DNA from: a virus
Strand: one strand, 5' to 3'
Virus record (IMG/VR): IMGVR_UViG_3300045988_123906
Length of the DNA stretch: 64,000 bases
Shown: positions 1 to 64,000 of the stretch, one piece after another
How positions within the stretch are numbered: the first letter of the stretch is position 1
How the letters are laid out: each line of letters opens with the position of its first letter
Made by a program: the position numbers and the translations under genes
Notes under the pieces: generated by a model
What the model saw: only the letters and a program-made list of their open reading frames with translations
What the model was told of the DNA's origin: nothing
Database searches by the model: none

Positions 1-103
1 ATCATCGAAGATATTCTGTGGTGCAACTGTGAAAACGCCGCTGAGGAAGATTGAAATGGCATTTGCTGCCATTTAATAAAACAAAAAAGAGAGGTAAAAC
101 AAA

Positions 104-613
104 ATGGATAACATGAAACTGCTCAGATACGCTCGCGCCGCCGCCGTCGACAAGTGGTGGTGCTATGACAAGATTGCTACTCAGTATGCAGGTCACCGCG
201 CTGAAAGCCTGGCTCGTAAGCTGGCTGATGAAGCAAAGGCGGATGTGAATGCAATCGCCGAGATGATTCGCGCCGAAGAAGCCAAGCGGCGTCTGAATGC
301 CGATGTGATTGCAGAGCTGAAGAATCTGGTCAAAGAGCAGGTCAAGCCGCAGCAGTCTCCCAAAGCACCGCAGACCGGGGCCCAGCGCATGAAACAGGCC
401 ATCAAAGAAGCTCCCTACGTCCTTGTTGTCAAGTGGAATAATCCTATCATGGGCGAAATGGAATACCCCTGCAAGAGTTACGCCGATGCTGAGAAAAACT
501 TTGAAACCGCCAAGCGTGAAGTTCACAATGGCAACGTAACCGAAGCCCATGTGTACGAACAGAGCGAAGGTCAGCGTGTTCCCGTGATGGGCATTTTGAG
601 TGGCAAGCTGTAA
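104..613 (+). CDS. hypothetical protein (169 aa)
   Basis: ATG ORF with a purine-rich RBS-like tract upstream (agagagg) and a TAA stop. No motif recognised. Confidence 0.6.
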   Translation: MDNMKLLRYARAAAVDKWWCYDKIATQYAGHRAESLARKLADEAKADVNAIAEMIRAEEAKRRLNADVIAELKNLVKEQVKPQQSPKAPQTGAQRMKQAIKEAPYVLVVKWNNPIMGEMEYPCKSYADAEKNFETAKREVHNGNVTEAHVYEQSEGQRVPVMGILSGKL

Positions 614-647
614 GAGTGTCGCTCCACAAGAGAGGAAATGAAATCGA

Positions 648-1130
648 ATGCTGACTGTGAAACAAGTTTTTGAATTCGCTCGTGATGGTGCGTTCGAGAC
701 GTATAAGTTTGCAACTAAGTGCGAGAATTTTGACGCAGCACATGCGCTTGCCCAGATTATCAAAGAAATTCAGAATGTCATTGACAACCTCGACAAAAAA
801 GAAAACTATATCGCCAGCTCGAATCCAGGCACTGAAACCGCTGTTCTCTTTGCTCTGAATCTGAAAGAAGGCGATGTACAGAAGCTCAAAGCGGCAAAAC
901 GTCCACAACCAGTGCAGCTGTATCAAGTTCGCGTCACCCATTTGACGGGCGACGAACAGGTGTTGCGATTTCCGATTCTGGCCGCAGCCAGTTCTACGCT
1001 CGAGCTGCTCAAATATGAGTTGGAAGTCGGGCGAATCCGTGGGGCAAAAATCGTCAGGGTAATTCCCAGTGTCGGCATGAAAGAAACTTTGGTAAGCATT
1101 GGCGAAACTGAAGGGGAGGACACTTTCTAA
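648..1130 (+). CDS. hypothetical protein (160 aa)
   Basis: ORF with upstream agaggaaa tract, packed 34 nt after the previous gene. No motif recognised. Confidence 0.6.
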   Translation: MLTVKQVFEFARDGAFETYKFATKCENFDAAHALAQIIKEIQNVIDNLDKKENYIASSNPGTETAVLFALNLKEGDVQKLKAAKRPQPVQLYQVRVTHLTGDEQVLRFPILAAASSTLELLKYELEVGRIRGAKIVRVIPSVGMKETLVSIGETEGEDTF

Positions 1131-1507
1131 TGATTTTGTCAGAGATCTATCAGATGCATGACAGATTGTGCGCCGTTGTGCTGGACCCGGAAAGCGAAAC
1201 TCTTACGCCGATTCGTGTCGTAAATTTGGATACGAAAGAGCTGACCCCGCAGTTTTTCAGTGATGCGAGGGCTGGATTTCCTGATGCGAAACCATTCCGA
1301 CCGTACAATCCCAGCAGCCTGAACTGGCTCATCATTGAAAAATATGGTCTGCTGGTTGCATCTATCAATAATCGGGGCGGATTTATCGTGTTTGAAAGTC
1401 CTGATATGTCTTCGCTGACAAAATCTCTATTCAGTAAGAAAGCGAGATTGAATTATGAGAGACGTTTTTCCTCCAGAGAAACATGCAATCGCCGTGTATC
1501 CGCTTAA
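1130..1507 (+). CDS. hypothetical protein (125 aa)
   Basis: Start overlaps the previous stop (taATGa). No motif recognised. The 3' end overlaps the next ORF by 53 nt. Confidence 0.5.
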   Translation: MILSEIYQMHDRLCAVVLDPESETLTPIRVVNLDTKELTPQFFSDARAGFPDAKPFRPYNPSSLNWLIIEKYGLLVASINNRGGFIVFESPDMSSLTKSLFSKKARLNYERRFSSRETCNRRVSA

Positions 1508-1685
1508 CAACTGGGGCGGGCTTGAGATCACAGCGATTGAAGAGGCGTGTGTTGAAGTCACAATCAACAATGGTGAGCGCCGCAAGCAGGCTGGCCGCCA
1601 CAAAATCTATCAGACGAACAAGGGCCATGCGTACTTCATTATGCATGGCTCTCGTTATTATCTGGACGAATTCACAAGAGTATAA
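1455..1685 (+). CDS. hypothetical protein (76 aa)
   Basis: ORF in the +1 frame relative to 1130-1507. RBS is weak. Real gene or frameshift partner is unresolved. Confidence 0.4.
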   Translation: MRDVFPPEKHAIAVYPLNNWGGLEITAIEEACVEVTINNGERRKQAGRHKIYQTNKGHAYFIMHGSRYYLDEFTRV

Positions 1686-1925
1686 GCGCCGCAGCAGCCG
1701 TAAGAAGCGCCGCAGCGCAGCAGTCGAAAGGAGCAATATGAATTATGTTCGCAACATACCTTAGTGATACGGATTCCACCTGGATGCAAGAGCGCCGTCA
1801 TAAGCGCCGCATCGAATTGGCTGACCCGTACTTCCTGCCCTATAGCAGACTCCGGCCGCGTGTTCAAATCGAATTGCAGTTTCACATTCTGACTCTGCCA
1901 TTCACAGTAAAGGAGGGTGATTTGA

Positions 1926-2159
1926 TTGTCTGAGCATCCTATTGTCTGGGTGTTCGCCGCCATGTTGCTTCTGGTGGGCGCACTCCAGCAAATCGGAACC
2001 GGCCTGTATTATCTGGGGTGTTTCCGCCGCTACAATCAGGTGATCGACACCCTGGCACGCTGGTTTGATACCGTAGATCCGATCGAAATGACGGAAACGA
2101 TTCGCAATTTCTTCCTCATCTCGATTGCCCTGACTCTGTTGATTGCTGTGGTCGTCTAA
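1926..2159 (+). CDS. small membrane protein (77 aa, TTG start)
   Basis: Strong aaggagg RBS about 8 nt before the TTG. Two hydrophobic stretches (VWVFAAMLLLVGAL; FFLISIALTLLIAVVV). Confidence 0.5.
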   Translation: MSEHPIVWVFAAMLLLVGALQQIGTGLYYLGCFRRYNQVIDTLARWFDTVDPIEMTETIRNFFLISIALTLLIAVVV

Positions 2160-2504
2160 GCGGCACGCAGTAATACATAAACGCAAAAAAGTGAAAGAGG
2201 TAATAAAATGCTGTACTATCGTACCAAAAATGAAGCCAACAACAAGCCCATGTATATGGGAAAGAGGCGGGACCGCAGATGATATAATCTATGAAATTTT
2301 GGTGTGATTCAAAATAATGCTTTGCAGTGGCGCTCTGGTAAAAATCGGAGCAAAAAACTGCGGAGCCCATGTCGGGCGACTGGTGGTACCGAGGCAGACG
2401 TAACCACATCCAATACAATAACATAATAAAATGTGCAAAAACGCGTGCCAATTCAATTATAGACTGCACGAAAAATTGCACAAACAGGAAAGGAAAACGC
2501 GGTC

Positions 2505-2807
2505 ATGGATATCTATATTGTCATGCAGAACGTCAAAGTCAATGATTCTGAATTTAATAGATGGCGCGACAATGGTACTTGTCCACTATCTGCTCATCGT
2601 AGTTTTGACGTGGCATTTGATACTATCTTCAAAGAATATTGTTCTATCAGAAAGCATAAAAACGTTTCGGATGTGAATTACAAAGACGGCGATGATGCTA
2701 GTCTTGAGTATACTTTTACAGACCCTATGTTTGGAGTTCAATACAAATTCGAACAGTGGGTTAGTTGTATTGAGTTAAAAGACGAGGAGGCTCTGCAGCA
2801 TGACTGA
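2505..2807 (+). CDS. hypothetical protein (100 aa)
   Basis: ORF with aggaaaggaaa tract upstream. No motif recognised. Confidence 0.55.
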   Translation: MDIYIVMQNVKVNDSEFNRWRDNGTCPLSAHRSFDVAFDTIFKEYCSIRKHKNVSDVNYKDGDDASLEYTFTDPMFGVQYKFEQWVSCIELKDEEALQHD

Positions 2808-2991
2808 CTATGCAGACGCTGGCTATCAGCTCCAGCATTACAAGATCACATTCTATGCCGACAATAATGGCAAAATCCCGCTCAAGGTGGTTCGCCGTGC
2901 ATTCGCCAGTTACGATTGTGCCAAAATGTGGGAAGCTAATGTGATGTATCAAACCCCTGAATATAACAGTGTCACGATCGAAATGGAATGA
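2800..2991 (+). CDS. hypothetical protein (63 aa)
   Basis: gaggagg RBS 9 nt upstream; overlaps the previous stop by 8 nt. Confidence 0.5.
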   Translation: MTDYADAGYQLQHYKITFYADNNGKIPLKVVRRAFASYDCAKMWEANVMYQTPEYNSVTIEME

Positions 2992-3007
2992 AAGGAGGCG
3001 GCGCAGT

Positions 3008-3352
3008 ATGTTCGTTTGGGGAATTTTTATGTCCCATGAAGACCGTGACGAAACTATTCACGACGACAAGTTTCATTACGATCTTTTTGCTACTGAAGAA
3101 CGAGCACTTGAGTATCTTAAAGAACAAGAAAAATGGTGGCATAACATCTACAATGATCCTTGTATCACAGATGCGGCTAAGAAGGAAATCTTTGGTGGTA
3201 AAAAGCCAGACGAATCCATTCGCTTATTCAAAGAGCCTGCCGAAATCTGCGGCGAAGAAGATGTATGGGTTCTTACTCGCGATTACATTTCCTCAACTGG
3301 AGCCGAAATGCGCGAAAGAATCATGGCAAAAGAACTATCAGTAAAAGAATAA
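3008..3352 (+). CDS. hypothetical protein (114 aa)
   Basis: aaaggagg RBS then ATG at 3008, an internal start of tracked ORF 2969-3352. Confidence 0.55.
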   Translation: MFVWGIFMSHEDRDETIHDDKFHYDLFATEERALEYLKEQEKWWHNIYNDPCITDAAKKEIFGGKKPDESIRLFKEPAEICGEEDVWVLTRDYISSTGAEMRERIMAKELSVKE

Positions 3353-3368
3353 GGGGGCAAACGTAGCA

Positions 3369-3683
3369 ATGGTTCTCAACATGACTGAACTTTCTATCGC
3401 CCAATGGTCCAATACCCAGCTCGATGCAGCTCGCAAGCTGTGTACAGATGGCACTCTTCATGATTGTGCGCTACCTATTATCGTGCCGACTGATTCCTCT
3501 GTCCGAGTCAGAGTTCTTGCATGGGATACGGCTGATACAGTTATGACCATGAAACCGGAAGCTGTAATTCTTCAGGGCGAACCTGTTTTTGTAAACGCAT
3601 TCCTTGAGCGATACGGTACAAGAATTCAGTGTTACTCTCCTTGCTACGCTGATGGCAAGTTCGTGCAGTTCAGGAGGTTCTGA
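3369..3683 (+). CDS. hypothetical protein (104 aa)
   Basis: ORF with aaggggg tract upstream. No motif recognised. Confidence 0.55.
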   Translation: MVLNMTELSIAQWSNTQLDAARKLCTDGTLHDCALPIIVPTDSSVRVRVLAWDTADTVMTMKPEAVILQGEPVFVNAFLERYGTRIQCYSPCYADGKFVQFRRF

Positions 3684-3684
3684 T

Positions 3685-3912
3685 ATGTGTCAAAAATGCA
3701 GTTGGACATTAAATAACCATATTCTCTGGAACAGTAAGGGAAAATGGCTGTTCACATCAAAGAAAAACTATCTAGCAGAAGACATTGATATGAGTTTGGT
3801 TGAAAATTTTGGCACTGATTATACTGCTGCATTACTTAGTATTATTGATAAGCACGGATTCGATGTATTCAATGATACCTGCGTTATGAGTGGTAATACG
3901 CCACAGGTATAA
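3685..3912 (+). CDS. hypothetical protein (75 aa)
   Basis: aggagg RBS 7 nt before ATG 3685, in frame with tracked ORF 3604-3912. Confidence 0.5.
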   Translation: MCQKCSWTLNNHILWNSKGKWLFTSKKNYLAEDIDMSLVENFGTDYTAALLSIIDKHGFDVFNDTCVMSGNTPQV

Positions 3913-3943
3913 GTGCCGTTGGCGCAGAAAGGAGACCCGCAAG

Positions 3944-4210
3944 ATGTCTGACTGGAAACTCGGTAAGGATATGATTCCCAGCGATACGATTCTTGATCCT
4001 GTCACATTTGATGACTTGATCCTGGCTCTGAAATGCAACTGTGAGCGCATCACGCCGGATACGGTCATTATTCAGGCGACGGAGATTATCAATCAGCGGC
4101 TGGAAGATTGGAAGTATCTGCTCGAAAATAACATGGAAGAAATCATTGCGCTGGCAACGGATGAACCGCTTGAAGACGCTGGCCACGATGATATCACACT
4201 CGAAGAGTAA
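3944..4210 (+). CDS. hypothetical acidic protein (88 aa)
   Basis: aaaggag RBS before ATG 3944, in frame with tracked ORF 3890-4210. Confidence 0.55.
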   Translation: MSDWKLGKDMIPSDTILDPVTFDDLILALKCNCERITPDTVIIQATEIINQRLEDWKYLLENNMEEIIALATDEPLEDAGHDDITLEE

Positions 4211-4231
4211 CAGGAGAGGAGGTTTTGCCAG

Positions 4232-4567
4232 ATGACATTCAATGAAGCAGTCGGTGTTCATTTTTGTGATATTGACAACGAAACCGATAAGCGGCTTACG
4301 TTCCGCGAACTCAACATTCGTTATATCAATCATCTTGGAGGTTTGGATGCGGTCAAACCGTACATCCCGTTCGAACTTGACTACTTGATTCCGAAATATC
4401 AACAAGATCGTCATCTTAACAATACCTCTTTAAGAATCTGGGATGATGCTGCGAATGGAATTAAAGATCTTTGCTATCAACACCATGTCACATGCACAAG
4501 TCAGGCCGAACGAGTTAGTGTGCTGAAAGAAGCGGCCGCGATTCTGTGTGAACGAGTGGCGCAATAA
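4232..4567 (+). CDS. hypothetical protein (111 aa)
   Basis: aggagaggagg RBS upstream. No motif recognised. Confidence 0.6.
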   Translation: MTFNEAVGVHFCDIDNETDKRLTFRELNIRYINHLGGLDAVKPYIPFELDYLIPKYQQDRHLNNTSLRIWDDAANGIKDLCYQHHVTCTSQAERVSVLKEAAAILCERVAQ

Positions 4568-4580
4568 GAGGAGTGTTAAT

Positions 4581-4862
4581 TTGTATACGATCAAAGTAAC
4601 ATATCGTGCGGCAATCGCAACAAGCACGCGGCTCGATTATAAGAAGGCTACTTACCAGTTCGAATCTGTGCCGAATGATGTGGTCGATACGCTGTGTGCT
4701 GCCATTGATACAGAGTATAAGAAGCGATCAAAAGATCAGCATAGTGTGATGATTCACCTTGAGGCAGCGCTTGAGACCATGGAACGATTCAGAAAGCGCA
4801 TGTACGTGCCGAACTCCATCGAGAGCGTTGAGATCGTTGACGCAGAAGAAAATGGCGACTAA
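4581..4862 (+). CDS. hypothetical protein, tandem paralog 1 (TTG start)
   Basis: agaggag RBS 7 nt before TTG 4581. The protein aligns with the product of 4927-5190 (IKVTY..DVVDTL..YVPNSIESVEIV versus VQITY..KVVESL..FIPTSIKMIQVV). Confidence 0.5.
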   Translation: MYTIKVTYRAAIATSTRLDYKKATYQFESVPNDVVDTLCAAIDTEYKKRSKDQHSVMIHLEAALETMERFRKRMYVPNSIESVEIVDAEENGD

Positions 4863-4926
4863 TCAACGCCTGTTAGTTGTTGAGCAAAACTCCAAACGGT
4901 TGTATAATGAAAAGGAGCGTAACAGT

Positions 4927-5190
4927 ATGAAGTCAGTACAGATTACATACGATGCAAAAGTTAAGATCGGAACCAGCTATGAGCGCGGCGAAGCATGTAC
5001 GCAGCTCGATTTCCTTGACGATAAGGTTGTGGAGAGCCTGATCGCTGATGTGAATGCGGCACCTGCTGAACAGAGTTCGCACTGGTTCGATCTGCTTCAG
5101 ACGCTTACCTTTATGAACATGCTGCAAGGACGAATCTTCATTCCGACTTCAATCAAGATGATTCAGGTCGTTGCTGAGATTCCGAATTAA
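4927..5190 (+). CDS. hypothetical protein, tandem paralog 2
   Basis: aaaaggag RBS before ATG 4927. Paralogous to 4581-4862. Confidence 0.55.
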   Translation: MKSVQITYDAKVKIGTSYERGEACTQLDFLDDKVVESLIADVNAAPAEQSSHWFDLLQTLTFMNMLQGRIFIPTSIKMIQVVAEIPN

Positions 5191-5220
5191 GTCATAAAAG
5201 AACGAGTGATACTACAAGAT

Positions 5221-5254
5221 TGTTGAAAACTCACTTGTTCAAAATGTTGAAAAC
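5221..5254 (+). promoter_or_regulatory. two direct copies of TGTTGAAAAC (candidate operator or regulator site)
   Basis: Identical 10-mers at 5221-5230 and 5245-5254 in a 260-nt AT-rich ORF-free gap. The same 9-10-mer recurs twice at 6720-6740. Confidence 0.35.
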
Positions 5255-5450
5255 TTAATCGCTGATTCATTCTTTCGCTTGCAACAATAATTCATTCCTA
5301 TTTCGAACTCAAACTCAATTACGCAATCGCCAATGAACAAGCGACGCGAAAATAAAATTGATGATTAAGTTTAAGAGGATTATAGGAGATAAAGGAGATT
5401 GTTAAGGGGAAAAAGAACCATCAGGGAGAAAAAGAGAAAGAAGGGTTTTT

Positions 5451-5807
5451 ATGGCGAGCTTAGATCTTGGCGTACACGAATTCAAACCGGAGGACTTCCT
5501 CAAGCTGGTCCAGCAGCACGATGACTTCACGATTGTGTGCGGCTCGAAATCTTATCTGCAGATCCATGTGCCTACAAAGTGGGTTCAGCTGGGCAAGACC
5601 ACTCGTGGGACGGATTACCTGACCTGCCGCAACAAACGCAAGAGAGACGGTCATCTGTTCAAAATTTACGGAAGTAAGTTTGTTTTCGAGATCACTGACA
5701 CCGTACATGGATTGAGCGGAGTTTTGAAAACTGATCGAAGCGACGATGAATTTGTTGTTTCGATGTGGAAGGCAGAAGGTTTTGTCTTTGACAGTGATGA
5801 CGAATAA
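5451..5807 (+). CDS. hypothetical protein (118 aa)
   Basis: First ORF after the AT-rich gap, with a purine-rich leader. No motif recognised. Confidence 0.6.
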   Translation: MASLDLGVHEFKPEDFLKLVQQHDDFTIVCGSKSYLQIHVPTKWVQLGKTTRGTDYLTCRNKRKRDGHLFKIYGSKFVFEITDTVHGLSGVLKTDRSDDEFVVSMWKAEGFVFDSDDE

Positions 5808-5820
5808 GGAGCGATAAATC

Positions 5821-6201
5821 GTGGAAGAAATCATAATGAAAGCCATTCCTGAGCATGGCGGCGTTTCGATGTCCCGGGCTGAGCAGGAGACCATCATCAC
5901 CATTGGCGCTCTGGATAAGACGGCCGATGTGTGCACCAACGATCCTGTTTACTGGCGCAAGCTTGATGCCATGTGCGAGAAGCATCCTGACGAGTACAAG
6001 CTCACCAAGATCCATCGCACGAAAGACGGGTTGATCCTGTGTAAGTGGTATTCGGTGCCGCGTAAGCTGGTTCGGTTCGGAACGCCGATAGCGCCTCGCG
6101 AACTGACCGATGAACAGCGTGCAGAACTTCGTGAGCGAATGAAAAAGGTACAAGCGGCTCGACAGAATAAGGCCAGCATCGATTCTCAGCCGAATTCATA
6201 A
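5821..6201 (+). CDS. hypothetical protein (126 aa, GTG start; ATG alternative at 5836)
   Basis: aaggag RBS 9 nt before GTG 5821. Basic C-terminal helix (RELTDEQRAELRERMKK). Confidence 0.55.
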   Translation: MEEIIMKAIPEHGGVSMSRAEQETIITIGALDKTADVCTNDPVYWRKLDAMCEKHPDEYKLTKIHRTKDGLILCKWYSVPRKLVRFGTPIAPRELTDEQRAELRERMKKVQAARQNKASIDSQPNS

Positions 6202-6418
6202 AGAGTTTGACTGTATTCTAAACATACATCATGGTTCGGTAATGAAATTACTCTACTGAGATGTGTTAGGTGTTTTTGCCTTGTAATTCTATTAAAGAAA
6301 ACAGCAAGGTTTGAATCAGGAGGTGAATGAGATGAACGCAATGCCCTTCGACGATTCCGCATAGCGCAAGCAGAGTCGCCGCGAAACAGATTGAGATGAA
6401 TAGCAAGTCGAAAGGTTT

Positions 6419-6680
6419 GCACGTTTAGGCCAAGCCGAACGGAACGAATTGTTAGAGTGAGATACCCCCACCCGTGGCTGCCACTGGAGGACCGAGGAGC
6501 TCAGCAGGTGACCCTACAGGGAGGAACTCACGGTACTTACGGTAGAGCCCAAATAGAAATACAGCGATGATGCGTCACTCCGAAATCCCGAACTGCGCTC
6601 GCAGCTCAACCGCAGCTCATCAACGCTGCCGGCTGCAGCGATCGCATGTGAGGCACAGGACTCCACAGATATTTAGATCT
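6419..6680 (+). ncRNA. GC-rich structured module A1 (family of four; function unknown)
   Basis: 5' box GCACGTTTAGGCCAAGCCGAACGGAACGAATTGTTAGA (6419-6456) is identical to 6816-6853. 3' box ATTTAGATC at 6671-6679. The interior is GC-rich and hairpin-dense, with no RBS-led ORF. Confidence 0.45.
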
Positions 6681-6719
6681 CAATTTGAAACAAAAGTACA
6701 TAATCAAATAAGAAAGCGA

Positions 6720-6740
6720 GTTGAAAACTATGTTGAAAAC
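6720..6740 (+). promoter_or_regulatory. two further copies of (T)GTTGAAAAC
   Basis: GTTGAAAAC at 6720-6728 and TGTTGAAAAC at 6731-6740, between modules A1 and A2. Confidence 0.35.
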
Positions 6741-6815
6741 CGGTCCTCCCATGTGAGGAATCTCGTATTTTACGAGCAGATTTGTGATGAATTGTTATCT
6801 GGTTTTACCATGATA

Positions 6816-7058
6816 GCACGTTTAGGCCAAGCCGAACGGAACGAATTGTTAGACTGAGGGGACACCCCCGAGGAAGGCGGAAGACGCGTCGACTGCAGGT
6901 ACCAGACATCGCTGGCCACACCGAACGGTGCCATCAGGGGGTCAAATGAAACTTAAAACACCCCAACCGACGCATCCAACAACCAAATTTGGGCCACAAC
7001 CCCTGGTTCATGAAAGATCTCCATCTCCAGCTAGTAGCTTCAGACAGATTTAGATCAC
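6816..7058 (+). ncRNA. GC-rich structured module A2
   Basis: Same 38-nt 5' box as A1 and 3' box ATTTAGATCAC at 7048-7058. Contains the helix CCCCCGA/TCAGGGGG and the hairpin CACCGaaCGGTG. Confidence 0.45.
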
Positions 7059-7189
7059 AAATCGCCTATATTATAATAATGAAGGTTGTGATAAGAGCAA
7101 CAAATACAAACAAAATGTAATGCTGTCATTTGTGAATATTTTCCAATTGACAACGATACGTTTTTGTGTAATACTTGTTTCAAGCGAAA

Positions 7190-7205
7190 CACACTTTACA
7201 ATACC
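7190..7205 (+). promoter_or_regulatory. CACACTTTACA motif copy 1 (candidate phage promoter)
   Basis: AAACACACTTTACAATACC about 25 nt upstream of the 7229 start. The motif recurs at 12668, 37060 and 49931, and inverted at 35335. Confidence 0.4.
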
Positions 7206-7228
7206 AAACGAAAAGGATGAGGTAAAAA

Positions 7229-8629
7229 ATGAATGCGAATGTAGTAATGCAAGTAGCCACCACCAAGCAGTTCGGTGACATGGAGATTCAGGTCTATGAG
7301 AATCCGGCGGTCGATCACACCAGAGCTCAGGATGATTTCTATATGACCCGTGAGCAGATTGGCACGGCGTTGGGATATAAGAATCCTTCAATTTCGATTG
7401 GAACGATTCACAAGCGCAATGCGGCTCGTCTCGACCCGCTTTCAGGGTTAATCAATTTGATTAACCCTTGTGGAAAACAGCAGACCTACGTATATAATAT
7501 GCGTGGTGTCATGGAGATCTGCCGTTACAGCACTCAACCCAAAGCGAATGCTTTCATTGATTTCTGCTGGGATGTGATCGCCGCTCTGATGCGGGGTGAA
7601 ACCGTATCGCTGAATGCCAATCAGACTGAGCTCAAGCGGCAGGAGCGATTCGACAAGATGACTCAGACGCTGACGGAGATTCATTCTAAGATGGACGCTC
7701 TCGAAGCCGCACGCCAGCAGGACCGCAACGCTCTCGACAATGTGTTGTTCGTCTGTAAGCAGCTGGAACGAAAGCTTATCTCGATGGGTCAGCCGCAGAA
7801 GCAGCCTGAGCAGACCGCCACAACTGCCACAGTCACCGCAAAGGAAACCCACACCACTACATACAAAGGACGCAGCGAATGGCGGACTGAGATTTACAAG
7901 CTCGGCAACTCTATCGCTCGCATGACTGGTCTGACGCTGAATGCGGTTCTGAAACAGGCTTATGATTATATCGGTCGCAACTATGGCTGGTATTTCAAAG
8001 ACGAACGCAAGGCGTATGTTGAGCGGGTCGGCTACATGGGTGACATCAAGAACCTCAGCGGCTTGGACATTATCGAGGACAGCGAAACGTGGAAGTCGAT
8101 CTTTATGTCGATCATGAAGGATCGGTATGATAACGAAAAGCATGACGCTGAGGTCCGAAAGGGGATTAAGTCTGCACTCACCAAGAAGCCGCCTATGATC
8201 CCTGCTGATATGATTCCTACTCGCCACAGAGTAGAACCTGCTCCCGAGGTCGTTGCTGAAGAACCCGCACCGGTCGTTGTGGCCGAGGCTCACGCGGTCG
8301 AGATTGAAACACCGGCGGCTGAAACACCGGCAGTCGAAGCTCCTGCGGTCGAAGAGCCGAAAAAGAAATATTATTACTACAAGCCGAGTATTACGCTTCC
8401 GATCGTTGAACCCATTGCAAAAAAGCTGGGCGATAAGACGCTTGGGTATTGGGTTACCTATGCAAAGATCTATGACGCAATCGGCACTGCAAAGATGGAC
8501 CGAATGCGTAAAGCGTATGTACGTTCTCACAATAAGCCGCCCAAGTCTACTCCTGATATCTTCCAGAATTCTGATAAGAACATGAAAGTGTTTAAGGAGG
8601 CTGCAAAGATCGTGGCGGCAGCTATCTAA
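7229..8629 (+). CDS. Bro-N/ANT-like (antirepressor-type) DNA-binding protein with Pro/Ala/Glu/Val-rich linker
   Basis: The N-terminal segment FGDMEIQVYEN..FYMTREQIGTALGYKNPSISIGTIHKRN resembles phage Bro-N/ANT domains (recalled pattern). Low-complexity EPAPVVVAE/ETPAVEAPAVEEP linker. First gene after the 1-kb regulatory gap. Confidence 0.55.
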   Translation: MNANVVMQVATTKQFGDMEIQVYENPAVDHTRAQDDFYMTREQIGTALGYKNPSISIGTIHKRNAARLDPLSGLINLINPCGKQQTYVYNMRGVMEICRYSTQPKANAFIDFCWDVIAALMRGETVSLNANQTELKRQERFDKMTQTLTEIHSKMDALEAARQQDRNALDNVLFVCKQLERKLISMGQPQKQPEQTATTATVTAKETHTTTYKGRSEWRTEIYKLGNSIARMTGLTLNAVLKQAYDYIGRNYGWYFKDERKAYVERVGYMGDIKNLSGLDIIEDSETWKSIFMSIMKDRYDNEKHDAEVRKGIKSALTKKPPMIPADMIPTRHRVEPAPEVVAEEPAPVVVAEAHAVEIETPAAETPAVEAPAVEEPKKKYYYYKPSITLPIVEPIAKKLGDKTLGYWVTYAKIYDAIGTAKMDRMRKAYVRSHNKPPKSTPDIFQNSDKNMKVFKEAAKIVAAAI

Positions 8630-8687
8630 GCTATCTACTTCCTCCATTAGCCTTTGAGGCTGGCAGCCGGGAAAGACCGGCATATAA

Positions 8688-8766
8688 CCGGGTGTGGCGA
8701 AGTTGGTATCGCGCTAGGTTTGGGACCTAGAGATTTTCGCCCGTTCGAGTCGGGTCACCCGGACCA
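8688..8766 (+). tRNA. tRNA-Pro (anticodon TGG)
   Basis: Hand-folded cloverleaf: acceptor CCGGGTG/CACCCGG, anticodon arm CTAGG-TTTGGGA-CCTAG, T arm GCCCG-TTCGAGT-CGGGT, encoded CCA. The variable region is slightly long (8 nt). Confidence 0.7.
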
Positions 8767-8888
8767 CAGCATAGGGCTTTATCCTTTCTCCCTGTGCAAA
8801 AAAAGCGAAGTTTTTTCTCTTTCACTTTTCCTTTTTCTTCGCTCGTGGCTGAAAATGCCGGGCAGGTACGATAATCCTGCTTTGATAT

Positions 8889-8930
8889 GGAGCTGATGGT
8901 CGTACAACAGTTCGATTCTGTTGGGCTCCA
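8889..8930 (+). ncRNA. armless tRNA-like minihelix (acceptor stem plus T arm only)
   Basis: GGAGCTG-AT-GGTCGTAC-AACAG-TTCGATT-CTGTT-GGGCTCC-A. It has the same GATAT leader as the real tRNAs but no D or anticodon arm. Confidence 0.35.
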
Positions 8931-9319
8931 GCTAGGTTCGATGCAGCGGCGTAGTGTAGTACAAAGCTGCTGGGGTGGCGCAATTCCACCGTGGGTGATC
9001 ATACTCCCCCTCTGACACACCCATAACGCTCTGACCGAAAATAATATCCATGATGCAACGGGAGTAGCTACCCGCCACAGTGGATGTGCATGGCTCTATT
9101 ATGAGTAGGCGAATTTGGCACTGCCTGCGAAAGTGGCATAGATGCTCGGTGCCCAGAGTATCGGAGAGTGATTTAAAAGGGCAGCCTTTGAGGATGGACA
9201 CCATAAGAGACCAATTCGCTTATGTGTTGTATCCGCTGACGCGACTGAGTATTGCGCAAACTTTGTAAGCCGCTTGCTCCTCGCCGATGCCGTTACATGG
9301 TTAAATCCTCCTCTCTTAT

Positions 9320-9410
9320 GCCGGTATCGCTCAGCGGCTAGAGCACTGGGTTTATACCCCTTGGTCCAGATAAGACAGAGGCGCGGGTTCGAGTCCTGCT
9401 ACCGGCACCA
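9320..9410 (+). tRNA. tRNA-like gene, Ile(TAT)-type anticodon loop, with a 16-nt insertion
   Basis: Acceptor GCCGGTA/TACCGGC, canonical D arm (GCTC-AGCGGCTA-GAGC) and T arm (GCGGG-TTCGAGT-CCTGC), encoded CCA. Deleting 9361-9376 restores the anticodon arm CTGGG-TTTATAC-CCCAG. Confidence 0.5.
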
Positions 9411-9443
9411 TTTTTAGTAACATTTTGAAAGAAGGTATGAATC

Positions 9444-9698
9444 ATGGCAAATCTGAATATCAAAGAAATCGTTGAATGGATGATCGAAGAAGCGAAAAAT
9501 AAGGCTTCCGATAGCATCGCAATCATTGATGAAGGAGAAATCGTTAAAAAGTTCGGAGTGGAGTCTGGATGGCTTCAGAGCCATGGTCCAGAAATTTATC
9601 ACGAGTGCGATCAGCACTCAGAAGTTTTGGACTCTTTGATTTACACTGGAAATGATAGAGATTATTGGTCTATTCAGCTTACTATTAACAAGGAGTAA
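9444..9698 (+). CDS. hypothetical protein (84 aa)
   Basis: ORF with gaaagaagg tract upstream. No motif recognised. Confidence 0.55.
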   Translation: MANLNIKEIVEWMIEEAKNKASDSIAIIDEGEIVKKFGVESGWLQSHGPEIYHECDQHSEVLDSLIYTGNDRDYWSIQLTINKE

Positions 9699-9704
9699 AT
9701 CAAA

Positions 9705-10376
9705 ATGGCTGATAAATATCTCAGTATTATCACGAACTTCGGGTGCCACTACAGCTGCCCTGAGTGTATCGTCCGCAATAATAAGCTCAAGATGACGCCG
9801 ACAGGGGAGTATTCTTCTTACGCTCCGCTGTGGCAAGTTCTTCATAACGAATGCAAAGACTGCAACTGGGTATCTGTGTCTGGTGGCGGCGATCCGTTGT
9901 ATCACTGGTGGGAGCATCAGGCATGGTGGCTTGGCTTTTTCGAGATGTGCCAACGCTCTGGACGCAGGACCGAACTGCATACCAGTTACTTCGACGCAGA
10001 AAACAATCACGAGATTATGTTGTTTCCGTTTGGTAAGTTCGACCGTGTTGTATATCACCTGCATACGACAGATGAGATGGACAATGTTTGTCGTCGAGGC
10101 AACGAAATCGTTCGTGTGGTCTTTGTTGTGGACGACGATATGACTGAGGACGAAATCAATGGAATCGCTGATTATGTCGAAACGTCTAACGAGATCGACG
10201 AGCTTACCTTCCGGCAGCGTGTGGACGAGCACTACAAAGAAACTTACCATCTGCACGACTTCCTACTGGCTGGTCATCAGAAACGCTGGTGGTATGTCAC
10301 CCAGTGCGATTACAATACCTACTTCCATAACGGTAAGCTGTATACCAAGTATACTGATATCTTTGATAAGGAGTGA
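9705..10376 (+). CDS. radical SAM protein (possibly an NrdG-like activase)
   Basis: N-terminal CX3CX2C cluster (NFGCHYSCPECIV) and SGGGDP (GGE-like SAM-binding motif). 223 aa. Confidence 0.65.
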   Translation: MADKYLSIITNFGCHYSCPECIVRNNKLKMTPTGEYSSYAPLWQVLHNECKDCNWVSVSGGGDPLYHWWEHQAWWLGFFEMCQRSGRRTELHTSYFDAENNHEIMLFPFGKFDRVVYHLHTTDEMDNVCRRGNEIVRVVFVVDDDMTEDEINGIADYVETSNEIDELTFRQRVDEHYKETYHLHDFLLAGHQKRWWYVTQCDYNTYFHNGKLYTKYTDIFDKE

Positions 10377-10381
10377 TTCAG

Positions 10382-10690
10382 ATGTACATCGTCGTAAGCG
10401 ATTACACCAACGAGAAAGCTGATATCTACAAGTCGGTAAGTATCGATAAAGCATTCAAATCAAGAGACGATGCGATTGCTTTTGCCGCTGTCAGCTTTCA
10501 GTGTTTTCTCAATGGGATGCCTGAAGATGAGGCCGCTCGGTATGAAGATGCAGTGAAAGTTGACACTGAATCATACGCTGATTTTTGCGGATGCGAGTTG
10601 AACCCATATCCTGAGTATGTTATCGGTGCGGCAGTCGGCGATGGTGAAGATAATCACATGTACTACATGGTGTTTGAAGTAGAGGAGTGA
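10382..10690 (+). CDS. hypothetical protein (102 aa)
   Basis: aaggag RBS before ATG 10382. No motif recognised. Confidence 0.55.
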   Translation: MYIVVSDYTNEKADIYKSVSIDKAFKSRDDAIAFAAVSFQCFLNGMPEDEAARYEDAVKVDTESYADFCGCELNPYPEYVIGAAVGDGEDNHMYYMVFEVEE

Positions 10691-10730
10691 CCTGCGCAAG
10701 CAGTGGCGGCTCGGAAAGACGAGCGTATAT

Positions 10731-10810
10731 GGCCCCATGGCGAAATTGGCACACGCGGCAAGTTCAAACCTTGCTTATTGTTCCCGGTTCAAATCCGGGT
10801 GGGGCTACCA
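10731..10810 (+). tRNA. tRNA-Leu-like (anticodon CAA) with shortened variable region
   Basis: Leu-type D arm (TGGCGAAATTGGCACACGC), anticodon arm GCAAG-TTCAAAC-CTTGC, T arm CCCGG-TTCAAAT-CCGGG, A73 and CCA. The variable region is only 8 nt. G1-U72 wobble. Confidence 0.65.
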
Positions 10811-10897
10811 CCGGCTCGATCGAGTCGGGAGCTTATTGGGTGAAACGGTTTGGCAAATCGGAAAGACGGTTGACTGCTGGACAGACAGCTTTGATAT

Positions 10898-10986
10898 GCC
10901 GCTATGGTGAAATCAGGCTAGACACATCGAACTTAAGATTCGACGGTAGTAATATCATCTGGGTTCGAATCCCAGTAGCGGTACCA
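10898..10986 (+). tRNA. tRNA-Leu (anticodon TAA)
   Basis: Class II cloverleaf: anticodon arm TCGAA-CTTAAGA-TTCGA, 16-nt variable arm, T arm CTGGG-TTCGAAT-CCCAG, encoded CCA. Confidence 0.85.
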
Positions 10987-11074
10987 CCCCGAAAGGGGTA
11001 ACATAATAACTCTTGTCAATTATTCTCGGCTCGCTCGAAAGGGTGCAATTGGCCTTGTAAGCCGAGTATCTTAT

Positions 11075-11146
11075 GCGATTGTAGCTCAGTTGGTAGAGCA
11101 GCAGGCTGAATGCGCGTCGGTGGTTCAAGTCCATCCAATCGCACCA
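11075..11146 (+). tRNA. degenerate tRNA-like gene (anticodon arm does not fold)
   Basis: Perfect acceptor (GCGATTG/CAATCGC), D arm (GCTC-AGTTGGTA-GAGC), T arm (GGTGG-TTCAAGT-CCATC) and CCA. Only 19 nt lie between the D and T arms, and I could not form a 5-bp anticodon stem. Confidence 0.4.
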
Positions 11147-11279
11147 GGGTTCCTGTCTTTTTGGTATGTTACTCAGCAGGGACCTTTTACCTCATTCTTG
11201 TTATTCCCGGCTCTTTTAATACGATGCTTCGGTCTATATCGTATCGAAAGCAACAAGGCTTTGTAAGCCGGGTTTATAT

Positions 11280-11354
11280 GCAGCGGTCGTATAACGGTGA
11301 ATGTGCCAGCCTTCCAAGCTGGAGATGTGGGTTCGACTCCCATTCGCTGCTCCA
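11280..11354 (+). tRNA. tRNA-Gly (anticodon TCC)
   Basis: Anticodon arm CCAGC-CTTCCAA-GCTGG, T arm GTGGG-TTCGACT-CCCAT, U73 and CCA. Closely resembles the bacterial glyT-type sequence as I recall it. Confidence 0.85.
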
Positions 11355-11543
11355 TGCCGCAAGGCAAGACAGCTTTGCCCATTAGGTCTCTAACAAAATG
11401 GGGAATAGGTACATGGTGGTAAAAGTACGATCAATAAAATAGCCACGACTTCCTTGTTGCGCCCTAATGTTTCGGATATTGTGGTCCGAAATGGAAGTTG
11501 TCCTGCTTGGAGAATCGGGAGAGCAGGTGTACCTAATTTATAT

Positions 11544-11624
11544 GCGGCTATGGTGGAATAGGCAGACACGCCAAATTTAGGATCTGGTCTTCGGGTGAGG
11601 GTTCAAGTCCCTCTAGCCGCACCA
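11544..11624 (+). tRNA. tRNA-Leu (anticodon TAG)
   Basis: Leu-type D arm, anticodon loop TTTAGGA (one stem mismatch), 9-nt variable region, T arm GAGGG-TTCAAGT-CCCTC, encoded CCA. Confidence 0.7.
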
Positions 11625-11661
11625 TGTTCGAATATCAACACACAAAAAGAAGGAACGCAAA

Positions 11662-12024
11662 ATGATTTATCTTTATAAAAGTGATTTGACAAGAGCAAAA
11701 GAAATGAACCAAAAATGCCGGGAGGCTGGTGTGATTGCTCTGGATTGTGAGGGCAATGATTCCGACATGTATGGATGGCCTGATACTTTTTACCTGTATT
11801 TCCCCACAGAGGAATCTATCAAGCTATTCAACGATCTTTCTGATTACCTTCACATTGAGCGGACTGGCTTGTATATTATCCATAACGATAGTGGCGTGTT
11901 TTGTATTCCGGTTGACTATTATGCAGCCCAGTTTAAGGCTTTTACGCAAAACAATAATCGAGGAAAAACGAAACAGCTTATGAGGGTTGAGAATTTCAAA
12001 GAAGAGGAGGGCACAGCCGTATGA
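11662..12024 (+). CDS. hypothetical protein (120 aa)
   Basis: aagaagga RBS tract upstream. No motif recognised. Confidence 0.55.
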   Translation: MIYLYKSDLTRAKEMNQKCREAGVIALDCEGNDSDMYGWPDTFYLYFPTEESIKLFNDLSDYLHIERTGLYIIHNDSGVFCIPVDYYAAQFKAFTQNNNRGKTKQLMRVENFKEEEGTAV

Positions 12025-12395
12025 ACTCCATTATCAATCCTTGGGTGTTCTACTGGATTGGCATCGTAGATAGTGTCAGAACACTACTAATCGTCATTCT
12101 AACCGTGCTTATGATCGGAGGAGCGATTATGTTCATATGTACTATGAGCGATGCAGACGATCGTGGCTTTAAAGACAAAGATGTAGCCGAGGAAGTAAAA
12201 CTCTGCATCAAGGTTGCAATTGCAACTTTTGTTGTCGCGGTTCTGGTTTGTGTGGTTCCTTCTGAAGATACCTGCTATAAGATGCTCGCCGCTGATATGT
12301 TTACGCAGGATAACATCAACAACGCCACTGAGTATGTCACTGACGTGATCGATTATGCGGTCGACAAGGTCAAAGAAATGGATAGAAAGGACTGA
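12021..12395 (+). CDS. membrane protein (124 aa)
   Basis: ATGA overlap with the previous gene. Two clear TM segments (WVFYWIGIV..LLIVILTVLMIGGAIMFI; VAIATFVVAVLVCVV). Confidence 0.55.
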   Translation: MNSIINPWVFYWIGIVDSVRTLLIVILTVLMIGGAIMFICTMSDADDRGFKDKDVAEEVKLCIKVAIATFVVAVLVCVVPSEDTCYKMLAADMFTQDNINNATEYVTDVIDYAVDKVKEMDRKD

Positions 12396-12400
12396 GTAAC

Positions 12401-12649
12401 ATGGACGAGAGAAAATTCTGTATCGGTGATCGCGTAAGGCTTGAGTCTCCGTGGGGTCCTGATGATCCCAATGAGGGTAAAGAGGGAATTGTTGTTGGGT
12501 ATACAGAAGATACCGATTGTCTTCAAGTGCAGCTCTGCGATGGGTACACATGGAGCAAGCCAGAATTTCGCCTGATCGAGCACCTGCATGATGATTGGTG
12601 GGCACCTGTAGAGTCAACCAGTGAATGCCGCTGCGAGTCTCTGCTTTAA
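12401..12649 (+). CDS. outlying member of the C-x-C-[DE]-S-[LI]-L-COOH small-protein family
   Basis: 82 aa. N-terminal GDRVRL (SH3/KOW-like strand pattern) and C-terminal SECRCESLL, matching the array at 19251-22173. Confidence 0.6.
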   Translation: MDERKFCIGDRVRLESPWGPDDPNEGKEGIVVGYTEDTDCLQVQLCDGYTWSKPEFRLIEHLHDDWWAPVESTSECRCESLL

Positions 12650-12667
12650 TTTTTTTCGCCATCCAAA

Positions 12668-12684
12668 CACACTTTACACTGTCA
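12668..12684 (+). promoter_or_regulatory. CACACTTTACA motif copy 2
   Basis: AAACACACTTTACACTGTCA about 20 nt upstream of the 12703 start, preceded by AATTTTTTTC as at copy 4. Confidence 0.4.
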
Positions 12685-12702
12685 AATGAAAGGAGAAAAC
12701 GG

Positions 12703-12831
12703 ATGCATATCAAGTATGTGGACGGCCATTATGAAATCGTGTCGGCGGATAATGGCCAGTTCATTCAGTCGGCCGACACATGGGACGAGGCTCTTGACGA
12801 TATGAAAGAGCTGCTAACAACAACGGTATAA
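12703..12831 (+). CDS. hypothetical small protein (42 aa)
   Basis: aaaggag RBS 7 nt before ATG 12703, in frame with tracked ORF 12625-12831. Confidence 0.4.
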   Translation: MHIKYVDGHYEIVSADNGQFIQSADTWDEALDDMKELLTTTV

Positions 12832-12886
12832 CGAGCAAACCGGCTCGTTTACATAACATTTTTTTATTATAAAGGAGATCAATATT

Positions 12887-13318
12887 ATGAAGGCAACTGT
12901 TAAGTACAACAACGTTTTCGTCACTTCCGCTTACGACATCGAGACCCTGAAGAAGGTCAAGAAGTTCCGTCCCGAGGCTCTGGTTCTGTACAAGGGCGAG
13001 GGCAAGGAGAAGGAGCCTGTCTGCGCTATCGGTGTCAGCGGTTCTGCTTCTGCCAATGAGATGGGCGTGACTTTCGCAAAGAATTCTGTCACCACTCCCA
13101 AGGTCGCTACCATGAGCATCGAGCTGCCCAACGGCAAGACCACCGTCGAGGAGATTAACGAGTTCGTTCGTGAGAAGCTGGGTCTGGCCATCGTGAACTG
13201 CACCAAGATCGAGGAGCAGATCGCCGAGGCTATGAGCTCTATCGCTGCTGATGAGGCCGCTATGAACGCTGCTATCACCATCGAGAACGACGCTGAGCCT
13301 GAGGCCGCCGCTGAGTAA
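12887..13318 (+). CDS. hypothetical protein, probably abundantly expressed (143 aa)
   Basis: aaaggag RBS in an AT-rich leader. Every Lys codon is AAG and every Glu codon is GAG, unlike neighbouring genes. Acidic Ala-rich tail. Confidence 0.65.
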   Translation: MKATVKYNNVFVTSAYDIETLKKVKKFRPEALVLYKGEGKEKEPVCAIGVSGSASANEMGVTFAKNSVTTPKVATMSIELPNGKTTVEEINEFVREKLGLAIVNCTKIEEQIAEAMSSIAADEAAMNAAITIENDAEPEAAAE

Positions 13319-13357
13319 GAGCGCCGCCTGGTAAGAGCGCCGCCTGGTAAGAGCGCC
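13315..13357 (+). repeat. 16-nt tandem repeat GTAAGAGCGCCGCCTG x2.7
   Basis: Copies at 13315-13330, 13331-13346 and 13347-13357 (partial). Copy 1 contains the stop of 12887-13318, and successive copies place TAA in all three frames. Confidence 0.8.
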
Positions 13358-13470
13358 ACTGTGGTTCCACGCCGGATGTTCCAGCGCAATACGTCCGGCA
13401 TTCGTTTTAGATGATTCGTCAATCCGACGTTTCAACAATAAATTTTTCAAATTAAAAAGGAGTACATATT

Positions 13471-13701
13471 ATGCTGAAGATCACTGTGGGTACCAACACC
13501 AACCGTAAGACTGTCATGGCTACTGAGGACACTACCCTGCGTCAGTGCCTGGAGGAGAACGATATCAACTACTCTGCTGGTCAGACCTCTCTGGATGGCT
13601 GTGTTCTGCAGCCTGGCGACATGGATAAGACCTTTGCCGATATGCACGTTACCGAGAAGGCTTATCTGGTCTGTGTTCAGAAGATGGACAACGCCCGTTA
13701 A
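13471..13701 (+). CDS. 76-aa candidate beta-grasp (ubiquitin/ThiS-like) protein
   Basis: Strong RBS and exclusive AAG/GAG codon use. Ubiquitin-sized. The pattern LKITVG..RKTVMATEDTTLRQCLEE..SLDGCVLQPGD..AYLVCVQK resembles ThiS/MoaD/Ub strands. Ends in MDNAR with no GG. Confidence 0.5.
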   Translation: MLKITVGTNTNRKTVMATEDTTLRQCLEENDINYSAGQTSLDGCVLQPGDMDKTFADMHVTEKAYLVCVQKMDNAR

Positions 13702-13887
13702 GGAATTAACGGAGTCTGATCCTGAATCTGTTCGAGCGAATCTCGAATAAAGTCCGAATGTAAATCTGTTCTGGTTACAACAGATAAATAGCATTGCAGC
13801 CGCTGGCAGGCCGGTTAAAGTCTGCCTTATATGTGTCCAGTATCTGGGCTTTTAAATGCAAGATATGAATTTAAGGAGGAAGTAACT

Positions 13888-15363
13888 ATGGCATTCACTG
13901 GTTTGCTGACGAAGCTCGGCTCGAACGAATGCAACGAATTTTTCTCTGACATCAAGAGCAGGAACAAATTCGAAACCGAAGATAACACTGTCCTGACCGT
14001 TCTCCGGGCAGTGATGAACGAGGAGCGGCTGGCGACCTTTACCGTTGATCCCGAGAACAAGGGCATCATGCAGTCTCTGGTGGTCGAGAACGAGATCCGG
14101 CTTCCGGACGATGAGAAGCTGACAGCAGCCTATTACGCTGGTGAGCGTGGTCCGTTCACAAAGATCAAGCTCGGTCTGTATTTCCATTTCATCCCCAACA
14201 AGAAAGCAGCCGATTACATCAAGCAGGTGAAAATGTTCGACGAGGACTATAAGAAGGCGGGCTGGGTTCGTCTTGAGGATGTCTCTCTGTATGTCGATCG
14301 CAGCGGTGACGCTCTGGTCTATCAGAACGAAACCAAGCAGGCGACTATGGTGTTCGCTCCTTCGCCCAAGAGAATCCAGGTCATGCAGATGATGATGAGC
14401 TGTCTGCCTCGTCTGCTTCCGTGGGCATTCAAGGATCACCCGGCAACCAGGGATGAACTCGATCTGCTGAAGATGCTGGCTGAGCAGAAGTATGACAAGT
14501 TCAATGCGGCAATCGACAAGATCTGTGCAGCTTATGACTTCTACGGCAAGAAAGTCGAAAGCATGCTCAAGGGATTCTGCAGTCAGAACTTCACCCGCTC
14601 GATCCACGATCAGGAAGAACGTGTCCGCCGGGCAGAGAACAACGTCAACGATTATATGAGCAGCGCCCGCAATGCCATGAAGCAGGTGGATGAAGAGCAG
14701 ATGAAGCTTCTGGTGCTCCGGAATCGTGCCTGCAACTCTGGAGACGATGAGAAGGAGCTGGTCGATTTCTTCAAGGCGAACAAATCTCTTATCGCTCTGG
14801 ATAAGTCCGGCAATCAGCTGTGGGTCGGCGTGAACTGCTATCTGAATGACTACAACGAAGATATCTTTAAGCAGTATGTCGAAAAGCAGGATAAGATGTC
14901 CAGCTACATCTACGAGGAGAGCCCGTATGATATGGATCTCACCAAGAAGCTGTTCCTGGCTATCTGGAAAGAGCACCGGTTCAATCTGCGTGTCTACTGC
15001 GAGTGGATTGTCTATGATGACTGCCGCGTCGAAGCCGTCAGAAGCACTAACATGAATCACCGAGAAGACCTGATGAAGAATCGTTTTCCTCAGCCGCATA
15101 TCGACCGGTTTACCTGTTACGGCGGCTATCGCGGTATGCTTCAGGATCTGGCTCTCCGCCGTGATTACATCGGCGTTTTGTCTACTCTGGTGACTTCTTC
15201 TTCCTATATCAACTGGACGGATTCTACGGTCGTCGAATGGATGATGGAAAAGCTGTTCGGCGATTATAGTAATCGGAAGTGTCTGGAAGATAAGGATGGT
15301 AATCTCTACACCATCAAACAGGTGGTTGAGATCCTGGAAAACGAAAGCAGAGAAACGGCATAA
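13888..15363 (+). CDS. large protein of unknown family (491 aa); C-terminal region possibly E2-like
   Basis: aaggagg RBS 8 nt before ATG 13888, in frame with tracked ORF 13831-15363. Central coiled-coil. The C-terminal FPQPHIDRFTCYGG loosely recalls the HPN..C loop of E2 folds. Confidence 0.6.
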   Translation: MAFTGLLTKLGSNECNEFFSDIKSRNKFETEDNTVLTVLRAVMNEERLATFTVDPENKGIMQSLVVENEIRLPDDEKLTAAYYAGERGPFTKIKLGLYFHFIPNKKAADYIKQVKMFDEDYKKAGWVRLEDVSLYVDRSGDALVYQNETKQATMVFAPSPKRIQVMQMMMSCLPRLLPWAFKDHPATRDELDLLKMLAEQKYDKFNAAIDKICAAYDFYGKKVESMLKGFCSQNFTRSIHDQEERVRRAENNVNDYMSSARNAMKQVDEEQMKLLVLRNRACNSGDDEKELVDFFKANKSLIALDKSGNQLWVGVNCYLNDYNEDIFKQYVEKQDKMSSYIYEESPYDMDLTKKLFLAIWKEHRFNLRVYCEWIVYDDCRVEAVRSTNMNHREDLMKNRFPQPHIDRFTCYGGYRGMLQDLALRRDYIGVLSTLVTSSSYINWTDSTVVEWMMEKLFGDYSNRKCLEDKDGNLYTIKQVVEILENESRETA

Positions 15364-15376
15364 GGAGGTTTGAAGT

Positions 15377-16354
15377 ATGCAGCCGGTTAAGATGAATGAC
15401 GAACTGATCCAGGGAATTTTGCAGGAGTTCTATGCACAGGCTTCTGCGTTGGGTAATCTGCAGGCGGATAAGTTCTCCTTTAACAAGAATTTTTCCAAGC
15501 CTGCCAAGGACGCAGTCGAGGTGAATTTCACTCTGGAAGCTTATCACGAGATGTGTGCCCTGATCGATCACTTCAGTACCGAGGTCGCCTGGCACGGTCT
15601 GGTGAATCGCATTGATAAGACTCACTTCCAAATCACCAAGATCCTGGTTTATCCGCAGCAGGTCACGGGCGCAACAGTGAATACGGACCAGGAAAAGTAT
15701 ACGACCTGGCTGTATGAGCTGGACGATGAATCCTTTAATACGCTGCGGTTCCAGGGCCACAGTCATGTGAACATGAGCACTTCTCCCAGCGGTGTGGATA
15801 TGCAGAATCAGTGGGATCTCATTGATACTCTGAGCTCTGAGGATTACTACGTCTTTATGATCTGGAACAAGCGGCGGGAGTATAACGTCCGTGTTGTGGA
15901 CATGGCGGACAATGTCATCTACAGCGGCGATGATGTCAAGGTGACGATTGGAGAGGCCGATACGAAAGGGTTTCTCGAACAGGCGGAAGCGCTCGTCCAA
16001 AAGCCGGTCACAACCACATACAGCGGCTACAACAATGGCTACAGCGGCAACTACAATGGTGCAGCTTACTCCGGCAACTACAGCGCGGGTACAGCAGCTT
16101 ATCAGGGAGGCGCGTTCGTTGGTAACACAAGCTCCGCAGCCGCGTCCACGAAAACAAAAGCAGAAACGAAACCGGCAGCCACGACGAACCCGGCGCTGAA
16201 AACTGTCACGGGTGGAGCCGCCCCTAAGATCGATTCAGCCAAGAGCAAGGGAAGCGAATCCAATCTGATGAAGTATTATCAGGAGAATCCGAACGACCTG
16301 ATGAACAATTGGAATTCGAGCTGCTATCCCTACGCTGACGCATTCCAGGACTAA
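15377..16354 (+). CDS. JAB/MPN+ (JAMM) metalloprotease with G/Y/N/S-rich low-complexity tail
   Basis: HSHVNMSTSPSGVD matches HxHx7Sx2D exactly, with an upstream Glu (TEVAWHG). The C-terminal ~110 aa is low complexity (YSGYNNGYSGNYNGAAYSGNYSAG...). Confidence 0.8.
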   Translation: MQPVKMNDELIQGILQEFYAQASALGNLQADKFSFNKNFSKPAKDAVEVNFTLEAYHEMCALIDHFSTEVAWHGLVNRIDKTHFQITKILVYPQQVTGATVNTDQEKYTTWLYELDDESFNTLRFQGHSHVNMSTSPSGVDMQNQWDLIDTLSSEDYYVFMIWNKRREYNVRVVDMADNVIYSGDDVKVTIGEADTKGFLEQAEALVQKPVTTTYSGYNNGYSGNYNGAAYSGNYSAGTAAYQGGAFVGNTSSAAASTKTKAETKPAATTNPALKTVTGGAAPKIDSAKSKGSESNLMKYYQENPNDLMNNWNSSCYPYADAFQD

Positions 16355-16368
16355 GAAAGGAAACAACA

Positions 16369-17049
16369 ATGGATCTGAGCAAAATCGAAATGGTGTTTGA
16401 CCCTGCGTCTGTTAAGGGTCGCATTCATATCATCGGCTGTGGTTCGGTCGGCTCTACTGTGGCTGAACTGCTGGCACGATACGGTCTGACCAAGTTCACT
16501 CTGTGGGATATGGACTTTGTCGAACCCAAGAATATCGTCAACCAGATGTTCTTCCAGCAGGATATCGCCCATCCCAAGGTGGAAGCTGTGGGGAACATTC
16601 TGTGCAATGTGAATCCTGATATCAAAGAGGATCTGGTTCTGATGCCCAATGGCTGGCAGGGCGAAACCGTCAAGGGTTATGTGTTCCTGGCCGTGGACAG
16701 CATCGAGATCCGCAAGCAGTTCCTGGAGAAGAATAAGTACAATCCTGAGCTGCTCGGTGTGTTCGATATCCGCACTGGCCTGTATGATGCACAGTGCTGG
16801 TCGGCCGATTGGAAGGATCGCAAGCAGATCGACAATCTGAAGAACTCCATGAACTTCACTCACGAGGAAGCAAAGGTAAGTACGCCGGTGTCTGCATGTG
16901 GCATTGTTCAGGGTGTTGCACCGACCGTTCGTTTCATCTGCTGTCTGGCGGTTACGAACTTTATCAATTTCGTGGGAGGCAACCAGCTGAAGAAGCAGAT
17001 CGTTGCAACCCCGTTCATTCTGGGTGAAGAGAGCGTCATGGCGTTCTGA
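16369..17049 (+). CDS. minimal E1-like (ThiF/MoeB-family) adenylation protein
   Basis: Rossmann GxGxxG (IIGCGSVGS) followed by WDMDFVEPKNIVNQ...HPKVEA, the ThiF/E1 nucleotide-binding signature. Only 226 aa. Confidence 0.7.
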   Translation: MDLSKIEMVFDPASVKGRIHIIGCGSVGSTVAELLARYGLTKFTLWDMDFVEPKNIVNQMFFQQDIAHPKVEAVGNILCNVNPDIKEDLVLMPNGWQGETVKGYVFLAVDSIEIRKQFLEKNKYNPELLGVFDIRTGLYDAQCWSADWKDRKQIDNLKNSMNFTHEEAKVSTPVSACGIVQGVAPTVRFICCLAVTNFINFVGGNQLKKQIVATPFILGEESVMAF

Positions 17050-17097
17050 TAAAATCGTAAATAAAAAAATCGTGATGAATAGTTGTTTTTATAAACA

Positions 17098-17329
17098 GCG
17101 CACTTAGGCCAAGCCAAGTGTATCGAATTGTTAAGAAGAGGGGGTCCTCCCCCTGTGGCATCAACATTGCAAAACTAAACGCGTGCCGCCGGATGACGGT
17201 GCTACCACAGGGTTCGAAACGATCTTCCTGGGTCACCCGAATGCGGTTATATAGCCAATTTCAGCATCCAATCATGATCGGGACCTCCTACAGCATGCAT
17301 TATAGCCTCAAGAAACCCATTTAGATCAC
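17098..17329 (+). ncRNA. GC-rich structured module B, immediately upstream of the RT
   Basis: Diverged 5' box GCGCACTTAGGCCAAGCCAAGTGTATCGAATTGTTAAGA and 3' box ATTTAGATCAC (17319-17329), 24 nt before the RT start. Contains hairpin GGGGGtcctCCCCC and the 8-bp helix CCCTGTGG/CCACAGGG. Confidence 0.5.
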
Positions 17330-17352
17330 GATGAAATCATAAAGGAGAAACA

Positions 17353-18585
17353 ATGTACATTACATATCTGAATCCTCCTAAGACTCGGCAGATCACTTTT
17401 GATGAGATCCTTGCCGGTGTCCAGAATGTAGAAGCACTGCACTATGGCGGCAGCAACACATCTACAATGACCGTGTGCCGCAATGACTTAACCGCCAAAC
17501 TTCGCGCTATCACAAATGTTCCTGAGATGATCGAGAAGTTGGTGGACTACAACGTGAAATATGCGACGCTTGAATCCAGCGATATCCCGAGTCACTATTC
17601 TCACTTTGAGATTCCAAAGAAATCTGGTGGCTGGCGACCCATTGATGCGCCAGATGAAACTCTTTCTGATGCACTGATCGAGCTGCGGGAACTGCTGAAG
17701 AGCTTTATGATCGCAGATTATCACACGAATGCTTTCGCATATATTCCCAATCGCAGCTTTATCGATGCGGTCCGTAAGCATCAGGCAGGTCACAATAAAA
17801 CCGTCGTTGATGAGGCGACCGGCATGAAAAAGGTCGTCAATTATCAGAATCATTGGGCGGTCAAGTTCGACTTCCATGGTTTCTTTCCCAGTACGACACC
17901 GGATTTTCTGCTCGGCATGATGAGTGTGATCTATCCATTTGCTCTGATCATGCGGGATGCACATGGCCGAGATGAACTGGCAAAGGCGGTCAACCTGTGC
18001 TTTCTTCGCAACGGCCTGCCGCAGGGAACTCCCATCAGTCCGTGGCTTACCAATGTGATGATGATTCCGTTTGACCACTGTATCACTCGCAAGCTGTGCT
18101 ATGGCTACAAAGCAAAGGACGGCATCGATCGCGAGTTTACTTTCACACGATATGCAGATGATATCCTCATCAGCTGTTATCATCACTTTGACCCGATGGA
18201 AATTCAGCAGATCATCATTGATGCGTTGAACTTCTTTCATGCGCCGTTTACTCTGAACGAAACGAAAACGCATTACGGCAACCGGCACTCCAGCAAGAAC
18301 TGGTGTCTCGGCTTGATGTGGAATAAGGACAATCAGATCACGGTTGGCTGGCGCAATCTTAAAATGTTCCGTTCGGCTATGACGAACTATATCGATACAA
18401 AGCAGCATGGCAGGACCTGGGAGCTGGAAGATCTGCAAAAGTTCAATGGCAAGCTCAACTATTATCACATGGTCGAGCCTGAGGTGATCGACGAGCTGGT
18501 TCGTCGTTACAATGCAAAGTTCGGCACTGATATTATTGCGATGCTCAAAGAAGATCTTCGTCCCAAAGAGGGCGTTGTTGCATAA
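17353..18585 (+). CDS. reverse transcriptase, retron/Abi/UG-like
   Basis: RT motifs in order: NRSFIDAVRKH, FDFHGFFPS, LPQGTPISPWLTNV, RYADDILIS (YADD box), NETKTH. 410 aa with no endonuclease or maturase tail seen. Confidence 0.85.
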   Translation: MYITYLNPPKTRQITFDEILAGVQNVEALHYGGSNTSTMTVCRNDLTAKLRAITNVPEMIEKLVDYNVKYATLESSDIPSHYSHFEIPKKSGGWRPIDAPDETLSDALIELRELLKSFMIADYHTNAFAYIPNRSFIDAVRKHQAGHNKTVVDEATGMKKVVNYQNHWAVKFDFHGFFPSTTPDFLLGMMSVIYPFALIMRDAHGRDELAKAVNLCFLRNGLPQGTPISPWLTNVMMIPFDHCITRKLCYGYKAKDGIDREFTFTRYADDILISCYHHFDPMEIQQIIIDALNFFHAPFTLNETKTHYGNRHSSKNWCLGLMWNKDNQITVGWRNLKMFRSAMTNYIDTKQHGRTWELEDLQKFNGKLNYYHMVEPEVIDELVRRYNAKFGTDIIAMLKEDLRPKEGVVA

Positions 18586-18617
18586 AAAATGGAGACATAC
18601 ACAAGGAGTGATGATCT

Positions 18618-18965
18618 ATGATTGAAATTATGTGCCGGGATGGAAAGGTCCCATCGAAGGAGCTCGAAAAGGTCGCGGATATGATCTACTATTCCACGGG
18701 CATCGAAACAGAGGTGGTCTACGAAGAGGATCGGAGAGCCCTAGTGTTCTGGGGCCCTGAGGATGTCAAAGAGATCGTGGAAAGTTTGAATCTGAAATCG
18801 ATCAACACAGACGATACCAATTTCTGCGATACCATTGTGGCCGCCGCAGAGCCGCGCATTCACCAGGCAATGCTGGAAGCCGGCAGAGATGTCCTGTTTG
18901 ATGAAGTCTGTGAAACGGCTGCATCCATGGGCGAACAAATCGAATTCGATGAGCCCAATCAGTAA
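18618..18965 (+). CDS. hypothetical acidic protein (115 aa), co-bracketed with the RT
   Basis: aaggag RBS upstream. No motif recognised. Confidence 0.55.
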   Translation: MIEIMCRDGKVPSKELEKVADMIYYSTGIETEVVYEEDRRALVFWGPEDVKEIVESLNLKSINTDDTNFCDTIVAAAEPRIHQAMLEAGRDVLFDEVCETAASMGEQIEFDEPNQ

Positions 18966-19006
18966 TCAGTAAACAAAAAATCACTTTGCATATCGTTCCA
19001 AAAGAG

Positions 19007-19217
19007 CGAGCATCACGCCCAAGGCGGATGTTAAGAAGAATACCCCAGCAATCGGCCGCTGCACTCCGCCATAGGCCCCTGATCGTGCAGCTGGCCTCAA
19101 ACAATCCTTGTCAAGAAACACTCGTCCTTCGATCCGGGACGAAAGTCACGCGCCAGGTCGCGTGACAGAAGTCCCTGATCGTGCGTCCTCCCGTTTCCAG
19201 AGCATCGGATTTAGAAA
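19007..19217 (+). ncRNA. GC-rich structured module C (diverged), downstream of the RT cassette
   Basis: 5' box remnant CACGCCCAAGGCGGATGTTAAGAAGA and 3' box ATTTAGA (19209-19215). Perfect 8-bp hairpin GTCACGCG/CGCGTGAC. Internal direct repeat CCCTGATCGTGC x2. Confidence 0.4.
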
Positions 19218-19250
19218 GTGATTTTGATAAAAAGAAAATGAGGTAGAAAT

Positions 19251-19517
19251 ATGGAATTGATGTATAAGCCAGGCGATAAAGTAATGATTCGCCCGGATCT
19301 GAACTGCCGTGAAATTTATTGCATGAGATCAGGTCGCCACAATGGGGACTATACCTACAATGTGGTTGATCAAATGGTAGATCAGGCTGGAAAGGTTTTT
19401 ACGATTCAGGGTCCTCGCCACGGAGGAGCTGGATATACTCTGGAAGAGTCTGATTATGGCTGGACCGACGAGATGTTTATTTCTATCAATGAGTGTTGCT
19501 GTGATAGCATTCTGTGA
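19251..19517 (+). CDS. CxC[DE]S[LI]L-tail family protein, copy 1 (88 aa)
   Basis: YKPGDKVMIRPDL..YCMRSG..WTDEMF..NECCCDSIL-COOH. Confidence 0.65.
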   Translation: MELMYKPGDKVMIRPDLNCREIYCMRSGRHNGDYTYNVVDQMVDQAGKVFTIQGPRHGGAGYTLEESDYGWTDEMFISINECCCDSIL

Positions 19518-19525
19518 GGTGAACT

Positions 19526-19801
19526 ATGAAATACAGATACGATGTCGGTGACGCAGTGGTCGTAAAGCGAGATCTCAGAAAGAATTGCAGCTACTTTATG
19601 ATGTTCGGCCCCAATCCCAAAACATACAACACTGTTGTCGACGAAATGAAAGAGCTCGAAGGCAAGACCGTTCATATCGCAGAACATATTGATGGTCAAT
19701 ACTTCATTGAAGAAGACAATAAATCATATGCCTGGACGGATCAGATGTTCCTGACGCAGGACAAATACAGCGCTGCTTGTGTTTGCGAAAGTTTACTATG
19801 A
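19526..19801 (+). CDS. CxC[DE]S[LI]L-tail family protein, copy 2 (91 aa)
   Basis: YDVGDAVVVKRDL..WTDQMF..AACVCESLL-COOH. Confidence 0.65.
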   Translation: MKYRYDVGDAVVVKRDLRKNCSYFMMFGPNPKTYNTVVDEMKELEGKTVHIAEHIDGQYFIEEDNKSYAWTDQMFLTQDKYSAACVCESLL

Positions 19802-19817
19802 TTGGAATGATTTGAAA

Positions 19818-20021
19818 ATGCAGAATCCCTGCCATTATTGTGTGGCTCCCAAGCGTTATCCCGGGTGTCACGATCACTGTCAGGAGCGCCAGCAGTACGT
19901 CGAAACTGAGCTGACACAGCAGCACCAATACAAAGAAAAGTGCCGCATGATCAACGATTTTGATAATGAGCTATACACTCATAACCTGCGTTACAGAGAA
20001 AAATATCAACACAGATATTGA
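19818..20021 (+). CDS. small Cys/His-rich protein (67 aa)
   Basis: MQNPCHYCVAPKRYPGCHDHCQERQ, a possible metal-binding cluster. RBS is weak. Confidence 0.4.
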   Translation: MQNPCHYCVAPKRYPGCHDHCQERQQYVETELTQQHQYKEKCRMINDFDNELYTHNLRYREKYQHRY

Positions 20022-20045
20022 TTTACATAGAAAGGATGAAGATCA

Positions 20046-20867
20046 ATGGCAGAACCGGCACGTAAGCGCAAGGATCGCGTAGTTCAGTTCCCGCAACAGC
20101 CTGGTTCCGAAGCTCACATCACCATGAGCGAAGCCGAGCTGAAGGAAATGATTTGGGACATCGTGGCTGCCGCTCGCAAGAAAAAGCGCAAGACAAAGCC
20201 AACCAACAGCCTTTATACAAAGGATGGCCGCATCAAACCTTCGCCTGCTGATCCGATTCGTTCCAAAGAGGATTTCCAGAAACTGGCGAATTATCTCGCT
20301 TCCAACGGCGACCCCAAGTTTCGTCTACGCAACAAGGCGATTTTCGTGTTCGGGTGCAGTCTGGGTATTCGTTGTGGCGATCTTCTCAGTCTGAAAACGG
20401 CCGATGTTTACGAACAGGATGGCAGTGTGAAAGAGCATGTCGAACTGATCGAAGAAAAGACCCGTAAGCGCAATGTGTGCAAGATCCCTAAGATGGCAGC
20501 TGACATTCTTGAGGATTATTTCGATGAACAGAATTTCGAGATTAGTCAATCTGATTATCTGTTTCGCAGTCGCAAGGGTGGTCCTCTGACAGTGCGCGGA
20601 TTTTATCGGATCTTGAAAGAAGCAGGGAAAGCGTGTGAGCTAGATATCGATCTGTCCACTCATACCATGCGCAAAACCTATGCAATGGCTGCACTTCAGA
20701 CAGCGAAAAAAGCTGGTACATCTGGGCAAACGATCGAGATGCTTCAAGAAAAGTTTAAGCATAGCAGCCAGCGTGTCACGATGCATTATGTCAAGGCAGA
20801 CCAGGATAAGATGGACGAAATGTCTGATCGTGTGTCGGACTGGTTCGATGATGGAGGAACGGAATGA
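20046..20867 (+). CDS. tyrosine recombinase (phage integrase family)
   Basis: Catalytic signature present: R in LGIRCGDL, HxxR in HTMRKT, and H..Y in HSSQRVTMHY. 273 aa. Confidence 0.8.
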   Translation: MAEPARKRKDRVVQFPQQPGSEAHITMSEAELKEMIWDIVAAARKKKRKTKPTNSLYTKDGRIKPSPADPIRSKEDFQKLANYLASNGDPKFRLRNKAIFVFGCSLGIRCGDLLSLKTADVYEQDGSVKEHVELIEEKTRKRNVCKIPKMAADILEDYFDEQNFEISQSDYLFRSRKGGPLTVRGFYRILKEAGKACELDIDLSTHTMRKTYAMAALQTAKKAGTSGQTIEMLQEKFKHSSQRVTMHYVKADQDKMDEMSDRVSDWFDDGGTE

Positions 20868-21139
20868 CTGATTACATGTATCACCCAGGCGACAGAGTCC
20901 GCGTTCGACTTGATCTTTCGGAACATGAAGAATATAAAATGTTGTCTGGCGAAAATAAAGGTCAACGCTGGGTGATTTTTGACTGGATGAAAAAATACGC
21001 AGGACAAGAGATCGTCATTCAAAAGATCGCACAAACTAGTGGTGTTTACAGAGCACAAGGAATCGATGGCTGCATCTGGGCTGATGAGATGTTTGAGCCG
21101 CTTGTCGTGGACGAGTGCGTTTGTGATTCATTGCTGTAA
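20864..21139 (+). CDS. CxC[DE]S[LI]L-tail family protein, copy 3 (91 aa)
   Basis: YHPGDRVRVRLDL..WADEMF..DECVCDSLL-COOH. ATGA overlap with the recombinase stop. Confidence 0.65.
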   Translation: MTDYMYHPGDRVRVRLDLSEHEEYKMLSGENKGQRWVIFDWMKKYAGQEIVIQKIAQTSGVYRAQGIDGCIWADEMFEPLVVDECVCDSLL

Positions 21140-21160
21140 TGGAATGGAGGAAGTAGAGCA

Positions 21161-21433
21161 ATGTCAAGATATTATCAGTATAAAAACGGAGAGGAAGTGT
21201 TTGTTCGACCTGATCTGGAGCGCGGTGTTCAGTATTATATGCGTTCCGGTTACCGAGCAAATGATGTCAGTGTCACCCTTACTTATTCTCAGGCGCAGCG
21301 GCTTGGCACTGTGGTTCATATTGCCGGCAAGCGCAATGGCCGCTATTACATCGATGAAGATTATGGGTGCGATCGGTGGACGGACGAGATGTTCGCAGCA
21401 CCCAACGAATGTATCTGTACGCCGCTGCTGTGA
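21161..21433 (+). CDS. CxC[DE]S[LI]L-tail family protein, copy 4 (90 aa)
   Basis: YKNGEEVFVRPDL..YYMRSG..WTDEMF..NECICTPLL-COOH. Confidence 0.65.
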   Translation: MSRYYQYKNGEEVFVRPDLERGVQYYMRSGYRANDVSVTLTYSQAQRLGTVVHIAGKRNGRYYIDEDYGCDRWTDEMFAAPNECICTPLL

Positions 21434-21441
21434 GGTGAATT

Positions 21442-21705
21442 ATGGAAGGGAAATACCTGTACGAAATTGGCGACCTCGTAAAAGTTCGCGACGATATTGA
21501 TCGAAACATGTAGTATCGTATGCGTTCCGGTCCCAAAGCTGGACGCGAACCCGGGACTGTATATAATATCGGAAAATATAAGGGGTCAGTCCACAAAATC
21601 ATTTCTTATGAGCAGGGTTATTACAAAATCGATAATGACCCTGATCATCTGTACTGGTCTGATGAAATGTTTGAGCCGATGTCGGTAAACGAAAGCCAAC
21701 AGTAA
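21442..21705 (+). CDS. family copy 5 with in-frame TAG (21511-21513) and no CxC tail
   Basis: gaggtg RBS as for copy 2. MEGKYLYEIGDLVKVRDDIDRNM*YRMRSG..YWSDEMFEPMSVNESQQ. The TAG aligns with the CAG (Gln) codon of copy 4. The tracked ORF 21520-21705 is only the post-TAG part. Confidence 0.5.
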
Positions 21706-21721
21706 CATTGTGACATTGGAT

Positions 21722-21871
21722 ATGTCGGAACTTCATGGGCAGTTGGTTCATATTAAAGATTATTCTTCTCACGGGCACTATATCGTAGAAGAAACATATG
21801 ATTTTAGATGGACTGATGACATGTTTTCTGGTTTGGCAAACAATGAGTGCTGCTGCGAATCTCTGTTATAA
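21722..21871 (+). pseudogene. truncated family copy 6 (C-terminal half only, 49 aa)
   Basis: MSELHGQLVHIKDYSSHGHYIVEETYDFRWTDDMFSGLANNECCCESLL. It lacks the N-terminal GD..V..DL half and has no clear RBS. Confidence 0.45.
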
Positions 21872-21882
21872 GGAGGCACAAG

Positions 21883-22173
21883 TTGCAAGATACAAAATAT
21901 CATGTAGGCGATGTCGTTATTGTCCGCCAGGATTTAGATTTTAGAAAATGTTATTGGATGCGATCAGGTGGAAAAGAAAACGCTCCTTGGAGGAACGTTG
22001 TTTCAGATGTTGTAACTGAAGACATGATAGAGCTTTGTGGACAGACTATCGAAATCGAAGAAATAGTCGATACGGTCGATGGTAAAAAATACAGAGCAAG
22101 AGGTCGCTACTGGACAGACGACATGTTTTCTGACCAAATCGGCAATGAATGTTACTGTGAATCACTTCTGTAA
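21883..22173 (+). CDS. CxC[DE]S[LI]L-tail family protein, copy 7 (TTG start)
   Basis: aaggagg RBS 5 nt before TTG 21883. YHVGDVVIVRQDL..YWMRSG..WTDDMF..NECYCESLL-COOH. Confidence 0.6.
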   Translation: MQDTKYHVGDVVIVRQDLDFRKCYWMRSGGKENAPWRNVVSDVVTEDMIELCGQTIEIEEIVDTVDGKKYRARGRYWTDDMFSDQIGNECYCESLL

Positions 22174-22193
22174 ATTTGAAAGGAGAAATTATC

Positions 22194-22577
22194 ATGGAAA
22201 AGAATCTGTTTGAAATCGCAACTCGTAATCGCTATCGCTTTAACTACAAGGGCGTTATGACCGTAGAGGATCTGTGGAGTCTGCGGGTCGAGGATCTGGA
22301 TGCCATCTTCAAGATGCTGAACCGTCAGAAGAAGACCGCCGATGAGGATTCTCTGCTGGCCACCAAGAGCGCCGAGGATCAGGATCTGGCCAATAAGATC
22401 GATATCGTCAGGTATATCGTGTCTGTCAAGCTGGCTGAGGCAGCGGAGCGTGTGTCTGCCGCAGAGAAGAAGGCACAGCGCGATAAGATCATGGAGATCG
22501 TGGCAAAGAAAAAGGATAAGGCGCTGGAAGACATGGGCATCGAGGATCTGATGAAGAAGCTGGAAGAGCTGAACTGA
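22194..22577 (+). CDS. hypothetical coiled-coil protein (127 aa)
   Basis: aaaggag RBS before ATG 22194. Strong AAG/GAG codon bias. No motif recognised. Confidence 0.6.
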   Translation: MEKNLFEIATRNRYRFNYKGVMTVEDLWSLRVEDLDAIFKMLNRQKKTADEDSLLATKSAEDQDLANKIDIVRYIVSVKLAEAAERVSAAEKKAQRDKIMEIVAKKKDKALEDMGIEDLMKKLEELN

Positions 22578-22594
22578 GAAGGGGAGTATCAAAA

Positions 22595-23698
22595 ATGAAA
22601 GTTGTTGAAAGCGCAAGCAATCTGTTCCTGTATGGCGACGATATGAAGGCGTATGACAAGATCCCGGCGGGTACCTATGATATCCACTGTTCTGAGATGA
22701 CCGGTTTCTATCTGTCCCGCCGCCCTGATATGGTCATCAACGAAAAGGTGTATGGTGTCCAGAGCAGCAAGGTTGCCAAAGTGCTGAATTCGTTCAAAGT
22801 GTTCAACCGCAACCTGGGTGTCATCCTCAGCGGCAACAAAGGCATCGGCAAATCTCTGATCGCTAAGATGATTGCAATCGAGGCCGTCAAGCAGGGCTAT
22901 CCTGTCATTCTGGCTAACCGCTATATCGGCGGTATCGCCAATTTCATTGAATCCATCGATCAGGAAGTTATGATCCTGTTTGACGAGTTTGATAAAACCT
23001 TCAAGTCCCGGGATAATGAAAATCCGCAGGATACGATGCTGAGTCTGTTCGATGGCACCAGCGCGGGCAAAAAGCTCTTCGTTGTCACCTGTAACCAGCT
23101 CAATGGTCTGAACGATTATCTGGTCAACCGTCCCGGCCGCTTCCACTATCACTTCCGCTTCGATTACCCGGGCGCTGATGAGGTCGAAACCTACCTCAAG
23201 GATAAGCTCGAAGAGAAGTATTACGATCAGATCCCAGCTGTGGTCGATTTTTCTGGCAAGATCGATCTGAACTATGACTGCCTGCGGTCTATCGCCTTTG
23301 AATTGAATCTGGGCACTCCATTCGCAGAGGCCATCAAGGATCTGAATATCATCAATATGAACGAGACCAGCTACAAGCTCACTGTTATCTTCAAGGATGG
23401 TTACCGTGCGTCCAGCACCAAGCGTTTTGATATGTTCAATGGTGCACAGCGTATCTGTTTTGATGTCAAGCTGAAAGATGGCTACTGGCCTGATTTCTAT
23501 ATCAATACTGAGGATATCCAGTATAACCCCGCCAACGGTGAGCAGTTCATTGATGGAAAGAAGATTGATGTGGATAATCCGTATTCCAAGAGTGATGACG
23601 ATGAAAAGGATCGTTATGAAGCTTTTGAAAAGGACAACGGTGTGGTCAAAGTCATCATCTCTCGTACTCGTGAAAGAGACATTCACTACATGGTCTAA
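22595..23698 (+). CDS. AAA+ ATPase
   Basis: Walker A GNKGIGKS and Walker B MILFDEFD, with a C-terminal domain of unknown type. 367 aa. Confidence 0.75.
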   Translation: MKVVESASNLFLYGDDMKAYDKIPAGTYDIHCSEMTGFYLSRRPDMVINEKVYGVQSSKVAKVLNSFKVFNRNLGVILSGNKGIGKSLIAKMIAIEAVKQGYPVILANRYIGGIANFIESIDQEVMILFDEFDKTFKSRDNENPQDTMLSLFDGTSAGKKLFVVTCNQLNGLNDYLVNRPGRFHYHFRFDYPGADEVETYLKDKLEEKYYDQIPAVVDFSGKIDLNYDCLRSIAFELNLGTPFAEAIKDLNIINMNETSYKLTVIFKDGYRASSTKRFDMFNGAQRICFDVKLKDGYWPDFYINTEDIQYNPANGEQFIDGKKIDVDNPYSKSDDDEKDRYEAFEKDNGVVKVIISRTRERDIHYMV

Positions 23699-23709
23699 GG
23701 AGGCTCAAT

Positions 23710-24537
23710 ATGGTTAAAGCAAATCATTATAAAATCAGTTCTTTTCCTGACGGTACTCCGCTGATCAAGAAGGATCTGACCATCAATTATCTCAACGTGA
23801 TCAGTATCGTCTGGACGTTTGAATCTATGGCCGAGCTTCCAACGGTCATTATGATCGCAAAGGATGCAAAGGATAACGGTGCAGAAGTTGAGCTGTTCAT
23901 GCCGTATATCCCGAACGCTCGTATGGATCGCGCCTATCACGACGAAGATGTGTTCACCCTCAAGTGGTTCGCTGACGAGATCAATCGGTGCGGATTCAGC
24001 TGCGTTACCGTGTTTGACCCTCACAGTGATGTGGCCCCGGCATTGATCAATCGGTGCGAAGTACATACTCCGATTCGTGAAATCTGTCAGGTAATCGAGG
24101 AGAGCAAGCCAGATGTGATCTATTTTCCGGATACCGGCGCAATGAAACGATATGAAGGGACTGTTCACTGGGCACTGGATCGAGCAAAGTGCAGTGCCTA
24201 TATCATCCATGGCGATAAAAAGCGGGACTGGGCAACGGGCAAAATTCTCGGTTTGGATGTTGTTGGTGAAGTGAAGCCTGGTGAAAAGGTTTTGATGATC
24301 GATGATATCTGTTCTTACGGTGGCACTATGTTCTATTCGGCCAAGAAGCTGAAGGAACTGGGTGCTGGTGATATCGATATGTATGTCAGCCACTGCGAAA
24401 ACAGCATTCTGGATTCTGAGCGTGGCCATCTGTTTGATGATCCAGAACTGATTCACAAGGTTTATACCACAGACAGTATCTTCACCGGCCATCACGACAA
24501 GATCACTGTTTTAGAGCGTCATTGGGGCGAGGACTGA
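23710..24537 (+). CDS. ribose-phosphate pyrophosphokinase-like protein (Prs family; possibly ADPR-PP synthetase of a NARP1-type pathway)
   Basis: PRPP-binding loop KVLMIDDICSYGGT. 275 aa. Adjacent to the NAMPT-like gene. Confidence 0.7.
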   Translation: MVKANHYKISSFPDGTPLIKKDLTINYLNVISIVWTFESMAELPTVIMIAKDAKDNGAEVELFMPYIPNARMDRAYHDEDVFTLKWFADEINRCGFSCVTVFDPHSDVAPALINRCEVHTPIREICQVIEESKPDVIYFPDTGAMKRYEGTVHWALDRAKCSAYIIHGDKKRDWATGKILGLDVVGEVKPGEKVLMIDDICSYGGTMFYSAKKLKELGAGDIDMYVSHCENSILDSERGHLFDDPELIHKVYTTDSIFTGHHDKITVLERHWGED

Positions 24538-24538
24538 T

Positions 24539-24796
24539 ATGAAGTATGCAAAAGGTGAAATCCTTAGTGCATATCAGCGCTTAACGAAAAGTATCAAATA
24601 TGGAGATGCATACTGGTCTGAAAAAGCAATGATAAGTGATGTTCTGAGTGATTACTTCAATCGGATCGAGAGCAAGAAAGTTGTAATCGATCCAAAATAT
24701 GAAAGCTATAGATGTCCAAAGTGCAATACAACGTTAATTGGTCAATATGATCACTATTGCGGACAATGTGGTCAGAAATTGGACTGGAGGATTTGA
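24539..24796 (+). CDS. small zinc-ribbon protein (85 aa)
   Basis: CPKCNTTL...CGQCGQKL, i.e. CxxC...CxxC. Confidence 0.55.
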   Translation: MKYAKGEILSAYQRLTKSIKYGDAYWSEKAMISDVLSDYFNRIESKKVVIDPKYESYRCPKCNTTLIGQYDHYCGQCGQKLDWRI

Positions 24797-24797
24797 A

Positions 24798-26276
24798 ATG
24801 ATCAATATCAACCCGATGCTGCTGTGCGATTTCTACAAGACGACTCACAGTAAGCAGTTTCCGGCCGGCACTACCAAGCTGGTCAGTTATTTTACTCCAC
24901 GCATGAGCCGACTGGATGGCGTGGATGAAGTCGTTGTGTTCGGCATTCAGGCGTTCTGCAAGGATTATCTGGTACGATATTTCAACGACAATTTCTTCGA
25001 CGAACCAAAGTGTATTGTAGTTCCTCAGTACAAGCGTGTCCTGGATGCGACCATTGGTAAGGATGCTTACGATCTAAGCAAGATTGCAGCGCTACATGAT
25101 CTGGGATATCTTCCTGTTGAAATCAAGGCACTGCCAGAAGGTACTCGTTGCCCAATCCATGTGCCGTTTCTGGAGATGAGCAATACGCATCCTGATTTCG
25201 CATGGGTTCCGCAGTTCCTCGAATCTTTTATGAGTTCTGAGCTGTGGCATCCAATGATTTCTGCAACGGTCGGAACTCTGTATCGCGATATTGTGGACAA
25301 GTATTACGATGAAACCGTTGAGGATGGCGTGCCTCATGCTCGTGCTTTGGGTGATTTCAGTTTCCGTGGTCAGGAGTGTATGCAGTCGGCAGTTAAGTCA
25401 AGCGCCGGTTGGTGTCTGAGTTTTCTGAATACGGCTACTGTCCCTGCGATTCCGTATCTGGAAGAAATGTATCGCTGCAATTGCGAAGAAGAGCCCGTTG
25501 CGTTTGGCGCTGTCAGTACCGAGCATAGTGTGATGTGTTCTAACTTCGCTGTCGATGGCGACGAGATCACTTTCATCCGCCGGGCGCTGACGGAGCTGTA
25601 TCCCAATATGAGCTTCAGTATGGTGTCTGATTCCTACGACTACTGGAATCTGGTCGATAATATCCTGCCGCAGCTCAAGGATGAAATCATGGCTCATAAT
25701 GGTACGCTGCTGATCCGTGGCGACTCTGGCGAACCGGTCGAAATCGTCACGCAGACGGTCTATCATCTGTGGGATATCTTCGGCGGCACAGTCAACAGTA
25801 AGGGCTACAAGGTGCTCGATCCTCATGTGAAGGCTCTGTACGGCGATTCCATCACTGTGCAGCGCTGCGAAAAGATTTATGCCGAACTCAAAGCACACGG
25901 TTTCGCCTGCAACAATGTCAGCCTGGGTGTTGGCTCTTTCTCTATGCAGTGCATCGAGCAGAATGGCCAGTTGAAGCCGTTCACTCGCGATACGTTCGGC
26001 ATGGCAGTCAAGGCAACTTATGGCGTGGTCAACGGCAAAGAGATTCAGATCTTCAAGGACCCCAAGACCGACACCGATCATTTTAAGAAGAGTCTGAAGG
26101 GTATGTGTTATGTCACTAAGGATGATTCTGGAAAGCTGGTTTGTACTGATGGTCTGATGGATCACGCTGCTCATTCGGATGGTAACCTGTTGCAAACCGT
26201 ATTCCGTAATGGCGCGATGGTCAAGGAGTACAGTTTAAAGGAAGTTCGTGAGCGACTGTGGGGAGGGAAGTTCTAA
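24798..26276 (+). CDS. nicotinamide phosphoribosyltransferase-like protein (NAMPT/NadV family)
   Basis: ggagga RBS before ATG 24798. The N-terminus NPMLLCDFYKTTH is typical of NadV/NAMPT. 492 aa. Confidence 0.75.
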   Translation: MININPMLLCDFYKTTHSKQFPAGTTKLVSYFTPRMSRLDGVDEVVVFGIQAFCKDYLVRYFNDNFFDEPKCIVVPQYKRVLDATIGKDAYDLSKIAALHDLGYLPVEIKALPEGTRCPIHVPFLEMSNTHPDFAWVPQFLESFMSSELWHPMISATVGTLYRDIVDKYYDETVEDGVPHARALGDFSFRGQECMQSAVKSSAGWCLSFLNTATVPAIPYLEEMYRCNCEEEPVAFGAVSTEHSVMCSNFAVDGDEITFIRRALTELYPNMSFSMVSDSYDYWNLVDNILPQLKDEIMAHNGTLLIRGDSGEPVEIVTQTVYHLWDIFGGTVNSKGYKVLDPHVKALYGDSITVQRCEKIYAELKAHGFACNNVSLGVGSFSMQCIEQNGQLKPFTRDTFGMAVKATYGVVNGKEIQIFKDPKTDTDHFKKSLKGMCYVTKDDSGKLVCTDGLMDHAAHSDGNLLQTVFRNGAMVKEYSLKEVRERLWGGKF

Positions 26277-26749
26277 TGGCTGTTGTAATCAAAGAAGGTA
26301 ATGTGTTTGATTCTGACGCTAAGATCATCTGTCATCAGGTGAATTGTCAGGGCGTTATGGGGTCTGGTGTTGCCAAAGAAGTTCGTGAGCGGTATCCAAA
26401 GGTGTACGAGAAATATCACACTTACTGCGAAAGCAACAAGGATTGTCCTGAACGAATGCTGGGTGTCGCTCAGATGGTTCCAGTTGATGAAAAAGGTTCT
26501 CGATGGATCGTCAATTGCTTCGGTCAGAACAGTTATGGATATGACGGAAAGCAGTACACGTCTGTTGGCGCACTGTTTGAAGCATTCAAAGAAGTGGCCA
26601 AAATCGCCAAGGCATCAGGAGTTAAAGTAGCTATGCCGTATGGAATCGGCTGTGTTCGTGGCGGCGCAAAATGGCTGCTTGTGAAAGAAATTATCGATTT
26701 TACATTTAAAGACGTTGACGTGGAACTGTGGAAACTGGAGGGTAAATAA
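26276..26749 (+). CDS. macro domain protein (ADP-ribose binding or hydrolysis)
   Basis: IICHQVNCQGVMGSGVAKEV fits the macro-domain N..G.MG.GIA pattern. The start overlaps the upstream stop (taATG). Confidence 0.7.
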   Translation: MAVVIKEGNVFDSDAKIICHQVNCQGVMGSGVAKEVRERYPKVYEKYHTYCESNKDCPERMLGVAQMVPVDEKGSRWIVNCFGQNSYGYDGKQYTSVGALFEAFKEVAKIAKASGVKVAMPYGIGCVRGGAKWLLVKEIIDFTFKDVDVELWKLEGK

Positions 26750-26750
26750 T

Positions 26751-27515
26751 ATGCGCAAGTATGAATTTGACGCAGCAAAAACCAAGGATGAAATCGTCGA
26801 GTGGATTCGGAACTATTTCCGCAAGAATGGCCCCGACTGTAATGCGGTGATCGGTATCTCTGGTGGCAAGGATTCCAGTATCGTGGCTGCTCTGTGCTGT
26901 GAAGCGCTGGGCAATGGCCGTGTAATCGGTGTTTTGATGCCCCAGGGTGCTCAGAGTGATATCGATGTGGCACGGGAACTGGTCGCCCATCTGGGTATCA
27001 AGTCCTTCGAGATCAATATTGCGGAAACTGTGAATGCGCTGCTGGCCAATGGACGGGCAGCTGGTCTGTGCGATTCCAAGCAGGCTCGTGTGAATCTGCC
27101 GGCACGAATTCGTATGGCGACTTTGTTCATGGTGAGTCAGAGTATGAATGGGCGAGTAGCTAACACTTGCAACGCTTCAGAAAATTTCGTCGGATGGCAA
27201 ACTGTGGGAGGGGATGGATTTGGTCAGTTCAGTCCTCTCAGTAAGCTGACTGTCACTGAGGTAAAAGCCGTTGGTCGTGAGTTGGGTCTTCCTGAAAAGT
27301 TCATCGAGAAAGCGCCTGCAGATGGACTGACTGGCAAAACCGACGAGGATAATTTCGGCTTTACCTATGACTTCCTCGACAAGTACATTCGCACTGGTGA
27401 TTTCGGCGGTGACACTGCAACTGCAGCCAAGATCGATCGAATGCACGATGCGAACGCATTCAAACTGTTGCCGATGCCTGTGTATAAATCTAATTTTTAC
27501 AAGGTTGAGTGGTAA
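26751..27515 (+). CDS. nadE: NH3-dependent NAD+ synthetase
   Basis: PP-loop GISGGKDSS and overall NadE-like layout. 254 aa. Confidence 0.75.
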   Translation: MRKYEFDAAKTKDEIVEWIRNYFRKNGPDCNAVIGISGGKDSSIVAALCCEALGNGRVIGVLMPQGAQSDIDVARELVAHLGIKSFEINIAETVNALLANGRAAGLCDSKQARVNLPARIRMATLFMVSQSMNGRVANTCNASENFVGWQTVGGDGFGQFSPLSKLTVTEVKAVGRELGLPEKFIEKAPADGLTGKTDEDNFGFTYDFLDKYIRTGDFGGDTATAAKIDRMHDANAFKLLPMPVYKSNFYKVEW

Positions 27516-27527
27516 GGGAGAGTTTTT

Positions 27528-28094
27528 ATGGGAAAAGAAAAAGTTGATGTTCTGATCGTTGTCGATATGCAGAACGATTTTGTCACCGGTCCGCTGGGTA
27601 CTCCTGAAGCGCAGGCCATTGTGCCGAAGGTTGTGGAGAAGATCAAGAACTGGAAGGGTGAAATTCTGTATACCAGAGATACTCACCATGAAAACTATCT
27701 CGAAACGCAGGAAGGCAAGCATCTTCCAGTGAAGCATTGTTTGTTCGGGACAAGTGGCTGGCAGCTTGTGAATGAAGTTGATGAAACGATTTCTGACGAG
27801 CAATGGTGTGAAGATAACCCGATTTATGATAAACACACTTTTGGATCGGCTGGGCTGGCGGATGATCTTGTATTTTTCAACAACAAAGAAAACTGCGAAA
27901 TCACTTCCATCACGTTGGTCGGCCTCTGCACTGATATCTGCGTTATCTCGAATGCGCTTCTGCTCAAGGCCGCACTTCCCGAAGTCCCTATCATTGTGGA
28001 TGCAAGTTGCTGTGCCGGTGTGACTCCTGAGTCCCACAAGAATGCACTGGCAGCTATGAAGATGTGCCAGATTGAGATCGTGAACGAGGAATAA
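27528..28094 (+). CDS. pncA: nicotinamidase / isochorismatase-family hydrolase
   Basis: VVDMQNDF N-terminal motif and catalytic-Cys context LVGLCTDICV. 188 aa. Confidence 0.7.
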   Translation: MGKEKVDVLIVVDMQNDFVTGPLGTPEAQAIVPKVVEKIKNWKGEILYTRDTHHENYLETQEGKHLPVKHCLFGTSGWQLVNEVDETISDEQWCEDNPIYDKHTFGSAGLADDLVFFNNKENCEITSITLVGLCTDICVISNALLLKAALPEVPIIVDASCCAGVTPESHKNALAAMKMCQIEIVNEE

Positions 28095-28095
28095 A

Positions 28096-28284
28096 ATGCA
28101 CTACGTTAATAGCGATATTATTTTGGACGCAGACGAAGCAAGACGGTTTCAGTATCTTCTAAGGCATCCAAACGTAGAGGAAATACAAAGGAAGTTAAAG
28201 GCTTGTAACGATGCTCTCGCTGAAATGAATTATCGAGAGAACGAAGACGGGACCGCTTCTTTTGATATTGATCTTGAGGTGTAA
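28096..28284 (+). CDS. hypothetical protein (62 aa)
   Basis: Abuts the previous stop. No motif recognised. Confidence 0.45.
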   Translation: MHYVNSDIILDADEARRFQYLLRHPNVEEIQRKLKACNDALAEMNYRENEDGTASFDIDLEV

Positions 28285-28287
28285 ATC

Positions 28288-28443
28288 ATGCGCTGCCGAG
28301 TAGATGTGAAAGTCGAAGGATACATTCTGGTTGAAGCAAACGATCCTTTTGAAGCTCATAAAATCGCAGACATGCACCAAGAAGATATCGTTTGGGACAA
28401 CTGGATGACATCCACAAGCTGTAAAAAGATTCAAGGAGCTTAA
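28288..28443 (+). CDS. hypothetical small protein (51 aa)
   Basis: ATG 3 nt after the previous stop. Below the ORF-track size cutoff. No motif recognised. Confidence 0.35.
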   Translation: MRCRVDVKVEGYILVEANDPFEAHKIADMHQEDIVWDNWMTSTSCKKIQGA

Positions 28444-28541
28444 TATGGAAGAGATTATTATTTTCGCTTAAAGTCTGAATGCCAGGTGATTGGCGGTACT
28501 GGGGCAGACATAACCGCCGCCAGAATAATTTGCAAAGGAGA

Positions 28542-29108
28542 ATGGATATGAACGAAGAAATCAAAAAGAAACAGGACGAGCTCAAGGGCGAGATCTATGA
28601 AGACTTGAAGAAATATCTGCCGTGGGGTGATTATCTCAAACTCACACAATGGCTGAACGAACATGAGTTTTGGTTGGCTCCTGCGTCTACAAAATATCAT
28701 GGCTCTCATCCATGTGGTTTGGCCGAGCATAGCATTGCCGTTGTAAAGGCTCTTGTTTTGTTGACAGATAAATTAGGACTGAAATGGGAAAATCCACGCT
28801 CTCCGTATCTAATTGGGCTGCTGCATGACGTTTGCAAAACAGATCAGTATCTTTTTATTCCGGATAAAGGAACATATGAGTATCTGAATGACTCTATTTT
28901 CAGTCATCACGGTGAGAAGTCGATCTGTATGCTGGCAAGCATCATCACTCTGACTGAGGAAGAAGTCGCGTGTATCCGCTGGCACATGGGCGCATATGAA
29001 ACCGACACCAATGAGTGGAAGTATTACGGCAATGCCATTGCAAAGTACCCCAATGTACTGTGGACGCACACTGCCGATATGATGGCCAGCCATATTGATG
29101 GTGTATAA
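28542..29108 (+). CDS. HD-domain phosphohydrolase
   Basis: H...HD signature: YHGSHPCGLAEHS and LIGLLHDVCK. Start is either 28542 or 28548. Confidence 0.7.
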   Translation: MDMNEEIKKKQDELKGEIYEDLKKYLPWGDYLKLTQWLNEHEFWLAPASTKYHGSHPCGLAEHSIAVVKALVLLTDKLGLKWENPRSPYLIGLLHDVCKTDQYLFIPDKGTYEYLNDSIFSHHGEKSICMLASIITLTEEEVACIRWHMGAYETDTNEWKYYGNAIAKYPNVLWTHTADMMASHIDGV

Positions 29109-29120
29109 GGAGGAATTACA

Positions 29121-29399
29121 ATGTCGCCCTGTTTGATGTGCGCCGAAAAGAACTGTCACAACTGTCCATGTGCAATCTGTGAGGTCGTCAATGGCAAGCT
29201 GCAGGATAATTTTGTAATGCAGACAGCAATGAAGAATAAAGCGGACTGCAAGAAATTCATGGTGCGTCTTTCAGTAGAGCTTCAGCAAATCGGCCAGATG
29301 AAATCCAGGAGCTGGACGGATAAAAACAACTGGCGCGGGTTCCCGGCGGGCTGGTTCAAGCATGATGATCTGGTTTCGTGGTTGCTCTGTCATTGTTAA
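29121..29399 (+). CDS. Cys-rich small protein (92 aa)
   Basis: N-terminal CLMCAEKNCHNCPCAIC cluster. Confidence 0.5.
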   Translation: MSPCLMCAEKNCHNCPCAICEVVNGKLQDNFVMQTAMKNKADCKKFMVRLSVELQQIGQMKSRSWTDKNNWRGFPAGWFKHDDLVSWLLCHC

Positions 29400-29413
29400 A
29401 AGGAGATGGCAAG

Positions 29414-29584
29414 ATGGGATACACAGTATATATTACAGCAAATCGCTATTACGAAGTACATATCAAGGATGCAAAAGATACAGACGATGCAATGCAGCAG
29501 GCTTTGGAAAAGTATGATAACGGAGAGCTCGAAAGCTATGAGGACGAGTTTGAATCAGCGTTCGCGGAATCGGAGGATGATTGA
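29414..29584 (+). CDS. hypothetical acidic protein (56 aa)
   Basis: aaaggag RBS before ATG 29414, in frame with tracked ORF 29378-29584. Confidence 0.45.
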   Translation: MGYTVYITANRYYEVHIKDAKDTDDAMQQALEKYDNGELESYEDEFESAFAESEDD

Positions 29585-29899
29585 TTGGCAAGCAAGTGGC
29601 AAACCTGTCGGCTATCAGAAACTCAGGATCGTCGGGTGAAGTTGACCAAGGCCAAAAAGGAAGAAATCGCCCGTAAGTTTGAAACCGGTGAATACTCACT
29701 CCGGGGTCTAGCGCGGGAGTATAACGTCTCGCACAAAACGATTTCGCTCATTGTCGATCAGCGGGCAAAACGAAAGAACGATGAATACAACAGAACACAC
29801 TGGATGTATTATCGTCCGGATGTAGAAACAATGCGGGAAGCGCACCGAAGATCAAAAGAATATAAAAAGCGACTGTACGAAAGAGGAGAGTTGAAATAA
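29585..29899 (+). CDS. helix-turn-helix protein (start uncertain; TTG 29585 or GTG 29636)
   Basis: EIARKFETGEYSLRGLAREYNVSHKTISLIV is a typical HTH segment. Confidence 0.55.
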   Translation: MASKWQTCRLSETQDRRVKLTKAKKEEIARKFETGEYSLRGLAREYNVSHKTISLIVDQRAKRKNDEYNRTHWMYYRPDVETMREAHRRSKEYKKRLYERGELK

Positions 29900-30477
29900 T
29901 GGGACAGCGGTTGGTGATTACGGTCCATGCGTTTGACGAGGATATCGCCACGATCTATTATCACTGGTCTGCATATACAACCAGCGCACTGGACGAAGCT
30001 CAGAAGATCCTTAAAAATGTCAAATGGGAAGATACCACGTCAAAGGATGAATTGATCCTGCGTATCGTTCGCTTCATGGAATCCAATGGAGGCTGTATCG
30101 ATTTTGAGGATAAGCCGGAGTTCAATAAGCGTTTCCCGAATGTTGAGTTTAAGGACGATGGCTCCCGCAACGATGGTCTTGTTGCAATCTCTGAGCAGGT
30201 AATGGACAAGCAAAAATACTGGTCTGAGGGCGATTTGACCATTGATTTTGATAACGAAATGATTTGTAACTCGGTTTTCTGGTGGTATGATTCGGACGAC
30301 TCTCTTCGAGATGAACTTGGCGAGGATTGCGATATTGATTTTGACACTATTCCAGAGCTCGAGATCGATCCTGGCGAATTCTCGTTCGATGATCTTACAT
30401 ATATGATTAAGACGTTTACAGATGGCTATAGTTATCATCGCTATCATGGGGAAATCTGGGAAAGTATTGATGGTTGA
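29899..30477 (+). CDS. hypothetical protein (192 aa)
   Basis: ATG overlaps the upstream stop (taATGg). No motif recognised. Confidence 0.6.
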   Translation: MGQRLVITVHAFDEDIATIYYHWSAYTTSALDEAQKILKNVKWEDTTSKDELILRIVRFMESNGGCIDFEDKPEFNKRFPNVEFKDDGSRNDGLVAISEQVMDKQKYWSEGDLTIDFDNEMICNSVFWWYDSDDSLRDELGEDCDIDFDTIPELEIDPGEFSFDDLTYMIKTFTDGYSYHRYHGEIWESIDG

Positions 30478-30489
30478 GTGAGGTGAGTT

Positions 30490-31005
30490 ATGATTACAAT
30501 GTATCGCGGTAAATGGAAGTTTTCTGTGATGAGCGCCGACGAAGCAGAAGACTTTATTCGGCAGCCACATTCTGAACGAATCCGATTTATCTCTATCACT
30601 GAAGCTAATGGCTATCATATTGATTTTCAGAAATGCGAAGGAAACATCACGTTCTTGCCACTGAAGTTTGATGATTGCACCACTGATCTGGAGGGTACAT
30701 GTATTACGGGTGTTCAAGCTAGGAATATTGTGAAATTTGTCTTGGATAACCACGAAGCAGATAAGACCGATTGGTTCTGTGTGAATTGCGCTGCTGGCGT
30801 ATCGAGATCTGCCGCTGTGTGCGCTGCTATCATGAGGATTCTGTGTAATGACGATATGCCGGTATTCACCAACAGTCATTTTTGTCCGAATATGACAGTG
30901 TATCGTGAAGTGCTCAATGCTTGGATCGATAAATTGTCGGATGATGGCGAAAATACATCTCAAGAAATTTGGAATTCAACGAATCCGAATCTGATTGGAG
31001 AATAA
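30490..31005 (+). CDS. Cys-based (CX5R) protein phosphatase-like protein
   Basis: P-loop VNCAAGVSRSAAV matches the HCxxGxxR(S/T)-type signature. 171 aa. Confidence 0.65.
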   Translation: MITMYRGKWKFSVMSADEAEDFIRQPHSERIRFISITEANGYHIDFQKCEGNITFLPLKFDDCTTDLEGTCITGVQARNIVKFVLDNHEADKTDWFCVNCAAGVSRSAAVCAAIMRILCNDDMPVFTNSHFCPNMTVYREVLNAWIDKLSDDGENTSQEIWNSTNPNLIGE

Positions 31006-31007
31006 AT

Positions 31008-31853
31008 ATGACACACGAATGGGTTGAACAAGAAAAGAAACGGCTGGCTGAGAAGTTTAATAACTATCCACAGCGACTTCTCGATGAATGGTATGCAATC
31101 CCTGAAGAGTATCGGGATGTTCGCTTAAAGAAATATAATCTCTGGCCAGAAATCGCTAACATTGAAGCATCTATCAGAGAGGGAAGTCCTGTAAAACCAG
31201 TTGTTATCCACCTGCTTTTCACATATACAGATGAAGATTTCCTTGATTTTTACTTCAAAGATCGCGAGGAGTTTATTCCTGCTGCGGCAAAGTATTACGC
31301 TCATTTTCATAAAAATCTAGGGCAATATTATGAGTATCTGGAGTACGGCACAGTGTCGGTTGAAGAGGTCGAAGACAAAGTTATGGAGTTCAACGGCGAT
31401 ATTATCATTACAGATCCGTGTTATCTGTCTGTAAATATGACGAACGAAGAACGTCGCAACTTTGATTGTACTTGTATGATCAATTATGGAATTATCGGTA
31501 TTGAATCTGATACCTATTATGGCGATTGGGATTGCTCAACGTTTGACCGGCTTTCTTTTGACGAAAACGATTGCCCGAAACTAATCGGCAAATTTTGCGC
31601 AGATAGTGGCATGGTCTGTGTGGCGGATTTGCGGTCGGTCTTAAGGTTTAATCCGAAGTATGATTATCACATCAAGAAGGATTGGACTGCTACGTTAATC
31701 AGAAATTTCAAAGGTACGGTTCGTATCAAGATTGACCTGGCCAATGGTGGCAATGAAATCTATCCTGCTTATAACGCTAGTGTAATTGGCCATGGTGTCA
31801 ATATTAAAACTGGGGAACCAATCGAATTTTATACGAGGCAAACGGGACTATGA
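31008..31853 (+). CDS. hypothetical protein (281 aa)
   Basis: ATG 31008, in frame with tracked ORF 30969-31853. No motif recognised. Confidence 0.6.
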   Translation: MTHEWVEQEKKRLAEKFNNYPQRLLDEWYAIPEEYRDVRLKKYNLWPEIANIEASIREGSPVKPVVIHLLFTYTDEDFLDFYFKDREEFIPAAAKYYAHFHKNLGQYYEYLEYGTVSVEEVEDKVMEFNGDIIITDPCYLSVNMTNEERRNFDCTCMINYGIIGIESDTYYGDWDCSTFDRLSFDENDCPKLIGKFCADSGMVCVADLRSVLRFNPKYDYHIKKDWTATLIRNFKGTVRIKIDLANGGNEIYPAYNASVIGHGVNIKTGEPIEFYTRQTGL

Positions 31854-31981
31854 TGGACTATATTTTGAGATTATTATCTCGATTTGTTGATTTTTATCTT
31901 GAGTGGGCATGGTTTATTCTCCCGTTATGGGCATTTTATTTTATTGCAGTGATGTTGATAATCTCTAGTGTAAAGAGGTGA
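31853..31981 (+). CDS. small hydrophobic peptide (42 aa)
   Basis: Start overlaps the previous stop (tgATG). WAWFILPLWAFYFIAVMLIISS is a TM-like stretch. Confidence 0.35.
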   Translation: MDYILRLLSRFVDFYLEWAWFILPLWAFYFIAVMLIISSVKR

Positions 31982-31987
31982 TAAAAA

Positions 31988-32773
31988 ATGACACGAGAAG
32001 AATTACAAAACGTTATCGACAGCGAACCGTATGATTTCCTACGCACCAATCCGAATCTGGGCAAGCAAGTGATGTTTTTGACCATTGGTGGCAGCCATGC
32101 CTATGGAACGAATGTGAAGGGGTCCGATGTTGATATCCGTGGTGTCGCGCTTAACACAGAACATGAGCTGCTTGGCATGGACACGTTCGATCACTGGGTC
32201 GATGAAACCACTGATACAACGGTATTCAGTTTCAACAAAGCAGTCAAACTCATGTGCAGCGGCAATCCGAACATGCTGGAGCAACTTGGAAATGCTGACG
32301 ATCTTGTCATCAGCTATCATCCAGCCACAAAGCTTTTGATGGATAATAAGAAGTTGTTCCTATCCAGACAGGTCGTGTATTCGTTTGGTGGCTTTGCGGA
32401 TAAATTGTTCAAGAAGGCAGTCACTTTGGGCGAATGGTGTAATCAATACCCAGAAGATCAGAGTACAAAGAAGCGAATGAACAAAACCATTATGAATATG
32501 ATTCGTCTTTACCTTATGGTCTTTGATATTCTGGAAAAGGGTGAGATCATTACGAATCGGGCGGAGAACCATGACCTATTGATGATGGCTCGAAACGGTG
32601 AATTCCAGGCTGCTAACGGTTATATCAAGCACGATGTAAAAGATTTCCACAAAGAATATGAAAAGCGCCTGCAGTACGATAAGGCGAACACTGCTTTGCC
32701 GGACACCATCGATAGAAACCGTGTCAACGAGTTAGTTGTGACTATCAATCGAATGGCGCTAACGGTGATGTAA
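31988..32773 (+). CDS. Pol-beta-superfamily nucleotidyltransferase
   Basis: GGSHAYGTNVKGSDVDIRG fits the G[SG]-x9-DxD NTase signature. 261 aa. Confidence 0.6.
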   Translation: MTREELQNVIDSEPYDFLRTNPNLGKQVMFLTIGGSHAYGTNVKGSDVDIRGVALNTEHELLGMDTFDHWVDETTDTTVFSFNKAVKLMCSGNPNMLEQLGNADDLVISYHPATKLLMDNKKLFLSRQVVYSFGGFADKLFKKAVTLGEWCNQYPEDQSTKKRMNKTIMNMIRLYLMVFDILEKGEIITNRAENHDLLMMARNGEFQAANGYIKHDVKDFHKEYEKRLQYDKANTALPDTIDRNRVNELVVTINRMALTVM

Positions 32774-32774
32774 A

Positions 32775-32921
32775 ATGAAAATCGAAGACTATTCGCCAGA
32801 TGAATTGGCTGAAATTTTTAAGGAAGAACTAGATCGTCTTGACATCCCATATCATTATGATCTGGACGCGGAAGTGAAATTTGCGCCATTGATGCCTGAT
32901 GAACCAATTTTAGAAGTGTAA
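32775..32921 (+). CDS. hypothetical small acidic protein (48 aa)
   Basis: ATG 1 nt after the previous stop. Below the ORF-track cutoff. Confidence 0.35.
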   Translation: MKIEDYSPDELAEIFKEELDRLDIPYHYDLDAEVKFAPLMPDEPILEV

Positions 32922-32961
32922 TTTATCGGACTATTAGGATGATATAATTATAGGAAAGGAG

Positions 32962-32986
32962 TATACCCTCCACGGATGAGGGTATA
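32962..32986 (+). promoter_or_regulatory. perfect 9-bp hairpin between SD and start codon of the next gene
   Basis: TATACCCTC-cacggat-GAGGGTATA. SD GGAAAGGAG lies at 32953-32961 and the ATG at 32997. No U-tract follows, so it is not a terminator. Confidence 0.45.
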
Positions 32987-32996
32987 AAAATTGAAT

Positions 32997-33599
32997 ATGT
33001 TGAAGCTGTCAGTGTCGAACGCAAACAGCAAGATGGGGAGTATCAAGTCGATCTCGATGCCCCGTATCAAAACCTGTGCTCCAGGCGTTCCGTGCGCAAA
33101 AACGTGCTATGTCAGTCACTTCGACTGGCGAACCACGGTACGAAACGCCTATGACAACAATTTGAATCTGTGGTTAACAGACCCTGACGGCTTTGAAGTC
33201 CAAGCGACTGCAGCTGCTTATGGGTCTTTTTATTTTCGGTGGCATGTCAGTGGAGATATCGTAGATGAACGATATTTCGATATGATGTGTCGCATCGCAA
33301 CTAAACTCCCTCGCACCCAGTTTCTCGCATTCACCAAGAAATACGATCTGGTTAACACATTTGTGAAAGCTGGCGGTACGATTCCCAGAAATTTACATAT
33401 TCTCTTTTCATCCTGGCCTGACTATAATGTAAATAACCCCTATAATCTTCCAGTTGCTTATGTGGCATTTAAAGATGGATATTGTGAAGCGCCAGCAGAT
33501 GCATATGAGTGCTCTGGCCATTGTGAGGATTGTGCTTACGCTGGTAAAAACTGCTGGGTTATGGGGCGAGGCCAGTCCATTGTTTTAAAAGAGCATTAA
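32997..33599 (+). CDS. GP88-like phage protein (Cys-rich N-terminus)
   Basis: SNANSKMGSIKSISMPRIKTCAPGVPCAKTCY resembles the mycobacteriophage Gp88 family as I recall it. Function unknown. Confidence 0.45.
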   Translation: MLKLSVSNANSKMGSIKSISMPRIKTCAPGVPCAKTCYVSHFDWRTTVRNAYDNNLNLWLTDPDGFEVQATAAAYGSFYFRWHVSGDIVDERYFDMMCRIATKLPRTQFLAFTKKYDLVNTFVKAGGTIPRNLHILFSSWPDYNVNNPYNLPVAYVAFKDGYCEAPADAYECSGHCEDCAYAGKNCWVMGRGQSIVLKEH

Positions 33600-33645
33600 G
33601 GATTTTATAGACCCCTATTATAATAATGTAGGAAGGATGATATAA

Positions 33646-34275
33646 ATGGCGTATGTTCTTACCAACGGACACACCTATATCACAAAAAAGCCGAATGGCA
33701 AATTCACAACAACATACGATTCAAGCCTGGCGTCGCAGTATGATGCAGAAAGCAAAGCCTGGAACGTATTAAATTGTCTGCCGCGTACATATAAAGAAGC
33801 CGGGTATCTCCCAAAGAAAATCGAAGTCAAGGAAGCATCGGCACAGTTAAAAGAGCTTACCGCTCCCGCACAGCCAGAACGAAAGCGGTTCGATCCTGTA
33901 TCTTATCCCATCGAAGATTCAGAGTGGATGACTGATTTTAAAAAGAGTCTCAAAATTGTCGATAAAACTCTCAGCAGCTTAAAGCCGATGTATGCAAACC
34001 TCTATTCTGATCTGACTCGGGCAACAGATGAGATTGATGATCTGGAGCACGCCATTGAGCTTGTCAAGGCAAATGCAGTTCAGCGCTGCTTTCTGGAGAA
34101 CGAACTAAAGAAGGCGCGTAAGATCCGCCGCGAGTGCAAGGATGCGATGAGCCTGATCGAAATGGTGCTGAAGTTCAATCTGGATGACTGGGGAACAGGC
34201 AAGGTACAGTCTGAAATCGTTCGTCTGGAAACTCGGTGTTATACACCGAAAGTCCGCGATGATATTTTTGTTTAA
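33646..34275 (+). CDS. hypothetical protein (209 aa)
   Basis: aaggatgatataaATG RBS context. No motif recognised. Confidence 0.6.
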   Translation: MAYVLTNGHTYITKKPNGKFTTTYDSSLASQYDAESKAWNVLNCLPRTYKEAGYLPKKIEVKEASAQLKELTAPAQPERKRFDPVSYPIEDSEWMTDFKKSLKIVDKTLSSLKPMYANLYSDLTRATDEIDDLEHAIELVKANAVQRCFLENELKKARKIRRECKDAMSLIEMVLKFNLDDWGTGKVQSEIVRLETRCYTPKVRDDIFV

Positions 34276-34288
34276 GGAGTGATTTATT

Positions 34289-34684
34289 ATGAGTGGAGCA
34301 GTATCGTTTGTTTTAGGTCTACTGGGGCTGGGAGCGTCTGGCGCGGTCAGTGCTGGGCAGAGTATGAGCCGAAAGAAAGCTGATTATGAATTTGGTGAAG
34401 CACATGGTTATCATGGAACACCAGATGTCCTTCAGATGCGAGATCGTGTCCGCAAAGAGTGGTGGAGTATGTGTGGTGACGTATATAATGCCTGTGGTAA
34501 GCCTGCGAGTGAGTACGGAAATCCATACAAAACCCCATATTGTTATTGTAAGAAGCGCTGGTTTATTGCCCATCTGAACGAAAAAGGCATTCCGTATGAT
34601 GATGTTGTCGTGAACGATGTGACAGGAGTCACATTTTATGAGCGGCAGAATCAGCGGTCGAGGGAGTGGATGAGAAAGTTATGA
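34289..34684 (+). CDS. hypothetical protein with N-terminal TM/signal segment (131 aa)
   Basis: MSGAVSFVLGLLGLGASGAVSAG hydrophobic N-terminus. aaggag RBS upstream. Confidence 0.55.
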   Translation: MSGAVSFVLGLLGLGASGAVSAGQSMSRKKADYEFGEAHGYHGTPDVLQMRDRVRKEWWSMCGDVYNACGKPASEYGNPYKTPYCYCKKRWFIAHLNEKGIPYDDVVVNDVTGVTFYERQNQRSREWMRKL

Positions 34685-34902
34685 AAGTTTATGACGCTTT
34701 GAAGTCAGTTTTAGCAGCTGTAGAAAAAAATCATTCAAAATTAAGAGCAGAACCTGATTCCGATGGTGTATCCCATGACAAATGGGAAGAAGAGGAAGAG
34801 GCATTAACTGACTTAGAGGAAAATTTGGAAGAAGCAATTGAACAATATGAAAGTGCGATGGAAGTGAGACGAAGTCTGCGCACAATGGTTCTAAACAATT
34901 AA
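34681..34902 (+). CDS. hypothetical acidic coiled-coil protein (73 aa)
   Basis: ATGA overlap with the previous gene; in frame with tracked ORF 34666-34902. Confidence 0.5.
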   Translation: MKVYDALKSVLAAVEKNHSKLRAEPDSDGVSHDKWEEEEEALTDLEENLEEAIEQYESAMEVRRSLRTMVLNN

Positions 34903-35007
34903 AAGTTGTTATTTTGGGTTGAAATGCGCCATGTTTTGTGGTAAAATAACAACCGAACTGAATTTGGTTAGAAAAGCAGGACATCTTTTAGTTGTTTGGA
35001 GGGCAAA

Positions 35008-35331
35008 ATGCGGATCACATATACTGCCCAGGAAATGTACGAACATATCCGATCATATGACATCATCGAGTTCTGGGGCAGCCGGAACGAAGAAAATGTC
35101 TGTATGATCAAAGCCAAGTCATCTTGCGTTGTACTGAGAAAAGGCAAGCGATACAGCTACATCAGTATCGAACGCCAGTTTGATCCCAGGTCAGACATCC
35201 TTTGTTGCTGCTGCAACATTACAGGCAACGTGTTTTCTTGTGAAGTTGAGAGGGGGAAAAAGTCGGAGCGCCTTATTATTACATCAGATTGCACAGAGGA
35301 GCCAATCACACTTTTTTTAAAAAATCTCTAA
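35008..35331 (+). CDS. hypothetical protein (107 aa)
   Basis: ggaggg tract before ATG 35008. No motif recognised. Confidence 0.55.
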   Translation: MRITYTAQEMYEHIRSYDIIEFWGSRNEENVCMIKAKSSCVVLRKGKRYSYISIERQFDPRSDILCCCCNITGNVFSCEVERGKKSERLIITSDCTEEPITLFLKNL

Positions 35332-35338
35332 ATTGGTA

Positions 35339-35367
35339 TTGTAAAGTGTGAATGAATATGGTATAAT
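35339..35367 (+). promoter_or_regulatory. sigma-70/sigma-A-type promoter with extended -10
   Basis: -35 TTGTAA (35339-35344), 17-nt spacer, then TGgTATAAT (35359-35367), 44 nt before the toxin-gene ATG. Overlaps an inverted copy of the CACACTTTACA motif. Confidence 0.6.
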
Positions 35368-35410
35368 AAGGACACAAAGTAAAACAGATGGTCAGCAAGG
35401 AGGTCATAAT

Positions 35411-35826
35411 ATGTTTAAGGCTGGCTCAAGTGTCCCCAAAATCGGTGAGATTCGTCTCGGTTATGTCGCAGATGTTAAGCAGGAAGGAAAACTGTTCATA
35501 AATATTATGGCGTTCATCCTTATCTGATCGTCAGCAACAACATCTACAACAAAAATTCTGGCCAGTGTGAGGTGATTCCTTTCACCACAAAACGCTGGAA
35601 CAGCCGCAACCCGGTCCATGTTGATTTTGGTGTAGGTGAAGTCGATGGCTTACCGCATGAATCCACTCTTGTGATCGAAGGCCGCGATACGCTGTTAAAC
35701 TCTCAGCTGAGCGAACCAATCGGAACGTTCTCTGATAAGAACTGGCAGCGCGCAGCGAACGCCATGGTGATCCAGTGTCCGATGCTTGCGGCGGCATTCA
35801 GTACAAATCTGGTCTCTGCATCATAA
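35411..35826 (+). pseudogene. MazF/PemK-family toxin gene interrupted by a frame change (-1 on AAAA at 35488-35491)
   Basis: Frame 1 gives MFKAGSSVPKIGEIRLGYVADVKQEGK and stops at 35525. The -1 frame continues TVHKYYGVHPYLIVSNNIYNKNSGQCEVIPFTTKRWNSRNPVHV..., the PemK/MazF core pattern. RBS is aaggagg. No antitoxin ORF upstream. Confidence 0.65.
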
Positions 35827-35841
35827 AATCTACGATTCTGT

Positions 35842-35870
35842 TTGCAAAATCTTCTTACATAGTGTACAAT
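35842..35870 (+). promoter_or_regulatory. sigma-70-like promoter
   Basis: TTGCAA (35842-35847), 17-nt spacer, TACAAT (35865-35870), 50 nt upstream of the 35920 start. Confidence 0.45.
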
Positions 35871-35919
35871 GAATCTAATAGTTCATATACCGACCCACTG
35901 TGTAAGGAGATATCAAACG

Positions 35920-37017
35920 ATGAGACAGAGTGCGGAATATTATAATGAAGAGCTCAAGACCAGATTTATTCTGGATAAAATGTGCGAAAAAGATTCCAAC
36001 GGAGATCCAGCTAAGGATTCCGCTGGCGAATATATCATTCTTGCTAAGAGTAAGAACAGGTATAACAAGGTTCGCAGCATTTTTCATAAGCTTGCCGCGT
36101 TCGAACAGAAGTATGAGAAAGACTTTTATGAGATCGAGTCTGACAAAGACGAAGAATTTATAAATGATCTGTTCTCAAGGTGGATTTCCGAACTGAATGA
36201 AAACTACAGCATCTTTGTGTTGTCTATTTTCAAGCAGTATATTATGTGGTGCAGAGATGAGGGTTTGCTCTCAACGCAGCGGTACTATCAGCATCCGTTC
36301 TTTGACATGGAAATGTCCGGATGGAAAAAGAAAGACACCAGTTCCACCTTCCGCTCTGAGCGTGTAAAGAACCAGCTGGAAGCCATTGCAAACAAGAGTA
36401 CCGATGAATTGGCTGAAAACTATGTGTTTCCATCAGAAGATGATTTCTTCACCTACGTCGTTTCTGTGTTCTCGGAAGAAGGGACGATTATGACAGGCGC
36501 AATCATGTGTCTGCTGTATTATGGATTCCAGTCCGAAGAGATTCGCGTCATCAAAAGAAAAGACGTTGATGTAGACACGAGAACCGTCTGCGGGAAATAT
36601 ATCGATCACGATATCGCATGGTCGATCATCTGTAAAGCCAAAAACACGACCACCTATCTCAAAAACCACGCAAGGGGGCAACTTGGGAAGTTAGAAATGA
36701 ATCTTGGCGATGGCCCATATCTTATTCGTACAAGCAGAGAGAGTTCCAATGATAACCCTGTGCCAATTGGATACTTCAAAGACCTGTATCGAAGGGAAAA
36801 GAAAATTGTTGAGGGACTTCCGCCAACATCTAACTATAAAAACATCCTTGTTAAAACAAGCACCATCAAAAACCTGCGCGAATTCTATGAGATCATGTCG
36901 GAAGAGCATGAGTATGGTATCGAATATGTCGCTGAAAAATTCAGACAGAACCAATATGATACGCCGCTCACATTCCGAAAGTATCAAATAATGCGCGAGA
37001 AAGCAAGAAAATTATAA
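35920..37017 (+). CDS. hypothetical protein (365 aa); weak resemblance to a recombinase core-binding region only
   Basis: aaggag RBS before ATG 35920. GFQSEEIRVIKRKDVDVDTRTV resembles the Arg-I region of tyrosine recombinases, but I see no HxxR or catalytic Tyr. Confidence 0.5.
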   Translation: MRQSAEYYNEELKTRFILDKMCEKDSNGDPAKDSAGEYIILAKSKNRYNKVRSIFHKLAAFEQKYEKDFYEIESDKDEEFINDLFSRWISELNENYSIFVLSIFKQYIMWCRDEGLLSTQRYYQHPFFDMEMSGWKKKDTSSTFRSERVKNQLEAIANKSTDELAENYVFPSEDDFFTYVVSVFSEEGTIMTGAIMCLLYYGFQSEEIRVIKRKDVDVDTRTVCGKYIDHDIAWSIICKAKNTTTYLKNHARGQLGKLEMNLGDGPYLIRTSRESSNDNPVPIGYFKDLYRREKKIVEGLPPTSNYKNILVKTSTIKNLREFYEIMSEEHEYGIEYVAEKFRQNQYDTPLTFRKYQIMREKARKL

Positions 37018-37023
37018 AAATGA

Positions 37024-37050
37024 AGGGGCCTGACCAGCCCCTGAATTTTT
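37024..37050 (+). terminator. rho-independent terminator
   Basis: AGGGGC-ctgacca-GCCCCT followed by gaaTTTTT, 7 nt after the 37017 stop. Confidence 0.6.
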
Positions 37051-37059
37051 CCTTTACCA

Positions 37060-37078
37060 TTCACACTTTACACTGTCA
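37060..37078 (+). promoter_or_regulatory. CACACTTTACA motif copy 4
   Basis: TTCACACTTTACACTGTCA directly after the terminator, about 26 nt before the 37104 start. Confidence 0.4.
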
Positions 37079-37103
37079 TTATGATGAATAGGAGGTGATT
37101 GAA

Positions 37104-37634
37104 ATGAGAAAGACGATTGCAGCCATTATTGTAACCGGCGTTTATCTGCTGACAAATCTACTCGGCGTGGAAGCAGCTGGTCCGGTCGAGACATACCAGG
37201 GCTGGAGCGATGAACTAAAGTCGTATACGCAGTCTGTATGTGACGAATACAATGTCGATTATTCGTTGGCGCTCGGTGTGATCTATAACGAAAGCAGGTT
37301 CCAAAGTGGCCTGACTCACGTGAATTCAAACGGCACAGTTGATTACGGTCTGATGCAGGTCAACGAGGTCAACTTCGATTATCTCAACAAGACGCTTGGC
37401 GTTCGATCCATGTCTGAACTGCTGGATGATAAAACGGGCATCAGATGTGGTGTTCAGCTGCTGGCGTATCATAAGCAGTACACTGGCAACGATTCGGCGG
37501 CGCTTCTTCGCTACCAGATCGGGGCAGGGAAGTACAAACAGTACCTGAGGAAAGGTCGGTACACAAACCAGACGCATCAACAGGTGCTTACATATCAGAG
37601 CGAACTCGCTTCTTATATGGATTCCTTACAGTAG
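37104..37634 (+). CDS. lytic transglycosylase (SLT domain) with N-terminal signal/TM segment
   Basis: MRKTIAAIIVTGVYLLTNLLGVEA signal-like segment, catalytic context VIYNESRF, and DYGLMQVN. The only CDS in the window ending in TAG (37632-37634). Confidence 0.8.
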   Translation: MRKTIAAIIVTGVYLLTNLLGVEAAGPVETYQGWSDELKSYTQSVCDEYNVDYSLALGVIYNESRFQSGLTHVNSNGTVDYGLMQVNEVNFDYLNKTLGVRSMSELLDDKTGIRCGVQLLAYHKQYTGNDSAALLRYQIGAGKYKQYLRKGRYTNQTHQQVLTYQSELASYMDSLQ

Positions 37635-37704
37635 GAAAAAGATCAGGCGGCAGAAAAACGTCTGTTTGATCTGATCAATCGGTGGAGTGAATCCACCTTT
37701 ATAT

Positions 37705-37779
37705 GCTGGAGTGGCGCAATGGTAGCGCAGGAAATTTGTAATTTTCAGGTTGCAGGTTCAAGCCCTGTCTCCAGCACCA
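37705..37779 (+). tRNA. tRNA-Thr (anticodon TGT)
   Basis: GCTGGAG/CTCCAGC acceptor, anticodon arm GGAAA-TTTGTAA-TTTTC, T arm GCAGG-TTCAAGC-CCTGT, encoded CCA. Confidence 0.8.
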
Positions 37780-37832
37780 TTAGAACAGCGGGCAACCGCA
37801 TCAAAGATTATGTATTACAAAGGAGAATAATT

Positions 37833-38474
37833 ATGACTACTGAAACTATGACAATTCATCGCGCACTGGCCGAGCTGAAGGTTTTGGACGATCGTATCAT
37901 GAAGCTGCTGAGCGAGGCCAAGTTTTGTGGTGCCGCTAAGAATTGTATGCAGAAGCTGGGCGGTGTAACTATTGAAGAGTACAAGCAGAATGCCCAGTCT
38001 ACTTATGATAAGATCACTGATTTGATGGCTCGTCAGGCAGCGATTAAGCGGGCGGTGTCCGAGTCCAATGCGGTTACTCATGCTGTTGTATGTGGACATG
38101 ATTATACTGTTGCGCAGCTTATTTGGATGAACCAGCACGGCATTGATTTCAAGAGTACTTTGCTCAATGTTCTGGAGCGTCAGTATGCAAGCGCAGTTGC
38201 TGCTACTGAGGCTGCAAACTCCAAGCTGAGTGATAAGGCAGATGATTTTATCAGCAGAAACAACGCTGGCGCAGACAAGAACAGTATGGATGCGGAAGCT
38301 ATTAAGGATATGCGAGAGAGCTACATTGAGCGTGAAACCATGCAGCTGGTCGACGGTATCAACATCAAGAAGGTCAAGGAAGAACTGGCTGATGAGATCA
38401 ATAAGTTCAAGGCTGAGGTTGACGCGGTTCTGTCTACTTCTAACGCCATGACTGAGATCACAATCGAATACTGA
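37833..38474 (+). CDS. hypothetical coiled-coil protein, probably abundant (213 aa)
   Basis: aaaggag RBS before ATG 37833, downstream of the tRNA. AAG-biased codon use. No motif recognised. The tracked ORF 37719-38474 runs through the tRNA. Confidence 0.6.
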   Translation: MTTETMTIHRALAELKVLDDRIMKLLSEAKFCGAAKNCMQKLGGVTIEEYKQNAQSTYDKITDLMARQAAIKRAVSESNAVTHAVVCGHDYTVAQLIWMNQHGIDFKSTLLNVLERQYASAVAATEAANSKLSDKADDFISRNNAGADKNSMDAEAIKDMRESYIERETMQLVDGINIKKVKEELADEINKFKAEVDAVLSTSNAMTEITIEY

Positions 38475-38659
38475 TATTTAATCAGCGAAGCATATTCACT
38501 GTCTATCGAAAACGACAAACTGTAATCGTTCGTTCTTTGCTGATGGTAGCCTGCTTGAACGAAATCAAATAATAAAAAAGCTAATAACCATTCATATAAA
38601 AGCTGGCCTCATAAGCCGACAAGATGAAATCAAGTAAAATATTTGGTAATACTTGAATT

Positions 38660-38730
38660 TTTGGATTTGTCAAGAGGTTAAGACGCAAGCCTATAAGCTT
38701 GAAACGATGGTTCGAATCCATTATCCAAAA
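38660..38730 (+). tRNA. tRNA-like gene with abnormal 6-nt (or 8-nt) anticodon loop; no encoded CCA
   Basis: Acceptor TTTGGAT/ATCCAAA (7 bp), T arm GATGG-TTCGAAT-CCATT, anticodon stem CAAGC/GCTTG enclosing CTATAA (38691-38696). Confidence 0.4.
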
Positions 38731-39005
38731 AAATCGAATCAAGAGAAGGAGTTGTCCCAAGGGCCAACACGTAGTTGATTCAAATGTCTTGGAAAGGTTA
38801 ACGGTTATTGATTTAAAGGTTAAAGGTTGAAAGTTCAAAGCTTAAACTTCTAGCTAAAGATTAAACAGTAATGAATACAGGTCAAAGGTTTATAAAATCC
38901 ATGGGCACAGGTTTGTGGATCGATTACATAAGTCCCGTTGTTTACCACATGGCTGGTAGATGGTGAGCGCCTTGGCAGGGGCGTAACAATACCTGCCGTT
39001 TATAT

Positions 39006-39079
39006 GGTTCGGTAGCTCAGAAGGATAGAGCACTAGCCTGTCACGCTAGGGGTCGTGGGTTCAATCCCCATCCGAATCG
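39006..39079 (+). tRNA. tRNA-Asp (anticodon GTC)
   Basis: Anticodon arm CTAGC-CTGTCAC-GCTAG, T arm GTGGG-TTCAATC-CCCAT, G73. No encoded CCA. Confidence 0.85.
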
Positions 39080-39084
39080 CTTAT

Positions 39085-39158
39085 GGTCCTATAGTTCAGT
39101 TGGTTAGAACGAGAGACTGTTAATCTCTATGTCACCTGTTCGAGTCAGGTTAGGACCT
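39085..39158 (+). tRNA. tRNA-Asn (anticodon GTT)
   Basis: Anticodon arm AGAGA-CTGTTAA-TCTCT, T arm ACCTG-TTCGAGT-CAGGT. No encoded CCA. Confidence 0.85.
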
Positions 39159-39164
39159 CTTCGT

Positions 39165-39240
39165 GGTTCTGTAGCTCAGTCGGTAGAGCAGGGGACTGAA
39201 AATCCCTGTGTCGCTGGTTCGATTCCAGCCGGGACCACCA
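39165..39240 (+). tRNA. tRNA-Phe (anticodon GAA)
   Basis: Anticodon arm GGGGA-CTGAAAA-TCCCT, T arm GCTGG-TTCGATT-CCAGC, A73, encoded CCA. Confidence 0.9.
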
Positions 39241-39701
39241 ATGTGCAAGTTGATTTGATAATTGAGTTTGGTCGAAATCCTCCATAAAAAGGTTGTCCGC
39301 CAAGGTCGAAAAATCAACATGAATTCTCACCAAAATGATGTTATCAATGAAATTTGTAATAGGATTAGCGAGGCAGTCACACTCCTGATCAGGGGCCGAT
39401 GTAGCAAGCTTGGTCAAACTGCGTGCCCTGACGATGATAAGATCCGCATTCCAGGCGCAACTGTGCGTGAGTCTCACCAACCCGAAAACAGTGAGAGGTG
39501 AAGGAATAACACTGAAAAACCTTATGTAGCGCGGCTATAACCCGGAAGAGGCTTGACCCAAAAGGATGATCGAGTTTGAGAACCGCAGTGGATAAGCATA
39601 TCGCCAATAGTGCTCTGAAGAGTAACGGTAAATGCCGGACGCCTGACCCGTTAAAGCCAGGACGAGGATCACAGGTGACATCCCTCTGTGATCTATATTA
39701 T

Positions 39702-39777
39702 GCGATCGTAGCTCAATTGGTAGAGCACTTGACTTTTAATCAAGGGGTAGCGGGATCGTAACCCACCGATCGCACCA
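39702..39777 (+). tRNA. tRNA-Lys (anticodon TTT), T arm atypical
   Basis: Anticodon arm CTTGA-CTTTTAA-TCAAG and canonical D arm. The T loop ATCGTAA and one T-stem mismatch are unusual. Encoded CCA. Confidence 0.7.
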
Positions 39778-39932
39778 CGCGGACCACGCAGTAAGTAGTT
39801 TTCGAGTTACAACTATTGTAGCCAGTGTTCTTTGGATACGATTGTATTGTTAGTAGTTCTGCGGAAGGAACAAAAACATAAACAGATGACTGCTGGAAAT
39901 ACAACATACATTTTGATTTTGAGGGTTCAAAA

Positions 39933-40724
39933 ATGAAAGAAAGAGTCTGTGGTATTTATAAAATCGAAAATAAAATAACGCATCAGGTATATATAGGGCA
40001 ATCAAGATATATAGCACGTAGATAGAGAGACCATCGTGTGAAAAGTCAAAGAAAAGACAATGAGTGGTTTCACAGTAGACTTTATACTGCTATGTATGGC
40101 CACCTTGACGATTTTGATTTTTCGATAATTGAAGAATGCGATCAATCAAAATTAAATGAAAGAGAAATATATTGGATTGACTATTATAAAAGTACAGAGC
40201 CGATATACGGATACAATATTCTAATCGGCGGGGATGTAAGTGAACATAATAGAATATTAGGGCAAAATCAATTAAATGAAATAGCCAATCTTTTAGCGAC
40301 AACAGATCTTACTCAAACAGAGATTGCAAATAGATTTGGAGTAGGGCAGCGAACAGTAAGTAGTGTGAATACGGGATATTACAATCTTGACAAAAAGTAT
40401 ATTTTCCCGATCCGTGATAAAAAACATGTGACTGGGAAAATAAAAGAGCGAGTTGAACAAAAGAAAGCTAGGTTAAATGGACGGGATAAGGGTATGACCG
40501 GAATATGTTGCGATTGCGGCGGTCCATGTTCTGCTAAAGCAAAACTTTGTCGCTCATGCATGGACAAAACCCGTATTTCAAAACGCCCTGATAAAGATAC
40601 TTTATTAGGGCTAACTAAAACAATGACTGTTAGTGAAATAAGTCGCGAATTCAATGTTTCTAGTACTACGGTAAAAAAATGGTGCTCACATTATGGAATT
40701 ATACCAGAAAGAAAATACAAGTGA
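39933..40724 (+). CDS. GIY-YIG homing endonuclease (I-TevI-like) with in-frame TAG at 40023-40025
   Basis: MKERVCGIYKIENKITHQVYIGQSRYIARR*RDH..., then EREIYWIDYY and YGYNILIGG. C-terminal zinc finger (CCDCGGPCS..CRSC) and an HTH-like end. The tracked ORF 40038-40724 is only the post-TAG part. Confidence 0.7.
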
Positions 40725-40752
40725 TATTAACATGATTTAATAAAGAGTTTAT

Positions 40753-40828
40753 GCGCCTGTATCTTAATTGGTAAAGAAATGGGCTCTAAACCCAGGGTAT
40801 CCGTGTTCGAATCATGGCAGGCGTGCCA
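40753..40828 (+). tRNA. suppressor tRNA, anticodon CTA (reads UAG)
   Basis: Acceptor GCGCCTG/CAGGCGT (G1-U72), D arm TCTT-AATTGGTA-AAGA, anticodon arm (A)TGGG-CTCTAAA-CCCA(G) with U33 and A37, T arm CCGTG-TTCGAAT-CATGG, G73, encoded CCA. Anticodon at 40786-40788. Confidence 0.75.
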
Positions 40829-40879
40829 AACAAATTACATAACAGTATCCCTTATTTTATAGAAAGGAGATCGAACATT

Positions 40880-41173
40880 ATGGCAATGATTGATCCGTAT
40901 GATGATGACTTCGGTGCCATTTGTAATTGTGCTGTTCGATACGCAGTTGGGCGCAGAACGTATATGCCTGGTCTTGTGATCGATTTCATTACATCGCATC
41001 TGAGCGAGTTGACAGATAAAACGCTATGGTGCTTTCAGCAGGATCTATATCAACGTCTGGATGAAGGGTTTAATTTTGGTGATGAATTTGATTTTCAAAA
41101 CTGGATGAGCTTTCTGGAAGATGTTGATAAAGAAATCAAGAAAAGAAAACAGCCCAGCGGCCATAACCACTGA
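40880..41173 (+). CDS. hypothetical protein (97 aa)
   Basis: aaaggag RBS before ATG 40880, in frame with tracked ORF 40814-41173, whose 5' part overlaps the tRNA. Confidence 0.55.
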   Translation: MAMIDPYDDDFGAICNCAVRYAVGRRTYMPGLVIDFITSHLSELTDKTLWCFQQDLYQRLDEGFNFGDEFDFQNWMSFLEDVDKEIKKRKQPSGHNH

Positions 41174-41437
41174 GCTGTCAGGATTACCCGATGACGTGAT
41201 TCATCTGCAGAACCATCAGTATGAGCCCGACGATACTGCAAATGTCACCAGCGACATCAAGAAAATCTTTCGCCTAACGCTTCATCTAAGCACCTCCAAT
41301 CCGCTCGAGACGCGAGAACAATGTCCGTCATTGAGTAACTGGTGTGTCTAGTGAGAGTTAAGTTGGCAAAAGTGTATCACGTTGTTACGCGATTGTCAAG
41401 AATCATCCCGAGCATGATGTGAAAAGGCTTGTTATAT

Positions 41438-41522
41438 GCGGCAATGGCTGAGTGGTTTAAAGCGGTGGACTTGAAATCCATTGATGGTAATACATCCGCG
41501 AGTTCGAATCTTGCTTGCCGCG
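41438..41522 (+). tRNA. tRNA-Ser (anticodon TGA)
   Basis: Class II: anticodon arm GTGGA-CTTGAAA-TCCAT, variable arm with GATG/CATC stem, T arm GCGAG-TTCGAAT-CTTGC, G73. No encoded CCA. Confidence 0.85.
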
Positions 41523-41528
41523 TGATGT

Positions 41529-41600
41529 GGCCTGTTAGTCAAGAGGTGAAGATGCTGCCCTTTCACGGCGGAGACATCGGTTCAATTCCGGTACAGGCCA
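41529..41600 (+). tRNA. tRNA-Glu (anticodon TTC)
   Basis: Anticodon arm CTGCC-CTTTCAC-GGCGG, T arm ATCGG-TTCAATT-CCGGT, acceptor GGCCTGT/ACAGGCC. Confidence 0.85.
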
Positions 41601-41633
41601 TTTTTTGAAAATTAAATATTGTGAGGTATCAAA

Positions 41634-41861
41634 ATGAAAACAGAAGATTGGATCTCCGTAAAAACTGATTTGCCGAAAATTCCAGACGGCGAGATTTGGA
41701 GCAAAAATGTTTGGATTTATGATGAGAAATACGGACAGCAACAAGGGTATTTTACAACTGATGGGGTATGGTATGAGTTGAACGAGTGTCTTTGGCTAAA
41801 AAATGTTACACATTGGATGCCTCTGCCAGAAGACCCGCCAAAGGAGAAAAATGAATCATGA
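41634..41861 (+). CDS. hypothetical protein (75 aa)
   Basis: gtgaggt RBS tract upstream. Trp-rich. No motif recognised. Confidence 0.5.
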   Translation: MKTEDWISVKTDLPKIPDGEIWSKNVWIYDEKYGQQQGYFTTDGVWYELNECLWLKNVTHWMPLPEDPPKEKNES

Positions 41862-42610
41862 AAACGACGAAGAAAGATTGGATCTATCGTGTGATTCTTC
41901 TGATTCTGTTGGCGATTATCTGGGACATTGGCGCGGCTTTGACTTCGCCAATTTTTGTTCCCCAGAAAGGCGCTGTGTTTCGGGAATTCTTCCTGTTGAT
42001 CCAAAATGGAACAATGTTGAAAGCATTCCGATATTCGCTGGTTCGCATTACGGTGGCAGCCGCTTTGAGTGCCGGCATCTCCATTCCTCTTGGCTGTCTG
42101 ATGAAAATCTGTCATCCGCTTCAAAAGCTGCTCTATCCAGCAATTCGAGCAATGCGATTTTTGCCAGTCACTGCATTCTATCCACTGTTGACTATGTGGT
42201 TTGGAATCGGAGAGAAAATGAAGATTGCTTTCTTATTTGTAGCCAGCTTTGTGTTTATGCTTCCAAGCGTTCTGATTGCCATGGATGATGTCAGTGATGA
42301 TGTGATCGAGGCGGCCAGCATTGATGGAGCAGGGAAGTTCAGCACAGTAACACGAATCGTCTTCCCAATCGCAGCGCCTTCCATCTGTCAGTCATTCGCC
42401 ACAATGTATGCCATCGGTTGGACCTATATCGCAGTGGCCGAGACAGTGAATGCGAAGTACGGTATTGGCTATCTGATCTATACTTCGTCCGCTCGTGGCC
42501 GTACATCTCTGGTGTTTGTTGGAATATTGGCGATTGTGATTTTCAGTATTCTGTTTGACTGGATCACAAATATCTGTATCAAGAAGATTTTTAAGTGGAA
42601 ATTTTCATAA
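41858..42610 (+). CDS. ABC transporter permease (NitT/TauT-type, BPD_transp_1)
   Basis: Multiple TM segments and the EAA loop EAASIDGAGKFSTVTRIVFPIAAP. ATGA overlap with the previous gene. Confidence 0.75.
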   Translation: MKTTKKDWIYRVILLILLAIIWDIGAALTSPIFVPQKGAVFREFFLLIQNGTMLKAFRYSLVRITVAAALSAGISIPLGCLMKICHPLQKLLYPAIRAMRFLPVTAFYPLLTMWFGIGEKMKIAFLFVASFVFMLPSVLIAMDDVSDDVIEAASIDGAGKFSTVTRIVFPIAAPSICQSFATMYAIGWTYIAVAETVNAKYGIGYLIYTSSARGRTSLVFVGILAIVIFSILFDWITNICIKKIFKWKFS

Positions 42611-42620
42611 GGAGGACAAC

Positions 42621-42836
42621 ATGTCGCATGAAATTGAGTTGTGTGGTTGTTTGACCATCCCAGATAACGCGAATTTTGATGAAATCACAGACGTGTTCTT
42701 GGGTTTTGTTGAGTCGCATGGTTGGTACTATGGTGGTGGGTTCTCTGAGATTCGAGACGGCTGTTATGTGAAGCCGGACGTAACTAGTGGTGATCCAATT
42801 TATAAATCAAATAAGGAGAAAGATTATGGCACATGA
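42621..42836 (+). CDS. hypothetical small protein, tandem paralog a (71 aa)
   Basis: aaggagg RBS. MSHEIELCGCLTIPDN..FVESHGWYYGGGFSEIRDG aligns with the next gene. Confidence 0.55.
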   Translation: MSHEIELCGCLTIPDNANFDEITDVFLGFVESHGWYYGGGFSEIRDGCYVKPDVTSGDPIYKSNKEKDYGT

Positions 42837-43038
42837 AATTAAAATTATGGGATGTCTGAGTATTCCAGATAATACAAGCTGGGAGGAGTCAATAAGTTTA
42901 TTTGTTGAATTTATCGAGTCACATAATTGGTGCTATTATGGGGATTTTGCTGAGATTCGTGATGGAAAGCAAGTAGGTTATGGCGTAATAAAAAAAGAAA
43001 ACGAGGAGAAAAATTATGGCGAAGAAAAGTCTATTTGA
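42826..43038 (+). CDS. hypothetical small protein, tandem paralog b (70 aa)
   Basis: aaggag RBS. MAHEIKIMGCLSIPDN..FIESHNWCYYGDFAEIRDG. Confidence 0.55.
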   Translation: MAHEIKIMGCLSIPDNTSWEESISLFVEFIESHNWCYYGDFAEIRDGKQVGYGVIKKENEEKNYGEEKSI

Positions 43039-43636
43039 AAAACTCGGTCTTGTTGAGGGTGTAGCTGCTTCTGAATATGATATGCCGGATACCACGAATG
43101 AGCTTCGCGTTTGTAGTGGCGTCGGAGATCATTACATCAATGGAGATTTCCCAGAGGACGAACCGGTTCAGGTCGAGGTTCCTGAGGGCGATACCATCGA
43201 TGTCCGGGCGGTTTACGAGACCAATGGTATGAACCCTGCCGACGCTGTTACTGTCTACAAGATCAAAGATGTGATCGATACATTCCCGTCTGAGATGCCC
43301 ACCAAAACAAAACGAGCAACGGTCAAAAACCTGATGACGACGCTTGGTTATGATGCGGCCGCGATTATCTCTGATGCGAAGCAGCGCAAGGAGCTTCTGC
43401 GGGCTGTTGGTAACGATAAGATGAATGCACTGTTTGACGAGATGAAGAGCAACGACCAGCAGATTGAATCTATGAAGGAACAGATCGAAGCTTTGACGAA
43501 TCGCAACGTTGAAGCTGGTGCGGCCATCGAAAAGATCACCAATACAGTTCAGGATGAACTCAAGATGATTTCTTCTATCGAGGAATTTATCGAAGAGGAT
43601 AAGACGGAGCCTGCCGGGAAGGAGGTCGCCCAGTAA
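43016..43636 (+). CDS. hypothetical protein (206 aa)
   Basis: gaggag RBS upstream. C-terminal coiled-coil. No motif recognised. Confidence 0.55.
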   Translation: MAKKSLFEKLGLVEGVAASEYDMPDTTNELRVCSGVGDHYINGDFPEDEPVQVEVPEGDTIDVRAVYETNGMNPADAVTVYKIKDVIDTFPSEMPTKTKRATVKNLMTTLGYDAAAIISDAKQRKELLRAVGNDKMNALFDEMKSNDQQIESMKEQIEALTNRNVEAGAAIEKITNTVQDELKMISSIEEFIEEDKTEPAGKEVAQ

Positions 43637-44466
43637 TGTTTTCTTTCACGATTGCTGAGTTTACTTTTCTCTGTGTTGGTTTCGCCTTTGTTGGCAGTTT
43701 AATTCTGTTTCCGTCATTCCGTCAGCAGCTCAAAGCTCTTGCCGGTGGTTTCTTGCAGGTCTTTGTGCAGGATACAGCCAAGACACCAGATGGTGCACGC
43801 GCTATCTATGCTCAGAAGATCGATGAGATGACTGAGAAATACACAGATGCCTGCAATACTCTGCGAGACCTGACTGGTAAGCTCAAGACGATTCAGGATA
43901 ACTACGCTGTCTGTCAGAAGCAGGCGAAAGGTTACGATGAACGTGCAAAGGCTGCTATGAGTCGCGGTGATGAAGAGTCCGCAACCACTTACGCTCGTCT
44001 TTTACAGGAAGAGCTCGATAAAGCCGAGAACCTATCTGCTCAGTTCCAAAAAATGAAACCAGCGGCGGAAGAGGTCAAGGCAATCAAGGAAAAGCTTGAA
44101 AATCAGTTGGCTGCTCTGAAGCGCGAAAGCAAGGATGTGGTGGCCGAATTGAAGGCGAACGAACAGGTTGCAGATGTGTATTCCAATCTGGATCGTCTGC
44201 GTGCATCTACCGGAACCGATAAAATGCTCAACGCTACCCGTGATGGCCTTCAGGAAAGTCGCGAAAAAGCAGCGGGTGCAAAGGTTCTGTATCAGACTAG
44301 TCGAGAGGGAAAGCTGGATAAAGCGGACGCAAATACTGCTGATTATAAGGTGAGTTCGTATCTGGATAGTCTCAAAAGGAGCAATCCAAACGTAACAACT
44401 TACAGCATTCCTGATCTGAATACCCTCACAAAGTCTTCTGGATTGAACACTCAGTCCAAGAAATAA
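43636..44466 (+). CDS. PspA/IM30-like protein with N-terminal TM segment
   Basis: FTIAEFTFLCVGFAFVGSLILF TM segment, then a long coiled-coil with ERAKAAMSRGDEESATTYARLL, which fits the PspA pattern (A..AL..G.E.LA). Confidence 0.6.
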   Translation: MFSFTIAEFTFLCVGFAFVGSLILFPSFRQQLKALAGGFLQVFVQDTAKTPDGARAIYAQKIDEMTEKYTDACNTLRDLTGKLKTIQDNYAVCQKQAKGYDERAKAAMSRGDEESATTYARLLQEELDKAENLSAQFQKMKPAAEEVKAIKEKLENQLAALKRESKDVVAELKANEQVADVYSNLDRLRASTGTDKMLNATRDGLQESREKAAGAKVLYQTSREGKLDKADANTADYKVSSYLDSLKRSNPNVTTYSIPDLNTLTKSSGLNTQSKK

Positions 44467-44493
44467 AATCAAAATTAAATAGGAGAGAATAAC

Positions 44494-46074
44494 ATGTCTA
44501 AGTTCAAATTGACTAAGGCTGGCCGTGCTGTTGTTGGCGTGGTTCTTGCGGTAGCTGTTGCTATTGGTGTCGTTGGCGGCATCAAGGGCGGTGTGATTAA
44601 GTTCGACAAGAAAAAGCCAACTGCATCTGATAAGCCTGCCACGAATGTCACCACGAATGCATCAACCGGCGACGACACGATCAATCTGTCTCTGGATGAA
44701 TGGGCGGGATGGTTGAGCTGTATCACAGCAAATGGCGGTCTCACCACTCAGCCCGGTTCTGTGTTTGACCAGCTCGGCATCAAAGTGAATATCAATGTCA
44801 TCAACGACGCTACTGAGTCCAGCAATGCACTGATCTCTGGTGATCTGCAGGCCGCTGGTTATACTACGAACCGTGTCGCGTTCCTGTCTCAGAAGTTTAC
44901 GGATGCCGGTAAGAATATCATCATGCCGGTGTTTACTAACTACAGCTATGGCGGAGACGGTATTATCGCTTCCACTCAGTTTGCAGATGTGAATTCGTGG
45001 GTCAATGCCAAGATCGGCGTTCCTGAATTCTCTGAGGCCGAAACCTTGGTCGCTTGGTTTGTCAATAATTCCAACCTGTCCGATGCGGATAAGGCAACCA
45101 TTATGAACAACCTGATCATGTTCGGTACGGCAGATGATACTGCTAAAGCATACTTTGCTGGTCAGATCGATGTTGCTGCAACATGGGAGCCGTACCTGAC
45201 TCAGGCTAAGACCTATACCAACAGCACCGTTGTTTTTGATACCAAGTCTTCTTCTTCTCTGGTCATGGATGGCATTGTGTTTGATGCCGATTGGGCAGCA
45301 GCTCACGAAGATACTGTCAAGAAGTTCGTCAAGGGTATTCTGATGTCTTATGATCAGCCCATCAATTACGACGCAGCTCGTGAAGTGTTCCCGATGTATT
45401 CTACTTCCAGTGATGCAGATATCGACGCTACTTACGCCAATGCCAAGATGGCCAGCTGGAAGGACAATTACAACATTCTAAACGATACTGCTCCCATGAT
45501 CTATAACCAGATGTGCGATATCTGGGAGGCTCTGGGCGAAACCGTCAATCGCGGCCTTGTGGACACGATTTTTGATACCACTTATATTGACGCTCTGAAA
45601 GGTGATTTTAAGTCTACTTCCGCCGCAAATGCCACCACAAAGGTGACTGTAAGTGACGAAACCCGTGCCAATATCACCCAGCAGGTCACTGGCAATCTGG
45701 ATTATGATTCCATGCTGAGCAAGACCGCCAATGTAACATTTGTCCCGGATTCTTCTGTGTTCACCGATCAGGCCAGCGCAGCCTCTGTTCTGGATGATTT
45801 CGTAAATATCGCCAAGACTCTGGATGGCACAATGATCGTTATCAACGGCAATATCAATGCGGACACTCAGACCGAGTTCGGTGTGCAGCTCTCTGCAAAT
45901 CGTGCTCAGACTGTTGCCAACTATCTGGCTTCTCAGGGTATTGATCAGAATCGACTGATTATTACAGGCTCTGGCAATGCAAAGTATCAGGCCGACAAGG
46001 CTGCTGGTGCTCTGAAGCCGGATGCAAGCGTATACCAGTCTACCGATATCAGCTTTATGCGAATCGAGAACTGA
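44494..46074 (+). CDS. membrane-anchored NitT/TauT-type substrate-binding protein fused to an OmpA-like C-terminal domain
   Basis: N-terminal TM (AVVGVVLAVAVAIGVVGG). SBP-like core with GQIDVAATWEPYL. C-terminal LSANRAQTVANYLASQGIDQNRLIITGSGN is an OmpA_C-type peptidoglycan-binding pattern. Confidence 0.6.
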   Translation: MSKFKLTKAGRAVVGVVLAVAVAIGVVGGIKGGVIKFDKKKPTASDKPATNVTTNASTGDDTINLSLDEWAGWLSCITANGGLTTQPGSVFDQLGIKVNINVINDATESSNALISGDLQAAGYTTNRVAFLSQKFTDAGKNIIMPVFTNYSYGGDGIIASTQFADVNSWVNAKIGVPEFSEAETLVAWFVNNSNLSDADKATIMNNLIMFGTADDTAKAYFAGQIDVAATWEPYLTQAKTYTNSTVVFDTKSSSSLVMDGIVFDADWAAAHEDTVKKFVKGILMSYDQPINYDAAREVFPMYSTSSDADIDATYANAKMASWKDNYNILNDTAPMIYNQMCDIWEALGETVNRGLVDTIFDTTYIDALKGDFKSTSAANATTKVTVSDETRANITQQVTGNLDYDSMLSKTANVTFVPDSSVFTDQASAASVLDDFVNIAKTLDGTMIVINGNINADTQTEFGVQLSANRAQTVANYLASQGIDQNRLIITGSGNAKYQADKAAGALKPDASVYQSTDISFMRIEN

Positions 46075-46235
46075 GGTGATTCAGATTGATCTGGATTGAA
46101 ATCAGTAAAGCAATTTGGATTGTGGGCGGATTGATGCTGGCTTCTTTTGCGGCTGGTTATTTCTTCCATGGCCCAACTTCTAAGATTTAAAACTCACGGC
46201 GGTGCTCAGGTAGCACTGGGTGCCGCCTTATATAA

Positions 46236-46311
46236 TGTGCTATAGCCAAGTCGGTCAAGGCAAGGGACTTTGACTCCCTGATCGTGTGTTCGAGTCACAC
46301 TAGCACAACCA
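46236..46311 (+). tRNA. tRNA-Gln (anticodon TTG)
   Basis: U1-A72 acceptor TGTGCTA/TAGCACA, anticodon arm AGGGA-CTTTGAC-TCCCT, T arm GTGTG-TTCGAGT-CACAC, encoded CCA. Confidence 0.8.
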
Positions 46312-46342
46312 AAAAAAACAAATCGGATAGGGAGGTTCACAG

Positions 46343-46531
46343 ATGACTACTCCAGAACAACTTGAAATTGCACTTCGGGACTTTATTTATCAATGCGGAA
46401 AAAGATACGAAAACGAATTGGGCTGCGATGATTGTATCTACTGGAATTTTTGTAACCGATTCTATACTCCGCATTGTGATTGTCCTGATGAATGGACGAT
46501 TTATGACAAAGTAAGCCCACTTCCGTCTTAA
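46343..46531 (+). CDS. hypothetical Cys-rich protein (62 aa)
   Basis: gggagg RBS upstream. No motif recognised. Confidence 0.5.
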   Translation: MTTPEQLEIALRDFIYQCGKRYENELGCDDCIYWNFCNRFYTPHCDCPDEWTIYDKVSPLPS

Positions 46532-46550
46532 TTTGAAAAGGAGTTTCCAG

Positions 46551-47282
46551 ATGGCAGTTTATATGACAGGTGATATCCATGGCAATCCAAGTCGATTTTA
46601 TGACCTGAAAAGTTTCTGTAAAGTACATCCAGACGCAGAATGGTTTATCTGTCTGGGTGATGTTGGTTTGAATTACTACGGCGAGGATCACCCGCAGGAG
46701 ATGTATATCAAGAATATTGCGGATGAAATCCCTGCAAAACTGTTCTGTATTCATGGCAATCACGAGCGGCGACCTACCGAAGCAGATGGATATAAACAGG
46801 TCGATGTCACAGAGGGTGCGATTCATGGTCCGATGATGTGGCACGCAGAACACCCTAACCAGTATTTTGCCATCGACGGTGCTGTATATACGATTTTTAC
46901 ATCCGACCGTGTGTTGACTGCACTTGTTTGCGGCGGTGCTTATTCGGTCGACAAGGATTATCGTCTGCGGCGCGGTTGGCATTGGTGGCCGGACGAACAG
47001 CCAAATGAACTCACGAAGGGGCTGGTACGGTTGATGGCAACGGAAAAACAAATCGATATTATGTTGACTCATACCTGTCCGCTGCGGTTCGAGCCAACTG
47101 AGCTTTTTATCTCTGGCATTGATCAGAGCACAGTAGACAAGTCAACAGAACAATTCTTTGATGAAATCTACTCCTTATTCCAGGCGTACCAAGAGCCGAT
47201 GTGGTACTTTGGCCACTTCCATGGAAATAAATACACGGATGAATACGTGATGCTCTTTGATGACATCATGGAACTGAAGTGA
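46551..47282 (+). CDS. metallophosphoesterase (calcineurin-like)
   Basis: Motifs GDIHGN, GDVGLNY, GNHE and GHFH in canonical order. aaaggag RBS before ATG 46551. Confidence 0.75.
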   Translation: MAVYMTGDIHGNPSRFYDLKSFCKVHPDAEWFICLGDVGLNYYGEDHPQEMYIKNIADEIPAKLFCIHGNHERRPTEADGYKQVDVTEGAIHGPMMWHAEHPNQYFAIDGAVYTIFTSDRVLTALVCGGAYSVDKDYRLRRGWHWWPDEQPNELTKGLVRLMATEKQIDIMLTHTCPLRFEPTELFISGIDQSTVDKSTEQFFDEIYSLFQAYQEPMWYFGHFHGNKYTDEYVMLFDDIMELK

Positions 47283-47385
47283 ATTTATAAATAGTAAATC
47301 GAAAGGGGAGTACAGATGCTGTATGGACGTGCGTCTCCTGATTTGATTCGATAGCATTTCGTCAAATTAGATAGGAGAAAACAAT

Positions 47386-47634
47386 ATGACTTGTAATTTT
47401 TGTGGTAAGACTCTGGACACCTGCGATGAGACCAATCTTGGTAACCTGGAACTGCCTTTCTTCTACGGAAGCAAGCGTGATGGGGACTATATGAAGTTCT
47501 CTCTCTGCTCTGGCTGCTATGACAAGCTGGCAGATGAATTCATGTCCAGATGCAAACACAAACCCCTCATTGTTCCCTTTGCCCCCAGGGTGCCGGAGTG
47601 GGAACATAAAACTACTGAAGAATCCGATTATTGA
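47386..47634 (+). CDS. zinc-ribbon-like small protein (82 aa)
   Basis: CNFCGKTLDTC...CSGC. ataggag RBS upstream. Confidence 0.5.
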   Translation: MTCNFCGKTLDTCDETNLGNLELPFFYGSKRDGDYMKFSLCSGCYDKLADEFMSRCKHKPLIVPFAPRVPEWEHKTTEESDY

Positions 47635-47658
47635 TAACTGATTACATAGGAGGTACAT

Positions 47659-48780
47659 ATGGCAAGTAAGGAAAATAACGTTTACTCTCGCTTTAGCTTT
47701 TGCGGAAAGGTCACCGTTTCCAAAAAGGTCCCGTTCGTGAAGCGCGACACCTACGACAAGGGTGAGAAGATCAGTATTAACTTTGGTATCAAAGCCGGAA
47801 ACAATCTTGGTTATGTCAAGCTGGAAGGCTTTAAGAATGACGAGATCAAGACCATGGATACTGACCGAAACAATATCGAGGTCGCGTGGAATAATCGTTT
47901 GGACGAAGATGTGATCAAGACTGTTGCCAGCACCAAAAAGTTCACAGTGAACCTGGGCGAGCGCAAGGAGTTCATCACCGAGTGGGATATGATCGAGTAT
48001 CTGGAGTCCGCTCTGGCCGGTTATGAGGACGATATTGTTGTCACCGGCAAATTCGTTCTGCGTCCCGGCACCGGTAAGTATAAGGATCAGGTTTATCGTG
48101 AGTATCAGATCCAGAACGTGTATATGCCTGGCGAGAAGGACGTTCCTCATCTGACTATGAATCTGGATCTGTATTACGACAAGGACAGCATGGATACAAC
48201 CACTCTGAAGGATGACGGCAAGATTATGATGCATTGCTACACCCCGATGTGGTCTAAGGCAGATGGCGCACAGAAGATGTTCCAGATCGACACCGTGTTC
48301 AATACAGCTGTTTTTGATATGGACAAGCCGAAGCACAAGGCAATCCACGATTACAAGATGCGCTATCTGGAAACCAAGTCTCGCAATCCTGTCCATATGA
48401 ACTGGCAGATTGCTGTCGTCAATGGCGCTGAAGAGGTTCCGTTTACTATGGACAGCCTCACTGAACAGCAGCGGGAACAGGTCGAACTCGGTATCTCTAA
48501 GATGGAAGATTTCAAGCCGCGTGGGAATATCCTCGGTGATCGGGAAAAGGAGCTGCGTCTGGTAAAGCCCATCCTGACTGGCGAGTTTGAGGAGTGCAAG
48601 ATTGCAGCTGATTCTGGTTACACTGCTCGTGAGTTCGAGAATGAGATCTGGACCCCGGCGGCTGATGAAAGTGTGGATGATATGATGAATGGCGGCTCCA
48701 AGGTTAAGACCAAGGCAAAAGCTGCTCCTGCAGTCGAGGCCCCGGAAGACAGCGATGATGATATCGACACCATGTTTTGA
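47659..48780 (+). CDS. candidate single-stranded DNA-binding protein
   Basis: Position at the head of the replication block, strong aggagg RBS, biased codon use, and an acidic C-terminal tip EDSDDDIDTMF resembling SSB/gp2.5 tails. The fold was not verified. Confidence 0.45.
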   Translation: MASKENNVYSRFSFCGKVTVSKKVPFVKRDTYDKGEKISINFGIKAGNNLGYVKLEGFKNDEIKTMDTDRNNIEVAWNNRLDEDVIKTVASTKKFTVNLGERKEFITEWDMIEYLESALAGYEDDIVVTGKFVLRPGTGKYKDQVYREYQIQNVYMPGEKDVPHLTMNLDLYYDKDSMDTTTLKDDGKIMMHCYTPMWSKADGAQKMFQIDTVFNTAVFDMDKPKHKAIHDYKMRYLETKSRNPVHMNWQIAVVNGAEEVPFTMDSLTEQQREQVELGISKMEDFKPRGNILGDREKELRLVKPILTGEFEECKIAADSGYTAREFENEIWTPAADESVDDMMNGGSKVKTKAKAAPAVEAPEDSDDDIDTMF

Positions 48781-48825
48781 TCCTGTCGATTTACCATGGA
48801 ATGAAAATTAAAAGGAGAATACATA

Positions 48826-49929
48826 ATGGGTTTTAAAATCAATCGTATTAAGGCAGACCTTGGCAGCTATCCTCATTATATGCTGCTCGGAATTCGCAAG
48901 ATCGGCAAAACCACCTTTATTCGTGACCTGATCAAAGAGAAGTATGGTGATGCAACCAAGGGCCTACTGATTTCTTGCGGTGCTGAGAATGGTTACCACG
49001 CTCTGGATGATCTGCAGGTTGAAGAAGCGAAGGTTTTCAATCAGGACTACGACGAAGAGACCGACAGCCGTGGTTTCATTCAGATTGTTGATGATATCGT
49101 CGAGAATAATAAGGACTATGGCATTAAGCTGGTCGCCATCGATACCTTGGATTGCCTGTATGATATCGCTGCACAGGAGGCCATTCGGTTGTCTCGTAAA
49201 GAGACCGGTAAGCCGTGCAAGAGTATTAACGATGCATTTGGAGGCTACGGTCGGGGACTTGACCGTGTGATTGCACTGATTCAAGAGCAGATTACTCGTC
49301 TGGAAGATGCCGGTATCGCTGTGTTTATCTTGTCTCACGTCAAGGAAAAGACTCGTACTGATATGGTTACTGGTGAAGAGTATCAGGTTTGGACAAACAA
49401 CCTGATGGACAAGGTGTATGGCGCAATTGCCGATACTGCACAGATGGTTATGATGGCGGTCTTTGATCGTGAAATCAAGGATAAGAAGGTCACTGGTGAA
49501 AATCGTGTCCTGTATCTGCGTGCTACTGCAAGTCTGGATGCTGGTTCTCGTTTTCACGGTCTGCCTGAGAAGGTTCCTTTCACCCCCAAGGCTTTCGTCG
49601 AAGCGTTTGAAGAGGGTGTTAAGAACTCTGCCACTATGAAGCCGATGACTGATGCCGATATGGCTGCCCGTCAGAAGGAAGAGGCCGCACAGCAGGAAAA
49701 GACTGCAGAAATCGCTCGTCGTAAGGATGCAGAAAATCGTGCTGCAGCTCAGGCAGAAGAGGACGAGCCTCACCGTGCCGAGTGGATCAGCGCAATTCAG
49801 GATCGTTTCGGTAACGCTTCTGCCGATGTTAAGGCTCAGATCAAGGCGATCCGCGATGAGATCGGTCTTAAGTTTTCTGATCCGGAATTTCCTATTGACG
49901 CATTGAAACGCGTTTATTCTTTGGTCTAA
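48826..49929 (+). CDS. RecA-like P-loop ATPase (AAA_24/Sak4-like recombination protein candidate)
   Basis: Walker A GIRKIGKTT and Walker B LVAIDTLD. C-terminal charged extension. Confidence 0.6.
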   Translation: MGFKINRIKADLGSYPHYMLLGIRKIGKTTFIRDLIKEKYGDATKGLLISCGAENGYHALDDLQVEEAKVFNQDYDEETDSRGFIQIVDDIVENNKDYGIKLVAIDTLDCLYDIAAQEAIRLSRKETGKPCKSINDAFGGYGRGLDRVIALIQEQITRLEDAGIAVFILSHVKEKTRTDMVTGEEYQVWTNNLMDKVYGAIADTAQMVMMAVFDREIKDKKVTGENRVLYLRATASLDAGSRFHGLPEKVPFTPKAFVEAFEEGVKNSATMKPMTDADMAARQKEEAAQQEKTAEIARRKDAENRAAAQAEEDEPHRAEWISAIQDRFGNASADVKAQIKAIRDEIGLKFSDPEFPIDALKRVYSLV

Positions 49930-49930
49930 T

Positions 49931-49954
49931 CATTCACACTTTATATGGTCATTC
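49931..49954 (+). promoter_or_regulatory. CACACTTTA motif copy 5 (variant)
   Basis: CATTCACACTTTATATGGTCATTC directly after the 49929 stop, about 50 nt before the 50003 start. Confidence 0.35.
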
Positions 49955-50002
49955 TGAAGTAAATACGCAGGGCGGGATGGTGGGTATGTTGAGGTAGGAA
50001 AT

Positions 50003-50593
50003 ATGGCAAAGGAACCTACAGTTAAATGTATGGCTACCGGGGTGCAAGGCCCCAGGAGTCAATTTTATAAAGCGCCAAACAATCGCTACTTTCAATCGGA
50101 AGCGGTTTATCAGGCGTGGCTGTCCGGGCGGCGCAGGGAAAAGGCGAAAAAGAATAAGCCCGCTCCTCAAAAGAAGCCAGGCCGCACGATGGAATCTTAC
50201 AAGAAGCTGTGCAGTACGATCGCTGATTTTATTGGATATGACCCGGAAAATGGTCAGCCAATGCCAACGATCGTATTTCGCCGGCTGAAGGAACTGGATT
50301 TCTATTCGGATGAAATCATTCAGCAAACCATGGATGAAAACGAAAAGTCGATTCGATGGGCAATGCAGAATAAGAAGTTCGATGATGACGCAGGGAAGTG
50401 CAGCTATCTGATGGCGATTATTCGCAACAATATCGGCGCTGTCTACCGGCGTGAAAAAGATAAGGCAGAAAAAACTGTCAAAAACAAAGCAGAACCCAAT
50501 CTTGACACGATGCTCGACTTGTCAATGATCGGTACTGCACATAAAGGCAAAGATGTCAGCAGCTTGCTAGGAGGTGACGATTTATGGATTTAA
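50003..50593 (+). CDS. hypothetical protein; possible DnaD/replisome-organiser-like C-terminus
   Basis: CSYLMAIIRNNIGAVY resembles the DnaD-domain Y.xAIl.nW pattern. Immediately precedes the helicase. Confidence 0.4.
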   Translation: MAKEPTVKCMATGVQGPRSQFYKAPNNRYFQSEAVYQAWLSGRRREKAKKNKPAPQKKPGRTMESYKKLCSTIADFIGYDPENGQPMPTIVFRRLKELDFYSDEIIQQTMDENEKSIRWAMQNKKFDDDAGKCSYLMAIIRNNIGAVYRREKDKAEKTVKNKAEPNLDTMLDLSMIGTAHKGKDVSSLLGGDDLWI

Positions 50594-52053
50594 CCAAGGC
50601 GATTGAAAAGATCGAAGCAAATCGTGTACAGGCCGAAGCAAGCTTTGTTTTTTGTCTGTGGAAAGATCCCCAGCGATACGACGATTACAAAAACATCAAC
50701 GAAGGAACAGATAAAACCCTGATCTGTGAAGAACAGGTTTTCTATTTCATGGTCGGTCGCGGCATTCGTCGGCAGGGCTTTTCTAATATCGACAACATCA
50801 CTCTTGATACATATCTGGCGGACAAACCCACACTCCGTCGGCACTACGAAGAACTGAACGGCTGGCGTGCTTGTAAGGCGATGATGGATCTGGTCGATCC
50901 GGAGAACACGGACAGCTATTACAACCAAATCGCCAAAATGAATACGCTCAAAATCTTGGCCACCAAGTATGATGAGCTACTCAGTCACCCGGAGCGCTTT
51001 GATGATGCCACGAATGAAGATGTGTATAACACTTTCGAGCTACTCAATAACAGTGTGGCGCTGACAACCGGCAACGATTCAAAGATCGAAAATCTTGTTG
51101 TTGATGAAAAATACATCCAGCAGTGCAATGCCGGCATGGATCAGGGAATCAGTTATGCAGCCGGAGCACCTCTATTGAATTATCTGACACTTGGAGCTCC
51201 TGTTGGGGATATGTATTTGTTTGCTGGTCACAGCGGCACAGGAAAATCAAGTTTTATCTTTGAAAATATGGTTCTCCCGTTTGCAGAAGGTGGTACAGGC
51301 GTTGCGATTATTTCAAACGAGATGCAGAGCAAGGCATATAAAAACATGTTACTGGTTCACATTCTCACGAAAGAATTGGACTACTGGAAAATCACTCGTA
51401 AAAAGCTCAGTCTTGGCCATTTTAATGAAGAGGAGTTGGAGATGCTTCGTAAGGCAGCAGCCATTACAAAAGAAAAGTATTCCAATATTCGCTTTGTAAA
51501 AATGTTCGAAAACGACACTTCTAAAGTGCTTCAGTATATCAAGCGTCTTGCAAGATCCGGCACAAAGGCAATCATCTATGACACCATGAAATCGGATGAC
51601 GGTATTGACGATAAGATGTGGCAGGCATTGTTGATGAACAGCCGTCGCATTTTTAATACCGTTTCAAAAGAACAGGTCGCTATGATCTGTACTTTCCAGT
51701 TGGCTTTACATACTACGAATCAGCGATGGCTTGATGCAACTTGTCTGTCAAACTCAAAACAGATAAAAGAAGTGGTGGCTCAAGCTGTCTTTGCCAGGGC
51801 ATGTTGGCAGGACGAATATACCGGTGAGAAATTTGATTGTAATCCCTATCGGCGGAATAAGGACAATCCAAAAATCAAAGAGCCATTCATCATGGATAAA
51901 GACAAAAAGTATATGGTTCTTTTTCTGAACAAAACTCGTTCTGATGAAGATGGCCAAACTCTTCTTTATCAGTGGGATTCAGCTTGGAACCGTTGGATCG
52001 AAATTGGTTTCTGTACCATTGTAAATGACCATGGCCAGTACGACCGCAGATAA
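50584..52053 (+). CDS. DnaB-type replicative DNA helicase
   Basis: Walker A AGHSGTGKSS and Walker B AIIYDTMKSD, with an N-terminal helical domain. 489 aa. Confidence 0.75.
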   Translation: MDLTKAIEKIEANRVQAEASFVFCLWKDPQRYDDYKNINEGTDKTLICEEQVFYFMVGRGIRRQGFSNIDNITLDTYLADKPTLRRHYEELNGWRACKAMMDLVDPENTDSYYNQIAKMNTLKILATKYDELLSHPERFDDATNEDVYNTFELLNNSVALTTGNDSKIENLVVDEKYIQQCNAGMDQGISYAAGAPLLNYLTLGAPVGDMYLFAGHSGTGKSSFIFENMVLPFAEGGTGVAIISNEMQSKAYKNMLLVHILTKELDYWKITRKKLSLGHFNEEELEMLRKAAAITKEKYSNIRFVKMFENDTSKVLQYIKRLARSGTKAIIYDTMKSDDGIDDKMWQALLMNSRRIFNTVSKEQVAMICTFQLALHTTNQRWLDATCLSNSKQIKEVVAQAVFARACWQDEYTGEKFDCNPYRRNKDNPKIKEPFIMDKDKKYMVLFLNKTRSDEDGQTLLYQWDSAWNRWIEIGFCTIVNDHGQYDRR

Positions 52054-52077
52054 ATAAGAAGGGAGGCTTCGATATGA

Positions 52078-53097
52078 ATGGATGTCAATGTATTAACGTC
52101 TAAGCTTGAAAATCAGCCAGACAAAATCATTCAGATCCTTGAAGCACTTGGCTTTGAAAATATCAAGTTCAATCCTCTCAAAAATAATCTGCGGTTCGCT
52201 CGGGAAGAGCAGCGAAATCCAACCAGTTGTATGCTCGATTGCGGCACGCTTCGGTTCTTTGTTTTCTCTACAAACCAAAAGGGGAATCTTTTCAGTCTGA
52301 TTATGGATGTCAAAAGATGTTCGTTTCCAGATTCTTTGAAATTCGCTGCACAAAAGGCTGGCATCTCAGAAGAAGAGGTCAACATCAAAACGCATTGGCC
52401 GTTCGGTGGATTCTTTTTAAAACTGATGCCTGACTATGAAGAAGAGATGGAAGATTTAAAAACATACCCGGAGGAGACTCTGGAACCGTATGCCAACAAA
52501 TACAATCTCCGCTTCATCAAAGATGGTATCAGCCTGGATACTCAGCAAAAATTCGGTGTCGGTTATGATGTGGAATCAAATCGAATCACGATCCCAGAGC
52601 GTGCAACTGATGGTTCTTTGGTCGGCATCATGGGCCGCGCAAATTATGAGTGTGAACACGATAAACGCTGGTATCCATTGATCGCTTGTCCACGCAGTAA
52701 AACACTGTTTGGATACTCTGAGAATTATCATCGAATTCAGGAAACAGGGAACATCGTTCTGTTTGAATCTGAAAAGGCAGTCCAGCAGTGCGATTCGTTC
52801 GGCTGCAATATTGCCCTCGCAACGTGCGGCTGTCATGTATCAGATACGCAAACCAAATACATCAAACGAATGCTGCCAAAGAAAATCATTCTGGCTTACG
52901 ATGAAGGGCTTGAAGAAGAGCACCTGGTCAACGAATGCAAAAAACTTATCGTGAACAATCCGATCTTAAAAACAAAGGTTGGATACATTTGGCCTGACGG
53001 GTTGATTCAAGAGGGCTCCAAAATGAATATCGCTGATCTTGGTAAGGATGTCTACAAAGAGGGCGTAACAAAATATGTGAAATGGGTAGAGGAGTGA
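52078..53097 (+). CDS. DNA primase (Toprim domain)
   Basis: Toprim Glu context IVLFESEKAVQQ and acidic ILAYDEG. Lies between the helicase and the nuclease. Confidence 0.65.
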   Translation: MDVNVLTSKLENQPDKIIQILEALGFENIKFNPLKNNLRFAREEQRNPTSCMLDCGTLRFFVFSTNQKGNLFSLIMDVKRCSFPDSLKFAAQKAGISEEEVNIKTHWPFGGFFLKLMPDYEEEMEDLKTYPEETLEPYANKYNLRFIKDGISLDTQQKFGVGYDVESNRITIPERATDGSLVGIMGRANYECEHDKRWYPLIACPRSKTLFGYSENYHRIQETGNIVLFESEKAVQQCDSFGCNIALATCGCHVSDTQTKYIKRMLPKKIILAYDEGLEEEHLVNECKKLIVNNPILKTKVGYIWPDGLIQEGSKMNIADLGKDVYKEGVTKYVKWVEE

Positions 53098-53102
53098 TGT
53101 AA

Positions 53103-54203
53103 ATGGGACAAAGAGTAATAGCCCCTGAGCTACAGGCACTGTATGACAAAGGGGCGCAGGTGTACAGCTATTCAAAGCTCGGCACCATCCATGATTGTCC
53201 GTATAATGCGTATCTTACATATATCGAAAAGCGTGATCAGTGCGCCAATGTGTATTCCTCTCTTGGTACTGTGGTTCACGATACGCTGGAAGGAATTGTT
53301 GAAGGAAAGAACACAGAAGCAGATATCGGTCCTGCTATTGAAAACGGTCTGGACGAACTCGATATGCTTGGGATTGATTTTCCCAAAACGAGAGATGGCG
53401 GCAATGGCATCCGCGATAAATGGATCTCAAACATGCGTTGTATGGCTCGTGATTGGGTCAGTCCAAAAGGAGAGTATGAAATCGAGAAGTTGCTTATTCT
53501 GAAGCTTCGTGATGATCGCTATCTTCAAGGTTATGCGGATTTGATTCGTATTATGCCAGACGGGCGGCTGCAGGTGTTGGATATCAAGACTTCCAGTCAG
53601 TTTAAGGACGAAGATCTGCTTCACTATGGTCGTCAGCTGGTCGCGTACACTCTGGCGCTTGAACAGGCCGGATTTAAAACGGCCGCTCCTTGTTGGATCA
53701 TGGTGAAATACTGCAAAGTCGTTTACCAAACCGGCAAAGGCAAGCTGGCCAAGCAGCAAGAAAAAGTGCTCGACCGGTGCAAAGTTGGCTACACGCTGCG
53801 GTCTACGGTTCGTTCCAAGATGAAAGCCGCCGGGTATGACAGCGAACAGATCGAAATCGTTACCCAGGCATTTATCGAATCGAATGATATCAACGATCTG
53901 CCGGAAGATATTCGCTGCCAGTTCAAATTGACCACATATGTCAGACCATATCCTGTTACCGATGAATTACGCAAAGAATGCATTGATTACATAAACGAAA
54001 CAGCAGATGAATTCGAGGAGCGGCAACGCAGCGGCGAATGGCCTGCACGAGAGATCGAAGAGAAAAATGGCAGTCCCAATTTCTTCTGTACCAATCTCTG
54101 TGGTCATCGCAAAACATGTGAACCGCTTCGGGATTGCATCAACAAGCGGCCGTTTTATGAGGCAAAAGACCCAAGCGTGGTCGGTATAGACGATTTGTTT
54201 TAA
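53103..54203 (+). CDS. PD-(D/E)XK nuclease, Cas4/RecB-like with Fe-S Cys cluster
   Basis: GYADLIRIM..LQVLDIKTS (D...D/ExK). One N-terminal Cys (HDCPYNAY) plus C-terminal CTNLCGHRKTC, matching the Cas4/AddB-type 1+3 Cys pattern. Confidence 0.7.
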   Translation: MGQRVIAPELQALYDKGAQVYSYSKLGTIHDCPYNAYLTYIEKRDQCANVYSSLGTVVHDTLEGIVEGKNTEADIGPAIENGLDELDMLGIDFPKTRDGGNGIRDKWISNMRCMARDWVSPKGEYEIEKLLILKLRDDRYLQGYADLIRIMPDGRLQVLDIKTSSQFKDEDLLHYGRQLVAYTLALEQAGFKTAAPCWIMVKYCKVVYQTGKGKLAKQQEKVLDRCKVGYTLRSTVRSKMKAAGYDSEQIEIVTQAFIESNDINDLPEDIRCQFKLTTYVRPYPVTDELRKECIDYINETADEFEERQRSGEWPAREIEEKNGSPNFFCTNLCGHRKTCEPLRDCINKRPFYEAKDPSVVGIDDLF

Positions 54204-54212
54204 GGAGGATTC

Positions 54213-57200
54213 ATGGAGCAAAACTATGTTGTATACCATTTGCACGACGATAAAGGTTCGCTCCTTGATTCTTGTACAAAATGGGAAGACTATGTTGATC
54301 TTGCTGCTTCTTACGGGATGAAAACGATTGCTTCTACTAACCATGGTTACAACCTTAACTGGACTGAAAAGAAACAGTACGCAGAAAAGAAGGGGTTGAA
54401 ATTTATCGTTGGTTGCGAGGTGTATCTTACTTCTGAGATATATCACTATCCAGAGATTCCAGACGAGGTTTATGAATCTTATCAAGGCTGGGACCCACAG
54501 GAAGCACAAGAGGAAATCGGTAAAATGATGGATGCTGAACGCTATAAAGTTCGCGACAACTTCCACACGATTCTTCTTTGCAAAAATGCTCGTGGTGTTT
54601 TGGAGCTGAACAAGGTGATGGGCACGTCTTATGATGCTGATCACAAGTATTATAAGCCCCGTATCACTTTTGAAGAATTCTTTGGATTGTCTGATAACAT
54701 CATCAAAATCTCTGCCTGTTTGGCAAGCCCGCTTCGTAAATATACGTCAGAATGTGATGGATTTCGTCAGGAAGTCTATGACAAACTATGCAAGACCTAT
54801 GACTATTATGAGATTCAGTATCACGATTGTGACGATCAAAAAGAGTATAACCAGTATCTCTGGGAGCTTTCTAAGAAATATCACAAGCCACTGATTGCAG
54901 CAACTGACACCCACAGTCTGAATGCGTATAAAGCAGAGTGCCGCAAGATCCTTATGATGGGCAAGGGAATCGAGTTCACTGGTGAGGACGAATTTGATTT
55001 GACCTTCAAGTCTTACAATGAGCTGGTCGACGCGTTCACTGTGCAAGATGCACTCCCTCGTGAAGTCTGGATGGAAGCAATCGAGAATACGAATCGGATG
55101 GCAGATAGTGTCACTGATTTCACTCTAAGCACAAAGGCACGATATCCCATTTTGACCGGGACTTCTGAATCAGATGCCAATGTTTATATCAAACGTACCC
55201 ATGATATGCTGAACGACAAAATTCGTCGCGGTATCATTCCTGAATATGAAGTCGCCCAGTTTAAGGCAGATGTTGAAGAGGAGCTTACAGTCTTTAAGAA
55301 AACCAACATGCTGGGCTTTATGCTTTCTATGAGCGACCTGATGATTTGGGGTAAAAATGAAGGCATTCCATTTGGACCAAGTCGTGGTTCTGTTGCAGGT
55401 TCCCGGTGTGCATTCGTTACAGACATTATTGATGTTGACCCGGCTCGCTGGAATCTGGTGTTCTCGCGCTTCTGCAATGAAAACCGTGTTGAGATTGGTG
55501 ATATTGATATCGATGTGCCGGATGCTTATCGTCCCATGATTTACAACCACATCTTTGAATCGTTCGGTCGTGAGAAGTGTGCGTATGTTCTGGCTATGGG
55601 TACTTTGGCAGGAAAAGCGACAATCGACGAGATTGGACGAGCTCTTGCAAAGGTCTGGAAGCGTGAAAATCCGGATGCAGACGAATCTAAGAATCCTTAT
55701 TCCCTTGATCGGATCGCAAAAGTGAAAAAGGAATACGATGCCAGTGCTGAAAAGTGCCGTGCAGACCATCCTGATATCTTCTACTACTTCGATGGATTGC
55801 AGGGAACAATTGTATCGCTGTCTCACCATCCCGCCGGCGTTATCATCGCTCCAATCGACCTCTATAAAAGGTATGGGGTCTTCCAAGATAAAGACGGGCT
55901 GCCCATTCTGTGTCTTGACATGGAAGCGTCTCATGCAGTCGGTCTGGCAAAGTACGATATCCTCGGTCTTGATACAGTGTCTGTTATTGATAAGACCTGT
56001 AAGCTGGCTGATATTCCGTACCCACACACCTGGGAGATGAATTTCGATGATCAAAATGTTTGGGCAGATATGAAAACGTCTCCGGTTGGTATTTTTCAGT
56101 TCGTTGAAGACTTCGCTTTTGATTCGCTCAAAAAATATGACGTTCACAGCATTGCAGATTTGAGCTTGGTCACAGCAGCTATTCGACCCGGCGGTGCTTC
56201 TTACAGAGACAAGCTCTTCCGGCATGAAGCAAATCACAATCCGTCGCCTGAAATCGACGAGCTGTTAAAAGATAGCCTGGGCTGGCTTGTCTTTCAGGAA
56301 CAGACCATTGCATTCCTCCAACGGTTCTGTGATATGAGCGGCGGTGATGCAGATAGTGTTCGCCGTGCAATCGGTCATAAGAACAAAGCGGAGTTGGATG
56401 CGGCAATGCCTCGTATCTTGAATGGATATTGTAATCACTCAACGAAGCCAAGAGAAACCGCCGAAACAGAGGCAAAAGAATTCTTACAGGTCATCGAGAA
56501 CTCGGCCTCGTATCAGTTTGGTTTGAATCATGCTACCGGGTACTCTATCCTTACATACTATTGTGCGTATTATCGCTATTACTACACCCACGAATTTGTA
56601 ACGGCACTTCTGAACACTGCGGACACGCAAGAAAAAATCGTCAATGCGACCAAGCTTGCGAACGAACGTGGCATCCAGATCATGCCAATCAAGTTCCGCC
56701 ATTCCCGGGATGAATATGTCTACGATAAGACAGATAAGAAAATCTATCAGGGGATGGAATCTATCAAGTACCTGAACAAGCGGCTCAGTCGGGAGTTTTA
56801 TAAGCTCCGCAACCATAAATTCGATTCTTTCGTTGACTTGTTGTTGATGAACCAGAAAAGAAAAATTGCGGACAGTCGGCAGTTAGGGATTCTAATTGAG
56901 CTTGATTTCTTTTCTGAATTCGGCAATCCCAATCAGTTGTTGGAACAGGTTGATATCTTCAATAACTTCCTTGATGCAAAACAGCTCAATAAGGACGAGA
57001 TGGACAAGCTTCTGTCTCACGACATCATGGCCAAACTGTGTGAGAAAGAGACCGAAAAGAAATATGTTAACGTAGACTGGATGAAAATCGTTCGGCTGCT
57101 CTGCGAAAAAACATATACCGTAAAGACTCCTATCACTGACAGAATAAAGTATGAGGGTGACAACCTTGGCTACATCCAGCTTACAATGCCGAAGCTCAAA

Positions 57201-57461
57201 GATTCTTACATCTACGTCTTGGATATTGATGGTAAGTTCGCCAATAAAACTGTAAGCGCCTACGTCCTCAAAACCGGTCAACAGCGTCGGCTTAAGGTGA
57301 AAGGCCGCACTCTGGAAGCTGCTCCCATCGAGAAAGGCGACATCCTTCGCATTGATGAAGAGCGGGATGAAGGCCGCTGGTCAAAAGACGAGCAGGGTCA
57401 GTGGATTCAGTCTAAGACCGATAAAGAAACGATTCTTCGTAAATACGTTCATGTGCGGTGA
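54213..57461 (+). CDS. dnaE: DNA polymerase III alpha subunit (DnaE type)
   Basis: PHP domain start YHLHDDKGSLLDS, palm motifs GPSRGSVAGS and GDIDIDV. 1082 aa. Confidence 0.85.
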   Translation: MEQNYVVYHLHDDKGSLLDSCTKWEDYVDLAASYGMKTIASTNHGYNLNWTEKKQYAEKKGLKFIVGCEVYLTSEIYHYPEIPDEVYESYQGWDPQEAQEEIGKMMDAERYKVRDNFHTILLCKNARGVLELNKVMGTSYDADHKYYKPRITFEEFFGLSDNIIKISACLASPLRKYTSECDGFRQEVYDKLCKTYDYYEIQYHDCDDQKEYNQYLWELSKKYHKPLIAATDTHSLNAYKAECRKILMMGKGIEFTGEDEFDLTFKSYNELVDAFTVQDALPREVWMEAIENTNRMADSVTDFTLSTKARYPILTGTSESDANVYIKRTHDMLNDKIRRGIIPEYEVAQFKADVEEELTVFKKTNMLGFMLSMSDLMIWGKNEGIPFGPSRGSVAGSRCAFVTDIIDVDPARWNLVFSRFCNENRVEIGDIDIDVPDAYRPMIYNHIFESFGREKCAYVLAMGTLAGKATIDEIGRALAKVWKRENPDADESKNPYSLDRIAKVKKEYDASAEKCRADHPDIFYYFDGLQGTIVSLSHHPAGVIIAPIDLYKRYGVFQDKDGLPILCLDMEASHAVGLAKYDILGLDTVSVIDKTCKLADIPYPHTWEMNFDDQNVWADMKTSPVGIFQFVEDFAFDSLKKYDVHSIADLSLVTAAIRPGGASYRDKLFRHEANHNPSPEIDELLKDSLGWLVFQEQTIAFLQRFCDMSGGDADSVRRAIGHKNKAELDAAMPRILNGYCNHSTKPRETAETEAKEFLQVIENSASYQFGLNHATGYSILTYYCAYYRYYYTHEFVTALLNTADTQEKIVNATKLANERGIQIMPIKFRHSRDEYVYDKTDKKIYQGMESIKYLNKRLSREFYKLRNHKFDSFVDLLLMNQKRKIADSRQLGILIELDFFSEFGNPNQLLEQVDIFNNFLDAKQLNKDEMDKLLSHDIMAKLCEKETEKKYVNVDWMKIVRLLCEKTYTVKTPITDRIKYEGDNLGYIQLTMPKLKDSYIYVLDIDGKFANKTVSAYVLKTGQQRRLKVKGRTLEAAPIEKGDILRIDEERDEGRWSKDEQGQWIQSKTDKETILRKYVHVR

Positions 57462-57475
57462 AAGGAGGTGACAAA

Positions 57476-58045
57476 GTGACATATAACGAAATCACTCAGA
57501 TCCTCAAGTCAATGGTGATTATTGTGGATGACCGCGAAAAGGACACTCCACTTCTTCATCAGCGGCTCTCATCGTTCCCGTGTGCTTATATGCGTAAGCG
57601 GCTGGACTTTGGTGATTATAGTGCTGAGGTGACACTGCCAAATGGCGAAAAATTCTCGTTGGCAGATAAGGCGACCATTGAAAGAAAAAATTCCATAGAT
57701 GAAATCTGCGGCAACTTCACAACGAATCGAATTCGGTTCGCCAAAGAGTTCGACAGGGCGGCGGCTGCCGGAGCAAAAACTTACATACTCATTGAAAACG
57801 GTTCATGGGAAAAGATCAATCGCGGTGCATATCGCAGTAAAATGACACCCGCTTCACTGCTGGGCAGTCTCACCACATGGCTTGCTCGATATAATTGCCA
57901 GATCATCTTTTGTGAGCCGGATACCACATCATGGCTGATCCATGCGTTTCTTCTCCACGAAATGCGTGAAGCGCTGACCCATTATGAACTACCGCAAAAA
58001 CCCAAGAGAACAAGAAAGGGGACTGAAGATGACATCATCACTTGA
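57476..58045 (+). CDS. ERCC4/Mus81-type structure-specific nuclease (GTG start)
   Basis: VDDREK, FGDYS and IERKNSIDE match the ERCC4 ERK motif. aaaggagg RBS 7 nt before GTG 57476. Confidence 0.7.
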   Translation: MTYNEITQILKSMVIIVDDREKDTPLLHQRLSSFPCAYMRKRLDFGDYSAEVTLPNGEKFSLADKATIERKNSIDEICGNFTTNRIRFAKEFDRAAAAGAKTYILIENGSWEKINRGAYRSKMTPASLLGSLTTWLARYNCQIIFCEPDTTSWLIHAFLLHEMREALTHYELPQKPKRTRKGTEDDIIT

Positions 58046-59399
58046 TTTTGAAGGTGAGCTGATTCTGGACGGTGTGCTGCTTGACAAGCTGGAAACACTG
58101 ACAAAAAAGCTTCAGAAGGCCACAAAAAAGACCGATAAGGCAACAATCTTGTTGGATGCTAAGAACGAGATTGGTGAGAATACGTTGTTTTTCTTCCTTG
58201 ATTTCATTCTCGATCCGCAGATCACAACAGGGATCTCTAAGGCCAAGATCAACAAAAAGGTGCGAATCGTGGATGAATTTCCACACACTTTCCAAGATAT
58301 CTGCTTATTCCTGGCGGAGTGCAACACCGGCTCTGACATGGCTTTGTCAATGGCAGCCAGTTATATCTACTGGAATGCTTCACATAAAGATTTTCTGATT
58401 CGAGTGTTCACTAAGAATTTGCCTCTGGGTGTTGAAGCTGCTACGGTCAATAAGATTTTTGGCAAAGTGGTCATTCCGGTCTGGGAAGTCCAGCAGGGAT
58501 ATCCTATCGATAAAGTCAAACTCAAGCCTGGAACCTGGTTCAGTCTCAGCCGCAAGATGAATGGTAACAGGGGCACCTTCTACCGTGGCAAGTTCATTTC
58601 TCGTCAGGGACAAGAGTTTACCGGTCTCGACCATATTAAGGACGACATCATCAAAGAACTTGGCGATGAATCGCTGATTGATGAATACGTCTACGATGGC
58701 GAGCTGGTGTATCGTAATAGCAGAGGGCTATCAGACGGCGAGGCATTTCGGGTTGGCACTGGTATGTTGAACTCGGATGGAGATAAAAGCCAGATCAAGT
58801 TCGTTGTGTTTGATTTGATTCCTACTGATGAGTTTGAGAACGGCAAAGGCAGCCTTCCTTATGAAGATGGTTCTTTTGTTACGCCATATAAACTCCGTCG
58901 TAAATGGCTTGAAGATTTAGCTGTTACGATCGAGCAGAAAGGGCTTAAAAACATCCAGGTCGTGCCGATGGTATATGAAGGTACTGATCAAAGTGTGATT
59001 CCTCAGTGGCTCGATTATGCAGTCAAACATGATTGGGAAGGGCTTATGCTTAATACATCGGTTCCTTATAAGCGGGCGCGTCACACGGGCTGTCTCAAAA
59101 TCAAGCGTTTTTATACTGTTGATCTTCGTGTCACTGCAATTGAAGAGGGTCAGAACCGTCTGGCTGGTACGATGGGCGCTCTGGTTGTTGACTACAAGGG
59201 CAACGAGCTTCGTGTTGGTTCCGGTTTTGATGATGCTACGAGAGCTACCGTGTGGGCGAATCAGGGTGATTATATCGGACGTATCATCGAATTAAAGTAC
59301 AAAGAGGTCACGATGGATAAAAAGACCGGCCTTGAGTCCCTGCAATTCCCGACCTTTGTGCGATTCCGTGATGATAAGAACGAAGTAAGCTACGGCTAA
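58029..59399 (+). CDS. ATP-dependent DNA ligase
   Basis: Adenylation-lysine context SRKMNGNRG (KxxG), EGLMLN, and CLKIKRF (motif V-like). 456 aa from ATG 58029. Confidence 0.75.
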   Translation: MTSSLDFEGELILDGVLLDKLETLTKKLQKATKKTDKATILLDAKNEIGENTLFFFLDFILDPQITTGISKAKINKKVRIVDEFPHTFQDICLFLAECNTGSDMALSMAASYIYWNASHKDFLIRVFTKNLPLGVEAATVNKIFGKVVIPVWEVQQGYPIDKVKLKPGTWFSLSRKMNGNRGTFYRGKFISRQGQEFTGLDHIKDDIIKELGDESLIDEYVYDGELVYRNSRGLSDGEAFRVGTGMLNSDGDKSQIKFVVFDLIPTDEFENGKGSLPYEDGSFVTPYKLRRKWLEDLAVTIEQKGLKNIQVVPMVYEGTDQSVIPQWLDYAVKHDWEGLMLNTSVPYKRARHTGCLKIKRFYTVDLRVTAIEEGQNRLAGTMGALVVDYKGNELRVGSGFDDATRATVWANQGDYIGRIIELKYKEVTMDKKTGLESLQFPTFVRFRDDKNEVSYG

Positions 59400-59409
59400 G
59401 GAGAAAGTT

Positions 59410-59682
59410 ATGAATCTTTCTAAGAAGTCCATTAAGCACATTCTTCGGATTTTGGACAACAAATGTATCGAGGTTCCTACAAAGACATTCGCCTATAGCA
59501 GCGGTGGACGTAGAATTTTGACTCGTGATTTTGAGCCAAAGAAGTCACACGGAATGAATGACTGGCAGCGAATCGTCTATATACCGTCCGAAGGATATTT
59601 CTACGGAATTTATAATGGAAAATCGGAAGAAGATTGGGATATTCCAGATATCTGGTCTCCTGCTCAGCTTGCTGATTTGTGA
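59410..59682 (+). CDS. hypothetical protein (90 aa)
   Basis: aaggag RBS upstream. No motif recognised. Confidence 0.55.
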   Translation: MNLSKKSIKHILRILDNKCIEVPTKTFAYSSGGRRILTRDFEPKKSHGMNDWQRIVYIPSEGYFYGIYNGKSEEDWDIPDIWSPAQLADL

Positions 59683-59690
59683 GGTGTCTT

Positions 59691-59933
59691 ATGGTTGATT
59701 TCAGTAAATTAGCCGTCCCAAAGAAAGAACGACTTGAAGTTCAACTTACCGATGGCACAGAAGAACATAATATCAACTACGTCATTACGTCTCTGGCTAC
59801 GATCAAAGGCGATAAGATCTATAAAAACTTCCGTCTATATTCTGTGGCCGATGATGGCCAATTGACTCAGCTGGAAAAACGGGATGGCGACCCATATTTC
59901 GAGGTGCTGAAAGGAACGGTGTATGAACAATGA
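59691..59933 (+). CDS. hypothetical protein (80 aa)
   Basis: gaggtg RBS before ATG 59691. No motif recognised. Confidence 0.5.
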   Translation: MVDFSKLAVPKKERLEVQLTDGTEEHNINYVITSLATIKGDKIYKNFRLYSVADDGQLTQLEKRDGDPYFEVLKGTVYEQ

Positions 59934-60135
59934 GAAGTGGCTTTTTGAAAGGTATCGACAAGCATTACGAGAAATCACCATCGCCCAAAATCATTTTGAG
60001 TGTTGCGAGTCTGATTATATCGATTGCGCAATTGATGATCTCGTTCACGCTGAGAAAGCTTTCGATCGAATCTTAAAGGAGATTCGCAATGAAAAATTGG
60101 ACACGTCGATATCTGAAACTTCATTATCAAGATGA
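59923..60135 (+). CDS. hypothetical protein (70 aa)
   Basis: Overlaps its neighbours. No motif recognised. Confidence 0.45.
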   Translation: MNNEKWLFERYRQALREITIAQNHFECCESDYIDCAIDDLVHAEKAFDRILKEIRNEKLDTSISETSLSR

Positions 60136-60292
60136 ATCTCTCTGTTGGCGGCTTCGCTATGGAGAACGCTTCGAAATCGTCGCAGAACTGGATGAATTTT
60201 ATTTCCTCTGGGCACATGGCACGATGATTGCATTCCCCAAGTATGGCAAGTACGCATACGACATTGAAACAGAGATCGTAAATACCGAATAA
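60089..60292 (+). CDS. hypothetical protein (67 aa)
   Basis: aaggag RBS 7 nt upstream. Overlaps the previous ORF by 47 nt. Confidence 0.5.
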   Translation: MKNWTRRYLKLHYQDESLCWRLRYGERFEIVAELDEFYFLWAHGTMIAFPKYGKYAYDIETEIVNTE

Positions 60293-60310
60293 GGAGGGAG
60301 GTGAGGTCCC

Positions 60311-60496
60311 ATGCGAGGGATCAATCAAAGAGAGCTTGGCCGTAAAGAACGTGCCACAGCAGAATGCGAGCGTCAGATTCGGCGCTACGGATATGAATGT
60401 GGCGAGGTTATTACATATAAATTGTCGCCTGAACAAATGAAACAGGTTTTGACAGGCAGAAAAACAGTGAATGATTTTATCAAGGAGGGGCAGTAA
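60311..60496 (+). CDS. hypothetical basic protein (61 aa)
   Basis: ggagggagg RBS upstream. No motif recognised. Confidence 0.5.
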   Translation: MRGINQRELGRKERATAECERQIRRYGYECGEVITYKLSPEQMKQVLTGRKTVNDFIKEGQ

Positions 60497-61186
60497 ATGA
60501 AAGTCGAATTGATTTCATATTCACAGCCGGCAAAGAAAGATGCAGACAAGAATCCGCTCAGTATCGCAGAGCTGGCCGCAAGCGTTTGTTATGATTCTGA
60601 GCCGACCGAGACTTATCGAATCGCAAAGGGATGTAGGGCGACCGGACACACCTCGGTGCTTGAACACATCAGCTTTACGTTCCATGTCACCGGTGTCAGT
60701 CGAGCACTTCTGGCGCAGTTGAGCCGCCATCGGCATATCAGTCTGAGTGTTCGCAGTCAGCGCTATTGTGATGAAAGTGTTATGCAGTATGTCAATCCAT
60801 TCAGTGGAGAAGACGCAGATGTATTTGATGGCATGATGGCAGATATCGCCAATGACTATCGCATCTTAAAAGAGTATCACGGTGCTGCCAACGAAGACGC
60901 TCGTGCTGTTTTGCCGAATGCCTGCTGTACTGAACTTTATGTCACCATCAACGCACGGTCACTGATTGAAATGAGCCACCTGCGGCTCTGCACTCGTGCC
61001 CAGCGTGAGATCCGGGGATTGTTTATGGCAATCAAATTCCAGGTTTCTCAGGTTTGCCCCGAACTCGGCGCATGGATGGTTCCGTCCTGTGAAGCGAATC
61101 CTAAGTATCCGTTCTGTCCCGAGGGGAGCCGCTGCTGTGGCCGCCATCCGAAGCTGGCAGATGTTTATAAAACTATTGAGAAGTAA
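60497..61186 (+). CDS. thyX: FAD-dependent thymidylate synthase
   Basis: ThyX signature RHRHISLSVRSQRY (RHRxxSxxxxSQRY). 229 aa. Confidence 0.9.
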   Translation: MKVELISYSQPAKKDADKNPLSIAELAASVCYDSEPTETYRIAKGCRATGHTSVLEHISFTFHVTGVSRALLAQLSRHRHISLSVRSQRYCDESVMQYVNPFSGEDADVFDGMMADIANDYRILKEYHGAANEDARAVLPNACCTELYVTINARSLIEMSHLRLCTRAQREIRGLFMAIKFQVSQVCPELGAWMVPSCEANPKYPFCPEGSRCCGRHPKLADVYKTIEK

Positions 61187-61197
61187 GGAGCGTACAT

Positions 61198-62178
61198 ATG
61201 AATAAGAAATCTGTTATAGATATCAATAATTGCGATATTCTGAATGAAAATGGTGTCCTACGTCTTGTCTACAATTTTAACAAATGCACTTCTCCTATGA
61301 TCATGGTTAGGGCAAAATCTTATCATGAGTTCAATAAAAGTGGTATGTTTCTGTTTGGTGCAAAAACATGGGCCACTTATATTGTGCAGCTGAATATTGA
61401 CGAGGAAGAACCCATTCTGCGCGGTCTACTGGCCGATATTTATCAGAATTATCACGACCTGTATGAGGAAGTCTTCCATGGAGCTGCTGAGGATGACGAT
61501 ACCCCTGATTGTGACTGTGAAGATTGCTGCGACGATGATGGTATTATTGATTATCTGACTCTTACCGATACTGGCCGTATGAGTGAAAAGGGGCACCATA
61601 TTGGCCGTTTTGACTTCGATAGCCTTGCAGAGCTTGATACTGACACTCTTCATATCTTGGCGAAGGCTTGTGATATCAAAAATTCTGAAGTTATGACTCG
61701 TGGAATCCTGCTTTTGAATTTACACAATCAGGACATCGATATTGATGATCATTGTTATTGCGACGATGACACCGACGACGATGAGGACGATATCAATGAG
61801 TGCAACGGCGACTGTGAGAACTGTGAGTACACAGGGCTGGATGATCGTGATGAAGAGAGTGATGAAGACGACAGCTGTACCCGTGAAGCAGAAGAGCACT
61901 CCGAGTGGCCGCACCCGATTGAAGAAGATACCAAGTCTGATTCTGTCGATTATGAGTATGTGGATGGTCCTGCTCACTATCATGGCACCGAGTGCATCGA
62001 AAATATGCGCAAGCTGTTTGGCGATGAGGCCGTCCGCTGGTTCTGTATTTGCAATGCCTACAAGTATCGCTTCCGTGATGGTTCTAAGCCCGGTGTGGCC
62101 GCAGAGCAGGACGAGAAGAAGGCTCGTTGGTACGAAGATTATGCCGTGAAAATGATGAACGAACAGCGCTATTATTGA
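61198..62178 (+). CDS. acidic Cys-rich protein with DUF3310-like C-terminus
   Basis: The central region is very rich in D/E/C (CDCEDCCDDDG; HCYCDDDTDDDEDDINECNGDCENCEY). The C-terminal HYHGTECIENM..NAYKYRFRDGSKPG..KKARWY resembles DUF3310 as I recall it. Confidence 0.55.
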   Translation: MNKKSVIDINNCDILNENGVLRLVYNFNKCTSPMIMVRAKSYHEFNKSGMFLFGAKTWATYIVQLNIDEEEPILRGLLADIYQNYHDLYEEVFHGAAEDDDTPDCDCEDCCDDDGIIDYLTLTDTGRMSEKGHHIGRFDFDSLAELDTDTLHILAKACDIKNSEVMTRGILLLNLHNQDIDIDDHCYCDDDTDDDEDDINECNGDCENCEYTGLDDRDEESDEDDSCTREAEEHSEWPHPIEEDTKSDSVDYEYVDGPAHYHGTECIENMRKLFGDEAVRWFCICNAYKYRFRDGSKPGVAAEQDEKKARWYEDYAVKMMNEQRYY

Positions 62179-62195
62179 TTTGGAGGTGATGGAAT

Positions 62196-64000
62196 ATGGA
62201 GTATGTAATCAAACGCAATGGCGTAAAAGCTCCGTTCGACAAGTCTAAGATCGTGAATGCAATCGAAAAGGCGATGAACGATTCTTCTGATTCTGTCAAT
62301 CACGAATTGAGCAAGCAAATTGCAAATGAAATCGCAGCTATCAGCCAGCCAATGGATGTTGAAGCGATTCAGAATGCCGTGGAAAATCGACTGATGCAGA
62401 GCGGCCATTATGAAACTGCTCGCTGCTACATGAATTATCGCTATCTGCACGGAATTGCCCGTAATAAGTACAAAGAGCTGATGGACGCGGTCGATGAAAA
62501 GCTGATGGGAAAGAAGATCGACAATCAAAACGCCAATGTTGACGAAGCATCTTTCGGTGGTCGTACTGGCGAGATGAGCCGTGTGGTTTCTAAGCGTTAT
62601 GCTCTGGATTATTGTATGTCAGACCTCGCAAAGAAGAACCATGAGAACAATGAGATCTACACCCATGATCTCGATAACTATGCCGTCGGCGATCATAACT
62701 GTACGAGTTGCAATATCGACAAGCATTTGGCTAATGGATTTAAGACTCGTCAGGTTGATATTCGACCGGCTCAATCAATCAATACAGCATATCAGCTTGT
62801 TGCGGTTCTATTTCAAATTCAGTCGCTCTCACAATTCGGCGGCATCTCGGCTACACACTTCGATTACAGCATGGTTCCGTATGTGAGAAAGAGCTTCACA
62901 AAGCATTTACAGGACGGTCTGGTTTACATCGAAAAGAAGTCACAGTACAAAGCTGATCGATTCAAAGAATGGCTCAAGCACGACGAAAATCGTCCTGACG
63001 GGACTATTCATTTTGATGATCCCTTTAAAGACATGCATCCTGATGCTTGGGAATATGCGATGGAAATGACCCGGCGGGAATGTAAACAAGCAACAGAAGG
63101 ATTACTTCATAACCTAAATTCATTACAATCCCGTTCAGGAAACCAGTTGCCTTTCAGTTCTATCAATTTTGGTCTCTGCACTGACGAAGAAGGGCGAATG
63201 GTTACGGAAGAGTTCTTGAATGGTTTAATTCGTGGCACGGGCAAGTATCACCGGACGAGTATTTTTCCATGTGCTATCTTTCAGATGAAGACCGGTGTGA
63301 ATCGTAAACCGGGAGATCCGAACTACGATTTGTACCGACTGGCTTTGAAATCTACTGCGCAGCGACTATACCCAAATTACTGTAACTGTGACTGGAGCAA
63401 TCAGAATGCAGCTGTTCAGTATGACCGCAAAGTCAAACAGGAAGTTCTGGATGCCTTAAGCCCAGAAGAAAAGAACCGTCTGTATGATGTTTTGTCTAAA
63501 AATAAAGACCTTGCCAATAAACTGTACATAGTCGCCTACAAGGGAGACATGATGATTAACAGAGAGTATGAGGCTCCATTTGAAGTCAGTAGCACTATGG
63601 GCTGCAGGACCTGGAATTCGTATGATGTTAACTTCAAGGAAGTGTATGCAGCCAACATTCAATCTGTAATTAAGACTGGTCAGTTACAGTTCGATGATTT
63701 ACTGTCTGCTGCTCAGAAAGATGGTCGCGGCAATATTTGTCCTGTAACCATCATTCTTCCGACTCTGGCAATGGAAGCTAATCAGGCGGTTTCTGTACGA
63801 GATTATCACGACTGCAGAGATACAGTTACAGAATTTATGAAGATCCTTGACCAGAAGTTGCATGAAGCAAAACAGATCTTAATTGAGCGGTTTGATTGGA
63901 TCTGTTCACAGTCTCCTGCATCTGCAAAATTCATGTGGGACAACGGTGTGCTTTCTGGATATGACGGCGTTGACATTCGGTCTGCTATGAAGCATGGCAC
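62196..64000 (+). CDS. nrdD: anaerobic ribonucleoside-triphosphate reductase (class III), 3' partial
   Basis: Hand translation from ATG 62196 stays open to the window end. N-terminal ATP-cone (YVIKRNGVKAPFDKSKIVNAIEKA), then IYTHDLD..DHNC and GGISATHFDY, as in NrdD. Absent from the ORF track, probably because it has no stop in the window. Confidence 0.8.
   Translation, partial: MEYVIKRNGVKAPFDKSKIVNAIEKAMNDSSDSVNHELSKQIANEIAAISQPMDVEAIQNAVENRLMQSGHYETARCYMNYRYLHGIARNKYKELMDAVDEKLMGKKIDNQNANVDEASFGGRTGEMSRVVSKRYALDYCMSDLAKKNHENNEIYTHDLDNYAVGDHNCTSCNIDKHLANGFKTRQVDIRPAQSINTAYQLVAVLFQIQSLSQFGGISATHFDYSMVPYVRKSFTKHLQDGLVYIEKKSQYKADRFKEWLKHDENRPDGTIHFDDPFKDMHPDAWEYAMEMTRRECKQATEGLLHNLNSLQSRSGNQLPFSSINFGLCTDEEGRMVTEEFLNGLIRGTGKYHRTSIFPCAIFQMKTGVNRKPGDPNYDLYRLALKSTAQRLYPNYCNCDWSNQNAAVQYDRKVKQEVLDALSPEEKNRLYDVLSKNKDLANKLYIVAYKGDMMINREYEAPFEVSSTMGCRTWNSYDVNFKEVYAANIQSVIKTGQLQFDDLLSAAQKDGRGNICPVTIILPTLAMEANQAVSVRDYHDCRDTVTEFMKILDQKLHEAKQILIERFDWICSQSPASAKFMWDNGVLSGYDGVDIRSAMKHG

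Follow-up and report, generated by a model that had tools for sequence, protein, structure and literature searches.

The DNA analysed here, hereafter called the window, is a stretch of 64,000 nucleotides from a virus (IMG/VR virus record IMGVR_UViG_3300045988_123906). A sequence-only reading had singled out four genes in it as a candidate operon for conjugation of a ubiquitin-like protein (Ubl). The four open reading frames are present as described, on the plus strand and each with a Shine-Dalgarno site, and the motifs quoted from them are genuine and far from chance. The unit exceeds these four genes, with a 143-aa gene upstream and an ncRNA and a reverse transcriptase (RT) downstream. Its features are:

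6388–6684, + strand: ncRNA copy B, an orphan about 10 kb upstream with BLAST similarity to copy A; a1 at 6390–6397 (ATTGAGAT), a2 at 6677–6684 (ATCTCAAT)
6779–7061, + strand: ncRNA copy C, an orphan with BLAST similarity to copy A; a1 at 6781–6788 (TTTGTGAT), a2 at 7054–7061 (ATCACAAA)
12887–13318, + strand: 'up' gene, 143 aa, immediately preceding the Ubl gene at every locus examined
13471–13701, + strand: Ubl, 76 aa, beta-grasp, ending in K-M-D-N-A-R
13760–13853, + strand: conserved spacer hairpins (GGCAGGCCGGTTAAAGTCTGCC, GTCCAGTATCTGGGC) between the Ubl gene and the big gene
13888–15363, + strand: 491-aa protein of an unannotated family (AF2 pLDDT 89.2, pTM 0.50)
15377–16354, + strand: divergent JAB/JAMM metallopeptidase, 325 aa
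16369–17049, + strand: E1-like adenylation domain of ThiF/MoeB type, 226 aa
17069–17332, + strand: ncRNA copy A, msr-msd-like, CM score 87.2 bits; a1 at 17069–17076 (ATCGTGAT) and a2 at 17325–17332 (ATCACGAT) form an inverted repeat
17353–18585, + strand: retron-type RT, 410 aa, YADD active site (Pfam RVT_1, 1.5e-15)

The order 143-aa gene, Ubl, big protein, JAB, E1 and retron-like RT was identical in all 78 sequences with enough flank (77 loci and the window), which bears out the expected synteny of the block among related phages. L007, L008, L082 and L083, which are divergent lineages with different flanks, keep it too, and it persists where identity of the big protein to that of the window has dropped to about 26%. 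The location in a phage was likewise confirmed, by a DnaB-like helicase, a DNA polymerase, a ligase and other PHROG matches in the window, and by 71 contigs in IMG/VR, the longest of about 150 kb. The source is a large, uncultured gut phage, abundant in gut samples. The cassette is a conserved property of uncultured phages forming a large clade, in which it is physically joined to a retron-like element, and our literature searches found no paper linking a Ubl, an E1, a JAB and a His/Cys protein with a retron-type RT.

The Ubl had been proposed to be a beta-grasp protein of the size of ubiquitin, and its AF2 model (pLDDT 90, pTM 0.75, with a low-confidence C-terminal tail) agrees with this. All top Foldseek matches in the PDB are ubiquitin or UBLs (probability 1.0, TM 0.57–0.71), with TtuB at rank 29, and the weak sequence matches are solely to beta-grasp families or to DUF2604, a family of the ubiquitin clan. 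A C-terminal Gly is typical for Ubls and sulfur carriers. The lack of a Gly-Gly end, already seen in the QKMDNAR of the window, is a family trait: in 55 homologues and 8 divergent loci the C-terminus is K-x-D-N-A plus 0–3 variable residues, and not one of them ends in Gly. Such short variable extensions are also found in Ubl precursors. The hairpins in the spacer behind the Ubl gene are terminator-like (matches at 13805–13826 and 13835–13849) or tRNA-remnant-like and equally present in 8 other loci, and in L007 a genuine tRNA-Leu(UAA) fills the spacer. They may serve as an attenuator setting the ratio of Ubl to enzymes.

The E1 is better conserved than all other genes of the block, with 51–66% identity where the big protein has 26–44%. 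It has 2762 homologues, and the 120 listed are 184–247 aa long, nearly all of them 222–229 aa. Its assignment to the ThiF type is well founded (Pfam ThiF, 69.4 bits with the cut-off at 28.1, 3.3e-19). The NCBIfam and PDB matches include ThiF, Cap2-type E1, UBA5, MccB, TcdA and MoeB, the best in NCBIfam being the ThiS adenylyltransferase ThiF (PRK08644). Aligned with MoeB, the E1 keeps GCGSVG (23–28), D47/D49, K70 and D110. Of the ATP-binding Arg and Asp that the sequence-only reading had named as a test, the Asp is thus kept, but the canonical Arg of NLxRQ is replaced by N58 and is missing in all 8 divergent E1s compared. The N-terminal helix, which in MoeB-type enzymes carries a second ATP-binding Arg, is also lacking, and since both arginines are absent adenylation activity is not assured. 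A Zn CxxC motif was not found in the E1, and the crossover-loop Cys is not conserved, position 143 being C, S or H. The family comparison showed no conserved catalytic Cys, and the earlier description of a minimal E1 holds.

The JAB consists of a catalytic domain (residues about 1–200) followed by a low-complexity tail rich in Y, G, S and N. The JAMM motif and upstream Glu noticed earlier hold across the family: H128-x-H130, S138 and D141 in HSHVNMSTSPSGVD, and also E69, are invariant in 12 divergent sequences. The protein scores under the Pfam Prok-JAB threshold, and PADLOC JAB models match it weakly but consistently (11 of 12 members, best E 4.4e-5), the nearest being CBASS Cap3-type JAB. 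Among PDB profiles Rpn11 is on top, aligned on the JAMM motif, which together with the invariant residues and the PADLOC matches confirms the identification.

The 491-aa protein, whose start at 13888 (MAFTG...) agrees with all homologues, has an N-terminal alpha/beta part, a long coiled-coil helix (about 230–297) and a C-terminal alpha/beta domain bearing an invariant P-[QN]-P-H404-x5-C410. The family has 1921 representatives at E≤1e-3, and D32, H404 and C410 are the sole residues invariant among 44 diverse members with about 20% identity. That it belongs to no nameable family is still true, with no match in Pfam, NCBIfam or PADLOC. The suggestion that it is an E2, drawn from the motif PQPHIDRFTC, fared differently: the His and Cys within the motif are invariant, but Pfam, PADLOC, profile comparison and fold search all fail to support kinship to E2. 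Comparison with canonical E2s in hhalign gave a probability of 0.1%, Foldseek against the PDB gave nothing below E 0.4, and E2 folds were absent among the 50 PDB matches listed. The protein occupies the position held by E2 in Bil operons, and from this position and the His/Cys pair we infer that it could have a thiol-carrier role.

The 'up' protein matched nothing in Pfam and PDB searches. It has an acidic C-terminal tail, and the only Lys that is invariant in the family alignment, K42, lies in a variable loop. The protein is a candidate partner or target.

The RT adjoins the E1 on its downstream side in the conserved order, with other genes intervening in some loci. Its best NCBIfam match is the retron St85-family RT (1.9e-41), at 142 bits and under the 235-bit cut-off, as compared to 72.9 bits for group II intron RT, and PADLOC gave retron RT_II-A (2.5e-37). 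Copy A of the ncRNA runs from a1 through an invariant G, two msr hairpins and a variable structured msd to a2, which sits just 5' of the ribosome-binding site of the RT, and the architecture is alike in 14 MFE folds. Covariation was found both in a1/a2 (95.3% paired, 5 of 8 pairs compensatory) and in the hairpins (92.5% paired, 13 of 15 compensatory), and in neither case were any of 500 shuffles as good. There are three copies in the window; B and C score 72.7 bits (E 7.6e-11) and 65.2 bits (E 1.5e-9) with a CM whose training alignment includes both, and outside the training set the CM found orphan ncRNAs in L011, L053, L059, L006, L060, L003 and L004. Judging from these sequence features, the RT has msr-msd-like ncRNAs as its partners.

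We propose that the cassette is a non-canonical machine for Ubl activation and conjugation, probably coupled functionally to the retron-like element, and we consider the chances of this to be about even. The JAB would trim the short variable tail of the Ubl, and might later undo conjugates. An E1 homodimer would then adenylate the exposed C-terminal carboxylate, most likely of Ala75, or possibly of Asn74 if the Ala is removed too. Since the E1 has no conserved Cys, the acyl-adenylate would be attacked directly, either by Cys410 of the 491-aa protein, which would then be an E2/E3-like thioester carrier with His404 as base, or by the target amine as in E2-less archaeal sampylation. The Ubl would end up on a phage or host target, candidates being Lys42 of the 'up' protein and the RT/msDNA complex. 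The RT and ncRNAs would make at least one msDNA species, regulating the Ubl machine or acted on by it. The Gly-less end of the Ubl, the E1 without Arg and a 491-aa protein unlike any E2 speak against such a machine.

It is quite conceivable, though we lean against it, that the Ubl cassette and the retron-like RT with its ncRNAs are two unrelated neighbours, adjacent merely through genome collinearity. The gap between E1 and RT is 170–620 nt, additional genes lie between them in L007 and L082, and in L082 the ncRNAs sit downstream of the RT. The case for coupling is built on adjacency conserved among broadly collinear phages, and orphan ncRNA copies are found 10 kb off. Against this, the adjacency persists despite differing flanks and with the big protein down to about 26% identity. 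A sulfur carrier seems quite improbable: the Ubl would be ThiS/MoaD/TtuB-like, adenylated by the E1 and turned into a thiocarboxylate, Cys410 would hold a persulfide or use the sulfur, for instance in thiolating phage tRNAs or msDNA, and the JAB would mature the carrier as in CysO/Mec+ or QbsE/QbsD. The ThiF match of the E1, its minimal, MoeB-like form without a conserved catalytic Cys, TtuB among the fold matches and the 16 tRNA genes in the window would all fit. To our knowledge, however, every sulfur carrier ends in Gly-Gly, not D-N-A as this family, the top fold matches are ubiquitin proper, and Pfam and NCBIfam revealed no rhodanese, cysteine desulfurase or PP-loop ATPase in the cassette. 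ThiS-ThiF-JAB neighbourhoods do occur in sulfur assimilation (PMC1779556).

Two further explanations give the cassette a part in phage-host conflict. In one, which we find unlikely, it is a phage-carried defence for superinfection exclusion, where the retron would sense a competing phage and the Ubl, E1, JAB and big proteins would be the effector arm, so that it would form a new type of retron, comparable to the conjugation defences of Bil or CBASS. As far as we know, all retrons characterised so far are defence systems with adjacent effectors. PADLOC CBASS models match both JAB and E1, tyrosine integrases near the cassette hint at temperate phages, and bacterial E1/JAB/Ubl sets are defence systems (PMC11601596, PMC10557695). 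Accessory defence genes are usually patchy, however, and in this very wide clade no sampled member lacks the cassette or has it at another place; neither Mestre et al. 2020 nor our literature searches gave a retron with ThiF, JAB or ubiquitin partners. The least probable explanation, in our opinion, is counter-defence (anti-Bil or anti-CBASS), with the JAB stripping host conjugates and the phage Ubl and E1 acting as decoys or hijackers. The likeness of the JAB to the Cap3 type and the abundance of the phage in gut samples would agree with it, as would the NAMPT gene in the region of the cassette, NAD+-salvage genes of this kind being described as phage counter-defence. But a deconjugase alone would suffice, whereas the phages keep a complete set that co-evolves and includes a highly conserved Ubl and E1 of its own; the D-N-A tail is no mimic of the Gly-ended Bil Ubl, and the invariable presence in the sampled lineages does not favour it either.

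The proposed conjugation machine resembles several known systems. The order Ubl, E2 slot, JAB, E1 is that of Ubl-E2-DUB-E1 in BilABCD, in agreement with the sequence-only reading, and the Bil DUB pre-processes the Ubl tail (PMC10557695), a precedent for the trimming suggested here. The E2-slot protein has a conserved Cys and a nearby His in both. However, the E1 of Bil, BilD, is large and combines an inactive and an active adenylation domain with a mobile Cys domain, as compared to a single 226-aa domain without the Arg or Cys, BilA ends in Gly, BilB has the UBC fold and not an unrelated predicted one, and Bil is bacterial, not phage-encoded and joined to an RT. The archaeal SAMP-UbaA-JAMM1 (sampylation) and Thermus TtuB-TtuC systems, which conjugate Ubls without E2, share the small beta-grasp protein, the MoeB-sized E1, the JAMM peptidase and the lack of a recognisable E2 or E3, and the E1 weakly matches UbaA, the SAMP-activating E1 (NCBIfam, 9e-9). 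They have neither a 491-aa partner nor an RT, SAMPs and TtuB have a Gly-Gly end and also serve as sulfur carriers, and UbaA retains the Arg and a Cys. Similarity to type II CBASS is seen in the JAB and in the Rossmann half of the E1, whose matches to PADLOC E1-E2 models (1.3e-17) and to 6A-MBL cap2_3 in NCBIfam (1.2e-15) span only about 70 residues. Cap2 can conjugate the non-Gly C-terminus of a CD-NTase, but the cassette has a separate Ubl and no CD-NTase, E2 domain or fusion.

Compared to classified retrons (PMC7736814), the ncRNA is alike in its a1/a2 ends, the G after a1, the two msr hairpins and the variable msd, and the RT is closest to retron RTs (models of type II-A and the St85/Sen2 family), although under the NCBIfam family cut-off. 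The element differs in being phage-borne with a putative msDNA, in having several ncRNA genes per genome, some of them 10 kb from the RT, and in its neighbours, which are Ubl, E1 and JAB and not any listed retron effector. Bub also has an E1 without catalytic Cys, and unconventional intermediates (PMC11601596), but it works through Ser oxyesters, with a peptidase-E1 fusion and a Ser-His protease, where the cassette has a protease of JAMM type and a partner protein with an invariant Cys. Another phage-encoded Ubl with a JAB peptidase is found in lambda/T1, TAPI with TAPK (JAB+NlpC) (PMC1779556). These genes are in tail modules, without E1 and with a Ubl ending in Gly, whereas the cassette described here lies among early and replication genes and includes an E1.

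The four co-directional open reading frames that the sequence-only reading took for a ubiquitin-like conjugation operon were all found between 13471 and 17049, each with a Shine-Dalgarno site in front of it, and the start of the big gene at 13888 (MAFTG...) agrees with all homologues. Synteny of the four genes in related phages had been proposed as a check, and the block is indeed conserved there, as a unit larger than four genes. The gene calls round ten divergent homologues gave the same block:

Genes of the block in the window, with protein lengths at each position across the divergent loci in brackets
12887-13318, + strand: position 1, upstream gene, 143 aa (about 130-150 aa)
13471-13701, + strand: position 2, ubiquitin-like protein (Ubl), 76 aa (75-83 aa)
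13888-15363, + strand: position 3, big protein, 491 aa (480-545 aa)
15377-16354, + strand: position 4, JAB protein, 325 aa (250-330 aa)
Some loci only: position 5, extra acidic protein (159-182 aa)
16369-17049, + strand: position 6, ThiF-type E1, 226 aa (about 225 aa)
17353-18585, + strand: position 7, reverse transcriptase (RT) (about 380-440 aa)

With six HMMs, run on 82 sequences (81 related loci and the window), each of the 78 that had enough flank showed all six genes, in order, the four exceptions being contigs cut at the edge. The flanking genes vary between distant lineages, among them HU, RNA ligase, Metallophos, DUF3850, an integrase and small paralogues. All sampled members of the phage clade, which is very wide, have the cassette; at 50% identity the big protein falls into at least 1,900 clusters, and the E1 has more than 2,700 relatives. 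The phage origin claimed for the DNA is supported by the PHROG matches in the window and by 71 matching IMG/VR viral contigs of up to ~150 kb. A DnaB-like helicase, a large DNA polymerase, a DNA ligase, NAMPT and other PHROG families are all encoded on one strand of the window, which also holds 16 tRNA genes.

The AlphaFold2 model and the Foldseek matches of the 76-aa protein agree with the beta-grasp fold that had been read into it. The order of strands and helix in the predicted model, made from a 22-sequence alignment, is that of a beta-grasp (pLDDT 90, pTM 0.75, the last residues at low confidence). The best Foldseek matches in the PDB were ubiquitin, NEDD8, SUMO, ubiquilin and other UBL domains (probability 1.0, TM 0.57-0.71, E about 1e-3), and nearly all of the best 50 were ubiquitin or UBL domains, the beta-grasp carrier TtuB also being among them, with probability 1.0 for most. 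The weak Pfam signals are partly from the beta-grasp families RA and TUG-UBL1, the most frequent being DUF2604, which we take to be a family of the ubiquitin clan. The lack of a C-terminal Gly-Gly, seen at first in this one protein, extends to the whole family, as neither Gly nor Gly-Gly ends the protein in any of 22 aligned homologues and 7 further loci. The C-terminus is K-x-D-N-A in 55 homologues and eight divergent loci, followed by 0-3 variable residues (none, or R, A, AA, NV, VVM, LAA, LAV). Judged from these alignments, the layout of the tail is that of a Ubl precursor with Ala (or Asn) at the Gly position; to our knowledge, Gly stands there in all classical Ubls and sulfur carriers.

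The 226-aa protein passes Pfam ThiF (69.4 bits, cut-off 28.1, residues 17-205), in keeping with the ThiF/MoeB/E1 Rossmann adenylation domain assigned to it. It also matches models of ThiF, MoeB, UbaA and Cap2-type E1, and the solved structures among its matches are UBA5, MccB, TcdA, MoeB, ThiF and Cap2. The conserved residues are GCGSVG, D47/D49, K70 and D110, the last equated by motif position only. The ATP-binding Arg and Asp had been named as a check on this enzyme, and here the outcome was divided, the Asp is kept and the Arg is lost. The Arg of the NLxRQ motif is absent from the E1 of the window and from the seven E1s of divergent loci compared with it, all eight of which have N-I-x-N-Q-M-F instead; in a BLASTP alignment with E. 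coli MoeB, N58 stands opposite the Arg of NLQRQ. The short N-terminus also appears to lack the helix that bears the second Arg of MoeB-type enzymes. The reading had seen no obvious catalytic-Cys domain, and the protein has no extra domain, no Zn CxxC pairs and no conserved catalytic Cys, the sole Cys of the crossover region, C143, being Ser or His in other lineages. Canonical E1s (Uba1, BilD, Cap2), in contrast, carry the catalytic Cys in a crossover loop or Cys domain. Nevertheless, no gene of the block is more conserved than the E1, with 51-66% identity where the big protein has 26-44%, and a word-limited search gave 2762 relatives, which among the 120 listed were 184-247 aa long and nearly all 222-229 aa. 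The high conservation and the many relatives of similar size speak for an active enzyme whose contacts with the nucleotide are altered.

The JAMM motif and upstream Glu noticed in the 325-aa protein proved to be invariant across its relatives. The residues of the zinc site E...HxHx7Sx2D (E69, H128, H130, S138 and D141) are the same in 12 divergent sequences, which have 41-70% identity to the JAB of the window. The Pfam Prok-JAB score is 11.9 bits against a cut-off of 25, with a weak match in 6 of the 12 members, and the PADLOC JAB (Cap3-type) model is matched by 11 of them (best E 4.4e-5). The five best PDB profile matches were all Rpn11, aligned on HxH...S..D, at E about 0.45. We accept the protein as a JAMM peptidase of divergent type; the last third of its sequence is of low complexity and rich in Tyr, Gly, Ser and Asn. 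Long low-complexity tails with YSGNY repeats were observed on the JAB proteins of the window (15970-16250) and of the related loci L007 and L008; in distant lineages the extra protein between JAB and E1 is separate and very acidic.

The E2 role suggested for the 491-aa protein found no match in family, profile or fold. No Pfam, NCBIfam, PADLOC or PHROG family was found for it, none of 44 family members matched the E2 family or any other Pfam entry, and hhalign against the canonical E2s UBE2D2, UBE2N and UBE2I gave a probability of 0.1%. The profile gave coiled-coil noise only against PDB sequences. The AlphaFold2 model is confident (pLDDT 89.2) with uncertain domain packing (pTM 0.50), and its N- and C-terminal domains are both alpha/beta, with a coiled-coil helix of ~65 residues between them. 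The best Foldseek match in the PDB was MogA/MoaB-like and not significant (E 0.44), with no E2 among the 50 matches listed, and in BFVD only one uncharacterised phage relative was found. As the family, profile (hhalign) and Foldseek comparisons were all empty, we rejected homology to E2. An exhaustive HMM search gave 1921 representatives of the family at E<=1e-3 and 730 at E<=1e-30, 450-510 aa in nearly all of 150 matches listed, and ten members checked had no Pfam domain. Only D32, H404 and C410 are invariant across the 44 members (~20% identity), and the local motif round the His and Cys is P-[QN]-P-H-x5-C. E2/UBC proteins likewise have a catalytic Cys with a conserved His nearby, a likeness which is analogy and not evidence of homology. 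In the predicted model, the order near the motif (a helix, two strands, an insert, two strands, the His...Cys loop, three helices) loosely recalls the UBC domain, but the searches do not back it. We treat the big protein as a new Cys/His enzyme in the E2 position, not as an E2. Among GenBank phages there was one unannotated relative, MT835544.1, and a scan of GTDB gave two short contigs only, binned into a Peptococcaceae MAG, which probably reflects the binning of phage DNA.

The reverse transcriptase has YADD and scores best against retron RT models. It matches the NCBIfam St85 family at 1.9e-41 (142 bits, under the model's 235-bit cut-off) and PADLOC RT_II-A at 2.5e-37, as compared to only 72.9 bits for group II intron RT. 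Intron RTs mislabelled as "retron-type" are a known problem (PMC12350094), which is why the checks for introns and for diversity-generating elements (DGR) matter here. A group II intron RT was rejected, as no Rfam intron domain matched at E<=1 in 12000-22000, and a DGR was rejected, as no long repeat pair of the template/variable type was found in 11600-22600. Within the window, the region upstream of the RT is matched only by other copies of the ncRNA described here. A retron-like RT for which no effector is known has been described from jumbo phages of Staphylococcus (10.1101/2020.12.14.422802).

The gap of ~300 nt upstream of the RT is bounded by ATCGTGAT and ATCACGAT, and its ends co-vary in other lineages, GCTATAAT/ATTATAGC, GCTGTAAT/ATTACAGC, TTGATGTAAT/ATTACATCAA and TCCTGTAAT/ATTACAGGA. 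In a small alignment of these two arms (a1 and a2), in which those of divergent loci were located by seeking complementarity, 95.3% of the cells are paired and 5 of 8 pairs are compensatory, a result equalled by none of 500 shuffles; in slid controls at most 49% are paired. The 5' arm is always followed by G. All 14 folded ncRNAs look alike, with a terminal stem, two 5' hairpins and a long, variable structured part. The two hairpins, computed on a chosen alignment with a hand-drawn structure, have 92.5% of cells paired and 13 of 15 pairs compensatory (0/500 shuffles equal, slid controls <=40%). This layout is the same as the msr-msd arrangement of retrons described by Mestre et al., with terminal repeats, msr hairpins, a priming G and msd (PMC7736814). 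A covariance model of the 5' part found three copies in the window, 17067-17144 beside the RT and 6388-6465 and 6779-6862 away from it, matches which are to be expected as all three are in the training alignment. Independent matches are the extra copies, outside the training set, in seven related loci (L011, L053, L059, L006, L060, L003 and L004). The two orphan copies of the window (6388-6684 and 6779-7061) are situated in non-coding DNA some 10 kb upstream of the RT, have covarying ends of their own (ATTGAGAT/ATCTCAAT and TTTGTGAT/ATCACAAA) and differ in their msd parts; in another related locus, L082, the copies lie downstream of the RT. Several ncRNA genes for one RT is a feature of the phage element that is unusual for retrons.

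Neither a family nor a solved relative was found for the upstream 143-aa protein. The alignment has one invariant Lys, K42, within an otherwise variable loop, and the protein is a candidate target of the Ubl through this residue, nothing more. Three tandem 16-nt repeats, GCCGCCTGGTAAGAGC-like, start at the stop codon of its gene (13306-13357), and are followed by a G+C-rich hairpin with a U-run at about 13371-13410. After the Ubl gene there are two conserved hairpins, GGCAGGCCGGTTAAAGTCTGCC and GTCCAGTATCTGGGC (13760-13853), kept in many loci, which may be a tRNA remnant or an attenuator. The same spacer is occupied by a real tRNA-Leu(UAA) in L007 (7894-7977), and in L082 it resembles two tRNAs, judged by eye.

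The trio of Ubl, E1 and JAB is a known kind of system. The gene order of the phage cassette had been likened to that of Bil, and the published Bil order, Ubl-E2-DUB-E1, is the same, with the DUB pre-processing the Ubl (PMC10557695). Homology to BilA-D was not seen, in that NCBIfam and PADLOC, in which the presence of Bil models is unconfirmed, gave no matches beyond generic ThiF, E1-E2 and JAB. What is new in the phage version is that the cassette is phage-borne and occurs in every sampled member of the clade, that the tail is D-N-A, that the E1 has neither the Arg nor the Cys, that the E2 slot holds a new His/Cys protein, and that the neighbour is a retron with several ncRNAs; the cassette could be more than a variant. 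Our literature searches gave no paper joining retrons with ThiF, JAB or Ubl, and none on the phage family.

The list of parts is conserved, and from it we infer the chemistry. The JAB would trim the variable tail of the Ubl, and a homodimeric E1 would then adenylate the exposed carboxylate. Because the E1 has no Cys, there are two ways in which the adenylate could be resolved. It may be attacked by C410 of the big protein with the help of H404, or else directly by the target amine, as in E2-less sampylation. The mature end would be Ala75 or Asn74, and it can be speculated that an exposed Asn would permit MccB-like chemistry, MccB being among the solved relatives of the E1. Published precedents for the scheme are the pre-processing and gene order of Bil and the E1 of Bub, which is without a catalytic Cys (PMC11601596).

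The Ubl cassette and the retron remain adjacent even in loci with other flanks and with a big protein of only ~26% identity, and on these grounds we tentatively suggest that the two are functionally coupled. It is quite possible, even so, that they are coincidental neighbours. A more doubtful proposal is that the six genes and the ncRNAs are one machine, a new kind of retron partnered with Ubl conjugation and kept throughout a large clade of uncultured phages; in its boldest version, the ...D-N-A end of the Ubl is joined to the RT or to msDNA, or msDNA gates the conjugation. A phage-carried retron defence with a Ubl effector would agree with known retrons and with the bacterial E1/JAB systems, but it does not easily account for the presence of the cassette in all sampled members of such a wide clade and appears improbable. 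The minimal, Cys-less E1 would suit a sulfur-carrier system, and ThiS-ThiF-JAB neighbourhoods are known (PMC1779556), yet with a non-Gly tail and no sulfur-mobilising enzyme in the cassette we think this distinctly unlikely. A deconjugase for counter-defence would leave the conserved Ubl and E1 unexplained, and of this we are very sceptical.

Descriptions of Ubl conjugation in prokaryotes have until now presented it as a weapon of bacteria against phages (Bil, CBASS Cap2/Cap3, Bub), and the phage cassette is a complete but strongly deviant Ubl set on the side of the virus. If cassette and retron cooperate, this would imply a class of retron and a use of reverse-transcribed DNA that are both new, and if the boldest version is true, protein tagging would be under the control of reverse-transcribed DNA and serve the virus's own cycle, not the defence of the cell. 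New enzymology is conceivable as well, in the activation of a carboxylate without an Arg finger and in the role of the invariant Cys/His domain. The cassette is also a handle on abundant uncultured phages of the human gut.

It was also possible to make some observations on the rest of the window. The tRNAs at 40753-40828 and 38659-38731 are one of suppressor type with anticodon CTA, labelled tRNA-Pyl by ARAGORN, a hint that amber codons may be read through or recoded in part of the genome, and an odd one with a two-base anticodon call. The nicotinamide phosphoribosyltransferase gene at 24738-26276 (PHROG 448, E 4.7e-163) belongs to NAD+ salvage, and genes of this kind have been described as phage counter-defence. 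A 223-aa protein at 9705-10376 has no Pfam match and carries a CxxxCxxC motif (NFGCHYSCPEC) typical of radical-SAM enzymes. The distant copy of the whole cassette in L007 is on a contig of 585,832 bp (k141_448020), which is from a megaphage or else from a bacterial chromosome with a prophage, and which could reveal the host. Two tyrosine-recombinase genes of the integrase family, 20046-20867 and 35869-37017, are present in this ~150-kb phage, and closer relatives keep the former at a distance of a few genes downstream of the RT. Arrays of small paralogues of 82-108 aa (12401-12649, 19251-19517, 19526-19801, 20864-21139, 21161-21433 and 21847-22173) lie around a tyrosine integrase. A W-T-D-E/D-M-F motif is shared by most of them, and in most the C-terminus is rich in Cys and ends in C-x-C-(D/E)-S-(L/I)-L; the same arrays occur in related phages.

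Follow-up and report, generated by a model that had tools for sequence, protein, structure and literature searches.

The 64-kb stretch of phage DNA analysed here (64,000 nucleotides, hereafter the window) probably carries a multi-template retron-like system, in which one reverse transcriptase (RT) of the retron clade would be served by four cognate RNAs. Retrons are bacterial anti-phage systems composed of one RT, one non-coding RNA (ncRNA) and one effector. What appears to be the same molecular design is found here inside a very common family of human-gut phages, with several cognate RNAs per enzyme and no known effector. Full-text literature searches yielded no description of a phage retron with several ncRNAs, and none of the retrons described in the literature searched uses several dispersed ncRNAs. 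The features of the putative system are listed below, the E-values of the modules being those of their covariance-model matches.

6387..6687, + strand: module A1, candidate retron-like ncRNA (E 5.2e-13)
6779..7063, + strand: module A2, in tandem with A1 (E 4.3e-10)
13831..17049, + strand: conserved block of the three genes that follow (510-aa protein, JAMM/JAB-like, ThiF/E1)
13831-15363, + strand: 510-aa protein
15377-16354, + strand: JAMM/JAB-like protein (weak JAB matches in PADLOC)
16369-17049, + strand: ThiF/E1 adenylation-domain protein (ThiF in Pfam, 3.3e-19; E1-E2 matches in PADLOC)
17069..17332, + strand: module B, directly upstream of the RT (E 1.6e-15)
17353-18585, + strand: RT, 410 aa, catalytic YADD, apparently of the retron clade
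18618-18965, + strand: 115-aa ORF, between the RT and module C
18977..19225, + strand: module C (E 4.7e-10)

The Reverse Transcriptase

All the motifs quoted for the RT in an earlier, first-pass annotation of this DNA (FDFHGFFPS, LPQGTPISPWLTN and RYADDILIS) are present at 17353-18585, and with its YADD the enzyme looks active. It is the only RT of the window, where a search for a second one returned none. The protein matches RVT_1 of Pfam (1.5e-15) and its best PADLOC matches are retron RTs, of types II-A (2.5e-37), III-A and I-A. Among the NCBIfam models, retron_St85_RT scores 142 bits, group II 73 and Drt2 39, the last against a cut-off of 390; the St85 family model (NF038233, 142.3 bits) has a curated cut-off of 235, and the RT stays under the curated cut-offs of every named retron family. 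The top matches of a phmmer search of the PDB were the RTs of retrons Ec83, Ec78, Ec67 and Ec86. When the AF2 model of the protein (pLDDT 89) was submitted to Foldseek, the top 12 matches were all retron RTs, with target TM-scores of 0.64-0.78 for RT-only chains. Compared with the solved retron RTs, the enzyme has an N-terminal extension of ~75 aa.

In retron RTs the H is the most conserved residue of the region X motif NAXXH, and the G that of the region Y triplet VTG in RT7 (PMC7736814). The NAXXH region aligns here as DAVRKH, H143 being invariant in 33 relatives and the N and A replaced, and the VTG triplet aligns as CLG, with L319 and G320 invariant in 33 family members and the V and T not kept; both retron motifs are degenerate in this RT. 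By HMM, PDB sequence search and predicted fold, the RT appears closest to the retron/retron-like clade.

The RNA Modules

The four modules have a common build, consisting of a terminal helix formed by inverted repeats (a1/a2), two hairpins, a purine-rich, single-stranded box and a GC-rich, structured interior of ~170-215 nt that differs in each of them. All lie on the + strand, which is that of the RT, with A1 and A2 located 10 kb from it. Their parts are as follows.

A1: a1 6387-6397; predicted priming G 6398; hairpins 1 and 2 ~6403-6441; box to ~6457; interior ~6458-6670; opposing G 6676; a2 6677-6687
A2: a1 6779-6788; predicted priming G 6789; opposing G 7053; a2 7054-7063
B: a1 17069-17076; predicted priming G 17077; hairpin 1 17082-17099; hairpin 2 17100-17121; purine-rich box 17122-17138; interior ~17139-17318; ATTTAG 17319-17324; opposing G 17324; a2 17325-17332
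C: a1 18977-18987; predicted priming G 18988; hairpins 1 and 2 18993-19031; box TTAAGAAGAATAC; interior with a long stem-loop; opposing G 19214; a2 19215-19225

The first-pass annotation had described modules on both sides of the RT, a layout that stands, and two more lie at ~6.4-7.1 kb. Its borders for B (17098-17329) and C (19007-19217) had to be corrected, the real starts lying ~30 nt further upstream and the ends 3-8 nt later; the terminal inverted repeat, the G after the repeat and the first hairpin had been missed. The 5' box ending in ..GAATTGTTA(A)GA (GATGTTAAGA in C) and the 3' ATTTAGA are present as described, and the interiors are indeed GC-rich (0.53-0.60, vs 0.458 for the window). 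A covariance model of the 5' core recovers exactly four copies in the 64 kb (E 1.6e-15 to 4.7e-10, the next match having E 2.1), these four being the model's own training sequences, and with filters off it detects no further copy in the window. A relaxed scan for end complementarity was unspecific, with a null of 6.5 matches per window.

No conserved frame or strand was found in the modules, their open frames are no longer than in shuffled sequences and, in the window modules, each frame is interrupted by at least one stop. This frame analysis and the shuffles led to the rejection of small protein genes, as well as of a 'neo'-type ORF without stops. In agreement with the earlier statement that the modules fit no known ncRNA family, only tRNAs were matched in the window at Rfam gathering scores, and Rfam 15 returned nothing credible over any module at E<=10. 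That the modules are non-coding and constitute one family of structured RNAs absent from Rfam is a well-supported conclusion from sequence analysis.

Conservation of the RNA Structure

The hairpin-rich nature attributed to the modules was confirmed by folding, the z-scores of the minimum free energy (MFE) being -2.3 for B, -5.7 for C, -3.3 for A2 and only -0.6 for A1. The MFE folds of all four window modules present the same closing helix and the same two hairpins. The centroid fold of C is identical to its MFE fold, and in A1 both folds are closed by a1/a2 and include both hairpins.

Both a1/a2 and hairpins 1 and 2 covary in the modules of related phages. The a1/a2 helices have 8-12 bp across modules (8-11 bp in the window). 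In 25 modules, 92.8% of the a1/a2 cells are paired, vs 33-48% with the partner slid, double changes occur at 10/10 pairs and the covariation score is 0.879, vs 0.209 for shuffled alignments (0/500 shuffles as high), statistics that are biased because several modules of distant lineages were picked by their end complementarity and G, the window modules and their orthologues having been defined first by sequence similarity. The G that follows a1 and the G that precedes a2 (G13 and G28) are invariant in the 25 modules, forming in the window the opposing pairs 6398/6676, 6789/7053, 17077/17324 and 18988/19214. Covariation of a1/a2 is also seen among orthologues of C alone (ATCACTTT, ATCATTTT and TCTCTTTT). 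For hairpins 1 and 2, 93.2% of the cells are paired, vs 29-44% when slid, with double changes in 13/15 pairs; almost all of 26 modules have two adjacent hairpins after the G, and hairpin 2 was recovered in seven lineages.

As for the interiors, those of B, A1 and A2 fold into multi-branched structures, consensus folding being weak (B interior), and the long interior stem of C differs in sequence between lineages. The existence of interior cassettes common to paralogous modules was considered and rejected, there being no BLAST similarity between interiors. Two arguments of the first-pass annotation were lost at this point. The helix CCCTGTGG/CCACAGGG, put forward as compensatory proof of RNA structure, is paired in only 60% of the cells of 36 B orthologues, which equals the shuffled control, and shows no covariation; the core ACGGTGCYAYCA..GGGT, said to be shared by B and A2, sits in a stretch that is variable among B orthologues.

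The hallmarks of retron ncRNAs are inverted repeats that pair the ends, two opposing G, of which that after a1 is the branching G, one to three msr-like hairpins and a structured template region (PMC7736814, Mestre et al. 2020). The modules present paired a1/a2 ends, the two opposing G and two msr-like hairpins. They depart from retrons in that the ncRNA is not a single one contiguous with the RT, as there are four modules per RT with A1 and A2 10 kb off, and in the lack of a tripartite organization with an effector of known type, the block of E1, JAB and 510-aa genes being the only conserved neighbour. The original proposal, a retron-type RT accompanied by structured RNA modules where an msr-msd would lie, holds on stronger evidence, that is, the retron ncRNA hallmarks and an RT nearest to retron RTs.

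The modules could instead be templates for non-retron cDNA synthesis, as carried out by DRT2, DRT9 and other UG systems, giving rise to unbranched, concatemeric or homopolymeric cDNA that would perhaps encode a new gene. A structured ncRNA upstream of an RT does resemble DRT2, and the DRT2 and DRT9 RTs are also among the fold matches of the enzyme (E ~1e-9). However, retron RTs outrank DRT/UG RTs both by sequence and by fold (39 bits for Drt2 vs 142 for St85), no module has a stop-free frame on either strand and the a1-G/G-a2 geometry is that of retron priming, which makes this mode of synthesis quite improbable.

Distribution and Variation among Related Phages

The 90%-identity cluster of the RT has 1429 members and its homologues at E<=1e-10 amount to 3195, the RT and the modules belonging to a very common human-gut phage family. 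GenBank phage records contain no cultured relative, the only relative there being the unannotated MT835544. Identification of the host through prophage copies was attempted and abandoned, as close relatives of the RT were found only in two contigs of one MAG bin (98% and 64% identity), in all likelihood phage contigs that were included in the bin.

Down to 41% RT identity, each of the relatives has 2-5 modules near the RT. In every RT-bearing locus examined, modules occur within ~2.5 kb of the RT, directly upstream or, in locus L119, which has no module in that position, directly downstream. Module positions are orthologous across lineages; for instance, the lineage with 65% RT identity has a single A module, orthologous and placed between the same flanking genes. 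The tandem spacing of A1 and A2 (~390 nt) is seen again in at least 12 IMG/VR contigs, and modules in tandem without genes between them are found both in A1-A2 and in modules m3-m5 of L116.

Within one phage, all modules have an identical apical part of hairpin 2, which varies from one RT lineage to the next. In the phages with 65% RT identity, whose version of hairpin 2 is CUGCCGGAUGACCGACAG, all three modules contain CUGCCGGNUGACCGACAG, the distant A-type copy included, and other common apical motifs are present in L116, L117, L119 and L067. This pattern of hairpin 2 is consistent with one RT recognising all modules, and equally with another lineage-specific RNA-binding protein or with concerted evolution.

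This bears on the possibility that the modules are structured RNAs with a role at the RNA level, never reverse-transcribed, their adjacency to the RT being incidental. As such they might help to process or stabilize long early transcripts, the terminal helix then being a site of the RNase III type, or serve as leaders to which a lineage-specific phage protein binds. Most modules are in fact 20-170 nt upstream of a + strand gene (B/RT, C/88-aa ORF, A2/466-aa ORF), consensus scans, which are uninformative in this regard, turned up no promoter or terminator signal of their own, A1 and A2 are 10 kb from the RT and a lineage-specific hairpin 2 would suit any RNA-binding protein. Nevertheless, the terminal helix is flanked on both sides by an invariant G, a retron signature with no obvious role in processing, the tandem modules devoid of intervening genes argue against one leader per gene, and none of the RT-bearing loci examined lacks modules within ~2.5 kb of its RT. 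A purely RNA-level role is considered unlikely.

Variation is concentrated inside the modules. In 55 distinct orthologues of B the ends are invariant, the interior having a pi of 0.11-0.25 vs 0.02-0.04 in the flanks, and diversity also peaks in the interior of A1 (pi 0.15-0.26). Three interiors, those of A1, A2 and B, are diversity hotspots, with allele replacement. Their variation has no adenine bias (23% of the A columns vary, vs 28-32% for the other bases), and no copy of any module interior exists elsewhere in the 64-kb window, which covers part of the genome. Mutagenesis of the DGR type was discarded, given the absence of adenine bias and of a matching target within the window.

Hypervariable interiors, together with the inverted repeats that bound each module and the proximity of a tyrosine recombinase gene to C (0.8 kb), could also be expected of DNA-level elements, namely miniature transposons with terminal inverted repeats, tyrosine-recombinase sites or a DGR-like template/target pair. 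Yet the inverted repeats differ between copies, meaning that they are not a shared transposase site, and change by compensatory substitutions that keep the pairing. Moreover, the modules occupy orthologous positions in different lineages, their copies all share one strand, the variation lacks adenine bias and the interiors have no matches elsewhere in the window. A miniature inverted-repeat transposable element in particular was rejected, as the repeats differ per copy and covary, and the locations are orthologous. The DNA-element explanation is already largely refuted and is given very little credence here.

Neighbouring Genes

The gene order 510-aa protein, JAB, ThiF and RT is kept at 42-64% RT identity, the homology of the block in relatives being detected at 22% identity (E 4e-22) and at 36% identity (E 2e-50, with the HSHx7Sx2D motif). 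The idea that the RT and the E1/JAB block form one island gains support from this order being kept down to 42-48% RT identity, and by conserved adjacency the RT may be associated with the E1, JAB and 510-aa genes.

The 115-aa ORF reported beside the RT is present at 18618-18965. It has no Pfam, PADLOC, NCBIfam or PHROG match and only 25 homologues, vs 3195 for the RT, and is absent beside the RT in L116, L117 and L119; its AF2 model (pLDDT 63) is too poor for a fold search. It was considered and rejected as an effector, having no family matches and so few homologues, and a role as core partner is improbable. Searches with Pfam, PADLOC and PHROG detected no known family of retron effectors beside the RT, and without a recognised adjacent effector the system cannot be classed as a canonical tripartite retron. 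As candidates for type III-like effectors, the AAA/STAND NTPase and PRTase-like genes at 22.6-24.5 kb were evaluated and dismissed, since they have no PADLOC retron-effector matches and their presence near the RT is not conserved. The tyrosine recombinase gene close to module C is situated 0.8 kb downstream of it.

Proposed Mode of Action and Its Significance

In the multi-template retron-like model, by analogy with known retrons, the RT would bind the msr-like hairpin-2 region of each RNA, also in the two copies that lie 10 kb from its gene. Synthesis would be primed from the 2'-OH of the G that follows a1 (6398, 6789, 17077 and 18988) and the interior would be copied starting at the A before the opposing G, in which case each cDNA would begin with 5'-TAAAT. 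The predicted outcome is that four distinct msDNAs would be made in the course of infection, an msDNA being a branched molecule in which, in retrons, the DNA is joined to the RNA through a 2'-5' linkage. More weakly, it may be inferred that the products act in conflict, either of phage against host defence or of phage against phage, because the A1, A2 and B interiors are diversity hotspots with allele replacement, there is no adjacent toxin-type effector and only the E1/JAB-type block is conserved.

A bolder version, tentative and somewhat doubtful, views the retron-clade RT of large gut phages as a multi-product DNA factory. The enzyme would recognise a hairpin common to three to five RNAs scattered over the genome and make a different msDNA from each. 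Those segments of the msDNAs that evolve fast and swap alleles would be directed at the defences of the host or at competing phages, acting for instance as decoys or by binding specific sequences, perhaps together with the co-inherited E1, JAB and 510-aa proteins in place of a toxin effector. If this were true, retrons would turn from a purely bacterial defence into a phage weapon.

Should the RNAs be reverse-transcribed, phages themselves would deploy msDNA, and there would be a natural case of a retron RT acting in trans on several templates, of direct relevance to multiplexed retron genome editing; the hypervariable parts of the templates would then mark an unexplored front of phage-host or phage-phage conflict. 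Even without reverse transcription, the modules represent a new and well-supported structured RNA family absent from Rfam.

Comparison with Known Systems

HMM matches, PDB sequence search and fold all place the RT nearest to those of the type I-A and II-A retrons (Ec78/Eco7, Ec83, Ec86/Eco1 and St85/Sen2). As in these systems, a putative ncRNA with a1/a2 repeats, the opposing G pair, msr-like hairpins and a structured template is located upstream of the RT on the same strand. In contrast to them, a single RT has four ncRNAs, of which two lie at a distance of 10 kb, effectors of the ATPase/HNH, NDT or any other known type are missing, and the system resides in a phage of ~150 kb rather than in a bacterial chromosome or defence island. 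Furthermore, the RT is ~100 aa longer, falls under the family cut-offs and has NAXXH and VTG reduced to the conserved H and G, and the interiors (~170-215 nt) are longer and more branched than a typical msd, which is a single long stem-loop.

Lytic jumbo phages of Staphylococcus encode a retron-like RT, MarsHill gp206, of 501 aa with an N-terminal domain of ~200 aa (bioRxiv 10.1101/2020.12.14.422802). Both RTs are phage-encoded and retron-like, have a long non-coding region upstream (1.2 kb in MarsHill) and lack a linked effector, but their architectures differ and no ncRNA was defined for gp206 (bioRxiv 10.1101/2020.12.14.422802). MarsHill gp206 is not among the tblastn matches of the RT at E<=1e-10.

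DRT2, where an ncRNA template of a UG-class RT yields a new gene, likewise has an RT beside a structured template RNA; unlike in DRT2, the RT here is of another clade, the template has no stop-free frame and the priming geometry is of the retron type. To our knowledge, no multi-ncRNA arrangement exists for cargo retrons of prophages or satellites, of which those of the Pseudomonas Pf phages PfAC01 and PfAC04 presumably serve host defence. These Pf phages also bring retron-type RTs into phage records; the elements are small (11-12 kb) and their RTs share only 24-26% identity with the enzyme described here.

Four related RNA modules and a single retron-type reverse transcriptase

The best-supported reading of this locus is that of a retron-like system carried by a phage, with one reverse transcriptase (RT) that would serve several template RNAs. 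The first-pass annotation had placed non-coding modules on both sides of the RT; module B is similar to two more sites at ~6.4 and 6.8 kb, the A1 and A2 of that annotation. This arrangement was borne out, with the exception of the module bounds. Each of the four copies carries, just upstream of a conserved G-A/C-A-T, 8-11 nt that are reverse-complementary to those just downstream of a conserved ATTTAG, and because of this complementarity at both ends the true modules are longer, including terminal inverted repeats (a1 and a2) from whose register the bounds were corrected.

Features of the locus (a1 / a2 in brackets)
6387-6687, + strand, module A1 (CAGATTGAGAT / ATCTCAATTTG)
6779-7063, + strand, module A2 (GATTTGTGAT / ATCACAAATC)
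17069-17332, + strand, module B (ATCGTGAT / ATCACGAT)
17353-18585, + strand, RT, 410-aa ORF with catalytic YADD
18618-18965, 115-aa ORF, after the RT
18977-19225, + strand, module C (AAAATCACTTT / AAAGTGATTTT)

The four modules constitute one RNA family. A strict scan of the window (TTAG, then 8 nt whose complement plus G stands 120-450 nt upstream) returned exactly the four modules, all on the + strand, against a null mean of 0.88, four matches being reached in 4/300 shuffles. A covariance model of the 5' core also retrieved only these four, which are its training set (E 1.6e-15 to 4.7e-10), the next best window match having an E of 2.1. Independent MFE folds closed each module with the a1/a2 helix, inside which came a pair of neighbouring hairpins, an unpaired purine-rich box and a branched interior, the interiors being GC-richer than the window (0.53-0.60 vs 0.458). 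The modules are non-coding for protein, their longest open frame shifting strand and frame among close relatives and not exceeding shuffles in length. No Rfam family describes them.

The RT motifs quoted in the first-pass annotation, YADD included, and the 115-aa ORF, which occurs only in close relatives, were both found. The window encodes this one RT, a retron-type enzyme according to several lines of comparison. Almost all of its best 25 PADLOC matches were retron RT models (top, II-A, 2.5e-37), and NCBIfam scored retron St85 at 142 bits, group II at 73 and Drt2 at 39, each below its own cut-off. Its PDB phmmer matches were retrons Ec83, Ec78, Ec67 and Ec86, and the top 12 fold matches of its AF2 model (pLDDT 89) were retron RTs, ranking above group II, DGR, DRT2 and DRT9 RTs. 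At the positions of the retron motifs NAXXH and VTG the RT has DAVRKH and CLG; the most strongly conserved residue of each motif (H and G, respectively) is invariant across the RT family. An identical protein is deposited in GenBank as DAX17476.1 ("hypothetical protein, Caudoviricetes sp."); 1429 members make up its 90% cluster, 3195 proteins match it at E<=1e-10, and no cultured phage carrying it was found.

Selection on module structure

Comparison of module sequences shows that the terminal helix and hairpins 1 and 2 are under selection as RNA structure. In an alignment of 25 modules anchored on two G residues, 92.8% of terminal-helix cells were paired (33-48% with the partner slid), both sides had changed in 10/10 pairs and the covariation score was 0.879 vs 0.209 shuffled (0/500 shuffles as high), values inflated by the choice of some distant-lineage modules by end complementarity; for the window modules and their orthologues, definition by sequence came first. 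Only two positions were invariant, the G residues that follow a1 and precede a2. For hairpins 1 and 2, 93.2% of cells were paired in 11 window-lineage modules (29-44% when slid), with double changes in 13/15 pairs, and hairpin 2 was the consensus structure recovered over seven lineages. The compensatory helix originally proposed, CCCTGTGG/CCACAGGG, did not hold up, its 60% pairing equalling that of shuffles.

Conservation in related phages

Relatives of the RT with 64-98% identity occur in 65 IMG/VR contigs of roughly 35-150 kb, to which a 41% relative on contig L067 is added. Orthologues of B and C were present in nearly all contigs with RT relatives, and the tandem A1-A2 pair recurred in at least 12. 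The lineage with 65% RT identity has a third module at the position orthologous to A1/A2, with homologous flanking genes. Two to five similarly built modules stand around each RT of L067, L116, L117 and L119 (41-48% identity), including tandem copies without an intervening gene. In contig L121, the RT homologue as publicly annotated (6001-7326, 441 aa) begins within the upstream module B, and the N-terminal extension that this gives it is probably artefactual.

All modules of one genome share the hairpin 2 apex, which differs between RT lineages; recognition by one genome-encoded protein would be expected to give this pattern.

Hairpin 2 apex by lineage
Window lineage: GGCCAAGCC or GCCCAAGGC
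65% lineage: CCGGAUGACCG (3/3 modules, RT-distant copy included)
L116: UGAUGUUAU
L117: GUAUUGUAAAUCG
L119 and L067: CUGUCAG or CUGUUAG

Variation of the module interiors

Nucleotide diversity across 40 phages whose RTs are about 97% identical was 0.11-0.25 in the B interior vs 0.02-0.04 in flanking genes, with whole segments swapped in some phages (e.g., L012, L020, L040). The A1 and A2 interiors follow the same pattern and that of C is less variable. The variation has no adenine bias, the interiors of different modules are mutually unrelated, and none has matches elsewhere in the window. In the 65% (L050) lineage, the A-type module occurs as two wholly unrelated interior alleles flanked by the same 5' and 3' ends in phages that otherwise resemble each other (examples in L069, - strand, and L087, 561-868), as if the putative template had been replaced as a cassette. 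Further diversity peaks (pi 0.10-0.17) lie at 19400-19800 and 20700-21050, in small ORFs downstream of C in closely related phages.

Comparison with described retrons

As defined by Mestre et al. 2020 (PMC7736814), retron ncRNAs have terminal repeats that pair, two G residues opposite each other, an msr region with one to three hairpins and an msd region that folds into a long stem-loop. The modules share the first three features; the long msd stem-loop is clear in C but not in B, A1 and A2, whose interiors fold as multi-branched structures. Retrons have been described with a single contiguous ncRNA, unlike the four found here, and no known retron effector is present. In the proposed system, the modules would prime and template cDNA synthesis, with msDNA as the predicted product, and a role in conflict may be envisaged. 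No description of such a system was found in the literature searched, the nearest precedent being an uncharacterised retron-like RT of lytic Staphylococcus jumbo phages with a long upstream non-coding region.

Neighbouring genes and tRNA arrays

Upstream of the RT, genes for a 510-aa, a JAMM/JAB and a ThiF/E1 protein follow one another in this order, an arrangement retained down to 42-48% RT identity, with varying downstream genes. Across 42-98% RT identity, no neighbour other than this block (13831-17049; JAMM/JAB with HSHx7Sx2D, short ThiF/E1) is inherited together with the RT; the 510-aa protein matched neither a family nor a PDB entry. At 20046-20867, 0.8 kb downstream of C, there is a small tyrosine recombinase (Phage_integrase, 9e-18), and in L121 a tyrosine recombinase stands directly 3' of a C-type module. 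At 22595-24537, an AAA/STAND-like NTPase adjoins a weak phosphoribosyltransferase-like protein; this pair was rejected as a retron effector, having no PADLOC retron-effector match and not being kept near the RT in L116. Downstream of A2, a 466-aa Bro-N/Ant-like protein (7229-8629) has a mosaic pattern when lineages are compared, with 43-89% identity along most of the protein and about 92% at its C-terminus.

Two arrays (8688-11624 and 37705-46311) hold 16-17 tRNA genes. A tRNA-like gene at 38659-38731 was detected by Rfam (52.5 bits) and by ARAGORN, the latter giving an anomalous two-base anticodon without amino-acid assignment. The arrays include a tRNA with a CUA anticodon (amber suppressor, 40753-40828), TAG ends 0/36 long + strand ORFs (21 TAA, 15 TGA) and TAG read-through lengthens four ORFs, which suggests that this phage avoids or recodes TAG.

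Follow-up and report, generated by a model that had tools for sequence, protein, structure and literature searches.

The small proteins encoded by an array of paralogous genes in a human-gut phage with a roughly 150-kb genome carry a common C-terminal peptide, and the same phage places this peptide on unrelated proteins elsewhere in its genome. We consider it probable (about 0.6) that the tail docks these proteins to a single reader, which would co-evolve with it and probably be encoded by the phage, and that the bodies are variable binders; a tag-and-reader system of this sort would be undescribed. The window analyzed here is a 64,000-nucleotide stretch of this phage, in which we found five intact paralogs of ~90 amino acids, two remnants, and one outlier, with the tail consensus E-C-x-C-[ED]-S-L-L. 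The outlier, the array, and the two genes lying inside the array are as follows.

12401..12649, + strand: solitary outlier beside the Ubl cassette, 82 aa, tail SECRCESLL
19251..19517, + strand: copy 1, 88 aa, SH3-like body, tail NECCCDSIL; phrog_7488 E 1e-5
19526..19801, + strand: copy 2, 91 aa, tail AACVCESLL; phrog_7488 E 9e-12
19779..20021, + strand: Cys/His-rich ORF, 80 aa, overlapping the end of copy 2; no family match
20046..20867, + strand: tyrosine-recombinase-like protein with a Phage_integrase domain
20864..21139, + strand: copy 3, 91 aa, tail DECVCDSLL; phrog_7488 match
21161..21433, + strand: copy 4, 90 aa, tail NECICTPLL; weaker phrog_7488 match, E 0.013
21442..21705, + strand: copy 5, in-frame TAG at 21511-21513, tail gone, ends NESQQ
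21710..21871, + strand: 3' half of a further copy, tail NNECCCESLL
21883..22173, + strand: copy 7, 96 aa, tail NECYCESLL; phrog_7488 match

Every ORF was found where the initial annotation had placed it, and the two body motifs that it described, Y-x-x-GD-x-V-x-V-R-x-DL and W-[TSA]-D-[EDQ]-M-F, were present across the array. Its count of six full-length copies was revised to five with a tail, since copy 5 is interrupted by a TAG codon and its tail is deleted. The copy that it called truncated is a real 3' half-copy, now delimited to 21710-21871 and recognized as a deletion edge paired with the lost tail of copy 5. Copy 5 lacks its tail and the half-copy its 5' half because they are the two edges of a single deletion, which removed 3,080 bp relative to a 98-99% identical genome and left a junction at 21692..21696 with 5-bp microhomology. 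Relatives still have this stretch, with three additional copies and a DUF8224 gene of 709 aa, and in them the gene of the half-copy is full length (90-97 aa). The stop codon of copy 5 arose by a CAG>TAG change, the codon being CAG in the 98.8%-identical relative G004, and the copy 5 ortholog P0048 ends NECCCESLL. The outlier does carry the tail as claimed, but its body comes from a different family, a small barrel with a DDWW motif and no phrog_7488 match, which shares only its first ~20 residues with the array-family profile (hhalign 97.6%, 20 columns).

The ending occurred in 7 of the 1,135 stop-to-stop ORFs of the window. In 47 related loci, S-L-L closed 242 of 4,729 ORFs, and the runner-up tripeptide was found 33 times. 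These counts exclude chance. The tail nucleotides had been said to differ between copies, and codon use bore this out: within one genome, Ser is encoded by both TCN and AGY, and Leu by 5-6 codons. At equal pS, the pN/pS among orthologs rose from 0.20 in the tail to 0.33 in the linker and 0.38 in the body. The scrambled codons and the low tail pN/pS place the conservation at the peptide level, as had been proposed. All orthologs of copy 2, at 64-98% identity, retain CVCESLL.

The array resembles integron attC arrays, in which unrelated small genes share a lineage-specific 3' end and a tyrosine recombinase lies within. The tyrosine-recombinase-like gene occupies the same position in all relatives examined, including the distant ones. 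Unlike attC, the 3' end here is conserved as a peptide, with neither a conserved nucleotide core nor inverted repeats. Downstream of the stop codons of the tagged genes compared, no shared sequence and no inverted repeat were found. The tail is therefore not a DNA recombination site, and an attC or att-type site was rejected on the scrambled codons and the lack of shared sequence past the stops.

The initial annotation had asked whether the body is SH3- or KOW-like. AlphaFold2, run on copy 2 with a 61-sequence alignment, gave a confident model of an SH3-like barrel. The pLDDT exceeded 90 for residues 1-76 and was about 55 for the linker and tail, which are predicted to be flexible. Together with codon use and pN/pS, this prediction supports the earlier suggestion of a recognition tag on a free C-terminus. 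The best PDB neighbour was the MZM-REP of Mind bomb 1 (probability 0.84, TM 0.55), but with an E of 0.67; structure matches in BFVD were phage 'Mind bomb SH3' proteins (E 6e-7 to 5e-4). The phrog_7488 HMM matched six of the seven array members at E 9e-12 to 3e-3, copy 4 reaching 0.013. No window copy reached the Pfam SH3_15 threshold of 24 bits (best 14.7), while multi-repeat homologs from the family-profile search passed it (36.4 bits). The body domain is probably the same as that of the 'Mind bomb SH3 repeat' (Pfam SH3_15) proteins and of PHROG 7488/17705. PHROG 7488 and 17705 are phage proteins without an assigned function. Known SH3_15 proteins differ from the array products in being mostly multi-repeat or fused to other modules. 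The tail was absent from all 81 long homologs among the matches listed, and in a family survey of roughly 60 distant cluster representatives, every single-domain homolog retained it. As judged from these searches, only this phage group has the tagged single-domain form. Evolution is faster in the bodies than in neighbouring genes, with a dN/dS of 0.08-0.54 against 0.05-0.11.

The tail is not restricted to this fold. In complete relatives, the tagged ORFs number 18 (class A), 14 (class B), and 22 (class C) and are spread over three loci, of which one consists of 7-8 overlapping ORFan genes in an array, without Pfam or PHROG matches. The tagged proteins thus include unrelated ORFan bodies, the largest with 197 aa. 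The ending was initially called invariant; it does vary, yet only in concert over all tagged proteins of one genome. Class A tails read EC.C.SLL, class B tails [PL][FL].C[KRH]SLL, and class C tails Φ.F.SLL, in the form V/I-x-F-x-S-L-L. Distant relatives show two more endings, ..LLF.D (class D) and S..[FY]..LL (class E, part of which ends Q-L-L). Matches to the class A pattern numbered 10-19 per genome in 10 genomes, the remaining 8 having none, and those to the class B pattern 11-14 per genome in 7 genomes, with 0-2 stray matches elsewhere; none of these 18 genomes, all of the genomes compared being metagenome assemblies, mixed classes A and B. Between these classes, the residue at -4 changes from acidic in A to basic in B. 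Genes are nevertheless exchanged between classes, as 22 of 94 shared genes were closer between classes than within class A.

These classes bear on the Cys residues, for which the initial annotation had considered a metal site or lipidation, and which might also form a redox pair. All class A tails have the C-x-C pair and class B keeps one Cys. In the complete class C genome, however, Phe replaces the conserved Cys in 22 of 22 tails and the other Cys is gone in all but one. Class E tails of a distant relative are also free of Cys, and even in class A, the Cys at -7 is Tyr or Phe in some copies. The Cys residues are therefore dispensable, and Cys chemistry is largely refuted, with a negligible chance of being right. 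A CaaX prenylation signal was rejected as well, because the Cys residues are located at -5 and -7 rather than -4, and classes C (one tail aside) and E have none.

We picture the array products as a repertoire of small cytoplasmic proteins. In each, an SH3-like barrel of about 75 residues, compact and fast-evolving, is joined by a flexible linker, whose length varies at about 3-10 residues, to the C-terminal motif hydrophobic(-7)-x-hydrophobic(-5)-x-S-L-L-COOH. The last part is portable, as the same phage puts it on unrelated bodies at its two other loci, and would be an address tag. The sequences themselves show this anatomy, the selection on the peptide, the portability, the uniform class of each genome, and the dispensability of Cys, whereas docking and a reader made by the phage are inferred from them. 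Most probably, the tail is an extended strand that is seated, free carboxylate included, in the groove of one reader. Such a reader would gather all tagged proteins at one machine or place, where the bodies would supply differing binding or effector specificities. Because the class switches genome-wide despite gene exchange between classes, we infer a phage-encoded reader that co-evolves with the tails. Alternatively, the reader may be encoded by the host and differ between host strains.

Docking to a conserved host hub is a related alternative, in which the tail would copy a class I PDZ ligand, a beta-clamp QL[SD]LF-like motif, or an SSB-tip-like motif and so block or hijack the hub. Known hub-docking motifs (beta-clamp QL[SD]LF, the T4 gp45-binding tails of gp43/gp33/gp55, the SSB tip, and PDZ ligands such as D-S-L-L) are, like the tail, flexible with a free carboxylate and alternating hydrophobics, and several proteins dock on each hub. 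The consensus of class I PDZ ligands, [S/T]-x-hydrophobic-COOH, accommodates [DE]-S-L-L-COOH and, more widely, the ends of classes A-C, but not class D (LLF.D) or the Q-L-L part of class E. S-L-L also resembles the end of clamp-binding motifs, but classes A-C lack the clamp-defining Gln at the equivalent position. The phage encodes its own Pol III alpha, and no sliding clamp (DNA_pol3_beta) was found in six complete phage genomes, which would favour this alternative. PDZ_2 (PF13180) likewise had no matches in six complete phage genomes at E<=1, while all control genomes scored. Bacterial PDZ proteins are mostly extracytoplasmic, whereas the tagged proteins have no signal peptide, as judged from the translations without a predictor. 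One conserved host site is hard to reconcile with tail classes that turn from acidic to basic at -4, lose Cys, or are extended to LLF.D. In contrast to known hub ligands, the tag sits on about 20 ORFan proteins rather than replication enzymes and switches class between close relatives, and a phage-encoded clamp or PDZ protein is absent. Mimicry of a host hub is accordingly very unlikely in our estimate.

The genes flanking the array provide further candidates for the partner of the tail.

13471-13701, + strand: Ubl-like protein, 76 aa
13831-15363, + strand: p510, module member
15377-16354, + strand: JAB protein, module member
16369-17049, + strand: ThiF-type E1, module member
22595..23698, + strand: AAA ATPase of the classical clade, 420 bp downstream of the array

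The AAA ATPase, with best matches to Afg2/p97/Rix7/Msp1/Mpa, keeps its position next to the array in distant relatives. Its location and the flexible Leu-Leu-COOH end would suit an ssrA-like degron, a free non-polar C-terminus that feeds proteins to the host ClpXP/ClpCP or to the phage ATPase for timed turnover or protease saturation. However, the AAA alleles ignore tail class, the protein of a class B genome being 94% identical and that of a class A genome 61%. A conserved host protease would leave genome-wide class uniformity amid gene exchange unexplained, and class D tails, ending F-x-D, are not non-polar. We regard a degron as improbable.

All relatives keep the module block (13471..17049) in synteny with the array, and its alleles co-segregate with tail class. 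The order Ubl-p510-JAB-E1-RT-array-integrase-AAA is kept down to 33-38% p510 identity. The 80-aa Cys/His-rich ORF belongs to the cassette splitting the array and is present in class A and C relatives. Identity within class A was 72-87% for the Ubl-like protein against 31% to other classes, 57-63% for p510 against 41-45% to B/C, and 67-70% for the JAB protein against 48-49% to B/C, in a class-association test of seven genomes that is confounded by shared ancestry and by the Ubl block and the array being physically linked. Class linkage extends to ten non-tagged genes, not one. p510 gave a confident structure model without a structural neighbour in the PDB, and no E2 domain was recognized in a Pfam scan of the cassette proteins.

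The E1-like enzyme had been proposed, speculatively, as the partner of the tails. The E1 would adenylate the tail carboxylate, or the JAB protein would trim the tail, and the SH3-like proteins would be conjugated, much as CBASS Cap2/Cap3 work on a non-ubiquitin protein at its C-terminus. The E1 and JAB genes are always syntenic with the array with alleles that match tail class, the tagged proteins match ubiquitin in size and have a conserved, flexible Φ-x-Φ-x tail, and E1-type enzymes can act on C-termini outside the beta-grasp fold (CBASS Cap2). CBASS Cap2/Cap3, Bil operons, and QbsE/QbsD-type trimming systems likewise combine E1-like and JAB genes; here, both adjoin an array with flexible conserved tails. 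Unlike those systems, this cassette has its own Ubl-like protein, and the tails end in Leu-Leu rather than small residues. In relatives, the Ubl-like protein has 75-82 aa and ends ...[MLH]-D-N-A plus 0-4 residues, the extension varying by lineage, which is the pattern expected of a cognate, JAB-trimmed E1 substrate. The small-residue end with JAB trimming fits this neighbouring 76-aa protein, not the tagged proteins, which showed no beta-grasp fold (the model is an SH3-like barrel) and no Gly-Gly or small-residue end. The tagged bodies are SH3-like or are ORFans of up to 197 aa, and we know of no E1 substrate ending in Leu-Leu or F-x-D. With a Ubl of its own, ending ...DNA, available to the E1, direct adenylation of the tail is unlikely as first stated, and we give the reading of the tagged proteins as substrates of the E1 or JAB protein little credence. 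A looser link of the tails to the module is possible, given the synteny down to 33-38% p510 identity and the co-segregating alleles.

For the proposed reader of the docking tag, a component of the Ubl/p510/JAB/E1 module is our preferred candidate, because synteny between module and array is never lost and the module alleles go with tail class. We hold this weakly, at odds clearly below even. It is a rather unlikely further step that the tagged proteins form a library of plug-in adaptors serving a ubiquitin-like machine of the phage itself, with each SH3-like or ORFan body docked by its tail onto a component of the module. Each body would then pick a host or phage target for modification or protection. 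The tag and reader classes (A, B, C, D, E) would be mutually incompatible, barring exchange of modules between co-infecting phages.

The tail may instead be a virion cargo signal that docks inside the procapsid, where its partner would be the major capsid protein, the scaffold, or the portal. About 20 small proteins would then be packaged and would enter the host along with the injected DNA, as a first-wave arsenal. Encapsulin loading peptides and the T4 internal-protein targeting sequence bring unrelated small proteins to one partner by a short terminal peptide, and the same short terminal peptide stands on unrelated proteins here. T4 internal-protein loci are hyperplastic arrays with a constant tag, and the unrelated small bodies and hyperplastic arrays with one short tag in this phage are of that kind. 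The class C tail V/I-x-F-x-S-L-L resembles the alternating-hydrophobic pattern of encapsulin loading peptides. Two head-module genes of G004 were compared.

97814-99463: head-module gene, 549 aa, no Pfam family
100082-101077: head-module gene, 331 aa, no Pfam family, assumed to be the capsid protein

The head-module genes are weakly class-linked, the 331-aa gene showing 87-88% identity within class A against 81-83%, but this margin is small (4-6 points). The arrays, moreover, lie among early-type genes (tRNAs, retron RT, NAD salvage, and replication), with which they appear to be co-transcribed. The T4 tag is N-terminal and cleaved, whereas the tail here is C-terminal. Genome-wide class switching is undescribed for either the encapsulin or the T4 tag. 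Packaging into the virion therefore seems to us improbable, to about the same degree as a degron.

Terminal address tags are known in principle, as signal peptides, capsid targeting sequences, encapsulin loading peptides, and hub-docking motifs. A full-text literature search returned no report of a phage in which 14-22 otherwise unrelated small proteins share a single C-terminal tag, and none of a tag whose class changes genome-wide among close relatives. In human-gut metagenomes, such phages are abundant, with individual protein clusters of hundreds of members. The tag provides an experimental handle on about 20 ORFan proteins together. Since the A, B, and C tails can be swapped, the class structure is a natural specificity experiment. 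The adaptor library, if true, would be a phage-encoded E3-like substrate recruitment of an undescribed kind. Once a reader is identified, the function of the whole set would become testable, and possibly that of the Ubl/E1/JAB/retron module too.

The stretch comes from a large tailed phage. It also encodes Pol III alpha, a DnaB-like helicase, a ligase, NrdD and 16 tRNA genes, and the IMG/VR contigs near-identical or related to it were 140-150 kb long and derived from human-gut samples. One tRNA gene (40753-40828) has a CUA anticodon (CTA in the DNA), that of an amber suppressor, and was labelled Pyl by ARAGORN; TAG was the stop codon of 2 of the 78 long + strand ORFs in the window. Loci of relatives were collected by degenerate DNA patterns, and genome-level comparisons used the relatives' genomes G002-G019. 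A pattern scan of genome contigs gave a single match, a 12.5-kb MAG contig named "uncultured Peptococcaceae", which did not support a host assignment. The array of small paralogous proteins and its neighbours are arranged as follows.

Features of the array and its surroundings
12401-12649, tagged 82-aa small-barrel protein (outlier)
13471-13701, Ubl-like 76-aa protein of the cassette
13831-15363, p510 of the cassette
15377-16354, JAB protease of the cassette
16369-17049, ThiF-type E1-like enzyme of the cassette
17353-18585, retron-type RT, flanking the array
19251-22173, + strand, array of SH3-like proteins
20046-20867, tyrosine-recombinase-like gene, inside the array
22595-23698, AAA ATPase, far flank of the array from the RT

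The array is interrupted by an 80-aa Cys-rich ORF and the recombinase-like gene, and the latter keeps its in-array position in all relatives examined, even where p510 identity is as low as 33%. The closest solved relatives of the AAA ATPase were the classical-clade unfoldases Afg2, p97, Rix7, Msp1 and Mpa. Promoter and terminator scanning gave signals at background, with no excess over shuffled expectation. In L149, the locus of a distant relative with the same module, an ArdA anti-restriction gene (1552-2169) lies upstream of the cassette, and the array contains an inserted IS605-type OrfB/TnpB gene (17168-18271).

Five intact array genes of 88-96 aa begin at 19251, 19526, 20864, 21161 and 21883, and share the motifs Y-x-x-GD-x-V-x-V-R-x-DL, M-R-S-G and W-T-D-E-M-F and the terminal E-C-x-C-[ED]-S-L-L. 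The initial annotation had counted six full-length copies and one truncated copy. Within copy 5 (21442-21705), the codon at 21511-21513 is TAG, one C>T change away from CAG and the only clear in-frame TAG seen in the window. The copy terminates in NESQQ; its orthologs in other genomes are intact and terminate in NECCCESLL. The ORF at 21710-21871 is the 3' half of an array copy only. The window was compared by alignment with the complete genome G004, which is 98-99% identical in the flanks. Window 21100-21696 aligned to G004 54418-53822 and window 21692-22300 to G004 50741-50133, with a 5-bp overlap at the junction (21692-21696). Because these blocks abut in the window, it lacks 3,080 bp of G004 (50742-53821), and both damaged copies are the edges of one deletion event. 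In G004 and other relatives, the lost segment contains the copy 5 tail, three more copies, a 709-aa gene and the 5' half of the next copy. The 709-aa gene matches Pfam DUF8224 in relatives; most of those examined have it inside the array, and its identity between the tail classes described below is 85-93%.

No Pfam family scored above threshold in a scan of all copies, and PHROG 7488 and 17705, both of unknown function, matched the first ~70 residues of the body. An SH3/KOW-like fold had been raised as a question in the initial annotation, and structure prediction on copy 2 points to an SH3-like barrel. The AlphaFold2 model, built from 61 diverse sequences, had a confident barrel (residues 1-76, pLDDT >90) and a low-confidence linker and tail (pLDDT ~55). 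Foldseek grouped the barrel with SH3-like domains; the top PDB match was the REP domain of Mind bomb 1 (probability 0.84, E-value not significant), and uncharacterised phage 'Mind bomb SH3 repeat' proteins matched with E down to 6e-7. With a cutoff of E<=1e-3, a profile of the seven window sequences retrieved 2,716 cluster representatives. Of the 150 best, 81 were longer proteins with 1-16 matched domain stretches (in most cases at least two); some of them also carried other, fused modules, and none of the 81 had the tail at its C-terminus. The other ~65 were single-domain proteins of 81-108 aa, nearly all ending in ...C.SLL or ...F.SLL. The initial annotation had set homologs with a missing or freely varying tail against the idea of a tag: the tail was missing from these 81 longer proteins but kept by nearly all of the single-domain ones, and its variation was uniform within each genome, by class. 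The outlier at 12401-12649, previously assigned to the array family, shares with it the tail and the N-terminal strand alone (hhalign, 20 columns); the rest of its body is separate, with its own orthologs and a DDWW motif.

The same ending was found at three loci in G002, the nearest virus record, and in seven complete genomes. Locus 1 is the SH3-like array (5-11 copies), locus 2 comprises one to three small-barrel genes adjoining the Ubl cassette, including the window outlier, and at locus 3, which lies ~6.5 kb outside the window on its left, 7-8 overlapping genes form an array. The locus 3 bodies are unrelated to one another and matched no Pfam or PHROG family. The complete genomes G004, G005 and G019 carry 18, 14 and 22 tagged genes, respectively. 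The tail is portable between unrelated bodies.

Among the 18 tagged genes of G004, the tail Ser was encoded by AGC, AGT, TCA, TCT and TCG, five or six different codons served each tail Leu, and both Cys codons were in use; no conserved sequence was detected 3' of the stop codons. In class A orthologs, pS was 0.17 in the last seven codons vs 0.18 in the body, and non-synonymous divergence was halved in the tail; pN/pS was 0.20 in the tail, 0.33 in the linker and 0.38 in the body. Copy 2 orthologs down to 64% identity all kept CVCESLL while the linker changed, which excludes recent gene conversion. The tail is selected as a peptide, as had been proposed from its scrambled codons. We also asked whether the tail might serve the embedded recombinase as a DNA element such as an att site; this was ruled out because the tail codons are diverse and nothing is conserved after the stop.

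Pattern scans and whole-genome reads of otherwise similar ~150-kb phages revealed alternative tail classes, with further endings in distant phages (p510 33-44% identical), where gene order was the same but the endings differed.

Tail endings
Class A: (N)E-C-x-C-x-S-L-L
Class B: [P/S/L]-[F/L]-x-C-[K/R/H]-S-L-L
Class C: hydrophobic-x-F-x-S-L-L, without Cys at the conserved position
Distant phages, class D: ..L-L-F-x-D (YCPLLFWD, CVKLLFDD, VPNLFFED)
Distant phages, class E: S-x-x-[F/Y/L]-x-x-L-L (SILFNQLL, YSLLL, YFEQLL)
Distant phages: A/B hybrid, C-Y-C-K-S-L-L

All tagged proteins of a genome, at the three loci alike, bear the class of that genome. The class A pattern had 10-19 matches in 10 of 18 genomes and 0 in the other 8; the class B pattern had 11-14 matches in 7 of the 18 and 0-2 stray matches elsewhere. 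Reversed-pattern controls in these scans gave 0-1 matches. Classes A-C, and class E of the distant phages more loosely, have a hydrophobic residue at -5 and usually at -7, plus two at the end, and this i/i+2 spacing would suit an extended strand. A CxC metal site or lipidation had been among the initial suggestions. Because the tails of classes C and E have no Cys, the conserved function cannot need it, and Cys chemistry of any of these kinds (metal site, disulfide, thioester or Cys lipid) was rejected.

The E1-like enzyme had been put forward, as speculation, as a partner acting on the array tails. All 16 genomes tested had its gene, but within a single clade this carries no information; the gene still adjoins the array in distant relatives. 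The cassette's small Ubl-like protein (75-82 aa) has an end conserved as ...[M/L/H]-D-N-A among orthologs from G003, G005, G011, G019 and the further loci L148, L149 and L150. It stops exactly at D-N-A in two distant phages, and others add R, VVM, LAA or TGMN, as would be expected if the protein were the E1's cognate substrate and the JAB protease trimmed it. This C-terminus resembles a trimmed end in Ala or Asn, not Gly-Gly. Since the cassette has its own Ubl-like protein, and the tagged proteins are not beta-grasp and have bulky ends, direct adenylation of the tails by the E1 is rated unlikely.

Identities were compared for the 94 genes that G004 has in common with six other genomes, three of class A, two of class B and one of class C. 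For 22 of them, identity to a B or C genome exceeded that to the most distant A genome by 10 points or more. The genomes are therefore mosaic, and phages of different classes exchange genes, which suggests encounters inside the same cells. The AAA ATPase adjoining the array was 94% identical in class B G005 vs 61% in class A G011. No genome mixed tail classes, even between arrays separated by 30 kb. A conserved host reader accepting all classes would not enforce such uniformity, whereas a reader in the same genome would; from these comparisons we infer that the reader is probably encoded by the phage and co-evolves with the tag.

In the seven-genome comparison, 14 genes were class-linked by at least 10 points.

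Class-linked genes
Four tagged genes
Embedded recombinase, RT, JAB and p510, one block with the array
SLT, MazF/PemK-like (by eye) and an ORFan, unlinked block at window 33-37.6 kb
PIN-domain gene (PIN_4), beside the locus 3 array
Two small or medium ORFans

This association is exploratory: it rests on seven genomes, is confounded by both ancestry and linkage, and does not point to one gene in particular. The recombinase-like gene was 72-82% identical inside class A vs 53-57% to B and C. The sharpest class break was that of the Ubl-like protein (72-87% within A, 31% to B), which had no detectable match in class C. The AAA ATPase was ruled out as a class-specific reader because its alleles cross tail classes. 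None of the class-linked genes outside the array (GP88, SLT, PIN_4, MazF/PemK-like by eye, ORFans) suggests a reader, and neither a PDZ_2 domain nor a sliding clamp is encoded in six complete genomes. The G004 159-aa MazF/PemK-like protein has an ortholog split over 35488-35823 and 35348-35491 in different frames, suggesting a frameshift in the window copy (35348-35823). AlphaFold2 modelled p510 confidently as two-lobed with a long central helix (pLDDT 89, pTM 0.51). The model had no significant PDB neighbour (best E 0.49, MoaB/MogA-like, TM 0.17), an uninformative comparison that did not place p510 in a recognisable peptide-binding fold. Its 28 homologs have 37 invariant residues, including Q402-P403-H404 and C410. 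As to the reader, we lean weakly towards docking of the tails to the Ubl/p510/JAB/E1 module.

Purifying selection acts on the array genes, but in several of them protein evolution is 3-8 times faster than in the neighbouring genes. The dN/dS values were 0.32 for copy 1, 0.42 for copy 2, 0.34 for copy 3 and 0.54 for the outlier, and 0.05-0.11 for the E1, RT, recombinase and AAA ATPase. Copy number ranged from 2-3 to 11 between genomes, and the window shows loss by deletion. Full-text literature searches on the motif and on C-terminal motifs common to several phage proteins found nothing relevant, including any description of a phage-wide, class-switching C-terminal tag. The initial observation of an array with a common C-terminal motif was confirmed and extended. 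Of the initial suggestions, a recognition tag conserved at the peptide level is favoured over the metal, lipid and adenylation readings. Our best reading, with a confidence of about 0.6, is that the tail is a portable docking tag at the C-terminus, recognised by a single partner that co-evolves with it and is probably encoded by the phage. The tail would dock each tagged protein on this common reader, with the SH3-like bodies as variable modules, and the fast evolution and varying copy number fit a diversifying repertoire of binders or effectors.
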